Shown piece by piece: positions 1 to 64,000 of a stretch of 64,000 bases of DNA. The notes under the pieces are model-generated. The model ran no database searches. It worked only from the letters and a program-made list of their open reading frames with translations, and had not been told where the DNA came from. Each line of letters starts with the position of its first letter. Position 1 is the stretch's first letter. This DNA comes from Phaeosaccion multiseriatum (Eukaryota; Protista; Ochrophyta, other classes), in NCBI GenBank assembly GCA_965112735.1, contig OZ218953.1:4836001-4900000 (forward strand), given 5' to 3'. A program made the position numbers and the translations under genes.

Positions 1-744
1 GGAAGTAAGAATGCCCATGGACGGGTCCGGCAAGACCGCGCGCATCCCCCCGACTTGGAGGCTTCAGGTGAGCATGAGCGGATGCTGGAGATGTAGTAGT
101 CTCCGCGTATCTCCCTGATGAGGAGCTAGCTCAGTGCTTGTAGGAAGCAAGTACGTCTCGCGTAGTCTTTCGGAGAGTCCGTGTAGCTCACTGCCAACCT
201 CACACAAGCAGCCCATCCTTTCCCAACCTGTCCCCTTTCTTAACGCTCGCTCCAGCTTTGGGTTGAGTCCGCAGCCCTAGCAGACAGGGGCGTGTCGGGC
301 TTCTTCTACAGGGACGACCTCACGGAGTTCACGCCCTTGTCCCACCTGTGCGCGATGATCGCTCAGCAGGTCGAGAGGGAGCTTCTTCGGAAAAGCGAGC
401 AGCGGCGACAGAAACGGCAGCAGAAACGGCAGCAGCAGCAGCAGCAGCAGCACCTGAATGGTGGGGGCAACAGCAATCTTGCTAGCATGGGGGTGGAGAT
501 GATAGGGGAGCGTAGAGTCGGGGCGCCTCGCTTCAAGATCGACGCCAAGACTGGACGACGTGTAGATACTGCAGTACAGGGGAGGGAGGGGGGGGGGCAG
601 GAAGTCATACCGGCGGTGCGAGTCCTCCTCACGCTCCGTGGGGAACAAGTGTGCTTGGATAATGCCACGGTGGGAGAGGTGGATCTTTTCAACCGACAGC
701 AAGAGCTGGGGGCAGAGGTCAGGATTGAGGACCCCCAAAGGTAG
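1..744 (+). CDS. 3' end of a hypothetical protein gene (partial; last exons)
   Basis: Donor GTGAGC at 68 and an acceptor near 280-287; the terminal exon frame (292-744) encodes a polyQ-containing globular-looking C-terminus and ends in TAG. No family recognised. Confidence 0.45.
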
Positions 745-1139
745 CCCACTGCCCCGCTACACGAGATGGATGCCACTTGCATTTACGGAGGGGTGGGCTG
801 TCACGCTCACGAGCGGGCGTTCAGATGGTATAGATACAGTGAATGTATTATAAACTTGGAAGAGTATAGATTGAACACACCAACATCCACCCTTTTTGGG
901 GCAGAGGGTGTGGGGGCGGGGCGAGGCCCTTATTTCCATCTTTCCATCTATGCTCTATTCAACGAAAACCGAAACGGCCGCTCATACCCATCTCCCCCTC
1001 CCCCGCTCACAGTGTCACGTCACCAACCCCTGACCCACGTTAACGAACCAACCCTGTGTCGATCAGTTCCAAAGCCCCCAACCCATCTCCCCCCCCTTCA
1101 TAGTTATCTCCTCCTCTCGTCCTTGCGTGGACTGCTGAA

Positions 1140-3230
1140 TCACAGCCCCTTATCCCCCAGCCTGAACATGCCCTTGAGCATCTCAATGGTCTGCTTCTTG
1201 GACTCGGGCCCCTCTGGCGCGCGAAGGGCGGACATGGGGCCGTGAAGCATCTTGTTGACAATGCCTCTGGAGATCTTCTCTACCACCTCCCGCTCCTTGT
1301 CGCTCAGGTTGGACAGCTTGCTGCTGGCCTTCTTTAGCTCGGTCTGGCGCATGCCCTCAAACTTCTCCTGCATCTTGCTGATGGCAGGGATGGCAGACAG
1401 AGACTGTTGCCAGCCCCTGTTAAGACGCAAAACAAACGAGAGGAGGAGGAGGGCAGGGAAGGGAGAGGAGACGTGAGGACAGGGAAAAGAAGCGCAAAAA
1501 AAGTACGGCACGACAAACCTGCACAAAGTAAAGTGAATGCACATACAACAACCGCACCCACCGCCAGGCCCACACCCGTCCACCCTCTCTTGAATACCTG
1601 TGCAACAAATACCGCACCTGAACTTGAGCTGCTCCTCCTCCAAGATGCCCTCCGCCTCCATCATCTCGCGCCTGCGCAGCGCCGTGTTCTTGGCCACCAC
1701 CATCTTGAGGTCGTCCACATCGTAGGCAGACACGCCCTCAATCTCGTCGCAGCCTGACTCCACGTTACGAGGCACGGAGATGTCCAAAAACATGACGGGC
1801 TTATCCTTGCCCGCTCCGAGCCGGGCCAATTGCTCCTTGGTGACGATGCAGGCGGGGGCATTGGTGGAGGTGTAGAGAATGTCCGCCTCCAAGATTGCCT
1901 GCTCCAGGTCCGCCTCTCCGCCCCCGACACGAACGTCAAACTCCATGTCTGGGAACTCCTCCATCAACTCGGTGCAGCGAGGCATGCTCCTGTTCACCAA
2001 GATCACCTTCTTGACCCCCAAACTGCTCATATGCACAAGCAGGAGGCGAGACATGGTGCCGGCTCCGATGATGGCGAGCTTGGAGTCGAGGAAGGGCCTG
2101 CCGGTGTCCTTGAAGGCGCGGAGGTTTGAGAACTCCACTGCCGCACTGGAGATGGACACGGCCCCCTTGGAAATGGAGGTTTCCGAGCGCACGCGCTTGC
2201 CCGCCGACACGGCCGTGTTGAGCAGCCTCGACACCACCTTGCCGGCCCGCCCGTCTTCCTCCGTGCCGTGAATGTAGCACTGGCGCACCTGACTGAGAAT
2301 CTGGCCCTCTCCCACCACGAGCGAGTCGAGGCCTGCGCTGACTCGCAGCAAGTGCCACACGGCATCTTCTCCACTTAGCATGAACAAGCTCTGGCGAAGC
2401 ACGCTCTGCGACAGGCCCGACCTCTCGCACAGCATGTTGATGGCCTCTCGAATGCCCGCGCGAGAGTCGTGGCAAGCCACATAAATCTCAAAGCGGTTGC
2501 ACGTGGACAGGGTAGCAGCCTCCTGAATGTGGGGGTTGGACACCAGGCCCTCCGAGTGCGCATTCCACTCCGCCTCGGGCACGGCGAGCTTCTCCCGAAC
2601 CTCCACCGCTGCATTGTGGTGACTGAGTCCAATCACGTGCACCTCCAACGCCTTCCCAGCAGCCGCCTGGCGCGCCTTCTTGTCCATCTTCTGCTTCTTT
2701 GGGGGGTCCAAAATGGCCTTCTCCTCCGCCACCGCGCCAGCCGTCGCCACGGCCTCCTCCTCAGCCACCACCGGAGCAGGGGGGGCGACGGTGGCCGTCG
2801 AGGACGCTAGAGCAGACACACGTCGGGCATGCAGAGGAGTCTTCCTGCGGCGGTGGAACGACGCCGTCTCCCCGGGCTGGGACAGTGACATGACTCTGCT
2901 CTTGTCCACCGAGACGCCAATGCTGCTCGTCTCCTCCAAACCTCCTCCACTCCAGGACGACGAGGACAAGGCAAGCGCAGAAGGCGAAGTACCGTCGGCC
3001 ATCGTCCGACGAATATGGGGCGATGTCACGCAAACGGAGTGAGCCTGCCCGCCAACTGCGGATCGGCCCGAGGTGAACCTCGCAATGGGACATGAGCTGC
3101 TGCCGCCACTCCTGCCGTTACTGCCCCTCGCCGTGGCTGGGAAGGACGGCATGTAGCCCCGCGCGAGCCCGCATAGAAGCAACAGGTGTAGCCCCACCAG
3201 GCGAATAAACGCAGCCACCGGGCAGCCCAT
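1140..3230 (-). CDS. hemA: Glutamyl-tRNA reductase, plastid-targeted (exons 3230-1618, 1416-1140)
   Basis: Motifs LSTCNR.EIY, GLDSLVVGEGQILSQV, NADPH-binding IIGAGTM, DISVPRNV and C-terminal IVNKMLHGP. GT-AG intron 1617-1417 (201 nt, in frame). N-terminal signal peptide (..LARG-YM) followed by a Ser/Arg-rich transit peptide. Confidence 0.96.
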   Translation of the reverse strand: MGCPVAAFIRLVGLHLLLLCGLARGYMPSFPATARGSNGRSGGSSSCPIARFTSGRSAVGGQAHSVCVTSPHIRRTMADGTSPSALALSSSSWSGGGLEETSSIGVSVDKSRVMSLSQPGETASFHRRRKTPLHARRVSALASSTATVAPPAPVVAEEEAVATAGAVAEEKAILDPPKKQKMDKKARQAAAGKALEVHVIGLSHHNAAVEVREKLAVPEAEWNAHSEGLVSNPHIQEAATLSTCNRFEIYVACHDSRAGIREAINMLCERSGLSQSVLRQSLFMLSGEDAVWHLLRVSAGLDSLVVGEGQILSQVRQCYIHGTEEDGRAGKVVSRLLNTAVSAGKRVRSETSISKGAVSISSAAVEFSNLRAFKDTGRPFLDSKLAIIGAGTMSRLLLVHMSSLGVKKVILVNRSMPRCTELMEEFPDMEFDVRVGGGEADLEQAILEADILYTSTNAPACIVTKEQLARLGAGKDKPVMFLDISVPRNVESGCDEIEGVSAYDVDDLKMVVAKNTALRRREMMEAEGILEEEQLKFRCGICCTGIQERVDGCGPGGGCGCCMCIHFTLCRFVVPYFFCASFPCPHVSSPFPALLLLSFVLRLNRGWQQSLSAIPAISKMQEKFEGMRQTELKKASSKLSNLSDKEREVVEKISRGIVNKMLHGPMSALRAPEGPESKKQTIEMLKGMFRLGDKGL

Positions 3231-3560
3231 GGTGCTTCTGCAAAGAGAGACGGAGGGGGTGGGAGGTTTGGGAAAGTGAGATTTAGCATGAAAACGTCAC
3301 TAACCTCCCCCCCAGCCCCCCGCCCCGCACTTTCAAGCTCTGCGCCTCACCTGCACACGCCCTTAGCTGCTGGTTCTCCTCGGCCGCTGCCTCTCTCTAT
3401 TATATTAGCTCTGGTCTAATCAGTGCAAGAAGTTGAGGATGGAGAGTTGGGAGATTGTGGGGAGAGTCAGGGTGTAAGCCCCCTGGGGAAATCAATTACG
3501 TAATATTTCCTCGTATGTCAACTGTTGCATTCCTCTCTTTCTTATTATTGGCGACAGAGC

Positions 3561-6500
3561 ATGTCACGCCCCCCCTTGGTGGGTGAAGGGGTGCTTAAGC
3601 TGCATCGACAGCAGCAGGCCGCAGCATCAGCATCGGCATCAGCAGCAGCAGCAGCGGCGGCGGCGGCAGCAGCTTCGGCAGTAGCGCTTTCGGAACCGCG
3701 TCTCCAGGCATCTCAGCAGCAGCAGCAGCCAGTGATGTCAACAGCCCAGCCAGTGATGCAGCAGCCGACTGGGCCTCCGAGAGAGGTTCCCCTGGAGGAA
3801 GACATGAAGGTCCCCCCTCGAGCCACGCACTGGGCATGGAAGCACACGAGAGACGGTACGTTCACAAACAGCACCACTTATATTTCGAGTTTCACTGAAA
3901 GAAAACTACGCTCCGCAATCTGCCACCCTCTCCTCCATACTCCCTCCCTCCCTCCCTCCCTCCCTCCCCATTCCAACTCTTCCGCCCGCGCCCAGGGGAA
4001 GGCGTGTTTAGACTCATTTATGCGGGGGCGTCCACGCTGCAAGGCAAAGTGTGGTGCTTCTCGTGCCGAAAGGCCTTCTCCTACAGCAACAGCACCACTA
4101 ATCTTGTGAACCACATCCGCAGTGCTCACAAGAGCTTGTACACGAAGCACCAGAAAGAGGCCGATTCACCCGTCGGGAGCAGCGGGAGTGGACTGGGCAG
4201 CGGAACTCGTGTGGGAGACGGCAAGGGAGACGGTAGAAGTAGCGAAAGCCATGGTAGTGCTGGTCGGGAGCACACGAAGCGTACTACGGAGAAAAGCACG
4301 ATGGAGGTTGTGGCTTCTTCGCAGGCCAAGGTGACCGGTAAGTCGGCCTTTCGCTCTGCCTATGTGCAGTGGCTCATCTCAGACCTCTCGCTGCCTCTGG
4401 ACATTGGTGAGACGGACCACTTTATGAGAATGGTGCGGGCCGCCAGTGGCCGCCTCATGCCACCTTCGAGGGCTGTAGTAGAGAGCGATATGCGCGAGCT
4501 GCATGACTACTGCCTGGAGCTGGTCAAGAGCGCCGTTGCAGGGCAACACGTGGCCATGGCTACGCACGAGCGCGTGGCCACAACAGGAGAGGTGTATGTT
4601 TCCGTCGTTGGTCGCTTCATTGGTCAGTCCTGGGATGGGGTGACGCTTACGTTGAGCAGCAGAGGCTTCAGCTGTCTCGTAGGACCTGACCAGCTGGCTG
4701 GCGAGTTGATATCGGCACTCAAGTCGCACGGCCTGAACACGGACTGTGTTCTGACTTTCACCGCATCGACAGCACCAGCGCAAGCGTACCTCAGCCCTTC
4801 CATTGGGACCGCAACTGCATCCGCTCCTTCTGCTGCTACTGCCCTTGAAGGGGACAACAAACTCGCGCACCTCACGGCCGCCATGGGGCTGGAATTTGTT
4901 CCATGCTTCTCTCGCGGAATGGATAGTCTAGTCAGCCCGCAGCTGAGCACGACGTTCACGGGGTTGCTTGAGTTGTGTGACAAAGTCTCCAAGTTGGTGA
5001 CGTATCTCAAGTATTCTATGAGTACCACAAGCAGTGGGGCTGCTCCTGCTTTCAGCGGCGTCCAAGGAGCAAGGTTGGGCAGCAGTGGCAGTGGCAGGGG
5101 CGTCCGCGGCATTGATGTAGCCAAGCTGGTCGCGGCCCTGCAAGGGCGGTCCGGTTTTCAAGCCCGTCACTGGTCCACCCTGTACGGAATAACGACCGCA
5201 GTGTTAGAGCAGGAAGTCGCTCTCCGGGCCCTATTCCCCCCCGTTGCGGCAAGGTGTAGTGAGAATGGCGTGAATGGGAGCTCTCCAGCAGCACTGCCCG
5301 TGGAGCTGATGCTGGAGGAGCGGGAATGGGCGTTGATACGTGATGTGGCGACTGTGCTGACGCCCTTCTCGGACGCGCAAGACATGCTGTTTTCGGAGAG
5401 ATTCGTGACGCTGTCTTGGATTCCCGTCATCGTGTCCCATCTCTGCACGAGTCTAAAGGTGCGCGGAAGAGGAGAGTGGGACAAAGGGAGATGCAACGGA
5501 TTTTGAGGCTGTTTGCTGGAGTGCGCGGACTAAAGTAGAGAGTATCATTCACAGGGGCCTCATTCTGTGACTCGCGAGCCCACTCCCTACCTCTAGCCGC
5601 ACTCCAAGCTCCCTGAACAGTCTTTGTCCCTATGTCCCCCTAATCTGCCTCTTGCCCCTCCCGACACTGGTGCTTGCCAATTGCTCGTTTCCTTTTCCTG
5701 TCGTTGCCATTTGCCCGTATGGATCTCGATTTCTGTCCCCCATCTCCCCGTCGCTGTCCCCTGCAAACCTTCGCCTCCACAGGGGCTTGCGAGTCACCGT
5801 GATGATGTGAGTGATAGCGTCAAGACGTGTGCTGCAGCCCTGCAGGAGGTGCTTCACACTGCGTGGGCGACACTGCCCGACTGTACGGTGATTGCTGCGA
5901 TGGTGGATCCTCGCACAAAGTCCTTGTCGTGGCTAAGCTGCCAAGAAAGCAGCAACGCGGATGATACCACGTCGGCAGGGCAAGGGGGCAGTGGTGGTGA
6001 TGAGACAAACAAGGGTATTCCCGCCGGCCTCGTGGACTTCCGCGGGCGGGGTATGAGGCTGGTCAGAGCAGAGATGGAGGTGGTGGCGGGTGATGTGTTG
6101 AGCCCTGCGACATCGGGGGTGGAGGTGCGGCTCGGTCAGCAGCAGCAGCAGCAGCAGCAGCAACCGCTCCATAACGTCACGACGAGTGGAGGCGAAGGAG
6201 CAGGAGGAGCAGGAGAAGCGGGGCAACAGGAGGAAGGTGATGGAGAAGACCGCTTTCGATTGCACCGGAAGCGAAAGAGGCCAAGCGATGCATCTGCTGC
6301 CTCGGCTCCTCCTCCTCCTCCTCCTCCTCCTCCCAGCCTGGCGCTTTCGGAGGAGGAGAGGGCTTCTCTTGTCGCTGTGACGCTTTCGCGGGAGGAGAGG
6401 GCTTCTCTTGTCGCTGCTGCCGCCGTCGCCACCACTGCTGCTGTCCATTCTGCTGCGAGTGCCGCGGAAGTGACGCGCCAAGACCCTGCTGGTGCTGGTG

Positions 6501-6973
6501 CTGGTGCTGGTGCTGCTGGTGGTGGTGCTGCTGCAGAGCCTCCAGGCGTTGGGGTGCCAGAGCTAATAGCGCAGGAGCTCCAAGCCTTCACGAGTACCCC
6601 GGGTATTGATTTCGCTGGGGACCCGCTGGAGTGGTGGAAAGCTCGAGACGCCGCCCCCCACTTCCCCTGCCTGAGCAGAGTGGCACGCAAGTTCCTTGCC
6701 ATTCCAGCCACGACGCGGACTTCTCCTTTGGCGGATGCTCTCTTGAGCACCCACCTGGCGAAGCACACTGCGGGGGGCGGGGGGGGTTATGTCGGGCCCG
6801 CTTCTGCTGCCCCTGCGCATGGAGGGGCGGGGGCAGCAGACGGGGGTTCAGACGGAGTCGGGGGGGGGGCGGCCGAAGCAGCAGCTGATCTTGTGGGGCA
6901 GCGTATTCTCCTCCACGGCAGCTTGGACCAAGCTACACGATTGGACCAAGCTACGCGATGTAAAAAACAATGA
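3561..6973 (+). CDS. hAT-transposase-derived BED zinc finger protein (ZBED-like), probably domesticated and inactive (exons 3561-3855, 3996-5458, 5783-6973)
   Basis: BED finger (HWAWKH...CFSC...STTNLVNHIRSAH), hAT core remnants (WSTLY, EREWALIRDVATVLTPF, AAMVDPRTK) and hATC dimerisation motif DPLEWWK...FPCLSRVARKFLAIPAT. Splice phases are consistent. No TIRs seen. Confidence 0.85.
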
Positions 6974-7156
6974 CTAGCCGCTTAAGCCAAGGGTATTTAC
7001 TTGACAAGGGCCGGACAAGGGCCAGACCCAGCTCCAGTTTCAGTTTCAGATTCCTTTCCAACACTTCTCCTCTCTCTCCCTCCTCTCTCCTCTCTTGTGT
7101 CTCTGTCCCTCTGTCCGGGCCTATGCTCAAGCCGGACAGTCGAATAGACAAAGATC

Positions 7157-10100
7157 ATGCCGAAGAGAGCGCTTGGTGCGTGTGCCGTGCTGTCTTACGC
7201 GGTACTTGTGGAGGGTTTCAGCAGCACGCTCACCACCACGAGAAGTTGCACTACGCTAAGGAGCAGCTGTAGTAGCAGCGGCAACACCAATTGGCAGACA
7301 TGGCTCAAGCAGCAGCACCACCAGACAGCCGTGAAAAGGATGGGGCGGAGACAATCTACGCAGCAGGGACGTGGCTTGAGCTTGAGCGGTCTGTGTGGCC
7401 GTGGTGGTGGCACAGGTGTGGCGATGGCAGCCAAGAGTGCTGAGGAGGAGGAGGAAGAGAAGGCGGAAATGGAAGAGCTGGAACAGTTGCGGCAGTCGAC
7501 TCTATCTGCGTGGAAAACCATGGCGAAATCTGGGCAGCTCGAGGAGGGAAAAGTGAGTCAGCTCTCCGTTCAGAGGCTTTTGTGTGTGTTGGAAAGGGGG
7601 CGAGAAAAGGGAGCTCACCAACAGTTGGTTCATCCCCTCGTCCACCACCTTATCCTCCCTCCTCCCAACCTGTCAACTCTTCATGTCCTCCTGTCTCCTC
7701 CAATCCCGAACCTGAGCTTTTCTCTCGCCTTGTATCAAACTTCCAGCTGACCACGCACACCCTACTTTCTCCGCATGAACTCCAGATTAGACGACAGCTA
7801 GAAGAAGAGGCGACTATGGACGCGCTCATGGAGGAGGAAATGGCTCGGATTGGCGGAAAGTCAAGCAGGAGAAGCTTGATCAAGGAGAAGCTGCAGGAGG
7901 GGGAGGGAAGGGGGCAAACGCAGCTGTCGGACGATGACTTGCTCTTCGGCGGCGATGAGGACGACGAGGACTTCAACGCCTTCTTTCAGCAAGGACTGCA
8001 GCGGCAGCAGCAAGGTTGGCTGGGCTCGGGGGGCCAGGGAGGGGGGCGCTCCAGGAAGAAGGGGGAGGAGGAAGAGGAGCTAGAGCGGCGAAGGCTGGAA
8101 GCCTCGTTACCCGACTGGAGAGGCGTATTTACCACTGTACGGTCAAGGAGGGAGAGGGACAGGGCCAGAGCGAACCCCCGAGCGGCTGCGGGTATGCCCA
8201 TCATCAAGGCCTCTCAGGAGACACAGCAGCTCAAGGCGGAACAGGCAGCAGAGGCGGCGAGAGTGGCAAAACAGGCCAAGAAAAAGGCCAAAAAGGCCAC
8301 TCAGGGGGACTCGGAAGCCTCGCGGATGCTCAAGGAGATGGGTATGCAGATTGCAATGCCGCTGGAAGAAGTCGCGGACGACGACATCTTGTTGGATCCT
8401 CAGGTGGACCCTTTTGCAGAGTACGACGACGACGAGCTGATTTGGGACGAGCAGGAGTGGCCAGAGGACGAGGAGGAGGACGAGGACAGGGAAGAGAAGG
8501 AAGGAGGCGAGGAAGAGGAGGACGAGGAGTGGGAGTGGGATTACGATGATGAAAAGGAAGAACCCCACAAGGATGATGCGTCCACGTTGAGCACCCCCGT
8601 GGCCTTTTCTGATCCATACGCCGAAGAAGACGAGAACTTCTACAGTCTCTTCTCCTTTAAGGAGCCCGCTTCCTTGCGCGGTTGGCTCAAGGCGATACGA
8701 GACGCTGACGCCGACGAGAGGGACGCCCGACTGGTGCATGCCATTGCACGAAAGGCCGCGGGAGTGGCGGAGAGCAAGGGGCTGGCCAGGGATGAGCTGT
8801 ACATCGAGGCCATGCGGATCGTTGCGAGGCTGGGGCGGCTGGACCTGGCGCTTGAGGTGGAGAAGCTTCGGATGCGCCTGCTCAAGAAGACTGTGCTGCA
8901 GGGGTATGACATGACAATGACCGTGGGGTTGGCCGTGGCGTGCCTACGCAACAATCAACCGGCGGATGTCGACATGCTTCTGGAGCAGACGGGTCGCTCG
9001 GTGGGCGAGAAGGGTGTGTTTGCAATACTTTCGGCGGTGCTACCGGAGAAGCTGGATCTGCTGCTGAAAAGCCAGGCTGAGGCGGCCGCGGCAGTCGGGG
9101 GTTCGAAAGAGGCGAGTCGAGGTCCGGCAAGGTGGGAGACCGAGGGTAGGCCGGCGATCAAGGACAAGGGCAAGAGGAGGGAGGGAAAGAGGACAGGGGA
9201 GCAAAAGCCTCTCTCCACGGCGGAGCTTGCTATAGTCGCACAAGTGGACGGCGTGGTGGAGGAACTCTTTGCGCTGGGGAGCAAGGCGGTTGGCCCCAAG
9301 GCCGTGAAGCTGGACGCGAGCTGCTACAATGCATTCATCCGTCTTCTCGGCAAGGCGGCCCGCCTAGACGACGTGATGCGAGTACTCGACCACATGAAGG
9401 ACGACTGCGGCATCATGCCCAACATGGAGACGTACGAGTTTTTGACCAATGCCTTTGTCAAGGATGTGCAGTTTGACGTGCAGAGCATCAGCATGGCCAC
9501 GCTGCCCAAAACCTCCCTGCCCGAAGTGGTGTTTGCCGGACGCTCCAATGTGGGCAAGAGCAGTCTCGTCAACATGATGGTGAACCGTAAGACACTTGCC
9601 CCGATGAGTGATCGACCTGGCTTCACGCAGCATTTCAACTACTACATTGTCAACAAGGACCGCCCGGACATGCCCTCCTTCTATCTCGTGGATGTGCCGG
9701 GCTTGGGTTACGCGGAGGCGGCCGTGGGGAGGATTGACTCGTGGCGGAACACCCTGCAAGTAAGTGTCCCTCTTCTGTCCCCCTTCCATTCCTCTTCCCA
9801 TGCTCCCCATCTTGATCCTCACACTTTCACACGCATGCTTTCTCTCTCCTGCACACACAAACCACTCCCACAGCGCTACATTGCCGTCCGGGAGAACCTG
9901 ACCGCCATCTTCCATCTCATTGATGTGCGCACGGGCCCGCAGCCCACGGACCGGGACCTGATGGAGATGGTGAAGGAGTACAAGCTGGAGGGCAGCAAGT
10001 ACTTTGTCGTGCTCACCAAGTGCGACAAGGTCAAGGACAGTCAGATCGAAAAAGTGCTCCAGGAGGTGGCTGAAGTGCTTCCGCATTTCTCCCTGAGCGA

Positions 10101-10278
10101 TGACGAAGGTGCCGGTGACAACAGCCAATCCGATGCAGCAGCAGCAGCAGCAGCAGTGGGTGGGGGAGAAGGGGACAGGCAGTCGCAGATAGAGGGGGTC
10201 AAGGTGATGCTTTCGAGCTCCAAATCTCGCTTGGGCCGGGACGACTTATGGAAGGCGCTCATGACGGCGGTGCTCTAA
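7157..10278 (+). CDS. engB: EngB/YihA-family ribosome-biogenesis GTPase with an upstream PPR-like repeat, probably plastid-targeted (exons 7157-7552, 7786-9759, 9874-10278)
   Basis: PEVVFAGRSNVGKSS (G1), DVPGLGYA (G3), TKCD (G4). PPR-like repeat CYNAFIRLLGKAARLDDVMRVLDHMKDDCGIMPN. Signal peptide ending VEG-FS. Confidence 0.88.
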
Positions 10279-10317
10279 GGAATGCACAGAGCATAATATA
10301 AAATCGGATGTAGTTAG

Positions 10318-11040
10318 TGTTATCGACCACATTCTCGATAGCATGCTATCGGCCGCCGGCCGATAGCAAATAGCACGCCGGCTGGCGCCGGCGATAGCAG
10401 ATAGCACACCAGTAGCGGATAGGCGGCCCAAATCGCGCCGAGAGCCTCAACAACGCGTCGGGTCAGTCCACAGAATTTGATCAATCCCGCTTTTTTTTCT
10501 GCCCGGGGTCCCTAAAGGGGACTTGTACTGCCCAGAACACGAATGGGAGTGGAGAGCACCAAGGAAGGCAGTAGAGGAGAGGGACAGGCTTCATGCGAGT
10601 ATCTAGGGACGTGCTCAGCATCATAGAGCAGGGCAAAAAAGAGGTAGGGTTGGGGGAGAGGGGTGGTCTGAAGTGGCTGAAAGAAGGCCAGCGACGACGT
10701 CCGCGCTGGCGCATGACTTTGAAGTACAATTTTTTTGGCCCCATCATCTGTCGCGAAGCCAGCCTAGGCTAATGAAGCCCCAATCAACTGGGCTGAAACC
10801 CGTCCAACACTAAAGTAACCCCGGATAGCCGATGCCAGCGGTACCATGGTACCATGCTCAAGCGGACGCGCGTCAGAGCGCGTCAGGGGCTGGCGGAACA
10901 AGCCCACTGAGCCCACCATTGACACAGCAGGCGCAGCGCGGCCGGCCGGCCGGTAGCAGGTCAAAGCCGGCTGTATACATGATAGCATGCCGGCTGGCGC
11001 CGGCGATCCTGGCGATGGCGCGATGGTAGTTCGCAGATAG
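10318..11040. mobile_element. Degenerate remnant of the TCGACCCCTG-terminus element family seen at 55.7-56.5 kb
   Basis: 10321-10420 and 10953-11005 match the reverse complement of 55803-55876 and 55690-55752 (e.g. CATTCTCGATAGCATGCT, TAGCAGGTCAA.GCCGGCTG). TIR-like GCGCGTCAGGGG near 10878-10889. Confidence 0.7.
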
Positions 11041-11676
11041 ATTTATAGGTATGGAGGCCTCCGTAGGCGCCATTAACGGCCCCCCCCTCAAACTGGTAAA
11101 GACGAAAATGGATGAGATACAATACAGCATCTATTACATCGTCGCCCCTTCCAGCTCATGTTAGTACCCTTGTAGGAAGGGACTGTTGAGCAGGGGGGAC
11201 GGGACGGTCGGTAATTGGAGGAGAGGCGGAAGGGGGGGCGGTAGCCCTTACCCTGAGTGCTGCCACACCTGCTGGCCGGACACCGAAAAGGACGGATATC
11301 GCTATGTACTCTTCGCTAAGTGTTTGCTGCTAGCCGCCAGGCCTGCCTGGCTTGTGGAGATGGCAGATGCAAAGGCGGAAAAGCGCAGGTGCAACCGGTA
11401 ATAAAACAGCAGTTCGAAATCGAAGGAGACGGGCAAGCAATCTGGTGGGCGTGGCGTGGGACGGGGTGGGAGGGAAAGGGAGGGAAAGGGAGGGGAAGGG
11501 AGGCATTGTTTTGCCCTGGAGGGGGCAAACCCCAGAAAGGAGCTACGTTACTGGGGGAGAAGTTGCTGGCGTGGGGCGGACTGGTGCCCAAGAGCGGCGG
11601 CCCCGGGAGCAATAGTGTAAGCGCCTCTGCGGCGGGTGCAAACGCAGAGGCGCTTGCGAACCCAGCAGCTGGGAAT

Positions 11677-13977
11677 ATGGACAAAAGGGGTGGGGCAACA
11701 TCAAGCCTCCCGCGCCCTCCAGGCTCGGGGCCATCTCCCAGTGGAGCAGGGTCAGCAGCAGCAGCAGGAGGAGGGACGCAGCCGTCTTCCCCGTGCTCAA
11801 ACGAGCAGCTTCCACAGGCAACAGGGGGCTCGGCGGCAGCAGGGGGGGGCAGTGGGCCTTTTGATCCACCTCCGCCGTCTTCAATAGGAACGCCGGACTT
11901 CAAGCTCAGTCAGTGCTTCGGCGACTGCTCTCCCGCAGATGAGGTCACCGACGCCGACATTCTCTCGGCAGTGCAGTTCGACAGCACGGGGCAGTTTCTG
12001 GCCACGGGAGACAGGGGGGGGAGAGTCGTGCTTTTCAAGCAAAATAGCGGGGGCAAGCAGAAGGTGAGGAGTGTACAGCAGAGTGTTGGTAGTGGAAGTG
12101 TCTACCTGCCGGTCTTCCGGCCTGCACGCCTACCTGCCTGCCTACCTGACTGACTGACTGACTTACTTACTACGTGATGCCTTCCTGACTACCTGCCTGT
12201 CTGACTGCCTGCCTGCCTGATTGACTGACTGCCTGCCTGCCTGCCTGCCTGCCTGACTGCCTGACTGCCTGCCTGCTTGGCTACCTGCTGTCGCCTACAC
12301 GCCTGTCTGCTCGCTTACCCCTACCCACTAGTAGCCAGCCTGGACTTGTGACTGTTGGGGCAAAGATACTCTTGTCCTCTGTTGTGGCCAGCCGCCCCCC
12401 CCCTCGTTTCTAACGACGACTGCCGTCTCGGGCTTCCATTTGTATGGAGTAAGGATCCTTGAGACGAACGCCACCCTACAAACTCCTCCACCGCCCCCCC
12501 CCCTCTTAACGCTTTCACTTCCCACTCTCCCCTCTCTGGTGCGTGCATGCGTGCGTGTGACTGTCTGCAAGCAGATTAGTTCCAGTGGGAAGGTGCGCAG
12601 AACGTCCGACTACAAGTTCTATACGGAGTTCCAATCACACGAATCCGAATTCGACTACCTCAAGTCACTTGAAATCGAGGAGAAGATCAATCAGGTAATT
12701 TCGGCCCTGGAAGGATTATCTAATTATTGATTATGGCCGGCGCCAGGTGTGATGACTGATTATGGTCGGCGCCAGCCGGCCTGATGATTGATTATGGCCG
12801 AGCCAGGCCTGATTACTGATTATGGCCGGCGCATACCATAATCCTGTCCGGGGCCGAGAAAGTGTCATGAGAGCTGGCAGCTAGTTGGGCGGATGGAGAC
12901 ATGGTACCACAACGAAGCTTCTCTGCTCGAGAAGAAGGTTGAGATGGGGATGGGCGGTGGGCTCTCCCCTCCTCGAGGGGGGGGTGTTGCGGGGGTTATC
13001 ACCTTTCCGTGCCGTGCGTCGTCCGTGACCAATCCTTCTTCCTCCCGCCCCCTTGTGTGTTCTCTACACCTGCTCTGTGCTATCTTCAATTGGACCGGAA
13101 CGCTCTTGTGATGCGCTCAGATCAAGTGGTGTCCCAGAGCCACAGATGCCCTCTTTCTTCTGTCCACCAATGACAAGACTATCAAACTGTGGAAAGTTAG
13201 AGAAAAGAAGGTCAAGAGGTAAGTGTGTATCTTTCCTTCCTTCCTTCCTCCATTCGACCATATGACCCCTCTCCTTCTTCCGTCCCAGGGTTGCAACAAT
13301 GGATCTGTCAGCAGCGGAGGTGGGCAAGGAGCCACGGTTCGTCTCTGCGGCACAGCTTAGAGTGCCCCAGATCGAGCGACAAGGCTCCCAAATCGTAGCC
13401 ACCCCACGGCGGGTATTCTCCAACGCGCACGCCTACCACGTGAACTCAGTAGCGCCCAACAGCGATGGAGAGCACTTTTTGTCAGCGGACGATTTGCGAA
13501 TCAATCTGTGGAACATGGAGATTACAGACAGGAGGTAAGGAGCCCAAGGGTTTTCCCTTTTTCTCCTCTGTCCCTTGCTTGTCTGGTTTCTCCCGTTCTC
13601 TCCTGCGGACTCGGTGGTTGCTCGTCTCGTTCTCCCTGCCCTGTCCTGTCTCGTCCGTTTAACTTGGTCTGATTTGCTCTTGCTCATCGCTCTTCCATGT
13701 CTTCCCTGTCGCTCGTCTCTCTGTCCTGTCGTCCTGTTCTGTTCTGTCGTGTCCGTCCGCCTTGGTCACAGCTTTAACATCGTAGACATCAAGCCCAAGA
13801 ACATGGAGGAGCTGACAGAAGTCATCACCAGTGCATCGTGCCACCCCATGAGCTGCAACGTGTTCATGTACAGCAGTAGTAGGGGGAGCATCAAGTTGGG
13901 AGACATGCGAGCGGCGGCCTTGTGCGATCAGCACGCCAAGGGTGAGTGGTGCAGTGCAGCTCCGGGTTGTTTGCTCC

Positions 13978-14021
<44 letters not shown>

Positions 14022-15594
14022 CCATGCGGAGAGGTTATTTGAGGCGAGGGATGTTGACGTTTGACAAGTGCTCTCGAGAGACAGGGTGCGCGTTCGGATA
14101 GGGGGTTGAAAAGGAGGAGCAGATTCTCGAGTGCGTCAGTGGGTGGGCGGATCAATGAGTGCGGTGCCTGTGTGGTTGGGCGCGTGGTTGGGTGCGTGGG
14201 TCAGTGGGTTGGGGTCTGGGGTCTATCCATCCTACCAGTGTCTACCTCCTCTCATGAACGCCGTCTGATGTCTCTCGCCGGCTTTTTGGGCCTGACTCAC
14301 TGCACCGTTCTTCCTCTCTTTTTTTCTCTTTCTTTCGCAGTGATGGAGGAGAAAACAGACCCAGGGAACAAGTCGTTTTTCTCCGAGATTGTAGCCTCCA
14401 TTAGCGATATCAAGACCACCACTGATGGGCGTTACATTTTCAGCAGAGACTACATGACCGTCAAAGTGTGGGATGTCAACATGGAGGTACGCCTGCCAGT
14501 CATTGGGGGAGGGAGGGGCGGGCAGGATGGACGACGGGGGGGTTTTCCCTTCCATTCTGTCTCCTTTCCACATCACTTGGTGCCACGAGACACGTGGTGG
14601 TACCTTTGGCCAATACCCCACCCCTCCCCCCCTTCTTTCCTGTTGCCTGCTGTCACCTCCTCCATCAACCAGGCTCGTCCGGTGCAGACTATCCAAATCC
14701 ACAGCCACTTGCGCTCCCAGCTGTGCGACTTGTACGAGAACGACTGCATCTTCGACAAGTTCGAGTGCGCTACGAGTGGAGACGGCACCAACATGCTGAC
14801 GGGCAGCTACAACAACGTGTGTCAGATGTATGACCGCTGGGGGCAGACACAGGCGGTGTTAGAAGTGTCCAAGGACCCGTCCAAGAGGTTAGTTGTGTGG
14901 TTGTTGCAAGTCGCTTGCAAGGGAGGTAGAGGGGGGTCGCTCTCATCCCTTTTCGTCCGTCCGTGTCCCCGTGGCATCCGAGTCTCGCTCTCTTTTTGGC
15001 CGTGCTGACGCCGCTCTGCATCTCTCATTCGCTCTCCCTTTCTCTCTCTCTCTCCGACTCTTCTGCGCTTCCACCATACCCTACCTACAGGAGCAGCAGG
15101 AAGAAGTCTCAGAAGATGTCGAAGCATGACATGGCGCAGATGCTCGGCTCGGGGCCCACAGACTACGACAAGAAGATCCTTCACATGTCATGGCACCCCA
15201 AGGTGCGTCTCAAGCTCTCAAGTCCATGAATTTCTCCGGGCATGAGTTGGTTCGAGGGTAGAGAAGGCTTGACTGTCATCGGGTGGGGGTGAAAGTGGGG
15301 AGAGAAGACGGAATGTGATTGGGTGGGGGTGGAGGTGGTCTGTTAAAGTGAGGGAGGCGGGATGGGGTACGTGTTGGTACAGTGCACCCCATTCGCTCGT
15401 ATTATTTCCAGTCCGCACTTGCTTCTTTTCGGCGAGAGAGTTAAAGCCCGCCCCTTACTCCTCTTCCCCTTCCGTTCTCATTCTTACTCTGTGTGTTTCT
15501 ACCTTTGGTTTTACATCCCTTCCCTTCCCCTCAGGATGACATCATAGCAGTAGCTGGTCTTAATAAGCTCTTCATCTACACAGCACAGCGCTGA
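11677..15594 (+). CDS. PPP2R2: Protein phosphatase 2A regulatory subunit B55 (WD40), 9 exons (11677-12063, 12575-12694, 13121-13218, 13289-13534, 13772-13941, 14341-14486, 14673-14887, 15091-15202, 15535-15594)
   Basis: Signature motifs [105 protein letters not shown] introns in consistent phase. Confidence 0.96.
12120..12310. repeat. (GCCT)/(GACT) tetranucleotide microsatellite in PP2A intron 1
   Basis: Runs of gcct and gact units read directly. Confidence 0.8.
12701..12857. mobile_element. 157-bp MITE-like element in PP2A intron 2
   Basis: Imperfect TIR TCGGCCCTGGAAGGATTAT / ATAATCCTGTCCGGGGCCGA enclosing four copies of TGATTATGG(C/T)CG. No TSD found. Confidence 0.65.
13983..14017. repeat. 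(CA)n microsatellite, intronic
   Basis: Read directly from the sequence. Confidence 0.9.
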
Positions 15595-17028
15595 GCTTGG
15601 AAGGACGGGGAGGAAGGGAGGGAGGGCTAAGGGGAGGAACTATAGCATGGCGGAGGGGAGGAAGAGAGAGAGGGGAGGGGGGGGGGAGGGGAGGAATTCT
15701 AGCACGGGGGAAGTGACTCGGAGGGACACAATCTGCCCATGACCCGGAGCGGGAGGAGACCGAGGGAAAGCGCATATAGACGACAACTTCGTACAGGAGA
15801 CATCACAGCAGATAGTCGGATGTCAACTGCACAGCACAAGGGGGAGGGGAAGGAAATGGAGAGCACAGGGGGGGGAGTTGGAACGAAAAAGAAAGGTGCG
15901 TCCAACGCAGATATCACGAAAGAAGCAGCAGCGTCAGCAGCAGCTCGCTGGGTTTGCCCAACAGCACCCAGGAGCAGCAGCAGCAGGCAGCGCACTAGAA
16001 GAGGGGGGGGGGGCATTTCCCCAGCGGGCAGACACCCAATTCCCTTACGTGACGTACTTACGTAAGGTACCACCAAAAATATAATATCCTAAATACACCC
16101 GCCTGCTCATGGCCTCTGCTGCTGTTCCGGCTACAGCGTCGCCCCCATTGAAATGGCCGGACAAGATGATGGCTGCGGGAGTGGTTTCCTTCTTGGAGTT
16201 CAAAAGAGCCTTGGTTTGCCACATGAGGGACCGAGAGAAGAGAAGAAAAAAAAGACATTTTTGAAGGATGTTCACCACGACGTGAAGGAACTTGCCTACA
16301 ACGATGTCCAGAAGTTATTCAAAGGTGTGAGTGGCACAGCTGGTACCAGCAAGAAAGGACTGAAGGCTTTCTCGGCCGAGCCAAAGGGAGAGACGCCCTG
16401 CAACATCTGAAGCTTGGGAACGACCTTCCGAATTTCTTTGTCTGATCCTTGCTTGTTCTTCGTCTTGTCATGGCAGGCTTAACGTGAAGGGACTATCTGG
16501 TGAATCCATCCTTGAGAGCATTGGGAAGGACCTTCCATCGATGACGTGGAATGACTTCCGATATCGACTTCCAGCGGGCGACGAATGGCGACCACAAGAC
16601 ATTCAGGAGACTGAAAGAAAGGGAGACTGAGATGCACATGTCTACTGATGATCTGATGGGACCTCTGACATCGAGCCTGGTGGTAGTGGAGATGACGGCC
16701 ACCCTGAGGAGAGGGGCAGAGCCACGACATTTGATGGAGGGCAGCATAAGGGACCACTCTCACGTGCAACACAGGGAGCCGTCGAGGCAGGAGAGAGTGC
16801 CACTACCACAACCACGAGCACCAGCAGCTTTAGCAGCAGCATTATCAGCATCAGCATCAGCATCAGCAGCAGGCAGCAGGCAGCAGCTGCAGCAGCGACC
16901 AGGACGAGGATGAGGAGGATGCTGCTGCGAAGGCACGAACAGGAGGAGCAGCAGCTGAAGCAGCAGCAGCATGGAGGAATCTCCTGACGGGTGGCACGAA
17001 ACCCCGAGATGTAAACTCTTCGACCCTT

Positions 17029-19617
17029 GTGCCACAGCCGCCTGCGGTCGCGACTGCAGCAACGGCCATTGACCTTCGGAGTGTGAAGGATGCAAAGGGG
17101 AGGCCGCTGTCGAAGCGAGCACGGCAAGCTTTGGCGCAGAGGCTCACCAGCCTGCCATCCCCTCCATCAGCAGTGGCTGTATCAGCGGGACAGCAACCAC
17201 AATGTAGACGGCGATACGATATCGAGGGGTCGACCCAGAAGGAACACATGGACAAGGCTGTATCTGCTGTGAAGAATGATAATGTCAGCCTTAGGAAGGC
17301 GGCGCAGCAGTATGGAATCACCAAGACTGCTCTGGAGTGTAGGTGCAAGGGACGGGTTGCTTCTTCGGCTGTTGGTGGGAAGGGCAATCAAGCCTTGCCT
17401 GCCTCAACCGAAGAGGCACTGGTGAGCTTTGTTGTGGACATGGCAGACAGCGGCTTTGGGGTTGACTGGAACTATGTAGGCACCCTGGCCAGGAGAACGG
17501 CCCATACATTGGGAGTTGCTTCATTGGTGGCATCAGGAGGCTGGCTGCAGGGCTTCAAGCGCCGCCACCCAAGTTTAGTGACGCGGCGAGCCCAGCCCCT
17601 TGAGCTCACGAGGGCGCGGGGCTGCAACGACGAGACAAGGAGGGAGTATCTAGACCAGTTCCTACCTAGGTGAGTCCACATTCGTGGAGGGCAAGAGAGC
17701 GTGACTGGAGAGGGGGGTGGGGGTGGGGACAGGACAGAGGAGAGGCGCGTGCGACAGGGAGAGGGCATAGGGAGAGGGAGAGGGAGGGGGCGAGGGCGAG
17801 GAAGAGGGGGAAGGAGGGAGAGAGTGTGTGAGGGAGAGAGGTCGGAGGGAGACGGAAGGGGAGAGGGGAAGGGAGAGGGAGATAAAAGAGGGAGATGAAG
17901 ATGGAGAGGGCAGAGGGCAAAGAGAGAGAAAGGCCTGTACTCTCCCCCACCAAATGACTTCATCCATCCTTTCCCATTGTCCTCCGTATGACCACGATAA
18001 TAATTGTTCTCTGCCTCGCTTGCTTATCTCCCCTTCCTTCCCCTCCCCTTGTCAGTATGTGTTGTTATCCGGGTGTGAGGTGGAGGACCTCCAACCGGTG
18101 CAGTTCTGGAACAGCGATGAGACAGGCATGAATACACAGCACGGCGTCGTGATCGTTGTTGCCCAAAAGGGGCGCGACCATGTGTCAATGACAGCTCAGG
18201 AGCGATCAAGTCACGTCACTCTTGTCGGTGCTGTCGATGCCGCTGGTGGATGCATGAGCCCGTTCTTCGTCATTGCTGGAGCAAGGAGGCAGGGGCACAT
18301 TGCCAATGCGGACGCATCACCTGGCTCTAACTCGGAACAGTCCTTGCCCGCCACAGCAGAGATCCATTACACGGAGAACGGATACGTCACCGACGAGCTC
18401 TGGGCAAAAGCAGTCGTGCCGTTCTTCATCAAGCAGAAGCGAGCCCGCATGCAAGAGCTGGCGGGGCGCGATCGGCCGATTTTGCTCCTGATGGATGGCT
18501 ATGGTTCGCACACGATGACCCCGGATGCTCTTCACGCTATGCGCGAAGCCGGCATCATCTGCGCATGCATGCCCGCGCACACATCTGGGGAGTTCCAACC
18601 TCTGGACGTCAAACTCTTTCGCCCTTTCAAGTCCGCTCTGAGGAGCGGTCTCTCGGCCTGGCAGCGACTCTTCAACAGAGAGAATATGAGCCGGCAGGAG
18701 CTCTTGTTCTGGCCTCCGAGGCTCAAGGGGTGAGTCACAAGTCGGGAACCGTCAAGTCCGGATTCAAGGCGACAGGCTTTTACCCGCCCATGTCTTTCGC
18801 CGACTTCACCAGCGGAAGGGCCCCTGCTGAAGGGTCCATCAGCAAGGCCTTTGCTGACGTCACACGGGCCAGTGGAGACGCCAAGGCATCGCAGTTGCAG
18901 GAGATGACAAAGGCTTTCGACGCGAACATGCTTCAGCGAGTGGGCTCTTCGTCCTTCGCAGCCGACATGGTCAAACACCCCCTGCTGGACCTTGCACCTG
19001 CGCAGGCCCACGAAGGCACAGCAGCAGCTCATGACGGACGATGTGGCGGCTGTGCAACACCTCCTTCTCCTTCCTCATGAGCGTTTCAGTCTGTGGACAG
19101 ACTATCACAGCTAAGGCGCAAAAGCGCCGTTGCGAGCCGTAAGCAGGGCTCCGCTGCAGTACATCGCTTGAACGCCATCGGGGAGTCAACGTCGACGTGT
19201 AAGGACCTTAACACGGAAGAGAGGGTCCTTCTACTGAGAGACAAGATGGCAGAGAGGGAGGAGGCAGCGCAGGACAAGGCAGCGGCGGAGAAAAAGGAGC
19301 AGGACGAAGAAGGTGTGACGGAGGCTGTCTTGAGAACTCTCGGATTCATTCCGAAGGGGAAGAAGACTCTCTTGAAGGGGAGTCTTTGGGCTTTCATCAA
19401 CGCCCAAGCCAGCACGTCTGAAGTGCGCAAGAAGGCCCCCGACAAGTCGACCAAGAAGCAAGAGCTTCTCGCCTACGTGAAGTCGTATGTCGAGACAGAT
19501 GCGCGAGCAGCAAGTTGGATAGGGGCGCCAGAGCCCGCTGAGACGGCAAAAAAGGGACATGATCCAGCAGCGTCTGCAGATGAAGAGGATGAGGCAAAAG
19601 AGGACGAAGGGCAATGA
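17029..19617 (+). pseudogene. pogo/Fot1-like (Tc1/mariner superfamily) transposase, frameshifted
   Basis: HTH_psq (SLRKAAQQYGITKTAL), CENP-B HTH (EEALVSFV...GWLQGFKRRHPSL) and DDD triad WNSDETG / LMDGYGSH / QPLDVKLFRPFK (36 residues between D2 and D3). The canonical SGFKATGFYP motif lies in another frame after about 18705. The intron at 17670-18055 has mismatched phases. Confidence 0.85.
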
Positions 19618-20042
19618 GAGGGCGATGTCAGCCCAACGGCAGCGGATGAAGAGGGGGAAGAGGAGGCCGCAGCGACATCCCCATCCCCCAGGGGGGCAAG
19701 GGGGGGGGGGTGAGCGCTGGTGAGCGAGAGGCCCTGCACACACGCGCTGCAGACGTGGAGAGGACGGAGGGAGATGTGACGGAGGTGGGGAGTGGACGAT
19801 GGGCCGAGAGCGTCATGAGCAAAGAGGGAGGCGAAGACAGGCGGTCGGCGCTGGAGGCGATGCAGGAGGAGGAGGGAACAGGCGTACCGGTGGACGAAGG
19901 AGAGGCCAAACAATCAGACCGAGGAGATAGAGGGCAAGAGGAGAACGACGACGTGGCACTCGTCTCGGGTGCCAAGCCTCGAGCGGGCAGAGCGCTGAAG
20001 CGCCCCAATCGCCCGCATTCGCCCCCAATTTTTTTTTGGCAC

Positions 20043-20508
20043 AAACTCGGCAAAATGACGCTGGGAGAAGTGCTATATATAGCTCTTCGTGTAGCTCTTT
20101 GAGATCCCCACCGATCCATGGTCTTTCGGCTTTCATCGCCTCTTCCCTTCCGTAGTTGTCAGCATTTCTGCACCAGCACCCCCTTCCCGGGGGGGGGAGA
20201 AGGGGGATGTGCACGCCACGGAAATCGCTCATGGGCAGCTTGCCCGCCCTTCTGCAAGAGAACAGGCGCAGCGCTACGGCGGCTAGCCACAGTGGAGCAG
20301 CAGCAGGACCCTTGGCAAGCCTGGTGCGATTTCCGTGGCGTGCACATCCCCCGTCCCCCCCCCGCGGGAAGGGGGTGCTGCTGCGGAAATGCTGACAACT
20401 ACGGAAGGGAAGAGGCGATGAAAGCCGAAAGACCATGGATCGGTGGGGATCTCAAAGAGCTACACGAAGAGCTATAGCGCTTCTCCCAGCGTCATTTTGC
20501 CGAGTTTA
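20043..20508. repeat. Large near-perfect inverted repeat / foldback element (about 185-bp arms, about 97-bp spacer)
   Basis: 20043-20228 is close to the reverse complement of 20326-20508. The ORF track shows the same peptide start MVFRLSSPLPFRSCQHF on both strands. Confidence 0.92.
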
Positions 20509-20526
20509 TACAAATTTTTTTTGTTA

Positions 20527-20882
20527 CTGTGATTTCGCGGTTGAGTGGCACTTTTGACGCCCCATTAATTTTTTTTGACGCCAAATGACGATTTTTTTTG
20601 ACGACGTTTGACGACGTTTGACGACGCTTTTTAGCCCCCTATTTGACGCCCTTTGACGCCCTTTGACGCACTTTGACGCCCTTTTATCTTAATTCGCCTT
20701 AATTTCGTCTAAAAAAAATCACGTAAGAAAAAATCACGGAAAAGGGCGTCAAAGGGCGTCAAATAGGGGGCTAAGAAAGCGTCGTCAAACGTCGTCAAAC
20801 GTCGTAAAAAAAAATCGTCATTTATTAGCGTCAAAAAAAATTAATGGGGCGTCAAAAGTGCCACTCAACCGCGAAATCACAG
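20527..20882. repeat. AT-rich palindrome (about 150-bp arms) built of TTTGACG repeats
   Basis: CTGTGATTTCGCGGTTGAGTGGCACTTTTGACGCCCCATTAA at the left end is mirrored exactly at 20841-20882. Internal TTTGACGACG / CGTCGTCAAA arrays. Confidence 0.92.
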
Positions 20883-21009
20883 GCGGCCACCGGGCTGATA
20901 GGGCTATTTTGACGTAAGGAGGGGTCTTCACGTAAGGTCGTCCCGAGGCACGTAAGGTCGTTCAAACTACATGGCAATGAGGACGGCCTCCTAGACGCTA
21001 CCTTGAGAG

Positions 21010-22899
21010 ATGAGAGGCATGGAGGCCGAACTAGAAGGCCAAGAGCCAGATACCTCTGGTGATACCCTTGAAAGCCGCGACAGGGACAGTCCTCTTGCGG
21101 ATGAGGATGTTGAAAAGAGCAGACAAAGCACAAAAAAGCATGAAGCAATCCATGCTTTAGAGGGCTCTACAGGACCACCAGCACCCGTTGCAGCAGCGGG
21201 TATCATCGGTGACAGCATCACCATCAGTATCAGCAGCAGAAGCAGCAGCACGGGGGTCTATTAACCCCTACATCGCACGCACTGCTATTTTTGCTGCTGC
21301 TGTAGCTGCTGCTCCTGCTGCTGCTTTTCCTACAGTTCCTCCTGCGAAGAAAGAGAGGGGGCGAGGACGTCCCCGAGGGAGCAAGGACACTTCCGCCAAG
21401 TTGGATGGAGCTGCAGCGCCAGCAAAGAAGGCTGCTGGGCCAGTAAAGAGAGGGCGAGGAGGACCCCCAGGGAGCAAGAGCGCGAAGGGAAGTGCAAAGC
21501 CAGGTCCTGTACGCCAGGAAACGGTCGACAGAAATCGGGGTAATTGGGCCAAGATGGGATTTGTAGTTCCAGGCAGCTTTGAGGAGAGAGAGGGCACAGT
21601 TCTGGGCTCTCCACTACCATCTGTAGCACCAGCAAAGACGTCTTCTCCGGCCCTCCCACGCGCCGAAGCAGCTGCTGCTTGCACCAAGGAAGCATCAGCA
21701 AGAGGGACACCGGCAGATAGCTCAGGAGGAGAGGAACAGCTGCGGCTGGCGCCAAGGGAGGGCAGGCGTCTGCAGGAGAGGCATCGCGTCACGCAGCTCG
21801 TCATGCAGGTGGGTGGGTGAGAGAGAGAGAGAGAGTCCTTCGGGGAGGGGAGGGAGCATAGAAGAGGAGCATGGGAAGAGAGGCATAGGAGAAAGTGGAA
21901 GATGACCGTAGGAGTTGATGTGCTCCCTCTCTCCCTCCCCCGTCCGTCCCTCCGTCCCTCCAGCAGAAAGCTCCGCAGAAGCAGCTGCCGAGACAGCAGC
22001 AGCAGCAGCATCTCCAGGAGGAGGTATCACATCACGCCGCTCGTCATGTCATGCAGGTGGGTAGGTGAGAGAGGGAGAGAGTCCTTTGGGGAGGGGAGGG
22101 AGCATAGAAGGGGGGCATGGGAAGAGAGGCATAGGAGAAAAGCAGAAGATGCCCGTAGGAATTGATGCGCTCCCTCTCTCCCTCCCCCCTCCGTCCCTCC
22201 GGCTCAAAGCTCCGCAGAGGCAGCGCCGAGACAGCAGCAGCAGCAGCAGCAGCATCTGCAGGAGAGGCATCACATCACGCCGCTCGTCATGTCATGCAGG
22301 TGGGTTGGTGAGAGAGGGAGAGTCCTTTGGGGTGCGGAGGGAGCATAGAAGAGGAGCATGGGACGAGAGGCGTAGGAGAGAAGTAGAAGACGCCCGTAGG
22401 AATTGATGGAGTGAGGGAGTCCTCGGTGGACAGAGGTGCGGCAGCCGGGCGACCACCAGAGAGGGGAGAGTTGTTAGCGAATTGTGCGATCGACTTTGAC
22501 CGCTGGGCTTGCGTCTGGAACGAGGGCTGCAGTGACGAAAGGACTCGGCAAGTGGAGCAACGTTTTCCGCAAGACGAGTGCACATCTGCGCCAGTACCAC
22601 GACCTGCTGAAGAGGAGGATGAACACGAAGGCCACTATGAAGCCGATTCTTCAACAGGGGGCCAGCCTGACAGCAGACTTGTGGCGACCGGCTCCTGGGG
22701 AGGAGTTCACCACTCCGTCTTAGAGCCACAGCCGACGTGCCCATCGCCAGGACAGCTCGAGCAGCTGAGGCTGAGGGAGGAGCCTATGTCTTTGGTAGCA
22801 GCAACTGCTGCGACTGCGGCTGCGAGTAGCGCCGAGGCGTGCATCCTGCGGGAGCAAGCCCCCTCCCTCTCTACTCAGGGTGGAAGCGTGCTTAAATAG
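21010..22899 (+). pseudogene. Fragmented AT-hook-containing ORF inside the TIR element
   Basis: RGRGRPRGSK and KRGRGGPPGSK in ORF 21188-21820; broken frames upstream and downstream. Confidence 0.45.
21770..22410. repeat. Tandem repeat of about 240 bp, 2.6 copies, each with a CAG|GTGGGT donor and a pyrimidine tract
   Basis: GTCATGCAGGTGGGT...GAGTCCTT...GGAGCATAGAAG...CCGTAGGA.TTGATG recurs at about 21800, 22048 and 22291. Confidence 0.85.
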
Positions 22900-23416
22900 C
22901 GGTGCTAGTGGTCGACCGGCCACACTTCGCGCTAAATCACAGCGGAAGAGGGCCTGTAAGATGTGCGAGAAGTGTGGGCATTAGCAGGAGGTTGGGAGGG
23001 GTGGCGTGAGCGTGCACACAGGGAAGGAGAAGACTTGTTGCATACCGACAAGCGGACCTGGAAGCGCAATCGCAATGGCGAGCTCATTCGAGAGACCCAG
23101 TCCGCCAGCAAGATGTATGGTGGGCCCTGTGAGTGTGTATTCTGCAGTTCATTCGCAGCTTCTAAGCCATAGAAAGGCCAATACAGGGCCAAAAAAGGGG
23201 GGCAAAGTCTCTTCGCTTGTTGTAATCCACTAGCCAGTCGCCAGTTGTGGTGGGGGAATTTGAAATTAATTGGCTGGCCCTTCGGGCCAGCCCTATTAGC
23301 ACGATATTCGCCAAATCACAGTAAATAAAAAAGAGAAATTAAAGGGTGAGATAAGTCAGCGAAAATCGTAACTGTCATCTCTTTTTTCATATCTTCGAGC
23401 ACTGTGCTCAGTCATC

Positions 23417-25750
23417 ATGGCAGCAACAACAGTAAGTATGTCAGTGGCACAACGAGTGAAGGAGCTTGACGGGAAGTTTGGAGGAGGCGAGCCCATCGCA
23501 GCAGCAGGCCGACATGCCCACGATGGCGGCAAACAGAAGAGAGACAAGGCTGATTTGAGCGCCATGCGACGTATTTCGGCCATGAGTGCACCGTCTGCAG
23601 CGGAACTTGAGGCGCGATTGAGCGAAACAGAGAAGTTGTGGCAAGAAAGAGAGGGGGAGCAGCTCGAGGCTCTCACCGAAGGGGTGTACATTAGCGACGT
23701 GCTCGACCTGGTGGACACGGAAGCGACTGGCAAAGCGGCATATCTGGCAGCCTGTCACGGTGCTTGCCCTCTCGTGCCCCCCTCCGCAAGCGTTCTCGAT
23801 GGCTCCTACCGTGACAGCCTCAACCTAAGTCATTTCGGCCTGCTCGCCCGAGAGGGCGTACCCTTGGCTGCTCTCCTGAGAGACAATGGCTGCATCACAC
23901 ATCTCAACCTCTCGGACAATCGCATCGGCGACGAGGTTGGATCCCAGATTTTGGTGGCGCTGAGTCAAAATGAGAAGCGAGTTCTACTGCATCTGGACAT
24001 GTCGACCAACGGCCTTGGGCCGAAATGTGCAAAAATGCTCGAACGTAAGTGCTGCTAGGAAAGGAGTAAGAGAGGCCCAGCAAGGAACATCCCTGTTTCC
24101 TCCATTGCTCCTAAGCAGTAACGCTTGGAGCGTAGACCAAAAGAGTGTGTGATGCTCTTGGCCGTGTTGATTCCGTTTTCGCGGAGATTGTCCAAGCTAC
24201 GTGTTTCTCAAGCTCCGGACACTGCCTACTTGGCTCCGTGGTCCTTTTATTCTCCGTCCTGCGCAGCTGTGCCCTCTGCTCTGACGTGTCGCTGAGCTTC
24301 CTCGATGCTGACAACTGTGTAGGCACGACGACCTCTCAACCGCCTCCCTCCCTCCCTCCCTCCCTCCCTCCCTCCCTCCCTCCCTCCCTCCCTCCCTCCC
24401 TCCCTCCCTCCCCTCCCTCCCTCCCTCCCTCCCTCCCTCCCTCCCTCCCTCCCTCCCTCCCTCCCTCCCTCCCTCCCTCCCTCCCTCCCTCCCTCCCTCC
24501 CTCCCTCCCTCCCTCCCTCCCTCCCTCCCTCCCTCCCTCCCTCCCTCCCTCCCTCCCTCCCTCCCTCCCTCCCTCCCTCCTCTCTCCCTCCCTCCTCCCT
24601 CCCTCCCTCCGTCCCTCTCCCTCCCTCCTCCCTCCGTCCCCTCTCCCTCCCTCCTCCCTCCCTCCCTCCGTCCCTCTCCCTCCCTCCTCCCTCCCTCCCC
24701 TCTCCTGCCCCTAGCCATGCTGGACAATTCCAACAGTCGGTTACGGGAATTAGTCTTAGCCAACAACAGACTGAGCGACAAGGTCATCACCCACCTCGCC
24801 GACTCGCTTGTCGTCAACACGTCCCTGAAGCTCTTGGACGTCTCTGCCAACAAACTCTCCACCTTGGTGGGTCGGCAACTCGCCAACTTCACAGAGAACA
24901 TAACGGGACTAAAGACACTCAAGATGGGGTGGAACGCCTTCAGCAACCAAGCCTTCTTGCCGAGCGTCAAGCACTACTCTACTCTCAGCCTGAAGAGTCT
25001 GGATGTGAGTCACATCGGAGTGGGGGATGAGGTCGCAGTGGCCTTTGCGCAGCTCGTGCTTGGACGAGGGGGGCTTCTAGCTCCTGCTGCTGCTCGTGCA
25101 TCCAGTGCTGGTGCGGACGGTGCGGACAGCGACGACAGCAGTGATAGTAGCAGTTATAACACGGGCTGTCACCGCCTCACGGAACTCAATCTGAGTCACA
25201 ACAAGGTGAGAGGCGTCACTCAACAGGGGGGGTGCGCCGTGTGCCAGTCATCCGGAATACGAGCTGAGATACGCATGTACACAGATACGCACACACACAC
25301 AACACACACACGCATACACACACACATGAGCGCCATCCTTCTTCAAATTCGTCATGTCTAAAACGTTAGTCTCTTACTTCTCCCTTGCTTGCCTTGTTCT
25401 TCTCCCATGCCCTCTCGTTGCGTGTGTGTTGTTTTCTCTCTCCTCTCCTCTCCTCTCGCCCCCCCCCCCACCCCGTACTGTCAAGCAGATTGGAGAGCGT
25501 GGGGCCACAGCGCTGGCAGCAGTGCTCGGTTCTGAGGGCGTGCTGCGGCGCCTCGATCTCAGCTCCAACCCACACATCGGGCTGGGAGGGACCCTCACTC
25601 TACTTGAGGCACTGCATCAACCCTCCACCTCTGTCACTTGGATGGGGCTCCGCGAAACCCTCTCCTACCTCCCCGCCCCTGCCAAACCGCTCCGGAATAG
25701 CTTCGGGGTGTCGGGGGAGATGCAGCAGCAGTTGGAGGCAGCGGCAGAGG

Positions 25751-25785
<35 letters not shown>

Positions 25786-26313
25786 GCTGCCGCCGCCGCC
25801 TTGGAAGGAGGGTCAGAAGCCGTAGGAGTGGAAGGGGCGAGGAAGGCTGTTGGGCCGGCAGGGGCGGGGAAGAAAGGTGGCAAGAAGGGGCAGCAGGCTC
25901 CGCCGAGGCTCTGGACTAAGCATGACCTTGCGCACATACTAGCGGAGAAGCAGAATGCGAACCAACTGCCCGGTGTGAAGGGTGGCGGCAGAGGCTTTTC
26001 GGCCGAGGGCGGAGGAGCTGGGAGCGGAAGCGCCGCCAGTGGCGACCCCCCCCGCTCGAAAGGCACGAGAAGCGAGCAGCAGCCAGCCTACTGCAATCCT
26101 GCGAGCTGGCAGCTCCGAGCCAACGCCTTGTCTCTGTCCAGTCTGCAGCAGCAGCCGCTGCGCGTGCAGGACCAGGTGCGGCATTTGGCTACAAAGGCCG
26201 TCCGAGCAAGAAGAGAAGCAAACGACGACGTGGAGCTTGTGGTGGAGCTCGAGTCAGGGTCCTTGGCGAGTGTGCTCGATGCTGCCAGTGTAGCAGTATG
26301 CGACCGCTCATAG
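23417..26313 (+). CDS. RNI-like leucine-rich repeat protein (exons 23417-24044, 24715-25205, 25489-26313)
   Basis: Repeats ITHLNLSDNRIGDE, LHLDMSTNGLG, LRELVLANNRLSD, LKLLDVSANKL, LTELNLSHNK|IGERGA, LRRLDLSSNPHIG. Splice phases are consistent. Confidence 0.85.
24344..24710. repeat. (CCCT)n microsatellite filling LRR intron 1
   Basis: About 240 bp perfect, followed by degenerate CCCT units up to the acceptor at 24714. Confidence 0.95.
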
Positions 26314-26379
26314 CGATGGCGGTTTGTCAAAATTGAGTCTATTCTTTGGCGGTCTTTGACGGGAAAGAGTCGCGATGCA

Positions 26380-27696
26380 TCAGATGATGCCCTCATCCCG
26401 GAGGTGGCCTGTATAGAGTATGGGAGGTCGCTCCGACCCTTCTTTCCCTGGCAGCGGCCGCTTCCCCCCCCCCCACCCGCTCATGGACGGAACTTCGCAG
26501 ATGGCAAGGTCGTGGTCTCCAGCAGGCTGATGGAGAGGCGTGTTGTGCGCAAAGCGAGGGATGAAAGCAGTGGAGAGGTGAGGGCGGAAAGGTGGGTGGA
26601 AACAGCAGCAGGGCAGAGTGCCAGCGATGGGTGTGGTGTTTTCACGGCCGAACACAGTTGTTTCCCTTTGTGTAAGCCTAACAAAAAGCACTCACGAGAA
26701 GAGTGTCGAGGCGAACCGTGACGTAGGCGGCGCAGTCTGGCAGCAAGCGTAACCTGTCGTCCAGCACGAACACGCCGTCCAGTGTCGTCCACTTGAAGCC
26801 GGCGAGGGCGGAGTACGCCGCTTTGTCCATGTCCTTGCCGCTGCGCTTGCCGAACGTCCCCACCAAGGGCACATGGTCTTGCGTCTGCGCCAAAAACAAA
26901 AGAGGGGAGTGGGGGCGCATATAATCCATCTACGCTCACAAGCACGCATGTGCATGACTCAAAAAAAGGAAAGCAACAGGGAGCGGCGAACGACCAGAGA
27001 CGAAGCATGTCCTTCTCTCACTTCTTCTGTATGCTCCTCCCAAAGCCAGCCCGACCTCTTACCATCCACTGCAATACGCCCCACTTCTGGGCGACAAGGT
27101 TGTCGTGGCTGAGAGTGTCCTTGAAGAGCGAAATTGCCCATTTCCTTCTCGGTCGAGTGCTGATGGGAGTTGCGTAGGTGACGATATTCATGTTGGTCTT
27201 TCCCTTCTCGTCAATCGTTGCCAAGGAATACACAGGGGCGCTCAGCTTAGAGACACGTGGCACACAAGGGAAAGCAACGTCAGAGGGTTATCGGGTGGGC
27301 GAGTGGGTAGAGAACAAGCGCGTGGGCTGGTGTTTGTGCACGTGTGTGGAGCACACAAGCGACACAAGTAAAGGCGACATCAGAGGGTTTGTGGATGAAC
27401 GAGTGGGATGTGGGAAGCGGTAGCTCCTGTCAGTGGTATACCTGTGGTGGTTCGTCCAGAGGATGGACAACCTTTTCCTTCTCCTGCTCATTATCAACAT
27501 TGTCAGAGGCCTTGCCCGGGAGCTCCATCCTCCTCCTCTTCCTGGTCTCGAAAGGCCTGCCTTTTAGAGGGTATGAGGTTGAAGGAGGCACCAGGGCAAT
27601 TCGACTACTGCAGCTAACACTAGCAACTAAAGGAACTTGGACGAAAGCCGCCACATCAAGCAGTAGGAGCGCGCAAAGAAGCAGGAGCTGTTGCAT
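26380..27696 (-). CDS. Flavin-reductase-like (FMN split-barrel) protein, plastid-targeted, multi-exon
   Basis: Signal peptide ending VAA-FV; APVYSLAT...TNMNIVTYATPIS, TLSHDNL, LVGTFGKRSGKDMDK, LLPDCAAY; last exon 26526-26380 encodes AGDHDLAICEV...LYTGHLR. Confidence 0.8.
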
Positions 27697-27922
27697 GATA
27701 ATGGAGAGATTTATGGAGAGGGGGCGTTGGTATAAACGTTCGCCAACTGTGAAGCTCTCTTATTTTATTCGATCTGCTCGAGGGCTAAGTTCCCCGGGGC
27801 GGTGAGACATTACTTTTAGACAACCATAGATGGCACTTAAGGGTGTAATATATAATACGATCTGCTCTTTATTTTTATTTTTTTTTGAACCACGGGAGCT
27901 AAAATAGGGCTGGAGAAAAACG

Positions 27923-28092
27923 CGGACCACGGACCAGACCACGTTACGAGTGGTATTTGGTCTGGTTGGGGGGGTGTCATGTGGTTTGGTCCATGGTTTG
28001 GTCTCTTGGGTGGCGGCCCGACCGTGGTTTGGTTTGATCCGTGAAAATATATTGCCAAAGTGATCTGGTTTTGTGGTCTGGTCCGTGGTCCG
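27923..28092. repeat. 170-bp element with a perfect 20-bp inverted repeat and internal GGTTTGGT repeats (MITE-like)
   Basis: CGGACCACGGACCAGACCAC (27923-27942) / GTGGTCTGGTCCGTGGTCCG (28073-28092). A hAT-like TAGGGCTG occurs at 27905. Confidence 0.6.
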
Positions 28093-28282
28093 GCGAGTGG
28101 TTCAGCATTTTTTTCTTTCCCTCTATCCCTCCCTACAGTCTATTCAGCGCGGTGGGAGGAGGTTGTTCTCTTAGGTTCTTGTGTCTGAGACTTGTTGGAG
28201 CTAAGCACGGGGACTGTGTGGCACGCCTCCCTGTTGAGTCAAACAATTTTTTTTTCTCTATTAGTTAGCTATCTATCAATGT

Positions 28283-29378
28283 CTATTCGGTGACGTTTCC
28301 GGCCTCGCGAGCCTTCTGGTACTCAGCGAAGGACATGGAGGGGCGGATGGGGTCTGCGCAACAGCGGGGACAGAGGGAGGGACGAAAGCACGCAAGAGAG
28401 AGGAAAAATTAAAAATTAGGACATGGTCTGGCCACTCCACATCGCGTGTTCTGTCGGGGGTCTCTGAAATTCTTATTAAGGGTAGTAGCACAGAGCAGGC
28501 TTTCCAACCCAAACCCCTCTGTATGCCCTCCCCCCCTCCACCTCGGACACATGCCACACAGAGAAAATAACAGAAGCCAGGGCTTCAAATACACTCCTCG
28601 CGCTCGACTTACCCTTGTACTTTCCCTCACCGGGGAAGTAGCCGTTGGGGTCACAGCAGTTGCCGTTGGCGTCACGCACATCGGGGTCGAAGTTGGTCTC
28701 CGATCGGGGCAGGTTGGGGTTGTACATGGACTTGACATCGGCCTTGGCGGCGTCGTTCCACTCCTGTCCGTCGTACTTTCCTTCTCCGAACAGAGCAGTC
28801 CTCTGCGAAAGGAAGGGAGCAAAGGAAGAGAACGGAATGAGAGACAAAAGGAAGGGAGGGCAAGAGAGGGGTCAGGGCCATACAATCATATCTATGGGTT
28901 CCCCCGGGCATACCATACTGTAAAGGCCGTGGGGAAAGCTGGTGTATCCTGTAAAGGCCGTGGGGAAAGAGAGTGGAAGCCGCCCCAGCAGAGACCGCCG
29001 CAGCAGCAGCCGCCGCACCGCAGCCAGGGAGTGACAGGCGAGCAAAGACCGACCCATCAACGCCGGGATTCCCCCTTCTTCACGCGCATACCCTTTTCTT
29101 CAACTCTTCAGCTTTTGCAGGTCTGGCAGCAACAGAGGCGGCGGCCGCCGCAGCCGCCGCAGCAGCCACCGAGCGCGGCGCAAGCCACAGGCGAAGGGAG
29201 GCGCCGCTGCATCCCTCTCCCTACGCGCATACTCCTCTTCAACTCCTTCGCCTCAATCATTCATCCCCCTACAAAAATCTTTCGCAGTAAGACTCACCAT
29301 CATGCCGGGGTTGACGGGCGCCAGGAAGGCGGAGGCGGAGGTGGCCAGGACGGCGACGAGGGCGATGGAGAGCTTCAT
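28283..29378 (-). CDS. Small plastid-targeted protein of unknown function (3 exons: 29378-about 29298, about 28801-28613, 28353-28283)
   Basis: Textbook bipartite leader MKLSIALVAVLATSASAFLAP; mature part YNPNLPRSETNFDP...NCCDPNGYFPGEGKYK|DPIRPSMSFAEYQKAR; strongly C/G-ending codons. Confidence 0.8.
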
Positions 29379-29599
29379 GATTAAGGTTGGGTTGACAGAT
29401 GAAAAATAGAAATAGAGATGTATTGTGGGCCCTTCATTCCCCTCCAACAACCCTCCCCAACGTTATGCGTACGCACGCACAAAGTTTCAGTTCTGCGGGA
29501 TAGAACGAAGTTTCCTATACGTCGTATCCTCCATCCCTTCCCCCTCTTTTTTTCTTTACGACCCTTAAATGCGGTAGAGGGGGGCCGCCGCGAGCCAAG

Positions 29600-31918
29600 A
29601 TGCGCAGGACAAGCGCGAGTGTGAATAAGCTGTACAGTGGGGGGCCGGACGGGGAGGGGGAGTGGGGAAGGCACCCCCATGATGCCGACAACCTCGGGTT
29701 GAACCTCGGCTTGGCGACTGCGAGCTCGGGCGACATGGCGTACAGTGGCTTGGACTTGCAGGGGCAGGAGGAGGGGAGCAGGAGGGGCGGGGAGCAAGGG
29801 CGGAGGGTGCTGTTTCGGATGCACAAGTTCGTCTTCGAGTGGGAGCTTGCGGTTCACGTCATGCTGTGCATGGGAAGGTGGGTTTGATTTGCTGGAGGCG
29901 AGAGGCCAACGGTGGCAGCAGCACGGGCCCAAGTGCACGTGCGGCTTTTCTGTGGACAAGTGCAAGGGCATCAATCTGGCTGGTGGTGACGAGCTTTCCC
30001 CCTCCGTGTCCCTGCGTGCGTGCGTGCGTGCCTGCCTGCCTGCCTGCGTGTCGCTACTTGCACAGCATTGTTATCCCCTTCTCTCTCTCCGGCCGGGCGT
30101 GGCTGGCTGCCATTCCGCTGACGGTGTGGTTCTGCTACAATGCCATGTTCTGCATCGGGGCCAAGAGAGCCAACTCCATAATCCCGAGGTGAGACGAGGC
30201 AGGGGCTAGGTTTGCGGTTCCTTGCGGGCCTGTGAGACTACACCTCACCGTTTTCCCTGAGACCAACCAACCAACCAACTAGACGATGCCCTCCTTCCTG
30301 TCTGCCTCCCTCCCAGCTTCGACAAGGCCAAGCGCAGCCTGGTGTCGTCCATGGAGGAGTTCCTCCCCCCCCGCTTGTTGCCAGTGCTGTCCCTCTCCTT
30401 CGTCACGGTGGTGTTGGCGACGGCGGTCAGTGCGGCCAAGCTTGGAGGACCGCCTCTGTGCTTCCATAGCTGCGGTATGTGCCTGGCAAGCTGGTAAGTC
30501 GGGCTGCCCAAGACGGGATCCAGTCCTTTTAAATCAGAATGCACTTGTGAGCCTGGAATGGGAGGAAGGAGGAAAGGAGTGGCAGCCAGGAGGAAAGGAG
30601 CAACAGAGATGAGAGCAAGTCAGGACTGGTTCCGAGTGTTACACCCGTCCATACTACAACTCATGGCCAACGTGCCCTCCCCCCCCCTCTCCTTCTCCCT
30701 TCTCCCTCTCCCCGACAGGAAGAACGCCAAGAGACTGGATGATTTGAGTTTCATAGACAGCTCCTCCGCATGCGGGTACGCCAATGGTAAGCACATGTTG
30801 GCATTCTACACGGTTAACCAGAGTGCCATTGTCATCTACATGGCCGTGATGGTGGGCCTTCTCACGTGCCTGGCGTGGAAGGTACGAAGGACGGCGCTGC
30901 CTTGTCATGTGCTCGGCGCCCAGCAGAGGCCAGAGGAGAGGGGGGGTGGGAGGGGTGGATAGAGTGCAGTGGCAACACGCCATCGCGAGAGGAAGGGCAA
31001 GTATCAAACTGTGCCCTCGTGTGAGTATCTTCCCCTCGTCTTGCGTATCTCCTTGCTGCGGGGATGGTGAGGGGGGAATTACGGACAAGCATCCAATTGT
31101 TTGTGTGGAATGGTGTTCCCACTGCTCTTTCTTTCTCGTGTACCCCCATATCGTCTGGACGTCCTGATGTGTCCGTTGTCTGTGGAGGGGACGGAGCGGG
31201 CACGGATCCTCTCTTGTCCTCTCTTCACCCTCTCGTCTTGACCTCTGTTGACCCCTCTTGTCTTCTCTTCGGCCTCTCTTGGACCTTCTGTGTCAGGTGT
31301 CCGACGAAGAGCTCGCCAAGTGCCAAGGCGCGGAGGCATGGCTCAAGGGCTACAATCCTGTGGCCTACGACATGAGAGAGCTCATGATCCGGCAGCTGGG
31401 CAAGCCAGGTGAGGTGATGGTTGGAGACAGACGACTACTCATGATCCGATGGCCTTGGGAGGGACAGGGGAATGGTTGAGTCCATCGTCCGGCTTCACCC
31501 CCCCCCTCTCGACCTTCGTTCCTTGGGTGACTCCTATAAGTCAATAAACACCCCCCCCTCAATTCCCTCCCTCCTCCTCTCAACCCTCCTGCTGCCCAAC
31601 ACTTTGTGCGGAATGAACCCAACCCACATTGTGGACGCACATACCCTTTCCACTCTCTCCTCCCCTGCTGACAACAGGGTCTGCAGTAAGACCTGATGCC
31701 AACGCGACCTGGTTGGCGTTTGGCTTTGTCGCCGCCTTCACCTTCACCATCATCGGCTGGAAGAAGTGGGGCGACTTGCCGTCCTCCACCACTGCCCTGC
31801 TGGTGGTGGGCGTGAATGTTGTAGTCATCTTTGTGAGCGTGCTGTTGCTGCACATGGGCTTCTACGGACGGCTCATCGCCCTCTACCAAGGCAACTTGAG
31901 CAGAGTGCAGGTGTGTGT

Positions 31919-31950
<32 letters not shown>

Positions 31951-33725
31951 TTGTGTGTTTGTGTGTGTGTGTGTGTTTCCGGCAGAAAGGAAGGAGATCA
32001 GGTGCTCGCATTTCTGCCCCTTCTTTACATCCCCTCTCTCTTCCTTGTCCTCTCCGACACGCGTCTCGCTGCTGCTGATGCTTTTGCTGCTGGGCCCCAC
32101 AGTTCCTCACCAAGCTGTTTCGGGACAAGAGTGCGGAGATGGAGAGCGGTGTTTCCGTGTCGTACGCTTGGTGGGCCATCAGAAGCTTCGTCTTGCGCGG
32201 TGAGGAGGGCGGCGGGGCGAGGAGGCGAGCTGCCGCGTTGGAAATCCTTCTCACGGAGCCCACCATTTTCCCATGGAAGTTTACCTTACTCCCCCTTCCA
32301 CGCCTTTCTCATCTCCCACCCAACCCACCCACAGAGGACCTGTCTCTGGACTATGACATTGGAGGGCTCGGTGTGAGCGCGACCATCGTCATCGTAGTCA
32401 TCTCTTTCGTCGTGGCCATCGTGCAGGTCCGTCGGTTCGAGGGGAAGGTGGCAAGGAGAGGGAGCGAGGGTGGCCAAAGGCCGGGGGGAGGGAGAGGGAG
32501 TGAGGGTGGCCAAAGGCCGGGGGGGGGAGGGGGAGAGGGGGAAGAGGAGGGGCTGCACGGATGGTCAACGGACGAGGTGCGGGTGGAAAGGGGTGATGTC
32601 ACTCCAGAAGGCCTGTGCTTCAATTCAAGCCTTCAAGCATTCCGCTTGCTGCAGCCTGGTCATGGGTACTTACCCCCTCCTCCTCTACTGCTGCTGCTCC
32701 TCCTACTACTGCTGCTTTCGTGGCGCAGATTTACGGTGAGGGATTGAATGCTATTCTAAGCCCGCCGGGGAGCTATTGTGCCTACGCATCAGTGTACCTC
32801 ACAGCCTGCCTCATTCGGATATTCAGTTTCGCCACCAAGGTGTGTTAACGCAGGCAAGGCAGGGTATGGTGCCTGCCCTATCTGCCTGCATACTGTACGT
32901 CCTCCTTTGTTGTTCCGTCTGCTGGTGCCAGATCTGCCTCCTTTATACTATGCGTCCATCTCCTTTCCTCCATTCTGTCATACCATGCGCTCCCTCCTCT
33001 GGGTTTGTTCTGGCGTTTTGCCCTTTCCAACCCCTGCCATGCCGTTTCGTTTTGCTTTGCCGTACAGACTTACTTGGAGCAACAAAGTCACATTTCTCTG
33101 CTGCAAACGAGCTTGGACGGGATGAAGGAGGTGGTGAATGCAGCAGCTGCGTTACAGCAACCTGCGGAGGAAGGGGGCAAGGGCAAGGGCAAGGGCAAGG
33201 GCAAGGGCAAGGGCAAAGAGGACAGCACGACTGACGCCTCGCACACCACGCGCGCAGCCATCGCGTCACTGCAGAGCATGGTTACGCAGGTACAGTGTGG
33301 GCGTGTACATGTGTTGGGGAGGGGGGGGATGCCGAAGGTCGCAAAGCCCCCTCTTGCACCCCCGTCTCTTTTCCCCTCTTCGTTTCGGGTTGTTCCTAAT
33401 CGACAACCGCTCACCCCTCTTTGCCTGTTCTGGAACGGCCGTGTGTGCCTGTGTATGTGTGTGTGTGCGTGTGTATGTATGCGTGCGTGTGTGCGTTGTG
33501 TGTGCGTGTGTGTGTTTGTGCGTGTGTGTGTTTTTGTGTGTGTGCGTTTGTGTGGGTGTGTGCACGTGTATGTGTGCCCAGGTGAAAGATTCGGATCCTT
33601 ATCCCTGCGTGCTTGGCATTCCCGTCAAGCCCGCTCTGTTCGCCACTTCCAAAGTCTATGTCTTTCTCTGCTTTGCCGTCATCAGCACCAAGCTCATGTA
33701 CAACCTCATCACGAGTCTGGTGTGA
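29600..33725 (+). CDS. Multi-exon polytopic membrane protein, function unknown
   Basis: Many short GT-AG-bounded exons encoding hydrophobic helices (e.g. SAIVIYMAVMVGLLTCLAWK, WLAFGFVAAFTFTIIGWKKW, KVYVFLCFAVISTKLMYNLITSLV*). Start codon and exact model uncertain. Confidence 0.6.
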
Positions 33726-34633
33726 CAAGAGTGGAGTGGGGAAGTGAGTCATCAGCTATCAGGATTGATTGATTCAGGGCGGTGCGTGCAGCTTGGGTGG
33801 TGCAGAGAGATGGGAAGGCCAGGCCAAGCCACAAATCAGCGTTCCTGTGGAAGGGGACGGACTAATCAATGCTGTCAGCCATGTGCAGCACACATGGGGA
33901 GCAAAAGAGCAGATTGAGCGCAGGCAATACCTGGGCTTTTCCGTCCGCGCCTTCGCTCTACGCGTCTTCGAGGTGGCCTTTGGAGGCACCGAACAATTGA
34001 TTTCTCAAGATGATTCGCTCTCTTGAACGGGCGGGCAGGCTGCTGTGCACCTGTGTGTCAGTGGTCACTGCCCGCAAGGGTCGCAGACCCTTTTCAGCGG
34101 AAGTGCGCCTGAGCCCTCAACGCCGCTTCCACGCGAGTCCCTTCCCCTGCTCCGAGCTGCAATTGAGGAGGCTCACGACAGTGAGTGTGAGCGTGAGCGG
34201 CGATGGTAGGGACACCAATGAAGCACACGCAGCACGCCTTCGCAAGCGGTAACGATCGGAGGCGACTCAGGAGGGGGTCTGCGTGCCTACCGCGTCTACG
34301 CTCCAGTGAACTTGCTGGGGGGTCTATCGCAGCCCCCCTTTGCCGCCGCCGAAAAAGCTCGAGATGGGCACTCCAGAGCCGCACGGGTAGGGAGCATCTG
34401 CTCAGCCTGCGCGCACCTTTTGGGAGAGAGAGGGGGGAGGGAGGGATATCTGTCGTGCAATGCGCGTGATACCCTCGTGGAAGCTGTCGAGATATGCGGC
34501 GTCCTGAACCGATGCGTTGTTCAGTGCACACAAGCTTTTCCTTGGTTGTTGTTGGACGACAAACTAGGCGTGCACTGCTCTCGTACAAACGTTCCTTTTT
34601 TTTGGCAGTGTTAAGGAATGGGGGGGGAAATTT

Positions 34634-37600
34634 TTAAGGAAAATTTGCGGCCCTTAAATGGTGATGATCTGTCTGCTTCTCCTTGCCCGTTTCGAGAAAT
34701 TGTATAGTGTAGTAAGGGGGGTCATCATCCAAGTGGACGCCCACGACCACCACGGGCATCACCCCGCCCGACCCCACATACTCAACAACGTCGCCCTTCT
34801 CATACCGCGGAGCTTCAGGCGCAGGAGCAAGAGTAGCAGCTCCATCAGCAGCAGCAGCAGTAGCAGCAGAGGCCGAGTCAAGATACTCTGCCTCAACGTC
34901 CAATGCCTCTCCTCCTCCTCCTCCACCTCCTCCTCCTCCTCCTCCTCCCCCTTCTGCTTCTTGCTCCTCCATCCCCTCCGTGGCGTGCTCCAAGGGTGAG
35001 AGCGACACGCCCTCGGGCTCCTCGGACTCTTCCTCCCAACCAGCACTAGCACCCCCTGGCGCCTGCGATATGAAGGCAAAGCCAGACGCAGCGGCAGCAT
35101 CTTCCACCGCATGTCCATCTTCCTCATGTAGTACAAACTCGGCGTCACCTTCGTTCTCTTCCTGTTCCGTGGCCCCATCTTGCACATGTCTCTCCTGCGA
35201 TGCCTCGCTGCCGTCTACTCTCTCTTCCCCCCCCTCTGTGTCGCCCCGCGACCCCGTCTCCCCTCCCCACTCGTTACCGTCACGCGGCATGCCGGATCCC
35301 GCCTCCTCTTCTTCCTCCACACCTCGGCTCTTCCCTACCGTCTCTTCCACATGTTCTGGATCGTACGCTGGGAAGCCCTCGGAACCTCCACGAACGACGC
35401 TGTCTTCAGGCTGGTTGCGGTGTCCTCCAGCGAGCACCTCTAAGGCACCTCCATCGTCAGCTCCTCCCTCCTCGTCCTGCTCGTTGTGCTCGACTAAGGA
35501 AGAGCCTTGTTCTTGTTCTTGTTCTTGCTCTTCTTTGGGCTCAATCTCATTCTCGACTTGGGATATCTCTACCCGTGCCTCAACATCCTCTTGTCCCCCA
35601 CGAGCCCCCCCACTACTTGCGTCGAGGTCGGGGTCAGGGCCAGGCTCTGCTGCTCTCTCTTCCCCTGCCACGCCGGCATTCCCCATTTCTGCCTCAGGCC
35701 CGGAGGACAGTCTTTGCCCTTCGTCGCGCGCTCCTTCAGGAGACGTATCCACAGCGGTTGCGCTTACAGTATCAACAGCGCTAACATTTTCCTCATCTCC
35801 CCGTACATCTGCGTCGTCGCCATCGTTCACAGTATCGCCATCGTCCTCGTCACCACCTTCGTTGCGCCCCCCAAGCACCCCCGCTGCCTCTGCTGCTGCT
35901 GAGTCGCTGCCATTGCTCTCTTCATCCTGCTCCTCCAGCGTGTCTGGAGTGTCTTCCTTGCACTCATCCTCCTCCTCGCCTAACAAGAGATGAAGCGTTG
36001 CAAGCTCTTCCTTGATGCGCTCCATCGACACATCGAGTCTGTCTGCCTCATCGAATTCGTCTTTACTAATGGCCACTTGCAGCAAAGTCTCCGCCTGCTC
36101 CACCTCCGCTTCTAACTCTGCTATCCGCTCCTTTAATTGGTCCTTCGCGCCCGGGCCTACGGTGCTGATACCTCCTTCCTTCTCACCCACTCCCTCCTCA
36201 TTTCCGCCTGGTGGGTCTTCACTCACACTTTCCACCGCTACTGCTGCTGCTGCTGCTGCCGACGGGGCTTCTTCGGCCTCCTCCGGACTTGCGCTTCTGC
36301 TGCTCTTCCCATCAGAGTCCCCCTTGCCCTGCTCTTCTGCCCCGTCCTCTTCTCCGGGTAGCTCCTCCACCTCCTTGTCCCCCTCCCCCGCATCGTCGTC
36401 TTCGATCCCGTCCAGATGGAATTCGTCGCCTTGCAACTCATGCTTGGCCACCAACTCAGCAGCCTGCGCCTCTACTTCCTCCAGCTCCGCTTGAAGCATA
36501 CCCTCCATGCCGTTGAGAAGCTCTCGTAGCCCCTCCACACCGTATCCCTCTGGACTCTCCCCAGATATTGCACTGCCCAAGTCTCCCCCTCTCCCTGCTG
36601 CCTTTGAGTCCCGTATTCTTCTCTGCACCCTCCTCAGCAAAATGATTCTCTTCTTGACCAACTCAAAGCTTCTCGCAGCGCCTTCCCTCTGCACAATTCT
36701 CAAAGCGCGAGTAGCCTCCTCCCACTCACGCTTCCTCTCCCCCACCGACTGCACCGCCCCTCCTCTCACACCCCCATCACCCCCATCACCGCCCTCACCA
36801 AGCTGCCGCTCAATATCTTCGAGCTCGCTCTTCGCCTCTTCGTGTCGCCGAGTCATCTCTTTGGCCTCTGCAGCAATTGCCCCAGCCTCTTTGTACTTTC
36901 TGGCCACCGCCGCTGCTTGCTTGGCCTCTACTAGTCTGGGTAGAGCAGCGCAGCGAAGACTTTGCTCTTCGCTGAGGGCCTCCCTCCTACTCTTCAGCGC
37001 GTCGATTCTGGCCACTTCGGACAGGTAAGCTCCCTCGGCAGCGCTTGCGGCAGCCTACTCAAGTGAGAGAGCCAGGCACACAATAAAGCAGGGGGACGCA
37101 ACGCATGGCATCACTTTAGACGACACGGAAGAAGACCAGGACAAATGGGCGCAGGTATGCTAAGCAAGCGCAGCTACATATCGGGGGGCAAGAGTCAGCA
37201 TCGCTTGGCGTACGTACCTCCAACGCCCTCTCCTCGGGCAAGGCTGATGATGCACAGGCTCCTTCCGCCTCCCCCCGCCCCCCCCAGTGCTTGGCAAAGA
37301 GCCTCTCTAGCTCGGACATGACGAGGAGGTCCTTCTTCATAACCGCGGACATACGTATCACCTCCTGCAGAGACGCAGGTACATTGTATATAGGAAGGGA
37401 AGCAACTTGAGGGTGAGTGGGCGTATGCAAGACCGGTAAATTCTGCTTTCTTCCCGAGTTGGCGTGTGCGTGCCCTCTGCCCCTGCCCCCCTCCCCCATA
37501 AGGATTTGTCTCTCTGCTAAGCAGCTGAAGCTTCTCTCTCTATCTGCCAAGCCTGGCGCCACTCTTTCCCTTCATCCATCCTCTCCTCTCATACCTGTTG

Positions 37601-40600
37601 CTCTCGCAAGACGGTCTCCATCTTCAGCTTCCGCCCGTCCTTCTCTTGCTTCACCGCCTCCACCTCCTTCGCACAGTCCTCACTGCTGACAGCGATCATG
37701 CGCGCCCTCTCGCGCAATCTCACCACTATTCTGTCGAATTTGAGCCTGACTTTGGAGATTTTTGCTTCCGTGTCGTGCAGCTTCCCCTCCACTGCTGCCA
37801 GTTTCTCTTCCTGTGAATCGATTCATACAACATAAAAGAGCGTGCGTGATGGTACAAACAATAAAGGTCAAACAATAAGGGATCAGAGAGAGGCCGTACA
37901 GGAGAGGAGGCGTTTTGAATCGGAAGGTCGGAGGGTCGGAAAGTATCATGTCCTCTTGTCGTACCTTGGCCTTCAACTCATTTCTCAAGAGCTGAATCTC
38001 TCCCTCAATCTCCATCTTGACGAGACTCAAGTCCCCCCTGACCGCCTCGTCCTCCTCCGTTTGTGTGCGTATGACCCCTTCTGTCTGCTCCATCTCCTCC
38101 TGCACACGTGCCTCGTCCTCCCCAATGTGCTTACTCTCCATGTCGAGCCGCTCCTACACGGCGGTACCCAAAGTGTGTGCGGGGTGGTAGGCGCACAGCG
38201 AAAGGAAGCACGGCAAGGCGGACGTTAACTCGAGGATCATCATCGGCAGCATGACCAGCATTGATCAACATGGTCAGAAAACAGTTGGCCGTGTACGACT
38301 GTACCTCCGAGCGAACGCATAAAGACAGGGCGGTCAGAGGCGAGCGGAAGCAATCACCCTTCTTGCAACATCATTCAAGCAACACGCATTCTCTCCCCTC
38401 TGTGGAGCCAACCGCCTCTTTCATTCCTGCCGTGCTCGTCAGCGCTCCTTCTTACCTCCTCCACTGCCATCTTCTTGCTCCAAGCCTCGAACGTCTCTGC
38501 CATCTGCTGCACTTTCTCGCCCAACCTCTTATCCTGCCTGCTACGTAAGTCTCCAATCTCTTGCACCGCCTCTCGGAGGCAAGAGAGTAGGGAGAGGCGC
38601 GTTCCCTGCCGCTGCTTGCTCAAACCCGCTTCCTCGGCTTCATGGGACCGCAAGAGCCTCTGTGAGAGCAAGGAAGAAGAGGAAAAAGAAGAGCAGCACC
38701 CATGAATAAGGTAGGAAGAAAGGCCATGTGTAAAGCCACACCCCAGAGTAACACAGGGGGGCAGTCTTTCGTGTGTGTGCGCTTGCTTCCCCCCTGCTAC
38801 AGTTCTACCACCGAGAGCTGACCTGTCTCGCAGCCCCTTTGTCGCGTATCGTCTCGAGCACGGTATTTACGGCGTCAGCTTCCTCGTACGCCTCTGCCTC
38901 CGCCAAGCGCTGCTGCTTCTCCTCCAGCTCCGCCACTTCCCGGGCATCGCTTTGTACTGCCTCCCTCTGTTCCCCCCCACCACACAGTGAGAAATCACAA
39001 CACAAGACAACAACAACAACAACAGTGAGTACATAACATGTCTCAGTTTTACACCCAGGAGTAGACTCAATGACCGAGGAGCGAGCGGAACTACTAAGCA
39101 ACAAGAGAATATAAGAACGCATCCTCCTTGCCCTGTACCCTCCACTTCCTCACCTCTTGCGCCCGCCTCTGCCCGAGCGCCGCCTGTGCCTCGGTGACTT
39201 GTCTGAGCTCTCCCCTCAGCCTCTGTGCCTCAGTCTTGTACCCCCCCAAGAGGCTCTCCAGCTCCCCCCGAATCTCCTGCACCAGAACCAAGTCAGCAGA
39301 GGACACCTGCGGCAGGCATCAGGCATTCAGTCGGAGACAGTTGAGTCACATGGGCTGGTTAGACGGCTAGTAGGAGACAATATGTGCAGGCACCGGAGAC
39401 AAACATGGTTGTGCATCAGAACAGACGTTGGAGGCGGGCGAGCGCCGAAAGGTGGAACACTAGACACGTCACGCCCCAAGACATAGAACCCTACACGAGT
39501 CAGGACAAGGTGGAGACTGGGCAAGATCTCAAGTCGTCGACTGCTATGCGTATAACGAGAGGGCCTGGATTTCCTGTTGAGCGCGTCTGTACTGACCTTC
39601 CTAGTCCTCGTTGTTGCCGCAATAGGCTCGACCGTGTCCACCTGGTCGTCGCCAGCAGGGGCATAGACGCTGACTTCATTCGACAGAGGAGAAGCTTCGG
39701 TCTTCGCTTTCCCACTCACCTCCTCCTTGCTTCTTGAGCTGGTGATACATATACAACAAACAGGGCAAATCTTGTTGGGAATTGATTCGTGGAAGAAGCC
39801 CTGTGGAGGGGGTGAAAGGAAACACCAAACAACAAACAATAGCGCAGCCCCCCTCCCATTCACAGACAGACTTACACCGTTCTTACCTTTGATTCTCGCT
39901 CGCCCTGCTCACCACCGACGGGGTGGAGGGGGGGGTGCTACCGTTGGAGAGATCACTCCCCGCAGGCAGTGGGTGCTGCTCCTCTTCCTCTCCCTTCTTG
40001 GAGGGCTTGCCCAGAATGCTCCTCATTGTGTGCATGAGAGAGCCAGATCCAGCCCCCCCGCCACTCCCGTGGCCGTTACTCATCCCATTCCCACTAGGAG
40101 TACTACTACCACTGCTGCTGTCCGCCGCCCCCCCCATTACTCCCGAGGATCCCCTACTAAAGCGTCCCCGAGCCCCCCCCGGGCTGCAGATCATACTCTC
40201 CGCCAGAGCGGCCATGGCCTTTGCTTCCGCTACTTCAGGATCTTCCGTCTTTTCCGGATGGGCCTGCGCAGCTTCGCCCCCCTCTGGTGCTGCTGTTGCC
40301 GACGCTGCTCTACCGCCATTCCCTCCATCGTCATCTGTCATTTCCGGTGCCCTTTCTACTGTCCCGTTTCCTTCAGCGATGCCGTCCTCCCCACTGCCCC
40401 CCCTTCCTGCCCCTGACTCAGCAGTTGGACTGGGAATCCGCAAGCCCGGGCCTGCTCCTGATGATGATCTGGACATTGAACTTACTTGCCCAGTCCCCTT
40501 GTCTACTGTTGCCTGCAGGGCATCATCACGGGCGTAGCCCACCTGCGTCCGCGAGTCGATTTGGATTCGCGCTTTAGGTGAGAAAGACGAGCAATGCATT

Positions 40601-41007
40601 TCTGTCGCCATGGCATGTAATCACGCATGTATTCATCTCCTCATGAAACCCCAACGGCATGCAATCCCCCACCATCATCCCCTTCTCCCGTGATTGGCAA
40701 CGAAAACAAGCGACGAACCTTCTTCGCCATCCTTTTCTTCTTCACGCCCGCGCTACTGGCCGTCCGGACCACCTTCGGAAAGGTGTGGCCATCAAGAGCA
40801 GCAGCAACGGGATCCGCCACGGCTGACGGGGGGGCATGATTATGACTACCTGGACGCCCTACCGCGCTGCTTGCTTCGTCGCCCTCTCCTCGTGCGGCCG
40901 AGGGGAAGTTTTCGGAGACAAAGGAGAAGCTGGAGCGGTGCTGCAGCGGCGATTCTCCAGGTGGTGGCTGGTGCTGCTCCTGCTGCTGGTGCTGCTGCTG
41001 CTGCTGG

Positions 41008-41039
<32 letters not shown>

Positions 41040-41673
41040 ATCAGTGTCCGGGGCGCTGCCTCCCCCCCCTCCCTCAACAGTGGCCATAAAGCTGAAGGCT
41101 GACATGACTCCTCCAGCGCTTTCCTCGGAGATGGGAGGAGCTGCAGGAGGAGGAGGACCCTTGATGTCCAAGTCCCCGAATAGGCTCTCCTCTGAGAGAG
41201 CGTGGGGGATAAAAGGGGGGGGAAGCAGCAGCATATCGACGTAGGTGAGCCCGTCTTCTCACAAGCTTTATACCAGGTGATTGGAGAGTTTCTTTCTTAA
41301 AGAAAAAAAAAAGCAAGCGGGAACCCTCTTTGAGTCCCCGTCTCTTTTATTACCCTGCCTCACCTGGAGCCACCTGGTGCCGATCCAGGTTGAAGAAGCC
41401 TCCCTGGTGCTGCTGCAGCCCCTTCGCATCCCCCGCCCCCCCCTCCTCCTGCGAGTCAGCAGCAACCGATCTCTCGGATGCGGACGCTGGCGTCGTCCCT
41501 GGCGCTCCTCCCTGCGCGGTGCCCCTCGCACCTCCGCCGGTAGACCTTGGACCGCCAGTAGCCTCGGTGGAGTCGGCAGACGCACTCGAGGCGGCACCAG
41601 CAGCAGCGGCCGGCGCAGCTGCTGCCCCTTTTGGTGCGGCCTGCGCCGGCGAAGCCCTGAAAAAATTCAGCAT
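34634..41673 (-). CDS. Large acidic coiled-coil protein with UVR-like motifs and a C-terminal SH3/Tudor-like module, multi-exon
   Basis: UVR-like helices LAEAEAYEEADAV, AAAVARKYKEAGAI, AISKDEFDEADRL; C-terminus YEKGDVVEY...VVVGVHLDDDPPYYTI...GKEKQT; about 10 GT-AG exons. Confidence 0.7.
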
Positions 41674-43678
41674 CCCTTCTGGTACGGGCGCTTGTTAATC
41701 ATCCCATCGAGTGCCATCTTGAGGCGCTTCCCAAAAAAAAAAACCTTCCCGAGGGGCGAGGCAAATTGCCACATCAACCTTTCTCGACTTCTCGCCCTCC
41801 TTTCGCTCTCTTCTCCTCTCTCTGCTTCTCACATATAGTTAACGAATCAACAGGTGTATCTCGCTTAGGGCTGGCAGACTTGAGAAGGCGCAGTAGCTTC
41901 TCTTGTGGTGAGAGTGGGACGCATCTCTTGTAGGCAGGGCCGAGAAAAAAAGAAAAGGCGCAAGTTCAAGACCAAGGAAGACTACAGGAAGACGGACACC
42001 TGATGGAAGCTCCTCTCTCGCCCACCCACGTCTTCACGCGCAGCGAGCGGCAGGGCGTGGAGATGGTGCGCATGCATGATGTGGTGAGTTTGCTCCTTTT
42101 TGGGGGTATGGACACTTGGTAAAATGGCTCTCAGCCGCCTCAGTAGTGGCGCCGCCCAGGTACAAAGGGAAGGGAGCCGCCTCGTTGTGGTGAAGATTCG
42201 TATGGGTGGCTGCTTGACACCTGTGGTGTTGGTGGTCGTTGTGGTGGTTGTGTCCTTGTACATGTACAATGCTTTCTTTCGTATCTTATTTATTTTCGCC
42301 GTCTGTTACTCGGGAGGCATGGAAGCCACCTCGTCTAGTCGTGGGATTGACTGCATCTGAAAGTGGTGCTGTGGTGGTGGTGGTGGTGACGGTGTTATCT
42401 TCGTGGTATCCTCTATATCTTACGCTGCCCAATTTATTGCCCGGTCTCTTCCTCACCCTCCTCGCCTTCTCTAAGGCCTGCAACGACCTAGCCAAGCACT
42501 CCATTCGCTGTCTGGAAGGTGAGCATCATCCAGTGCCGTTGAGCGAAGGATTTCTCTCCTTCTATGGTTGTGTGTTCTTCGCCTGCCTCTAACTTGTGTC
42601 TTATCTTTCTTTTGTTTGGCGCACACAGCCTTCACTGGGAATAACAAGGAGTGCCAGACGCTGTTCGAGTCGTTCCAGCAGTGCCGCGCCACAAACGTGC
42701 GAGCTGGACACTGAGCAAGTGGAGAGCTGCAGTGGCAGCCGTGTTCCCCAGACGGAGGAGCTTGGATTATTCATTTGGGTGAGCATGTGCGGGGCGGTTC
42801 CTGCGCCCATGTGTTAGCCGTGTAGATATCGTAGATAAAACCAGGAGATAAGGCTGGAGGAGGCTCCAGCTCTAGTGCAGTGCGATTTAAGTAAAAAGGG
42901 AGTAGCCGGAGGACAAGGTCTGTAAGGAGGCGTTTCGCGGCCCCATCATTTAGAATTATATCGTGTGGCGGAAGGCACCGCTCAGCACACGAGGATTTTA
43001 GTCCTCGTTATAGAAGGGGAAGAGAGAGTTGAATACATCACTATAGGGAGAAGGAGGAGAGTTAGGTTCAAGAGAAATACTTGCAACGAACAGGCGTAAT
43101 CGTAAATACATATATGTTAGGTGTGGATTTCTTTCAGAGCCTTTTGATCTCATCTGTGGACCTCCCCGCAGAGCACAGCGCTAGATGCCTCTTCGCCTCG
43201 CAACCCAGTTCTCACTTCAGTCCTACGTGGGGCGGATAGTTTTTCGACAACCGAGACCGACGCCCGTCCTTGGCAAGCAAGACTGCTCCACAGCACTCAC
43301 GCATCTTGAGTGACTCAGGAACTGAATGGAAAGGGGGTGGCTCATTGAGGCGGCGACAATCACAGCCGATCCTCCCTCGAAAGGCTCAAAGGGCGCTCAT
43401 CGCACAAACCGCGGTGACTGCTTGTCGTTGAAGGCCACGCTCGCCACTTTCATGCGAGCGGGCGAATGCCACAATGCCGGCCGCAGGCACTCACTCTGCC
43501 CGGGACCCAATTGGCCTTGGCCGCCCAGTCTCTTTTGCTGGGAAGCAAAGCAAGAGCATGGGATATGAAGGCAAGAGGCGGAGTAGCCAGGAAAGAAGGA
43601 GAGTGCGGGGCAACAACATTAAGCGGAGAAAGCCAGAGAGCAGGAGGGGGCAGCAGACAAGGGGCCCTACCCATACCT

Positions 43679-44182
43679 TCAAGTTGCCTTCATGTAGCAC
43701 GTGTGAAGGGCCGATTGCAGCTTTCTGCACCGGGAGTGCTCCATTCTCCCCTTATCCAGACACTCTACAAAGGAAGAGAACTCGTCTGGGCAATGCGTGT
43801 GGATGGTTTTCAATCTGAGGCACAGGAGGAGAGCGCAAATGGGCGGGGAACGGCAGGGGAACAGAAGGGAGGAAGGGGGACGCATAGAGGCTCAGCTGTA
43901 GCAGCCCAGCGCGTGTACTTTCCAACATGCATCTTCCCCTCCCCCCCCTCCCTCCTCCTCTCTCCACTCTCCTCCAGCTCGTACACCTCCCTTGCCCGCC
44001 TTCTGCCCCACTCACACTGAGCCTGCGCATTTCGTCACGTTGTCGCCCTCTTCCAAGCACTTCTCGGGGTCGTCGGTCTGCAGCTTACAGTCGTAGAACT
44101 TTGCAGTGGGGTCTTTGCAACTCACCCCGATGAGGCGAGCTGCCCCCCACAGCTCCTTGTACGTGCTGTCCTCGGTGGACAT
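43679..44182 (-). CDS. NDUFA8: NADH dehydrogenase complex I subunit NDUFA8-like CX9C protein (exons 44182-44016, 43814-43679)
   Basis: Spliced product MSTEDSTYKELWGAARLIGVSCKDPTAKFYDCKLQTDDPEKCLEEGDNVTKC...HCPDEFSSFVECLDK...CRKLQSALHTC has four CX9C pairs and the DP..CL.EG..VT.C motif. Confidence 0.85.
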
Positions 44183-44433
44183 TTTCCTCTACTGCAAAGC
44201 TCCCGACCTACACCTGCTGCTTGTCTCTATTCCACTACGCAAGAAGACGAATTGTATATGCTTTCTTATACTAAACACTCTCTCCTCCCTCTGCCTCCCC
44301 GTACGTAACCCCTTACGTAATCACTGACTTACTGGACAGTTGAGTTTTCTAGTTTTTTTTCTTTTCTCCCTCCTTCTCCTTCCCAGCCAGCCCCCACCTG
44401 CCCGTCTTCCCGTCTCTACCGCCGGGTATTATC

Positions 44434-46165
44434 ATGGCGAGGAACCACCCGTCTCGCTATGAAAAGAAGCCCGGAGAGATGGACGAGATCGAGGCTCTCT
44501 CCTCTGCTCTGTCTGATGACCTTCGGGCGCGTGTGAGAGCCATGGGAGCATACGCGCCTCTGACGCCGCAGTGGTGCGAAATGGTCGAAGTGCTGGCACA
44601 GCTTGGAGCTGTCTCAAGTATGGAGGCGCAACTACCCAAAGCGGAGGCGAAGGAGACGCTGTGGGAAGGAGAGGAGCTTGCCCTGCGATACGTAATGGAG
44701 GATGGAAAGCTCAATGTGTGCTTAAGAAACCTCGTGGATTTCAAGAAGTACCAGCGGGAAATCAGGACGGGGGATAAGCCTTCTCTAGAGGTAAGGCTTG
44801 AGTACTCAACAGAGCATAGCAGAGGAATGGTACCCACGCTCTTTTGGTGCATGGGTTAGGCATGGACTTGAACAGGGTTGTTTCGGCTGGTGGACGAAGA
44901 AGAGAGGTTTTGAACGAATGTATGCATGTCGCATCAGCATCTCAGCTTTACCGCCATACGCCTCCCTATATAATGTCGCTTTCGATTGATTGAATTGCTT
45001 TGTCAGCCCGAGTCGGAGGCGAAGATGCAAAAGTTCGAGCGCGGCATGGGAAAAATGCTGCGCAACGCATGGCACCATATCGAGGTCCTGCAAACCACCG
45101 ACATGCCGCTGCTCATCAACTACTTCTCGGGCACGCTTGGATACGCTGCCGACGCGCCTCTACAGATGGAGTCGTGGGTCTCTGCGGTGCCAGAGCCGCT
45201 GGACCTCCAGGAGGTGTCCTGCATACACTACTTCAAGGTGGGGTGGTGTGTGTGTGCCTTTGCGCACAGGCTTCAAAGGGGCCAGGGATGGGGGCAGGGG
45301 TAGAGGAAGGGGACTTCATATGCTGCCCATCCCGGTCCAGGGGTGGTATATCTCGTGGGGGGGCGGAGGCACCCATCAGCTAGCTCCAGAGCTGCACCTG
45401 TCTCCTCGGCCCTGTGGCCGGCATACTCTGGTGCTTCATTATGCTCTCCACCAAACCGAGCCTCAACTTCGTTCCTGATTCCATACATTGGTGCTCCGCT
45501 TTTGTACCGATGTTATTCAGGGCGTGCTGGAGAACCTGGAGGAAATGGACGAGGAGCGCATTATGAGCCTCGTCCGCGCAGACGGTGCAATGATGGCTCT
45601 GGCGAGAATGCTGCTGAGCTGTTCCTCCTACTTGCCGCCCCAGCTCTTGCAGGAAGGGGCCGAAACGCTGAGTCTACTTTGCGCAACAGAGGACTTCAAG
45701 ACGTACCAGGAAGAGGTGAGCGTTGAAAGGGCCCCACGGGTCGCTTGTGTAGTTTCTACAGCGGCGCGGAAGGAAGGAAAAGCAAAACAGCCTGGGAGGC
45801 GCTTGTTTGGAGGGGCAGGAGGGCGTGTTCTAGCGAACCCTCTCTGTAGTAAACCTTGGACTATTCAAAAGCTCTTATCTGGCTTCAAAAGGCCCCCATT
45901 CTACTCGTCGCCCCCCTCAGCTTCCCCTCCTCCACCCCCTCTCCGTCCTCGTTTCCGGCCGCTCGCCTTCCCCCAACAACCGGCTCCGCAGTACGTGGAC
46001 CCTCATGACGAAGAGGTATTCGTGCAGCTCAAGGAGGGTCCACTCGCAGAAGTAACACGTGACTACGAAGCCAAGAGGAGGATCCGAGACCTGCTCGGGT
46101 TCTGCCTCTCGTGCGAGAGGCGGGCTGAGAAGAGAAGCAGCAGTTCGAAGGGCTCACGAAAATAG
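44434..46165 (+). CDS. Hypothetical alpha-helical protein, 4 exons
   Basis: Consistent GT-AG exons (44434-44790, about 45008-45237, 45521-45715, 45992-46165). No family recognised. Confidence 0.65.
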
Positions 46166-46354
46166 AATCAGAAGAAACGCAGGCAGGCAGGCTGCCGTGA
46201 ACGTAATGCTTTACTTTTCTTAATAGCACAGCATTCCTTCACACTGGCTGGAGGGAGGGTAAGCGATCCTTCGAAGCGCCCATGTGGAACAAGCCTATTC
46301 AAGCACCGGGCTCTCCCCTTCATGCAGAGCGACCCGGCTCACCGATTGTGAGTG

Positions 46355-46882
46355 TCGCCCCCGTGCACGCCTAGCGGTCTAGGCTCTAGGCCGCTAGGCC
46401 GCTCGGCCTTCGGCCGAAATAGGCCTAGGCCGGCGGCCTCCGGCCGCTCTAGGCCGCTCACTTTTCAGCCCTAGGCGGCCTATAGCCCGCCTCTAGGCAG
46501 CCTCCCAGTGACCGTGGGCGCGTGCGTGGTGCCGTCCAGCCAGTGGGTAGCAGCACACCTGTAGGCCTGCACTCCTCGTAGGGCCAGCGAGGCGGAAAGA
46601 GACAACACGGACCAACTAGCTACTCCTCACTTATCCCATGCAATACATTTGCTTAAAGCTGACGACACTTGGGCGGGTTCCGGGCCAGCCAGCCCAAGGG
46701 CATATGAGCATATTCCCGGCCTGGACCTGCGCCTAGTTGGCGTCTGCCGTAGGCCGCGGGCCTCCGGCCCCCGCCTAGGCCGCCGCCTAGGCGGCCTATA
46801 AATAGGCCGAGAGCCTACGGCCCTCGCTAGGCCGGGCAATTTTCCAAAATAGGCCTAGGCCGCTAGGCGTGCACGGGGGCGA
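46355..46882. mobile_element. 528-bp MITE with a 23-bp perfect TIR and 6-bp TSD
   Basis: TIR TCGCCCCCGTGCACGCCTAGCGG (46355-46377 / 46860-46882), TGAGTG directly on both sides, many CTAGGCC/GGCCTAG subterminal repeats. Confidence 0.88.
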
Positions 46883-46966
46883 TGAGTGAGCAGTGCCAAT
46901 TCTGTGATCCTGAAGAACCAACTCTTTCGGATGGCACCCGAAAATGAAAATAGGTGCCATTAAGAC

Positions 46967-48559
46967 ATGGAGGAGCCAGCAGCAGCTGCAAAGATAGTTC
47001 AAATCAGCTATCTCGACTTGGTTGCTGGAAAGGACCTAACTGACTACGTTGAGGAAGCATTTGGGGAGCAGGGCCTGGGGATCTTGGCCGTCGCTGGCGT
47101 CCCCCTCTGCGCGGAGGGGCGAACGAGGTTGCTCAAACTCGCACACGAGTAAGTTAACTCGGTCGATGGGCCGTCTAGCTCCAACCCGCCGGCTTGTTAA
47201 CTTAAGAAGCCTTGTTGTCTCCTTGTGGGCAATTTCCGCCTTCCCGTCGTCCTGCCCACCCCCTTCAGCTTCGCTGTGCTCCCTCCGGAAGTGAAGGAGG
47301 CATATGAGCACTCCGAAAGCTCGTATAGCTTCGGTTGGAGCCACGGAAAAGAACAGGTGAGCGCTGCCGAACTGAGAACGTCTTCCACTCCATTCCCCGG
47401 ACCGACCATGCTGTCTTTCCTTTCCGTCCCATCCAGTTCGAGGGCAGACCTGATGTGGCGAAGGGTAGCTACTACGCCAACCCTCTATTCGACACACCGT
47501 TCGAGGACGAGTTAATCATTCAGCAATTTCCTTCTTTCGCACACCCAAACATTTGGCCGGACCTCCACGTGCACGGCTTTTCAGAGGCATTCAGGAGTAT
47601 GGGACGAAGCCTGGTAAGGAAAGGGCAGCCTTAAGAGCTCGTGTGTTGTGTGGCACTCTCCAACAGCTCACTCCTAGATGATCTGTGCAGGTGGATGTAG
47701 GCTTACTGCTGGCCAAGCAATGTGATGCATATGTCAAGCACCGCAACCCTGCGTACGATATCGACAAGTTGGAGCGTGTTTTGCGATCGTCGCGATGTTG
47801 TAAGGGTCGTCTGCTTTACTACTTTCCCCGCCAGTGTGAGCGGCAGCAGCAGCAGCAGCAGCAGCAGCAAAGCAGTAGCAACAGTGAGAGTAGCAGCCCT
47901 GCTTGGTGCGGCTGGCACAACGACCACGGGAGTCTGACTGGACTGCTTCCAGGCCTGTACATGGACAGCAACGGGAGCATTGTAACGCCTGAGCAAGATG
48001 ACAAAAGTGGGCTCTACATTATGTCCAAGCAGGTGCGCGTGTGTGTCGTTGTTCTTAGTGACGGCATATCGTTGCATCAGTCTTGGCACATCGCCTTGGC
48101 ATCGTCACATTACACTTGTCGCGTCGTACCCCTCGTAACAAACGCAACGCAACCACCACCTTGCATGTGTGATACCTGCAGGGGCAAGGGCCTGTCCGGG
48201 CAGAGGTCCCACCGGGCACGTCGATGCTTTTCCAGATCGGAGAGACTGCTCAGATACACACGGGAGGCATTCTCCAGGCGACACCCCACTGTGTACAAAG
48301 CTGCTCAAAGGAGGGAGTGAGCCGCGCAGCCTTCGCCGTATTCATGGAACCTGAGTGGGGGGAGCCCATGACTTGTCCCTCAGGGTGCCCTGCACCAGTT
48401 CCTGCTGCTGGACATGAATGCCCACCTCCTGCCATCCAATCTGCTCTGGCGGTTGCGAATTTGCCCGCAGGCGTCCCACCCCTGGCCGACCGTTTCACCC
48501 CAGGAATGACCTTCGGCGACTTTACAGACGCCACGCTTAAGTCTTTTCTAGTTACATGA
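46967..48559 (+). CDS. 2-oxoglutarate/Fe(II)-dependent oxygenase (IPNS-like), multi-exon
   Basis: AFGEQGLGILAV, YSFGWSHGKE, KGSYYANP, HxD motif WCGWHNDHGSLTGL, distal His in FQIGETAQIHTGGILQATPHCV, and SR..FAVFMEP. Confidence 0.9.
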
Positions 48560-48598
48560 CAAGGCCCATTCAATTATTACGACTAATTACATCACGCT

Positions 48599-50794
48599 TC
48601 ATTCAGTGGTGGACGAGGAGAGCGCTCCAAATTCACACTCTGCCAAGACTGGATACTTTTTTCTTAAGCGCGGTCCTTCTCTCTCCCAAAACTCATGCAC
48701 ATCCACGCAAGCACTGGCAAGCTTGTGGCCAGACGGTGCAGTCAATTCCAATTCAATCGGAGCAACCTGCTCTTCAACATCATGGCCAAGCGCCGCTACT
48801 GTGGGGTGTGTCATGGTAGACAGCTGCCCGACCACCTCGAGCAAAGGGACCGACTTGATGGAGGCCACAACAACGTTCTTCCTCTTCTGGTATCGGATGG
48901 GGAAGCGCAGTAGCGTGCCTCCCAGCGTCCACACGGCGGGCGCACGGTCCAGGGCATGCCGCTCAGCCTCAGTCAACACAGTGGCAGCAATGGCAGGAGA
49001 AGGGTCCTCCTTGAAAGTAGCAATTCCACCTTCTCCCACCTCCAACGCCCCTCCCAACCAGAGAGGCATTGTCTTGGTCAGTGCCTGGTCCTCCAGCCTC
49101 TTCATCGGAGTTGTTTCCTGGGTGCTACTCGTTGAGCACCCGCCCCACACATACTCAGCCCTTCTTCTGAGCTGTGTGAGGCCGCTCTCTGCCTTCCACA
49201 CTTGGCTGGGCCCTCCAGCCTCTTCCACAGCCTGCATTAAATGGGCGAGTGTCACACCGTCTCCCGCCTGCCTTGCCTCTACTCTGACCGGACACTTGGT
49301 GGTGGTGAAAAGTGCTGTTGCTGTTGCGGTGCTTGCTACTTCCCCAGGCACTGCATTGCACTTCATCGTCTCCACAGTGCCTGCCAAGTCCACATCCTGC
49401 GCACTCAAGACCACACTCCCCCCACATGCAGTCGTCCTTCGCAAACAACGCACTTCCTTCCGTTTGGCGTCCCAGACACACTTTACGCTTCCCTGCTGTA
49501 GATGGAGAGCGTCCTCCGCGAACACTGAAGCCGCGCAGACCTCCCCCTCCCTCTTCGAGCCTTGCCGCTCCTCCTCAAGCCTCTGCAGGAAGGCATCCAC
49601 GTCAAGGGCGGCCGCGGACCGAATTCTCGCAGTCCCCCTGCCACCATCCGAAGAGCCAAGGTCTGCCACCACAAGGGTGTCGACTTGCTTGTCGTAGAGA
49701 GAAAGAGGGAGATATCCCGCCTGTCGCTCCCACTGCTGCGCTTCTCTGCCCTGTCCCTGCTGGGGCCGTAGTGGCCCCTTTGACTGCACTGCAGAAGAAG
49801 GCTGTAGTTTCCCCTGCAAAGCGTCGGTACCGACCACGAAGGTGTCCGATTGTCTCTTCCGCCTTGCCAATCGGTCGGGATACGCGAGCCAGAGTATCAT
49901 GCCTGCGCTCCAGGGACCACAAAAGCCGTCAAGAGAGCCACTTCGCCTCCCATCCGTGTCCTCATGTGCGCGGGGACGGCACGCGGCGCCCTTCAGCTTA
50001 GCTGCAACCGCGCCTACCCAGTTCAAGGTCGACCGATCGAGGTCCGTTCGGTGGATGCCCAAATCTGCGAGCAGTGCCTCAGCCGAATTCGCAGCTTCCA
50101 GGACGACTCGAGCACTGGTGGCCAGGTCTGCCCACTCCCCCTTGAATACCCTCCCGTCCTCGGATAGAAGGGCCGCGAGAGTGCAGGCCACATCGACAGG
50201 CGATACGTGCTCAGGAAAGCCCTCCACCACAGCGCTACCCCCACTCGTCGTTCGGGCAATCATCGCGGCAAGGCGTGGGTGAGCAGGGATGGCCACCATC
50301 TGCTCTCCCAGGGCAGAAAGACGAAAACCATGCTCCCCTGATGTGGCCACGAGCCCATTCTCCAGGTCTACCTTCTTCTTTGATGGGTTCTCCTCTCCCT
50401 CTTCCACTGCCGTCACTGCCCCCAACATGCGTAGAAGGGACAAAGCCTTGTCAAGGCTGTCCAAGGGCGGTGCCGTGATCCAAGGCAACTCAAGAATGGA
50501 AGAGATGGATGTGTGGCCCAAGGCCAGCAGCGCCAACACCACGCTCGACAGATCAGCGTCGAGTATCTCTGGCGGGGCCTGTTCTGGCAAAGCAGAGTGG
50601 TCAGACTGTTTCCACACCCGCCAACACATGCCCGGCGCCAACCTTCCAGCACGGCCTGTCATGGCCGTACAGGGGAAACAGCGGAGGACAACAGAGGTAA
50701 GTCAATCTTTGCTTGCAGCTTGCTTCTCGCAGCTTCTTGCGCATCGCTTCATCAGTCTTGCGAAACCCCGGATCCAGGGGACTGCAGTAGCAGT

Positions 50795-50828
<34 letters not shown>

Positions 50829-52845
50829 CACTCAACGAGAGCGCCCGTCAACCCTCCTCCCCACCCCGAGCGTGTTGTGCTTTGACTTCCTCACCGCTTC
50901 GCTGCTCGGCTCGGGCCTTTGAGACTGGCTCCACGCGAAGTCTTTGTATGCCTAACTCATCGAAGCGTGGCACGCGACAGAGGCCAGAGTCGACCACGGC
51001 CACCACACGCGCCACGGTGAGGCTGCTCTCCGCAACAGGACTGCTCAAGATCACCCGTCGGGGGGTATCGAGGGGCTGGTGGACTACTCGACTCTGTTCC
51101 GCCTGGCTCATCGAGCCTTAGTTTGATAGCAAAAAGGAACACGCAGATGGTTAGGAGGGAGTCACGTGAGGGAATGCAAATCACTCAGTTTTTAAATCGC
51201 CCACTCCTCCACATTCACACACTCACTCACTCGCCCACAAGCTCGCTCCCTCACCCACTCACTCACTCCCTCCTCCCTCCCTCCCTCCCTCCCTCATTCA
51301 CTCACTCACTCACCGTGGAGAGTCACAATTGAAACCTTGGCATTTGCACCTTTCCTTCCCATTCCCCTTTTCTCCAGTGCTCGCTGTACTCGCCGGATCT
51401 CCTTCATGCCAGGGAGGAAGACCAGCACATCTCCATTAGTTATCTTGCCCTTGGTCTTGGATTGTTGCTCCGTTGGCGAAGTCGAGCGAGCGAACGATAA
51501 GGAGGAAGAGCCAGAGGAAGTGGGTGCGCGGGAGGAGGTCGCGAGGAGCACCTTCTCAATACCCTGCACCATGGCAGCGTCCAGTTGTTTAGGTACTCGA
51601 AGAAGGCCGAAGGGGACGTCGCCTTGGCGAACTGACACAGGAAAAGAGCGGCCCGTGGCTGAGATGAGCGTGGCGTCGAGCACACTCAATAGCTGAGAAG
51701 CCAAGTTGCCTCCGAGAGTGGCGGACATGACCACTGGAAAGAAACAAGCGACAAGAAAAAAAGACGAGGAAAGCATTGGGGAGCGCCAGCTTCAGTAGCC
51801 GAACAATGGAAGGAGTGATCTATAGCAAAGCCGAGGACGCCAAGGCATCAATCAGCGGTGCAGGCGTTTATCAACTCGCGCGAGCTCTTACGTATTCTCA
51901 GATCGGGTCTGGTCGTGAGTTGCAGTTGCCGAGCGAGGGCCAAGGCCGTTTCACTTTGGAGACTTCTTTCGTGATACTCGTCGAACACCACTGCAGACAC
52001 CCCTGCCAGTCCACCGCCAGAGGCGATTCGCTGGAGCAGCACTCCCTCGGTGACGACCTCTATCTTTGTGGCTCTGCTCATCTGCGCAGCAGAGGCGACA
52101 ATGAGGAGAAGAACAGCGAAGAGGAACCTTAGCGGGTTGGGGGACGACTCTCTTGGGCGCAACAAGTACAAAGCAAAAATATCTGCCGCCCCTCCCTCCC
52201 CCCCCCCTAAATAGATCAAAGACAAGCCGATGGCTCCGTACCTTTCGCTCGAGTCTGATGGTAAACCCAACCGTGCCTCCTATTTCCTCCTGCAGCAGCG
52301 ACGCCATCCTTTCGGCGGCCATCCTCGCAGCCACTCTGCGAGGCTCCAGCACGACGACACGGCCTCTGCCAGAAAGCCATTCCGCATCCAAAAGCGCCAA
52401 AGGAACGAGAGATGTCTTTCCTGCACGACCAAGACGTAGAGCGGAGAGGTTATCCACCAAGGAATAGGCCCTCCGCAGGTGCCCTTATTTCTACCTCTGC
52501 TTTCTCTTCGCTCGTCCCCTTCTTCTTCGCTCTTCCTCTCAAAATCAAGCCGTCTGCCTTCTCACCTGCTCCCGGCTCCGCCTGTATAACTACATTAGAT
52601 CCTGCTTGGAGGCTCTCCAGCACATCAGCCACAACACTCGCTATGGGGTACTCCTCAGCACGTCCTCCCGATCGCACCGCGTGAAGCCGCGAAGCGCCAC
52701 CAACCTCAAAAGAAAGGCTGTGCAGCTGCTGCTGCCTCCCACAGAGCGAGTTTGACCAGCGCCCAGCTCGGCCAAAGATTCCACCTCCAAAACCTTCGGC
52801 ATGGTGAAGCAGCACGATGACAAGCGCGATGAGGCGTCGTATCAT
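48599..52845 (-). CDS. hrpB: HrpB-type DEAH-box ATP-dependent RNA helicase, probably plastid-targeted, multi-exon
   Basis: AEPGAG|KT (motif I), [40 protein letters not shown]|GRAGR, HPRLAAM, AYPDRLA and a HrpB_C-like tail (LTAP...FW...KKYP). N-terminal signal peptide ending AEG-F. Confidence 0.88.
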
Positions 52846-52965
52846 TTCATTTCATATCATTTCATTTCATTTGCCCCCCCCAATGATCCCCCAAAGAAAT
52901 CTACAAAAAACACAGATGGCAGTGGATGGGAAAAAATCCCTCGCCACCTCCTCTTCTCTCTCGCA

Positions 52966-55166
<2,201 letters not shown>

Positions 55167-55667
55167 TTCTCGGGATGCAAACTGAGGGTCAACAAGGACA
55201 TGGCACAGGACTCACAGGAGAGGGTAAACTCCAGGAGCGGAGGCTGCTACTCTTGCCAACAAGCGCTCAAGATGGGAACACACACCTTTCCTTCCGCCAC
55301 TGGAGTTTGCGCCCGATTGTGCTATATAAAAGGAACGAGATGATTTATTCCTTCCATTAATATTCTACCGTCCTGCCTCTCTCTTCCAGAGCGGCGCCGT
55401 TCCCCCAAAGAGGTTCAGTGAGAAAAGCTCGGCTTGGCTCGAGAATAAATACACAAGGCAACACAAGGGAGCACCCGCGCTCCCCACGGAATGAATTCTT
55501 CGCTTGCAGAGTCTAGCGTCACGCGTCACAATCGTGTTTCCTGCCTGTCTGACTCTGCACTGCAGATTGTAGTGAAGAGAACAAGAGGAGCGAAGAAAGA
55601 TAGGGGAGGCAATCGCCCTCCTTCAAATCATCTGGGAGCAGCCCTCCCTCCCTCCCTCTCTCCCTCC

Positions 55668-55892
55668 TGTCGACCCCTGACGTGCTAAATCGCCGGCGCG
55701 CAAAGCGCCAGCCGGCGTGCTATCTGCTACCGTCAGCCGGCCTTGACCTGCTAATGAACGGCCGGTCGATCATCTCCCACCCCCCCCCTCCCCTCCCCTC
55801 ACCGGCGCCAGCGCTAGGGCGTGCTATCTGCTGTCGCTGGCGGCCGAAAGCATGCTATCGAGAATGCGTCGATAGCACGTCAGGGGTCGACA
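55668..55892. mobile_element. 225-bp MITE with a 20-bp perfect TIR
   Basis: TGTCGACCCCTGACGTGCTA / TAGCACGTCAGGGGTCGACA, flanked on both sides by TCCCTCC within a (TCCC)n tract. Confidence 0.85.
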
Positions 55893-55981
55893 TCCCTCCC
55901 TGCCCTCCCTCCCTCCCCCCCCCCCTCCCTTCCTCCGACCCCCCGCCCTCCCTCCCTCCCTCCCTCCCTCCCTCCCTCCCT

Positions 55982-56363
55982 TCGACCCCTGACACGCTAT
56001 CCGCTAACGCTATCGCCGGCGCCAGCCGGCACGCTATCCGCTATCTCCGGCGCGCTATCCGCTATCGCCGGCGCAGCCGGCTCGCTATCCGCTATCGCCG
56101 GCGCGCAGCCGGCTCGCTATCCGCTATCGCCGGCGCCAGCCGGCGCGCTATCCGCTATCGCCAGCGTCAGCTGCTACCGCCCCCGGGGGGGGGGGGGGGT
56201 AGGGGGGGAGAGCTGACGCCAGCCGGCGCGCTATCCGCTATCGGCCGGCGCCAGCCGGCACGCTATCCGCTATCGGCCGGCGCCAGCCGGCACGCTATCC
56301 GCTATTGGCCGGCGGCCGATAGCGCGCTATCGAGAATGTGAGCGATAGCGTGTCAGGGGTGGA
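55982..56363. mobile_element. 382-bp MITE of the same family with an internal array of about 31 bp
   Basis: TCGACCCCTGACACGCTATC / GATAGCGTGTCAGGGGTGGA (1 mismatch), CTCCCT on both flanks, repeated GCTATCCGCTATCGCCGGCG units. Confidence 0.85.
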
Positions 56364-56709
56364 CTCCCTCCCTCACTCATCGACCCCTGACGTGCTATTA
56401 TGCTATCTGCGATAGCATGCTATTGGGCGCCCCGGCGCCCAATAGCATGCTATTTGCACTCGGCGAATAGCAGATAGCACGCCGGCTGGCGCCGGCGAAT
56501 AGCAGATAGCACGCCCCGTCGCGCCGGCGATAGCAGACGCCCTGCGACAGCCTTTCCACTCCTAGCTGCCTGCCTAATCAGCATACGTCGAGCGCAGAGA
56601 GTATGCGAGCCTTCAGTCTTATATTACCAATACAATGGTGGCTGGGCGAACCTTGGCGTTCCCCTCTCCCCCCATCTCCCTCTCTCGCGAGGCAGCCATC
56701 TCTCCTTCA

Positions 56710-59508
56710 CTAACCCAGGACGCACTTATGCAAGGCCGAGTTGTAAACGTCGGGCAAGGAACCGTTGCGCATCCCGGAGCTCAGGTACGCCCGAAAGAGG
56801 CGAGTTCTCTCTGCCTCATACTCTTCGCAGGTCAGACACGGCAGCCCACACGCGGCCAAGAAGCGGTCCACGGTCTCCTTCTTTGCCCCCGCCGCACTAG
56901 ACAAAATCGCTACACCGTCGTCCCTTTCCCAGCTGTTGTCTTGCTCAACACCATAGAGCACTTTGCGCACGGGGCTGGTGTCTGCCACAGCCAATTTCGA
57001 CATGAATAGAGCTGTTGCCGGACCGCAAGAATTCGAGCCGGCCTTCTGCTGTGGCACACCAACAAAGACCTGCCGGAATCGGAGGGCTGCCGTCCCAGGG
57101 GCTCTTTCGTCCTCCATGACCTTCTCCACATACACCTGCGTCGCTTGGAGCACTCGCTTCGAAGGGTGGTGACCGAGGCGCCCATTTCGGACCGTATCAA
57201 AGTGCAGAATGTACGCCATAGCACCCTCCCCGTCGTCACTAGCTGCAGAGGTAGGTAGAAGGACAGCGACAGTCGAGAAATGGCCGCTGAAACTCGCAGG
57301 GAGGACGAGGAGCTCACACTTCGTCATTGTAAGACCAGACTCCCTGTAACCTTTCGGCAGGAACCCTTTCGGAGCCGTCGCCAACACGTTGGGCATGGGG
57401 GAGTTCTCCACAGCTGGGTTGAAAATGTGACCAAGAGACGCGCACGGGAGTAGTGCCCTGTTTCCGTTCACGGATACAGTGGTCATCATCGCGTCCAAAA
57501 AGAAGGAGGTGTACTCCCCCTTTTCCTTGTGCATGTCCTGCTCAGCGCCGAGGACAAGCAGCCTCGCCTTCATGTCCCCTGTCAGCTGCTCAGCTTCGGC
57601 CACTGATTGTGCCGCAGGCATGGCCCTGCTTTTCTTCTGGTGGGAAGAAGGGCTGCTGCCCCCCTCCTGCTCCTCCTCCTCCTCCTCCTCCTGCTCCTCC
57701 TCCTCCCCCCCCTCCTGCTCCTCCTCCTCCTCCTCCTCCTCCTCCTCATCATCATCATCATCATCACCACCACCATCATCCTCCTCCTCCTCCTCCTCCT
57801 CCTGCTCCTCCTCCTCCTGCTTCCCCAACGCCGTCTTCAGTAGGAAGTGAGAGAGTGCAGCTTGCATGCTTTTCTGACCGCTCGATGAGTGGGAGTCTCT
57901 GTGGCGCTTAACGCCAGACAAATGAGTCCACTGAGGCTTGTACTTGCCCTTCCCGGCGCTCTGACAAGCAGGCCTGGTGCACACAACAGATACCAGCATA
58001 TCCAATGATGTTCTGGCGTGTCTGATGGAGAAGTTCGCTTTGGCCTCAAGCTGAATCAAAGCTGGCGTATGGATCTTCACGAAGCTTGCTGCATCACCGA
58101 CCTTGCTTCCGCTGAGAGTTTGCATCTCCACATCAGGCATTTCCCGCAAAAGATAAAAGAACTTGGTTCCTTGCGCGTGGAGCCAGCTCTTCGCCTTCTT
58201 CGTCAGTGCCCCCTCTTGCCCCGCCTTCCCGCCTTTCGTCCCGCCGGCACTCTCTCCCTCACTATCACTGGTGGTCTCACTGACACGGGCAGCACCACCT
58301 CGATGACCTGCCTTCTTGGGTGGGGTATGGGTCGAAAAATCTGTGGCGCTGTCCAGAGATTGGGTAGGGAAAGACAGGCAAATTTGCACGTTCTCCTGCT
58401 GTCTCGCCCCTGATTTCGGGCGTAAGCTCGCAGTACAGATCCAGTCTCCACCGTTTGTCGGGATCGATACGGCCCGGAGGGAAAGTGTAGAACGAGCGCA
58501 CCTGTATTGGGTGTGTGTTGGAGAAAGAGACAGAGAGGGGCGGGGGGGGGGGCGGGTTTAAGAAAGGGTTGCTGCCGTAGCAGACAATGCACAAACATCG
58601 AGAGGCAGTTGTACCCGACACGTACCACGCGGCGCAGGGAGACGTCGTCGCGGATTGTATCCAACCCTCTGCCACGTCTGAATGCCGTGGAGGCTCTGAT
58701 CGTGATGTCGTTCTTCTTTTGTTCCGTCTGAAAGAGCAATTCGCTGGTCAAATGTCCACGGAAGGCCTTGAAGCTGGAGAATCGCTTGTCTTCATTAGCC
58801 AGCTGGAACGTGTAGGGCAAGGTCTCGAAGAGCTCGGTCGTGTTGCAGGACACCGATGTGCCGAGACTGAAATCAGCCTCGACGGGGTTGAGGCATCCTC
58901 TTGGAAATGTCCCCACATGCGCGAACATGAGAGGGGTAGGTTTTGCCTGTCCCATCCCTGCACTCAGGGGCAAGGCATAATCGAAGTCTTGTGCCTCAGA
59001 AGACGATGCCAAGGTTGCCGTACTCTGGAGATAGGTGTCCTCAAGCCGCCCCCCCTCCTCCCACCCCAGCTCGTGAGAAGCGTGTTGTGAATGGCTGCTT
59101 CGGCGTACTCCCCTGTCGCTGGGACTTTGGTTCCGACGCATTTTCCTCGCGCCTGCTGGGAATCCTCTTTCGCTGGGACTGCGGCCCCGTCTCCCTTTGC
59201 TTCGACCCTTTTCTCCTTCCCTCCTCCCTCCTCCTCCTCCGGATCTGGGTCGGCTCCGACTCCTGCTGGTACTTCTCCCTGCCCTCCTCCTCTCGGTGTC
59301 CTTCCCCCTACTCTGACTCCTGCTGGCATTTCTCCCTCGCTTCCTCCTCTCACTGTGCTTCTCCCTGCTCCAACTCCTGCTGGCACTCCTCCCTCTCCTC
59401 GCCCTCTCAGGGGCCTTCTCCCGGCTCCGACTCCTGCTGCCAACTGGACTTGGCGTGCCTCTCCTGCTGTTGTAGTAGTCGCCACCCCCCCCCAACTCCT
59501 CCCTCCAT
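56710..59508 (-). CDS. Ulp1/C48 SUMO-protease-domain protein with RS-rich N-terminus, zinc finger and acidic tract (exons about 59508-58626, 58501-58390, 58307-56710)
   Basis: Catalytic H (SGHFS), D (HFDT) and Q...C (VPQQKAGSNSCG); CTRPAC...KRHRDSH finger. Splice phases are consistent. The start is uncertain: ATG 59508 is off-frame by one base across a G9 run. Confidence 0.8.
59254..59450. repeat. 57-bp coding minisatellite (about 3.5 copies) encoding 19-aa RS-rich repeats
   Basis: CTC.(G/A)ACTCCTGCTG recurs at 59254, 59311, 59368 and 59425. Confidence 0.85.
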
Positions 59509-59617
59509 CGCGGCCAGACATGAAGGACTTTTGAACCAGTGGGGCCCAGCCATGGGCCCAGCCAGCTATAAGCCAATAAAGATTCTGCCGTTTCACATTT
59601 GGCCACAAACAAAGGCG

Positions 59618-62600
59618 ATGGGCGCCGCGGGCTCGTCCGCGACAGAAGAAGACCATGGGCGGGTGGCTGTGACGGAAGACGCGGACAGCGGGCGTGTAGA
59701 GCTTACCCGGGACGTAAACGATGTCGACATTGTTCCCTTTGCGATCCAATTCCATCTTGATCGAGGGCACTTTACTCGGAGTCACTTCATGTATCAAACG
59801 GTGCATCGTTGGGTCATGAACAGCGGCCTTTGGTCCAGGCGTCAGACTGTGGCCGCGAGCAAGCAGCTCAATGGCTACGAGACGCTGCGACAGTTTAATG
59901 AGACCCAGCAGAACGTATTTGGTTCAGCATGCTCCATGCTCTCCTATGGGGCACCCCGCAGAAAGAAGGTTCGTGGCCCCAACGTCTCCAGGGACCAGGC
60001 CATGAAGGACTACTTCCGCAGGGCGAACACAGGCGGCTTTCATCCGAGAGCACTCATTAGGCGCAGGCCTGGCCTAATCAAGAGGTACGGTCTGCAAGTC
60101 GAAGACATTATCAACGTCGTCAATGTCTTCGCCCGCTTCTGTGCCGACCAAGCCTACACTCTTGGCGACAAAGGCAACGAGAAGATTGTGGTTCCCGTGA
60201 CTGTCAAAATGGATGGCTTCGTCATTGCCAAGGGCCATCATACTGATACAACCAGCCAAACCAATTGGGGCAATGCACATCAGTTTGGAAATACAACACT
60301 GGAGCAGGCGAAGGCAATACTGGAAAAGTCTGATGCTCAGGTGCGTGGCGTCCCCTCCTTCCCACTGATCTTTCGGGGCAGAATCACTGTTGATCCATCG
60401 TCAATCTTAATCACGCCTCCTCGCTCGCTCGCTCACGCTGCAGCCCCGCCTTTGCTTCGCCTCCTGTCAACCCTCCCTTATCGCTACTCGTTCTGTTCCA
60501 GCTGCGAGACGAGGACGCACCTAAGCTGGGTTCCGAGATGATGGAAGTTATGATGATGGATCTGAAAGGGGCATACACGGGCTCCATCGGTTTTCAGCTT
60601 CACACCGCAGGGGGTGACTACAAAAGTGTTGCCGCGAGCGTGACCGAAATCATGAAGGCGCTGCGTGTTTGCATCCCTTGTCTCGAGCTTTTCTGGCAGC
60701 GGATTCTGACGGGGGAGAACCCCTCGTGGGTGGAGATGGGCGAGGCGTGTGATTGCCACCAAGCTTGTCCCACCGGAGGGGAGGGTCCTTGCGGTGAAAG
60801 TGAGTGCGTTTGCGCGACTCAGTTCTCCAGCAGAGTCTGCTCGAGGTGCAAGAGGAAAGGGCTCGTGTGCAAGAGTCTCCGACCATTGTGCATCTCAACA
60901 GACTGTAATGGCGCACAGCTTGCCTTCATTCGGAAAATGGCGGCAAGAACCCTCGGAGAGGACGACCCCCTGGGGTGGTATGAGGCACTGCCTGACGGGG
61001 CTCACCTTGTAAAGTGTGTTCGTGCTACGACATTCAATTGGTGGGTCGTCTGCCAGGGCTGGCTAGTCGGACTGCGAACTCTTCGCGCCAGATTCCACGA
61101 TCTGGACCCGGCTCGAAGTGAAGCAGTACAAGCCAATGTTGGCCTTGACGCCATTGAAAACAAGGATCCTTTCTCAGTGGAGAGCGCAATCGCTGTTACG
61201 ACGGCGTCTCTGCAGTTGGCTCTACTCTCAGAGGAGGAGCGGGAGAAGCGCCGTGCTCTCGTGGGGGTGACCGTGTGCCCGGAGCCGTGGGGTTTCTGGC
61301 ATCAGAACATGGCCTCGCAGACTCAGAAGCCGACTGGTATGGGCTACCATCATGGCTCTGGCATGATCTTCAACGCCGATCGTTCAGGCAGGCATCTGCG
61401 CATGCTCAAGGCCCATCATGTGCCTTGTACCACAGAGGTTGTTCTGCGAGACGACTGCTTCCAGAGTCTTGGGTCTCTCGTCGTGGTTGGCGACTACGTG
61501 TACATGTGTGACAGTGGAGCGAATCAGATTTGGGTGGTGCATGTGCTGGCCGCTCTTCCAGGAAACAGGGGACCCCGCGCGGCGGCGGAGGAGGGCGACG
61601 ATGATGATGACGACGACCAGCAACCGGACGGGCATGTAGCAGCGCGTGGTCGGGGGAGACAGACTCAGCAACGGCATTTGAATTTGAAGGCAGTGCCCTT
61701 GGTCCGTCGGATCCAGGAGCGTTGCACTTCTGAGGAGAATGTCCTCGAGGAGAGAGAAGAGGAGGGCATCCGTTGCCCCGTTGCCATTGCGCTTGCCGTG
61801 TCCTCTGAGCGCGCGTTCGACCTCTTTGTCACCCAAGAGGAACCTGGCGGGGGGGGAGCACTACACCGGCTCTCATTTGACGCTGGCAACCCTTTTGCAC
61901 CTGTGAGCGAGAAGCTGTGTGACCTACCCAAGGGACCTGCGGGCCTCACAGCACTCTCGCATGACTGCGTTGCCTGCATCGCCGACAGCTCGCTTTTTGT
62001 CTGGGAGGGCAATGTGGAACGTGCCGGAGGACCAGAGGGTGGCAGTGGCAATGACGGAGATACACTCATGGCTCTGACTGATGACGAGGAAGATGGTACT
62101 GTTGAGAAGCCAAGGCGCGCACACCTCACGTGCGTGAAGTCTCACGTGGGGACTCAGCCTTGTGGACTCACGTTGGCCCCACCCGGTGCATACGATGATG
62201 AAGATGTGATCGTCATCCTCATGCTAGATGAAGGTTTGCATGCGCTTGTCAAGGTTCTCCTTCGTCGTGACAGTGGGGTGCTAAGCTGGAAGGGATCATC
62301 CGTGCTGATGGGCGGACAGGGAAACACAGAACCCGGAGAGAGCACTGCCAGCGGTACGGCATCGAAAGTACCTTTGTTCAGACCTACGTTCGGCTGCTTC
62401 GTGTACAACGCTTTCTTCTTGTCCGACACTGGAAACCAGTGCATTCGAATGATCTCGGACTGCTACGTCTACGCCCAGCACCTCATCCCACTACAACGGA
62501 TGTTGAGTGAGGCGTATCAGCTCCAGGGCGAAGACTTGGATGAGAATGGCAAAGACATGCAAAACAACGCACGCACGATGAAGGAGAGCATTGCCAAGCT

Positions 62601-64000
62601 TCATGTGGTCGACTTGGCTCTCAGTCACATGGGGAAAGCGATATCAGCTGCCACAGGCAAATCCCTGGTCTCTCTCCAGGGCCCTGAAGGAATGCCATCA
62701 CGCGAAGTTCGAGGTGCTATCAAGGCGAGCCTGCAGGCACTACCTCGGATGCTACATCGGATGCTTGCAGAGGTGAGAAGGGGGGTGCTCCCCATGGCTG
62801 TGTGCGTGTGTGTGCGTGAGTGCGTGAGTAAAAATGTCCGTGTCCGTGGGCGCGTGCGTTTGGAAATCAGCCTTGCCCTTTCGTCTCACGGCTTCGCTGT
62901 TCGCTCCTTGCTTGATGCTTCCTCGCTCATTTCCGTCAGCAGGGAGTGCCTCGCGGCATCGTGGAGAAGATGCAGATGAGGAGCGTTTTGACCCTCAATG
63001 TTGAGACTTTCTTCACGAAGCAAAGGGAAGGCCGCCAGGATGTTCCAGACGCTCTTGAGTATGCCCGAAGAAGGGGCCTTGTGATGCTTGAGGCTGCGAA
63101 GAAGGCCAACCCCAGCATGGGTTTTGCCTACTGCACAAGCAGCGTCAACAGCAGCGGTCGAAAGCTCAGGGCGGGATACCAGCTGGAGCAAAACGAGAGC
63201 AGATTGGTGGCTTCACCCGTGTTGAAGCGACCAAGGGTAGCGGAGAAGCTTGACGAAGGGCAACGGAAGCAGCGCAAGAAGGACACGCAGACGCTTCGCA
63301 ATGCGGCGGCTCGTCTTAGGAAGGTTCCGCAGCAGCGTGTAACCAACAAGAGGAAGTACAATGTTGGAGCGGCCCCGCGTTCGGTGGCGTTTGCTCCCAA
63401 CTCTGCGCAAAGCAACGACCCGAGTGGATACCTGTCGCGCTTGCATGAGAGCTCGGGAGCGAGGAAGCGCGGACAGAAAGGACGGAAGACCGGTGAATCC
63501 GTCCGAACTCGCATTCTCTACAGGGCAAATGACGTTGTGATAGTCAGGGCAGACAAGGGGTCGGAGGAGAGCTTTTTTCTTGCACAGCTTCGCGTCGATC
63601 TTCGGAAGGAGGTGATCGTCTCGAAGAAGGGACGAGGCTCCAAGCAGAAGGTGGTTCCGGCAAAGCCTGGTGTTTCATACTTTCACGTCGCTGAACAGGA
63701 CTCTACCGACGAGTCCCAGGACGGGGATGGGGCTGCAGCAGTCGTCTACGAAGTCGACGGCGGGAAAGAGGCTTCTGTGTCTTGTGCTGCCATTTATGGC
63801 GCATTGCCCCGCTACCACGAAGCAATGTACATCGAAGGCTCACATGCAGCTTCAGGAGGGGTGTGCGCGCAGAGAAGGCTTCGGAGGTTTGCCATCACGG
63901 AGGAGCAGCACGAGGAGTGCAAGCAGATTGTCAACAGAGAGGCGGAGGGCCAAGAGGTGGCCAAGGCGATGGGATACGCCCCCCCCGACCCAAGCGTGCA
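59618..64000 (+). CDS. P-element-like DDE transposase with a Cys cluster and NHL beta-propeller insertion (exons 59618-60340, 60502-62772, 62943->64000; 3'-partial)
   Basis: D1 VKMDGF (60212), D2 ISTDCNG (60901), DxxH PDGAHLVKCVR (60994), NKDPFSV, and E in LTLNVETFFTKQR (63003). All introns are phase 0 and the last exon is open to the window end. Confidence 0.75.

Follow-up and report, generated by a model that had tools for sequence, protein, structure and literature searches.

A probable two-gene DNA transposon in Phaeosaccion multiseriatum with a transposase related at the fold level to that of the P element

The 64,000-nucleotide stretch of Phaeosaccion multiseriatum DNA analyzed here ("the window") very probably carries an autonomous DNA transposon of the cut-and-paste type with two genes; its left end and the greater part of its body are present, and its right end falls beyond the window. 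The element is probably ~8.4 to 8.7 kb long, extending from 56380 to roughly 64.8–65.1 kb. Structure modeled for a relative largely supports its transposase as a deep relative, at the fold level, of the P element/THAP9 transposases, and the family falls outside every named superfamily tested (P, Dada, KDZ). We found no published description of this lineage; relatives nevertheless occur in marine protists and invertebrates. The first-pass annotation had described a terminal inverted repeat (TIR), a Ulp1 gene and a long gene head-to-head with it, and all three parts lie where it placed them.

The Left End and Its Short Relatives

The transposon end TCGACCCCTGACGTGCTA begins at 56380, within a left TIR, TCGACCCCTGACGTGCTAT (56380–56398, plus strand), that is complementary at 19 of 19 positions to 55872–55890. 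Contigs from public sequencing runs (perhaps of the same sample as the assembly) that carry this end at other loci part from the window sequence exactly at the TCGA tip (loose contig ends at 56380 and 56360), which fixes the terminus. With up to three mismatches allowed, the 18-mer TCGACCCCTGACGTGCTA occurs five times in the window (vs 0.06 expected from shuffles). The first-pass annotation called the TIR unpaired, which holds inside 56380–64000 but not just upstream, where an inverted-repeat search recovered two inverted pairs that bound short elements. These non-autonomous relatives span 221 bp (55670–55890, with perfect 20-nt arms containing the 18-mer) and 382 bp (55982–56363, flanked on either side by CTCCCT inside a (TCCC)n microsatellite). 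A sister-family short element, with ends TCGCCCCCGTGCACGCC, was read directly at 46355–46882. Many short derivatives have ends in common with the large element.

Related elements are flanked by 6-bp target-site duplications (TSDs). Specifically, these are TGAGTG at the sister-family element (a clean duplication in unique sequence) and CTCCCT in the window, and TATATT at a 10.8-kb element in Mytilus, while no matching duplication was found at the flanks (CTTCAC/TCATCT) of the complete relative L001 described below. The insertion sites seen are CT-rich or microsatellite DNA, or an intron.

Directly inside the left TIR lies a subterminal block (56399–56540) of ATAGCA/GATAGC motifs, with a perfect 20-nt palindrome (56412–56431/56434–56453) and 32-nt tandem units (56461–56537). 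The summed read depth of this end region is ~30 times that of the genes, indicating that the block is repeated across the genome. Counterpart arrays, GCGACTTT and GGGCCGCAGGCCC, are present at both ends of L001.

The Transposase Gene

The transposase gene (plus strand) starts at 59618 and contributes 241 + 757 + 352 codons, still open at 64000. The right TIR and duplication of the window copy lie beyond 64000, unseen because the window stops inside this gene. Though the first-pass annotation took the gene to be uninterrupted, and it does stay open for >1350 codons, two GT–AG introns must come out. Exon 1 (59618–60340) encodes a helical domain at the N-terminus, followed by the first strand of the RNase H fold, on which the first catalytic D lies (60212–60214, placed by family alignment); in the relative's model described below, the corresponding part aligns to the P transposase from residue 128 onward. 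Intron 1 (60341–60501; 161 nt, GT..AG) was read from the sequence, with its join supported by exon frames and the family alignment. Exon 2 (60502–62772), defined from relatives and an NHL profile, encodes a 9-Cys zinc cluster (60670–60870, recognized from conserved cysteines) between the first and second catalytic aspartates, the second catalytic D (60901–60903) and DGAHLVK (60994–61014; both from the family alignment), a helical linker, and a six-bladed NHL propeller (about 61324–62460, from the profile and alignment to the relative's model). Intron 2 (62773–62942, GT..AG; sequence and family alignment) has its acceptor at 62939 or 62942, the frame being kept either way, and its junction, RMLAE|GVPRGIV, matches relatives. 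Exon 3 (62943–64000, with no stop before the window ends) encodes VETFFTKQR, whose E is the catalytic one (63003–63005, family alignment), an RQxRVTxK motif and a possible chromatin-reader-like segment, for which a BAH/PWWP-like signal (score 0.74) is a weak lead. All of the D/D/DxxH/E motifs proposed in the first-pass annotation were thereby located (D 60212, D 60901, DGAHLVK and E 63003). The Cys, D, H, and K of exon 2 are nearly invariant across the family.

Public-run contigs confirm the reading frame up to 62200. One run, X5, gives the gene zero cover; should X5 be an RNA data set, its sample did not express the transposase. The N-terminus runs directly into the helical domain, and searches at E up to 5 found no THAP domain, either in the exons of the window or in 21 members of the family. 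In the closest relatives the protein continues and terminates in a PHD finger (Pfam E 5e-7 and 9e-8).

A phmmer search of 1.8 billion representatives returned 103 transposase relatives at E <= 0.001, none of the 20 looked up having an informative name. Relatives from mussels, corals, priapulids, and ocean metagenomes are labeled uncharacterized proteins in databases; the distribution of relatives over many unrelated metagenomes and animal genomes is patchy. The window's own transposase has no Pfam hit and no HMM-level match to P/THAP9, and the kinship with P is read from the modeled structure of a relative 33% identical to it (pLDDT 90 in the N-part). In a Foldseek search of this model's core against the PDB, a check that the first-pass annotation had recommended, the P element transposase (6p5a/6pe2) was the only significant match (E 3.8e-6; next match E 0.25), consistent with the P-like assignment made there. 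VIA-align against the PDB gave the P transposase Z 9.4 over 281 residues (P residues 128–438; next chain 5.5), and the top two Swiss-Prot models were the P transposase (E 1.3e-6) and human THAP9 (E 7e-4). At the sequence level, the best non-propeller match of the family profile to PDB sequences was again 6p5a, in the second-D/DxxH region, at a non-significant E of 0.61. The Pfam TNP-like RNase H N-terminal domain (PF21787) scored 22.2 bits, below the cutoff of 24.6, in the distant member P0050, and a faint precomputed PF21787 match is on record for a Mytilus homologue.

In the relative's model, the first D sits on the first strand, the second D just past the fourth, DxxH after the fifth, and E on the helix following the insertion domain. 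That insertion domain is predicted to be a six-bladed NHL propeller, located where P carries its GTP-binding domain. The family matches NHL profiles at E 3e-17 (Pizza, SOQ1, NHLRC2), the Pfam NHL model matches 8 of 21 members, and the modeled propeller superposes on the Lin41 NHL domain with Z 27.6; the P-element GTP-binding-domain model matches none of the 21.

The Partner Gene

The partner gene (minus strand) and the transposase gene are arranged head-to-head inside the element. The layout suggests that the short divergent intergenic region between them (59449–59617, at most ~170 bp) serves as a bidirectional promoter; spacing is similarly tight in L001 (4549/4583) and L003 (2118/2261). The gene's last exon (56710–58501; an ORF whose L001 counterpart aligns at E 5e-10) includes the ORF 56710–58389, which stops 170 bp inside from the repeat block. 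It encodes a finger-like CxxxxC..HxxxH motif (57889–57984), an acidic low-complexity tract (57663–57818), and a Ulp1-like domain (56713–57402; His 57280, Asp 57196, Cys 57025). A 124-nt intron (58502–58625, GT..AG on the minus strand, with ends GTACGT..ATACAG) is skipped exactly by one X5 contig. Upstream of it lies the first exon seen in transcripts (58626–59448), an Arg/Ser-rich N-terminal part that overlaps 57-nt tandem repeats; X5 contig 23 spans 57830–59448, and the true 5' end is at 59448 or beyond. The spliced contig supports the gene as apparently transcribed. The window assembly has a frameshifting extra A at 58424 that is absent from all four public runs; once this base and the intron are removed, 925 codons can be read without a stop between 59612 and 56710.

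From its sequence, the partner protein likely ends in a divergent Ulp1-type cysteine protease. The motifs GHFSTV, LHFDTV, and PQQKAGSNSCG supply His, Asp, Gln, and Cys, in the order of Ulp1 and with C48-like spacing, and are conserved in L001 and the relative L002; an alignment with the canonical Peptidase_C48 domain of a further relative, L008, keeps them in register (pairwise E 0.054). Protein-language-model neighbors of the window protein are Peptidase_C48 in 74 of 100 cases (best score 0.95), as are 58 of 100 for its L001 counterpart. The Ulp1 identity named in the first-pass annotation is therefore likely, its catalytic residues being in register with the C48 relative, but no significant HMM supports it on the window protein: Pfam and PDB sequence searches gave no match, Peptidase_C48 included. 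The partner proteins of L001 and L003 have an N-terminal domain that was not detectable in the window's partner.

Complete Relatives and the Status of the Window Copy

The idea that these parts form one element is backed by L001, a metagenome contig with a complete homologue of 10,727 bp bounded by perfect 23-bp TIRs of the same type (TCGGCCCCGGACACGACTTTTCA, starting TCGGCCCC). Between these, L001 has subterminal arrays of the same architecture as in the window at its ends and a minus-strand Ulp1-like gene head-to-head with a transposase that ends in a PHD finger. The protease varies in placement across the family: the Ulp1-like gene of L002 is separate and convergent, while L008 has a Peptidase_C48 domain (E 4.9e-21) at the end of an ORF that closely follows the transposase ORF in the same direction. 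In Mytilus, a relative forms a 10.8-kb insert in a host intron, bounded by TIRs and a TSD.

The family could be real and the window copy nonetheless incomplete, i.e., position 56380 could mark a third short element, truncated and stacked in the microsatellite, or the right end could have been lost or rearranged. A third solo end is plausible given that the (TCCC)n tract contains two short elements with the same end immediately upstream, and the right end of this copy is outside the sequence seen. We nevertheless consider an incomplete copy unlikely. The unique unitig 56381–56495 has a depth of 523, against 530–579 for the gene unitigs, and overlaps the unitig that continues into the Ulp1 gene; the frameshifting A in the partner gene, which would speak for decay, is missing from four of four public runs; the transposase exons are open; and the layout mirrors L001. 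Further, a long unitig ends near 64716 in three public runs—as expected if the repeated right subterminal block begins there.

That both genes are instead host genes, domesticated or never mobile, beside an unrelated cluster of short transposons is very improbable. Gene depth is uniform, the window holds no second copy of the genes, the partner gene appears expressed, and P-like transposases can become domesticated, as THAP9 shows. Against this stand the same gene pair and orientation within perfect TIRs of the TCGNCCCC type in L001, the conservation of the catalytic D, D, H, K, and E across the family, the TIR- and TSD-bounded Mytilus insert, and the scatter of relatives over unrelated genomes.

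A Model for Transposition and Its Implications

If the element is mobile, its D/D/E core would cut and rejoin the TCGA-tipped ends and make a 6-bp staggered cut at the target. Proteins may bind the subterminal arrays, through the helical N-domain or through the finger of the partner, much as TnpA does in En/Spm. The propeller might stand in for the GTP-binding domain in holding DNA. The PHD finger could direct the complex to particular chromatin, and the protease may favor transposition by stripping SUMO, or a tag like it, from proteins of the host or of the element. The fullest version of this model—an undescribed superfamily-level sister of P in which propeller and PHD finger form a built-in RAG2 counterpart, the PHD finger reads chromatin marks, the propeller holds transposon or target DNA without GTP, the transposase thereby prefers CT-rich (TCCC)n tracts, and the Ulp1 partner strips SUMO from host silencing or repair factors—is possible but less likely than not. 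Were it true, the family would be a second, independent DDE recombinase to have recruited a propeller–PHD module.

To our knowledge, few structural variants of P-type transposases have been described, and the sole one solved is GTP-dependent, an uncommon trait in a transposase. A scaffold of this type in which a propeller replaces the GTP-binding domain would bear directly on what the insertion domain does, and the parallel to RAG1/RAG2 would offer a second system in which to ask why recombinases recruit propeller and PHD modules. Ulp1-type proteases have been acquired repeatedly by unrelated transposons; as this copy looks intact and its partner gene is apparently transcribed, it is a tractable case for studying why the protease is retained, in a family where some members have it in a gene of its own and others on the strand of the transposase. 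Because relatives are filed as uncharacterized proteins, naming the family would also improve annotation.

Comparison with Known Systems

The closest known system is P/THAP9, the sole significant structural match to the relative's model, across a helical DNA-binding domain and an RNase H core. The motif order is the same (D, D, DxxHxxK, ExFFxxxR), the RNase H fold is interrupted at the same place by a large domain, and, like P, the element probably moves by cut-and-paste and has TIRs and internal binding-site repeats (the latter putative). However, it departs from P in five of six defining features of the superfamily (THAP, GTP-binding domain, TSD length, terminus, single gene). P has a THAP domain, which the window family lacks, and a GTP-binding domain where this family has the NHL propeller; its duplications are 7–8 bp, vs 6 bp in the related elements here; and it has a single transposase gene, whereas the window element has two, the second protease-like. 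P termini are 31-bp TIRs beginning CATG, in contrast to the tips TCGACCCC (window) and TCGGCCCC (L001). Unlike P, the family has nine cysteines clustered between the first and second D and, in relatives of the window element, a C-terminal PHD finger, and its sequence similarity to P lies below Pfam thresholds. The first-pass claim that the element fits no named superfamily was upheld among the families tested (P, Dada, KDZ).

Membership in another named superfamily, Dada or KDZ/Zisupton, has very little probability. The Dada superfamily (Kojima and Jurka, 2013; PMC3706591) resembles this family in its 6–7-bp duplications (6 bp here), its long DDE transposases (about 1400 aa) with zinc motifs, a DxxH after the second D and in-core insertions (including a variable insert between the second D and DxxH), and its occurrence in marine protists and aquatic animals. 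Yet Dada elements lack TIRs and insert into small RNA genes (tRNA, snRNA; PMC3706591), whereas the TIRs here are perfect over 19–23 bp, and Dada has neither propeller nor partner gene. Compared by eye, the motif contexts of the Dada alignment (Dataset S1, PMC3706591) differ (KMDSTKKV, YVDRDCC, LDVWHFMRRF, STSLESFHLHLNR) and the ETFF/ENFF motif is absent from it. Spacing, also compared by eye, differs too: in Dada-U6_DR (catalytic D567, D635, and E811; PMC3706591, Dataset S1) the aspartates are 68 residues apart without a cysteine cluster between them, vs about 185 in the window protein, and 176 residues separate the second D from E—too short for a propeller—vs about 550. Fold searches, moreover, select P rather than other superfamilies.

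Like the plant and fungal or fish transposons that carry Ulp1 (KI-MULEs, CACTA, and Zisupton/KDZ elements), this family keeps a likely C48-type protease, encoded either on its own or in fusion with the transposase, and both arrangements occur within it (window, L001, and L002 vs L008). The cysteine clusters together with Ulp1 recall KDZ/Zisupton in particular. The transposase superfamily nonetheless differs from those of the Ulp1-carrying elements; neither KDZ or CxC Pfam models (even at E 5) nor MULE models match any of 21 family members, and the protease is far more divergent than theirs, L008 excepted.

Finally, RAG1/RAG2 and the RAG-like transposons are two-gene systems whose DDE recombinase works with RAG2, a separate protein that supplies both a PHD finger and a six-bladed propeller. 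The window family appears to combine the same three modules inside the transposase itself, a likeness of architecture only. The RAG cores are of another lineage (Transib/RAG1 matches reach only E >= 0.25 and Z 4.1–4.8), and the propeller is Kelch in RAG vs NHL here.

Gene Structure

The element that begins at 56380 is, we conclude, a real two-gene transposon of a P-related lineage that we found undescribed, and this copy is probably intact. The window is GC-rich and eukaryotic in character (55–61% GC, short GT-AG introns), and its transposase is read on the plus strand from three exons: exon 1 at 59618–60340 (241 codons), exon 2 at 60502–62772 (757 codons) and exon 3, which starts at 62940 or 62943 and runs off the window end (352 codons so far). 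They are separated by introns of 161 nt and of 167 or 170 nt. The family alignment is consistent with these junctions. A first-pass annotation had proposed an uninterrupted gene of more than 1300 aa; the length stands (241 + 757 + 352 codons so far), but two introns interrupt it.

The partner, a Ulp1-like ORF, lies on the minus strand and stops at 56710. It is split into two ORFs in the window because of an extra A at 58424, which is absent from all four public runs compared with 56300–62200 and probably reflects an error in the assembly or a difference between strains. A contig from one of these runs, X5, omits 58502–58625, which has GT..AG ends when read on the minus strand; without this stretch and the A, the reading frame stays open over 925 codons (59612 to 56710). 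The partner therefore begins with an Arg/Ser-rich N-terminal part, followed by a finger-like motif (CxxxxC..HxxxH), an acidic tract and, last, a protease-like domain. Apart from faint cover near 61500, 59452–62200 is empty in X5, whose cover is otherwise confined to 56493–59448. This would most simply mean that X5 is RNA, with the partner gene expressed and the transposase not.

Several repeats lie in and around the gene pair. The partner's Glu/Asp-rich tract is encoded by a (CCT)52 array (57663–57818), where the contigs of all runs break; together with an (AAC)39 array between genes (54145–54262), it is one of two long trinucleotide arrays that are perfect or near-perfect. Toward its 5′ end, near the presumed divergent promoter, the partner gene holds a 57-nt tandem repeat (~3.3 copies, 59253–59439), at which X5 skips 147 nt, probably as a repeat-number variant.

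Transposase Family and Fold

Pfam searches of the window ORFs and exon pieces returned only low-complexity noise, and a word-indexed homologue search with transposase exon 2 returned no matches. Relatives were yielded solely by an exhaustive phmmer search, as opposed to the word-indexed ones: 103 among 1.8 billion representatives, the best 32–44% identical, nearly all from ocean and other metagenomes, with those looked up being unnamed or “hypothetical.” Their alignment has a fixed order. The first D (MDG) is followed by nine nearly invariant cysteines and the second D (sDC), then come PDxxHxxKS and a long insert, and after the insert QGPxGnfS, VETFFxxxR and RQxRVTDK. Some members end in a PHD finger (Pfam E 5e-7); a BAH-like segment preceding this finger was a weak language-model lead (score 0.74) and was set aside.

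The long insert is a six-bladed NHL propeller (the family profile matches Pizza, SOQ1 and NHLRC2 at E 3e-17). Residues 60–1110 of the family member P0006 (1051 residues) were modelled with pLDDT 90 and pTM 0.89, and the propeller in this model matches the Lin41 NHL domain at Z 27.6. Because propellers dominated the fold search results when the whole 1051-residue model was the query, the part before the propeller was modelled separately (P0006 60–525, pLDDT 90). The only significant PDB matches of this core were the two Drosophila P element transposase complexes, at Foldseek E 3.8e-6 and 8.3e-6; no further structure scored better than E 0.25. With an aligner independent of Foldseek, the core matched P transposase at Z 9.4 (281 residues within 128–438), against 5.5 for retroviral integrase cores. 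P transposase (E 1.3e-6) also headed the Swiss-Prot models, followed by human THAP9 (E 7e-4). The model places the first D on strand 1, the second just past strand 4, the DxxH beyond strand 5 and the E on a helix that follows the insert, with a zinc cluster between helix 1 and strand 4.

Sequence profiles gave a fainter signal. When the family profile was compared with PDB sequences, only NHL propellers reached significance; P transposase was the best non-propeller match (E 0.61, second-D/DxxH region). The Pfam TNP-like RNase H N-terminal model scored 22.2 bits in the family member P0050 (cutoff 24.6), and a faint precomputed match to it is on record for a Mytilus homologue. With P transposase leading both the PDB and the Swiss-Prot model searches and THAP9 second in the latter, the fold predicted for a relative bears out the P-like transposase proposed at first pass.

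The Protease-Like Partner

A word-indexed search with the Ulp1-like part gave no matches, nor did a profile of Ulp1-like domains against PDB, and an HMM of the N-terminal domain common to the partner proteins of two relatives (L001 and L003) found no such domain in the window. An ENA metagenome scaffold (L008) supplies a link: its ORF at 6314–9157, on the transposase strand and just downstream of the transposase ORF P0022, has a Peptidase_C48 domain of canonical type at its end (Pfam E 4.9e-21). This domain aligns in register with the window's Asp and Gln..Cys motifs, and C48 proteins form the majority of protein-language-model neighbours of both the window domain and its L001 counterpart. These results make the divergent Ulp1 protease suggested by the first-pass annotation likely. 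The L008 layout also implies that, within one family, the protease is at times a separate gene and at times on the transposase strand, perhaps there fused to the transposase.

Relatives as One Element

That the two genes form one element is indirectly backed by L001, a 10,965-bp metagenome contig in which a complete element (87–10813) bounded by perfect 23-bp TIRs (TCGGCCCCGGACACGACTTTTCA) carries the same head-to-head pair. Its genes lie 34 bp apart, the transposase ends in a PHD finger, and the last exon of the minus-strand gene matches the window's Ulp1-like domain (E 5e-10). Both ends hold arrays of GCGACTTT plus palindromes GGGCCGCAGGCCC. No matching duplication was found in its flanks; the contig may be chimeric, combining different copies. 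At another locus (L002) the Ulp1-like gene is convergent.

Animal members are uncharacterized proteins of Priapulus, Mytilus, Paramuricea, Porites, Oculina and Exaiptasia. One copy, on a Mytilus trossulus chromosome (L011 3767–14522, 10,756 bp), has 14-bp TIRs (GAGGGGGGGCGAGA), a 6-bp duplication (TATATT) and subterminal CCCGG/ATCCCG repeats, and is nested inside an intron of a host Reeler/laminin-G gene; no Ulp1-like ORF was seen in it.

Left End, Short Derivatives, and Extent

The left terminus, TCGACCCCTGACGTGCTA, starts at 56380, and the motif occurs five times in the window at ≤3 mismatches (0.06 expected by chance). The other four copies make up two inverted pairs immediately upstream, delimiting short elements at 55670–55890 (221 bp, perfect 20-nt arms) and 55982–56363 (382 bp); the end earlier called unpaired is so within 56380–64000 only. 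Inward of 56380, a perfect 20-nt palindrome is accompanied by ATAGCA-rich 32-nt tandem units. A sister short element (46355–46882, ends TCGCCCCCGTGCACG...) lies in unique DNA and is flanked by TGAGTG, a clean 6-bp duplication; CTCCCT stands on either side of the 55982–56363 element, the second of the stack, and CACTCA, the reverse complement of TGAGTG, flanks the end at 56380. The same short-element family has a degenerate relative at 10320–11020, whose ATAGCA and GCCGGCTGGCGCCGGC subterminal motifs are 83–87% identical to 56262–56515 and which is without intact TCGACCCC tips.

The end at 56380 completes a stack of three same-family ends in one (TCCC)n microsatellite within a CT-rich tract (55640–56400), and flanks are likewise CT-rich at L001 and at other loci seen as loose ends. 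Together, the stacked ends and these flanks hint at polypyrimidine microsatellites as a preferred target.

As the window ends within the transposase gene, the right end lies outside the readable sequence. It is predicted to read ...TAGCACGTCAGGGGTCGA followed by CACTCA; an exact search of metagenome contigs gave a single chance match, in a bacterial-looking contig (L009). In the public runs, depth of the end region is ~30 times that of the genes, and contigs of other loci have the same tip, diverging exactly at TCGA; the unique end unitig (56381–56495) has depth 523, on par with the gene unitigs (530–579). Copy numbers from contig depth were discarded, the ratios being inconsistent between runs. 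Transposase unitigs of three runs all stop 2516–2517 nt past 62200, near 64716 and ~716 nt beyond the window end, probably where a repeated right subterminal block starts, which suggests an element of ~8.4–8.7 kb.

Proposed Mechanism

The family combines a P-type fold, conserved catalytic residues and a propeller at the site of the P insertion domain with TIRs and subterminal repeat arrays. Its elements show 6-bp duplications and many short derivatives, and a protease gene is kept across the family. In our model, the DDE core would carry out cut-and-paste transposition, cutting the target with a 6-bp stagger, and the helical N-domain or the partner's finger would bind the subterminal repeat arrays. 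The propeller may hold DNA, the PHD finger could steer to chromatin and the protease might strip SUMO-like tags. Insertion would favor CT-rich tracts, judging from a small number of flanks (those in the window, at L001 and at loose ends of public-run contigs).

Comparison With Named Superfamilies

In the literature we found no P-like transposase that carries an NHL or other propeller or a PHD finger, or is paired with Ulp1, though a Repbase entry may exist. The first-pass view that the element fits no nameable superfamily is upheld against the families compared here. From the P superfamily (P element/THAP9 transposases) the family departs on five counts: the THAP domain, the GTP-binding domain (the propeller occupying the insertion-domain site), duplication length, termini and single-gene content. 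Dada shares a 6–7-bp duplication and the DxxH motif with the family but, by its published description and alignment, differs in four ways, being without TIRs, targeting small RNA genes, having short D-D and D-E spacings and showing motif contexts unlike the family's (PMC3706591). KDZ/Zisupton Pfam models match none of the 21 family members searched. The family is related to P elements and would work in a similar way.

Follow-up and report, generated by a model that had tools for sequence, protein, structure and literature searches.

A predicted NHL-type beta-propeller nested in the catalytic domain of a P element-like transposase of Phaeosaccion multiseriatum

Introduction

DDE transposases carry insertion domains, known as helical modules by which DNA is shaped at the active site. 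In P element transposase, Hermes, Tn5 and RAG1 these domains pack on the active site and contact both the transposon and the target DNA. The insertion domain of P element transposase lies between beta5 and alpha4 of the catalytic domain and touches transposon and target DNA, and the GTP bound there positions the terminal base (PMC7776569). In the same enzyme E531 is a catalytic residue, and P elements leave an 8-bp target duplication (PMC7776569). RAG2, the partner of RAG1, consists of a six-bladed beta-propeller and a PHD finger (PMC4411706).

Here we analyse a transposon of the ochrophyte Phaeosaccion multiseriatum, whose predicted transposase carries an NHL-type propeller at the position of such an insertion domain. 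The window, i.e. the whole stretch of DNA that was analysed, comprises 64,000 nucleotides (assembly GCA_965112735.1, contig OZ218953.1, positions 4,836,001 to 4,900,000). Positions refer to the window and residue numbers to its exon 2 unless stated otherwise.

Results

The host transposon and its predicted transposase gene

The element and the parts of its gene are located as follows.

56380-64000, continuing to 64752, no strand assigned: host element, a cut-and-paste transposon of 8,373 bp
56380-56410, + strand: left 31-bp terminal inverted repeat, beginning TCGACCCCTG, from the comparison of terminal repeats among copies
64722-64752, beyond the window: right 31-bp terminal inverted repeat
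59618-60340, + strand: exon 1, 241 codons beginning with the ATG at 59618, N-terminal region and beta1 of the RNase H-like core
60341-60501, + strand: predicted intron 1, GT...AG, 161 bases
60502-62772, + strand: exon 2, 757 codons without a stop, from the open frame and the predicted model
62773-62939, + strand: predicted intron 2, GT...AG, 167 bases, in phase
62940-64000, + strand: exon 3 as far as the window reaches, with its stop at 64373 beyond the window

The right end of the element lies 752 bases beyond the end of the window (contig coordinates 4892380-4900752). The window copy shares 99.5-99.7% identity with four other copies of about 8.37 kb, all with sharp edges, and 14 exact 31-bp terminal repeats in the genome delimit seven complete elements of 8.35-8.40 kb each. 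Clean 6-bp target duplications flank three copies (TGATTT, GGAAGG and TTATCA), and exon 60502-62772 is open and 99-100% identical in five genome copies. Because the seven copies are nearly identical, we read the element as recently active. From its sequence it looks young and intact.

The gene is predicted to consist of three exons (59618-60340, 60502-62772 and 62940-64373) encoding a transposase of about 1,475 residues. Exon 1, which ends at a GT donor at 60341, follows the same linear order as the N-terminal parts of 30 homologues, where no interruption occurs, and is homologous to the upstream ORF of the metagenome contig L033 (E 9e-15). Excision of intron 1 yields a gap-free alignment with homologues, and the homologue P0002 crosses the junction of intron 2 without a gap. 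Exon 2 encodes beta2 to beta5 of the RNase H fold, a Cys cluster, helices, the NHL propeller and further helices. Exon 3 encodes alpha4, on which the predicted catalytic Glu lies, then a C-terminal region that is conserved, and, beyond the window at about 64206-64334, a PHD finger (E 1e-11). In four sequencing runs of one sample, their run type not stated, the locus was recovered on unspliced contigs without joints. The gene next to the homologue on L033 showed no similarity to the minus-strand ORF of the window.

The catalytic core and its likeness to P element transposase

The predicted catalytic residues and associated motifs, all on the plus strand, are the following.

60212-60214, + strand: first catalytic Asp (predicted), motif KMDGF, aligned with the D of the family's DGM motif
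60670-60906, + strand: Cys cluster, residues 57-135, between alpha1 and beta4
60901-60903, + strand: second catalytic Asp (predicted), D134 of the motif STDC, just after strand 130-133
60994-61014, + strand: DxxHxxK motif D165/H168/K171 after beta5, from conservation and profile alignment
63003-63005, + strand: third catalytic residue (predicted), the Glu of LNVETFFTKQR in exon 3

The column of the first Asp is at least 90% D in the family alignment, and D134 is conserved as D in all 58 aligned homologues. By profile, the stretch around D134 aligns with a P element segment that starts at residue 296 and includes D303, and the DxxHxxK motif (D in 61 of 67, H in 65 of 69 and K in 69 of 69 homologues) aligns with the P element sequence SDTPHLIK. 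All 17 homologues share the exon 3 Glu, followed in at least 90% of them by F at +3 and R at +7. Residues 530-558 of P element transposase are the only natural PDB match of its profile, which places this Glu on E531 (E-value 0.72). Conserved D, D and E residues are hence found in an RNase H-like core, and they are predicted to form a joint active site. Two other candidates for the catalytic Glu were rejected: E670 (LSEAYQL), a position that is only 85% acidic as against the invariant exon 3 Glu aligned with E531 of P, and E261 (PE motif), which lies inside the propeller range. The Cys columns 57, 60, 83, 89, 97, 113, 116 and 123 are 94-100% conserved, with lower pLDDT near residues 92-110; the cluster probably binds zinc.

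In fold searches with residues 1-283, Foldseek returned P element transposase (6P5A) at E 8e-3, the next match following at 1.4, and VIA aligned the segment to 6P5A with Z 6.7 and an rmsd of 4.3 A over 174 residues. The next VIA matches were retroviral integrase cores (Z 4.3), and no Hermes fold ranked above them. Behind 6P5A the fold searches thus listed integrase and RNase H cores. Pfam TNP-like_RNaseH_N (PF21787) matched 5 of 32 homologues weakly and under the Pfam cut-off (best E 5.8e-5; P0050 reached 22.2 bits against a cut-off of 24.6), and each sequence link to P is weak when taken by itself (E 0.25, 0.72 and 5.8e-5). Pfam GBD and RNaseH_C gave no match in any protein scanned (window exons and homologues), and no Pfam match to THAP was obtained in exon 1, 32 N-terminal segments or seven full-length homologues. 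At the position three before E531, where P has its GTP ligand D528, 15 of 16 family members carry a hydrophobic residue and none an Asp.

A distant relationship of the enzyme to the P element/THAP9 transposases is supported by these data. The strongest competing reading, which we nevertheless regard as unlikely, assigns it to an unnamed DDE superfamily outside the P group and attributes the likeness to a shared RNase H fold with C/DxxH and E..F motifs. Such a reading would accommodate the lack of THAP and, in the full-length homologues scanned, of the Pfam GTP-binding domain, the target duplication of 6 bp instead of 8 bp, the weak E-values to P and a VIA Z of 6.7 that falls in the middling range of that tool. 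It does not sit well with two independent fold searches that are each headed by 6P5A alone, in an alignment that continues past the RNase H core and enters the insertion domain, nor with three segments (PF21787, the D303/DxxH stretch and VE.FF..R), all of which lead to P and none to another family.

A six-bladed NHL-type propeller

Downstream of the DxxHxxK motif, exon 2 continues with the following parts.

61015-61254, + strand: pre-propeller helical segment, residues 172-251, including ENKD at 61156-61167
61255-62460 (start approximate), + strand: six-bladed NHL-type beta-propeller, residues about 252-653
61573-61662, + strand: disordered acidic loop of blade 2, residues 358-387, pLDDT below 50
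62008-62121, + strand: disordered acidic loop of blade 4, residues 503-540, from model and composition
62461-62772, + strand: post-propeller helical segment, residues 654-757, with motifs R..LAEAF and QGPEGNFS..R

In the AlphaFold2 model of exon 2 (pLDDT 87.7, pTM 0.87), the stretch from residue 253 to 653 contains about 25 strands. If blades are assigned from strand order, they fall at about 277-316, 323-406, 426-475, 479-546, 553-604 and 629-653, with strand 253-259 as the probable closure of the last blade. The original prediction had read about six NHL-like blades from six motifs. These motifs share one frame of exon 60502-62772, at residues 275-302, 323-346, 424-432, 477-485, 551-585 and 625-651, each on predicted beta-strands. 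Its span of 61320-62460 was exact at the end and began about 65 bases too far downstream, the propeller starting at about 61255.

Structure comparison of this model confirms the predicted fold. VIA-align matched model residues 252/253-653 to Pizza6 with Z 28.3 and an rmsd of 2.2-2.3 A (245-246 of 250-251 residues), and to TRIM71, TRIM2/3, NHLRC2 and PknD with Z 26-28; over the NHL-repeat propellers the rmsd ranged from 2.2 to 2.9 A. The best Foldseek matches in the PDB were the NHL-derived Pizza6, PknD, the teneurin NHL domain and TRIM71 (E 4e-9, TM by target 0.73-0.79), and in the ESM Atlas every match was an NHL/SGL propeller (TM by target 0.7-0.84). The window at about 61255-62460 is thereby confirmed, at the level of the predicted model, as encoding a six-bladed NHL-type propeller.

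The sequence evidence comes from the family. With a family profile, NHL proteins in the PDB were matched at E-values from 3e-16 to 7e-6. The Pfam scan proposed along with the original prediction bore out in part: Pfam NHL (PF01436) matched 8 of 89 homologues (best 7.7e-9), and the homologue P0019 gave 9.6e-10, whereas the window's own exons, scanned at E up to 1, matched neither NHL nor any transposase or P-element model. As judged by profiles, the NHL repeat is matched by the family and not by the window sequence on its own. A PDB sequence search with exon 2 alone returned nothing relevant, and a homologous-protein search with residues 270-757 returned no homologue, the protein of about 1,475 residues probably being beyond the length band of that search. 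A protein-atlas search gave a weak lead (0.82) to an NHL+SAP cluster.

The propeller core is acidic (net charge -8, pI 5.9), and the disordered loops of blades 2 and 4 each carry a net charge of -6, the former with a run of seven Asp. A divergent paralogue family has a long poly-Glu run at the position of the blade 4 loop.

Position within the core and family architecture

Since the predicted catalytic Glu lies in exon 3 and aligns with E531, the propeller is placed between beta5 and alpha4 of the DDE catalytic domain, nested in a helical insertion, an architecture that we hold with high confidence. The insertion foreseen between the DxxH/NKD region and the final catalytic E is found as described, after D165/H168/K171 and before the third catalytic residue, which is located in the next exon (63003-63005, VETFF..R) and hence outside exon 60502-62772. 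The spacing from beta5 to alpha4 amounts to about 615 residues, made up of helices, propeller and helices. The helices at 166-249 are present in both predicted models, and the VIA alignment of model residues 1-283 covers chain residues 237-485 of P, thereby reaching its helical insertion domain. The proposed correspondence to the P insertion domain consequently stands as to position, the first helical segment aligning with part of that domain. A simple replacement of the helical insertion does not, because the propeller is nested between helices 166-249 and 654-757. A complex prediction of the pre-propeller with the post-propeller part scored 0.00 in a run with a poorly folded partner and unused alignments, which counts neither for nor against packing of the two flanks.

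The order core, propeller, helices, E-motif is kept in every long homologue (more than 30, as single ORFs), so that the homologues sharing the D-D-NHL-E order that had been anticipated do exist. They derive from unrelated samples and one animal genome, that of Priapulus caudatus (XP_014674326.1), for which the suggestion of similar layouts in marine invertebrates holds. The propeller, C and E parts of about 12 long homologues, XP_014674326.1 included, were absent from profile building. Propeller and core are similarly conserved, with 21-37% identity in the propeller and 28-40% in the core. A full-text literature search of incomplete coverage returned no paper on a propeller inside a transposase.

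Discussion

What the propeller might do

Because insertion domains pack on the active site, a propeller grafted at their position would neighbour the DNA-cleavage centre. We tentatively propose, at somewhat less than even confidence, that by analogy the propeller could serve as a platform for contacts with proteins or chromatin, helping to choose or hold the target or gating catalysis. This reading is suggested by the position next to the cleavage centre, the acidic core and loops, and the C-terminal PHD finger. In such a role the propeller would functionally resemble the propeller-plus-PHD partner of RAG1.

Direct binding of nucleic acid by the propeller is less likely. In its explicit form this alternative, which we consider improbable, takes the propeller as a nucleic-acid-binding module like those of Brat and TRIM71 that, at the active site, grips the end of the transposon, the target DNA or else a cofactor RNA and takes over from bound GTP the positioning of DNA seen in P. 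The NHL domain of TRIM71, whose structure was solved with RNA, ranks with the best structural matches (Z 27.8), the GTP ligand D528 of P is replaced by hydrophobic residues and never Asp in the family, and in P the insertion domain contacts transposon and target DNA while GTP places the terminal base (PMC7776569). All three points would suit a binding module; the composition of the propeller (core at -8 and pI 5.9, plus two acidic disordered loops) argues against it. The known RNA-binding faces of NHL domains are basic, in contrast to the acidic propeller found here. A TRIM-NHL-like RNA-binding role, as the original prediction had considered, is not favoured because the predicted propeller is acidic, net charge being a crude guide.

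Equally improbable in our view is a purely structural part, in which the propeller would act as an oligomerisation scaffold between the protomers of a transpososome, or as an autoinhibitory plug, with no outside ligand. A propeller conserved to the same degree as the core, a module order fixed across the family and a whole-exon pTM of 0.87, which suggests rigid packing on the flanks, are consistent with this, as is the help that insertion domains of other transposases give in assembly (PMC7776569). Finally, we dismiss as extremely improbable that the propeller stretch lies outside the transposase, as a captured and spliced-out host exon, a separate gene or an artefact of assembly or annotation: the locus-bearing runs are of unstated type and their contigs unspliced, but in five copies a single 757-codon frame runs through the core, the propeller and the helices, the order recurs in single ORFs of more than 30 homologues, which come from unrelated samples and one animal genome, and the model packs the parts together (pTM 0.87).

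As an overall explanation, the nested P-like architecture, weighted heavily, together with the platform function, weighted lightly, is in our judgement probably correct. A broader reading is doubtful and offered as a possibility: the element may represent a lineage of eukaryotic cut-and-paste transposons that is unnamed and widespread, ranging from protists to a priapulid, and in which one chain joins a P-like DDE nuclease with an NHL propeller inside it and a PHD finger at the C-terminus. Such a chain would be a fused and independent counterpart to RAG1 plus RAG2, and through its propeller and PHD finger cleavage or target capture would be coupled to chromatin marks in place of the GTP cofactor of P.

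We found no prior description of a full beta-propeller nested in a DDE insertion domain. Should cutting indeed be tied to chromatin or a host partner through the propeller and PHD finger, the element would provide a second, independent case of the RAG1-RAG2 logic and a natural example of built-in target selection, relevant to transposon biology and to targeted insertion tools. Since the element looks intact and young, these ideas are directly testable.

Comparison with known systems

Among NHL propellers (TRIM71/LIN-41, TRIM2/3, Brat, NHLRC2, the PknD sensor domain and teneurin NHL) the six-bladed fold is shared (Z 26-28), and the family profile shows significant sequence similarity to them. 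In those proteins, which are ligases, kinases and adhesion proteins, the propeller forms a terminal or extracellular domain, and we know of no NHL propeller inside a nuclease domain. The two long acidic disordered loops and the acidic core also set the present propeller apart. Hermes (hAT), Tn5 and RAG1 carry an extra domain at the same beta5-alpha4 position and a Glu in an E..F-type motif; their insertion domains are helical, whereas here an NHL propeller lies within the helices.

The pre-propeller segment finds its best fold match, and the only clear one, in the P element/THAP9 transposases (PDB 6P5A, 6PE2; PF21787-PF21789). They share the RNase H-like DDE core split by a large beta5-alpha4 insertion, the SD.PH..K-type DxxH motif after beta5 and the VE.FF..R motif with the catalytic Glu, and the P element likewise has 31-bp terminal inverted repeats. 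The present transposase differs by the lack of a THAP domain, the conserved Cys cluster between alpha1 and beta4, a hydrophobic residue in place of the GTP ligand D528 and the C-terminal PHD finger. Its insertion is an NHL propeller between helices and not a purely helical GTP-binding domain, and the target duplication measures 6 bp, not 8 bp.

With RAG1-RAG2 and the RAG-like/Transib systems there is a common list of parts, namely a DDE core with an insertion domain, a propeller of six blades and a PHD finger. We regard this resemblance as functional analogy, not homology. In RAG the propeller is of the Kelch type, resides with the PHD finger on a separate protein and serves a Transib-like nuclease. 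In the Phaeosaccion element all parts are predicted on one chain with a P-like nuclease, and the NHL-type propeller sits inside the catalytic domain itself.

An NHL-type propeller encoded by exon 2

The original prediction of an NHL-type beta-propeller within the catalytic domain of the predicted transposase (61320-62460) is confirmed by an AlphaFold2 model with its structural matches and, independently, by sequence profile matches. The window (G000:C4:4836001-4900000 in an assembly of 67 Mb and 22 pieces) is eukaryotic DNA with ~58% GC, and the flagged stretch falls within an open exon between two predicted GT...AG introns.

Features of the predicted transposase gene
59618-60340, exon 1
60212-60214, candidate first catalytic Asp in exon 1 (KMDGF; column at least 90% Asp)
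60341-60501, predicted intron 1 (GT...AG)
60502-62772, exon 2, open, 757 codons
62773-62939, predicted intron 2 (GT...AG)
63003-63005, candidate catalytic Glu at the start of exon 3 (LNVETFFTKQR; invariant in 17 homologues)

Sequence searches and folding were performed exon by exon, on unjoined exons. Exon 2 by itself gave no Pfam match. An exhaustive HMMER search recovered 103 relatives, mostly unnamed metagenome proteins, which served as the alignment for the AlphaFold2 model of exon 2 (mean pLDDT 87.7, pTM 0.87). Apart from two disordered acidic loops (358-387 and 503-540) the model is all-beta across exon residues 253-653. All six motifs named in the prediction were found in one frame (residues 275-302, 323-346, 424-432, 477-485, 551-585 and 625-651), every one on predicted strands. 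The propeller is thus present, but it begins ~65 bases earlier than proposed, its range including strand 253-259, the probable closing strand of the last blade in the model; which strands form which blade is likewise a putative, model-based assignment.

In the PDB, the best Foldseek matches were Pizza6, a design based on an NHL repeat, the NHL domains of PknD (sensor domain) and teneurin, and TRIM71 (lowest E 4e-9, TM by target 0.73-0.79). VIA-align placed 246 of the 251 Pizza6 residues onto model residues 252-653 (Z 28.3, rmsd 2.2 A) and gave Z 26.5-27.8 for TRIM71, TRIM2, TRIM3, NHLRC2 and PknD. An ESM Atlas search returned NHL/SGL propellers only, over residues ~245-655. Independent of folding, the family profile matched PDB NHL proteins (E 3e-16 for Pizza6, 4e-14 for NHLRC2, 4e-8 for PknD and 7e-6 for TRIM71), and Pfam NHL was matched in 8 of 89 homologues, in homologue P0019 at 9.6e-10. 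A literature search, with incomplete coverage, turned up no report of a transposase with an internal propeller.

Gene structure and sequencing runs

Exons 1 and 2 together align without gaps to the N-terminal parts of 30 uninterrupted proteins, and homologue P0002, uninterrupted across the exon 2/exon 3 junction, also aligns without a gap. In sequencing runs of unrecorded kind, contigs holding the locus were unspliced. Run X4 yielded a 1,273-base contig confined to the 3' portion of exon 3, where the PHD finger lies (63123-64000, on to ~64395), at a depth of ~698, compared with 20-25 for whole-element contigs in runs X1 and X3; it may represent a piece of a 3' transcript or an additional repeated fragment. 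A simple repeat of the GTGTGCGTG type in intron 2 (62799-62831), a common microsatellite word of the genome, was represented in each of the four runs by many 31-base contigs, whose depths reached several hundred.

The element and its copies

The transposase gene lies within an 8,373-bp element (56380-64752) that is 99.5-99.7% identical to four other copies, with sharp edges and perfect 31-bp inverted repeats at its ends. The 31-bp end occurs 14 times genome-wide, accounting for seven complete elements and nothing else; exon 2 is open in five copies and carries a stop or frameshift in two. Clean 6-bp target duplications were found in three copies. The window copy has landed in a microsatellite, (TCAC)n/(TCCC)n, at 56355-56379 and immediately beyond 64752, and lacks a clean 6-mer duplication (cactca vs tcactc), the other three copies checked having exact 6 bp. 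For the copy at G000:C13:327255-335647 the pairwise match ended ~20 bases early, among GCGCCGGC/ATAGCA subterminal repeats; both of its 31-bp ends are intact and it is ~20 bases longer than the window element, which suggests variation in repeat number near its right end.

The genome also holds older divergent families (33-41% identity), decayed for the most part. In one paralogous family (L015:4591-6117 on G000:C3, and L016-L019; 36-39% identity) the propeller and C-helices are open in one copy, most copies carry stops, and the loop between blades 4 and 5 has grown into a long poly-Glu run. A PHD finger was detected at the end of exon 3 (E 1e-11). The minus-strand 559-codon ORF at 56710-58389 gave no Pfam peptidase C48 match at E up to 1, its Pfam matches being low-complexity only, to a poly-Glu/Asp run.

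A conserved layout across the family

Four module profiles (N-core, propeller, C-helices and E-motif) were searched against every retrieved protein, and the module order was identical in each sufficiently long one (>30 cluster representatives). For about 12 representatives only the N-part had entered the profiles, which makes the matches to their propeller, C and E modules independent detections; one such representative is Priapulus caudatus XP_014674326.1, which bears out the mention, in the original prediction, of similar proteins in marine invertebrates. Identity to the window protein is 21-37% in the propeller and 28-40% in the core, i.e. the propeller is conserved like the core and is not decaying. 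A JGI metagenome contig (L033, 7,707 bases) encodes a homologous transposase in two ORFs (227 and 1,072 codons), likewise with a PHD finger. Its exon 1/exon 2 break is as in the window gene, placing the family, with the same gene structure, in an environmental eukaryote; the L033 gene at the position of the minus-strand ORF is unrelated to that ORF.

The RNase H-like core and the candidate third catalytic residue

Exon residues 1-283 were folded separately (pLDDT 87.4). The sole meaningful Foldseek match in the PDB was the strand-transfer complex of the Drosophila P element transposase (6P5A, 6PE2; E 8e-3, next match E 1.4). A Foldseek-independent fold search also had 6P5A at the top (Z 6.7, rmsd 4.3 A over 174 residues, model 1-283 against chain 237-485), followed by retroviral integrase cores and RNase H domains (Z 3-4.3), which identifies the segment as an RNase H-like core; in the model its likeness to P extends into the P helical insertion domain. 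Sequence evidence for kinship with P is weak, always pointing in the same direction: PF21787 (TNP-like RNase H N-terminal domain) matched 5 of 32 homologues (best 5.8e-5), and the N-terminal profile aligned the family D134 and DxxH stretch to the P stretch with D303 and SDTPHLIK (E 0.25). Conservation is high at D134 (58/58), D165 (61/67), H168 (65/69) and K171 (69/69), and at least eight Cys form a conserved cluster between alpha1 and beta4. At residue 87 of this cluster (60760-60762) the window element has Gln where 44 of 47 family members have Cys, neighbouring Cys being retained; a shifted alignment or an altered metal ligand could account for this.

As third catalytic residue, E670 was set aside (column just 85% acidic), as was E261, which lies inside the propeller. 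An alignment of 17 homologues revealed an invariant Glu in [ST]-L-x-V-E-x-F-F-x(3)-R, after the post-propeller helices. Searched against the whole PDB, the profile of this region had one natural match, P residues 530-558 (VEHFFGSMRS...; E 0.72), with the invariant Glu on E531; at this E-value, the worth of the match lies in its position. The catalytic residues of P are D230, D303 and E531, and its GTP-binding insertion domain is flanked by beta5 and alpha4 (PMC7776569). The window protein has ~615 residues from beta5 (161-164) to the exon 3 Glu, in the order helices (166-249), propeller (252-653), helices (654-757). This nests the propeller at the insertion-domain position, as had been proposed, though flanked by helical remnants on each side and not as a clean swap. 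The three acidic residues (D, D, E) would be predicted to meet.

Possible function of the propeller

The insertion domain of P, like those of Hermes, Tn5 and RAG1, lies against the RNase H domain, in contact with transposon and target DNA (PMC7776569). Both the propeller core (net charge -8, pI 5.9) and its two disordered loops (-6 each) are acidic, which weakly disfavours a basic RNA/DNA face like that of TRIM-NHL proteins and favours a protein partner (e.g. basic chromatin proteins) or a regulatory role within the enzyme. Our tentative preference is for a protein or chromatin contact in target choice or gating. A scaffold or oligomerisation role and a nucleic-acid-binding module are both unlikely, to an equal degree, and a similar share of the probability is assigned to none of these. 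The combination of propeller and PHD finger recalls, by analogy, RAG2, a six-bladed propeller with a PHD finger (PMC4411706).

Relation to P-type transposases

The enzyme would work like a P-type DDE transposase and is closest to P. In P, the GTP ligand D528 lies three residues upstream of E531 (PMC7776569). The corresponding position is Leu in the window protein; of 16 family members, 15 have a hydrophobic residue there and none has Asp, which hints that GTP is not bound as it is in P. Pfam detected no THAP domain in window exon 1, 32 N-terminal segments and seven full-length homologues, and gave no match to its GTP-binding domain; the target duplication is 6 bp, in contrast to 8 bp in P. Several defining features of P thus fail. 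The enzyme represents a deep offshoot of P with many modifications, or else a new superfamily.
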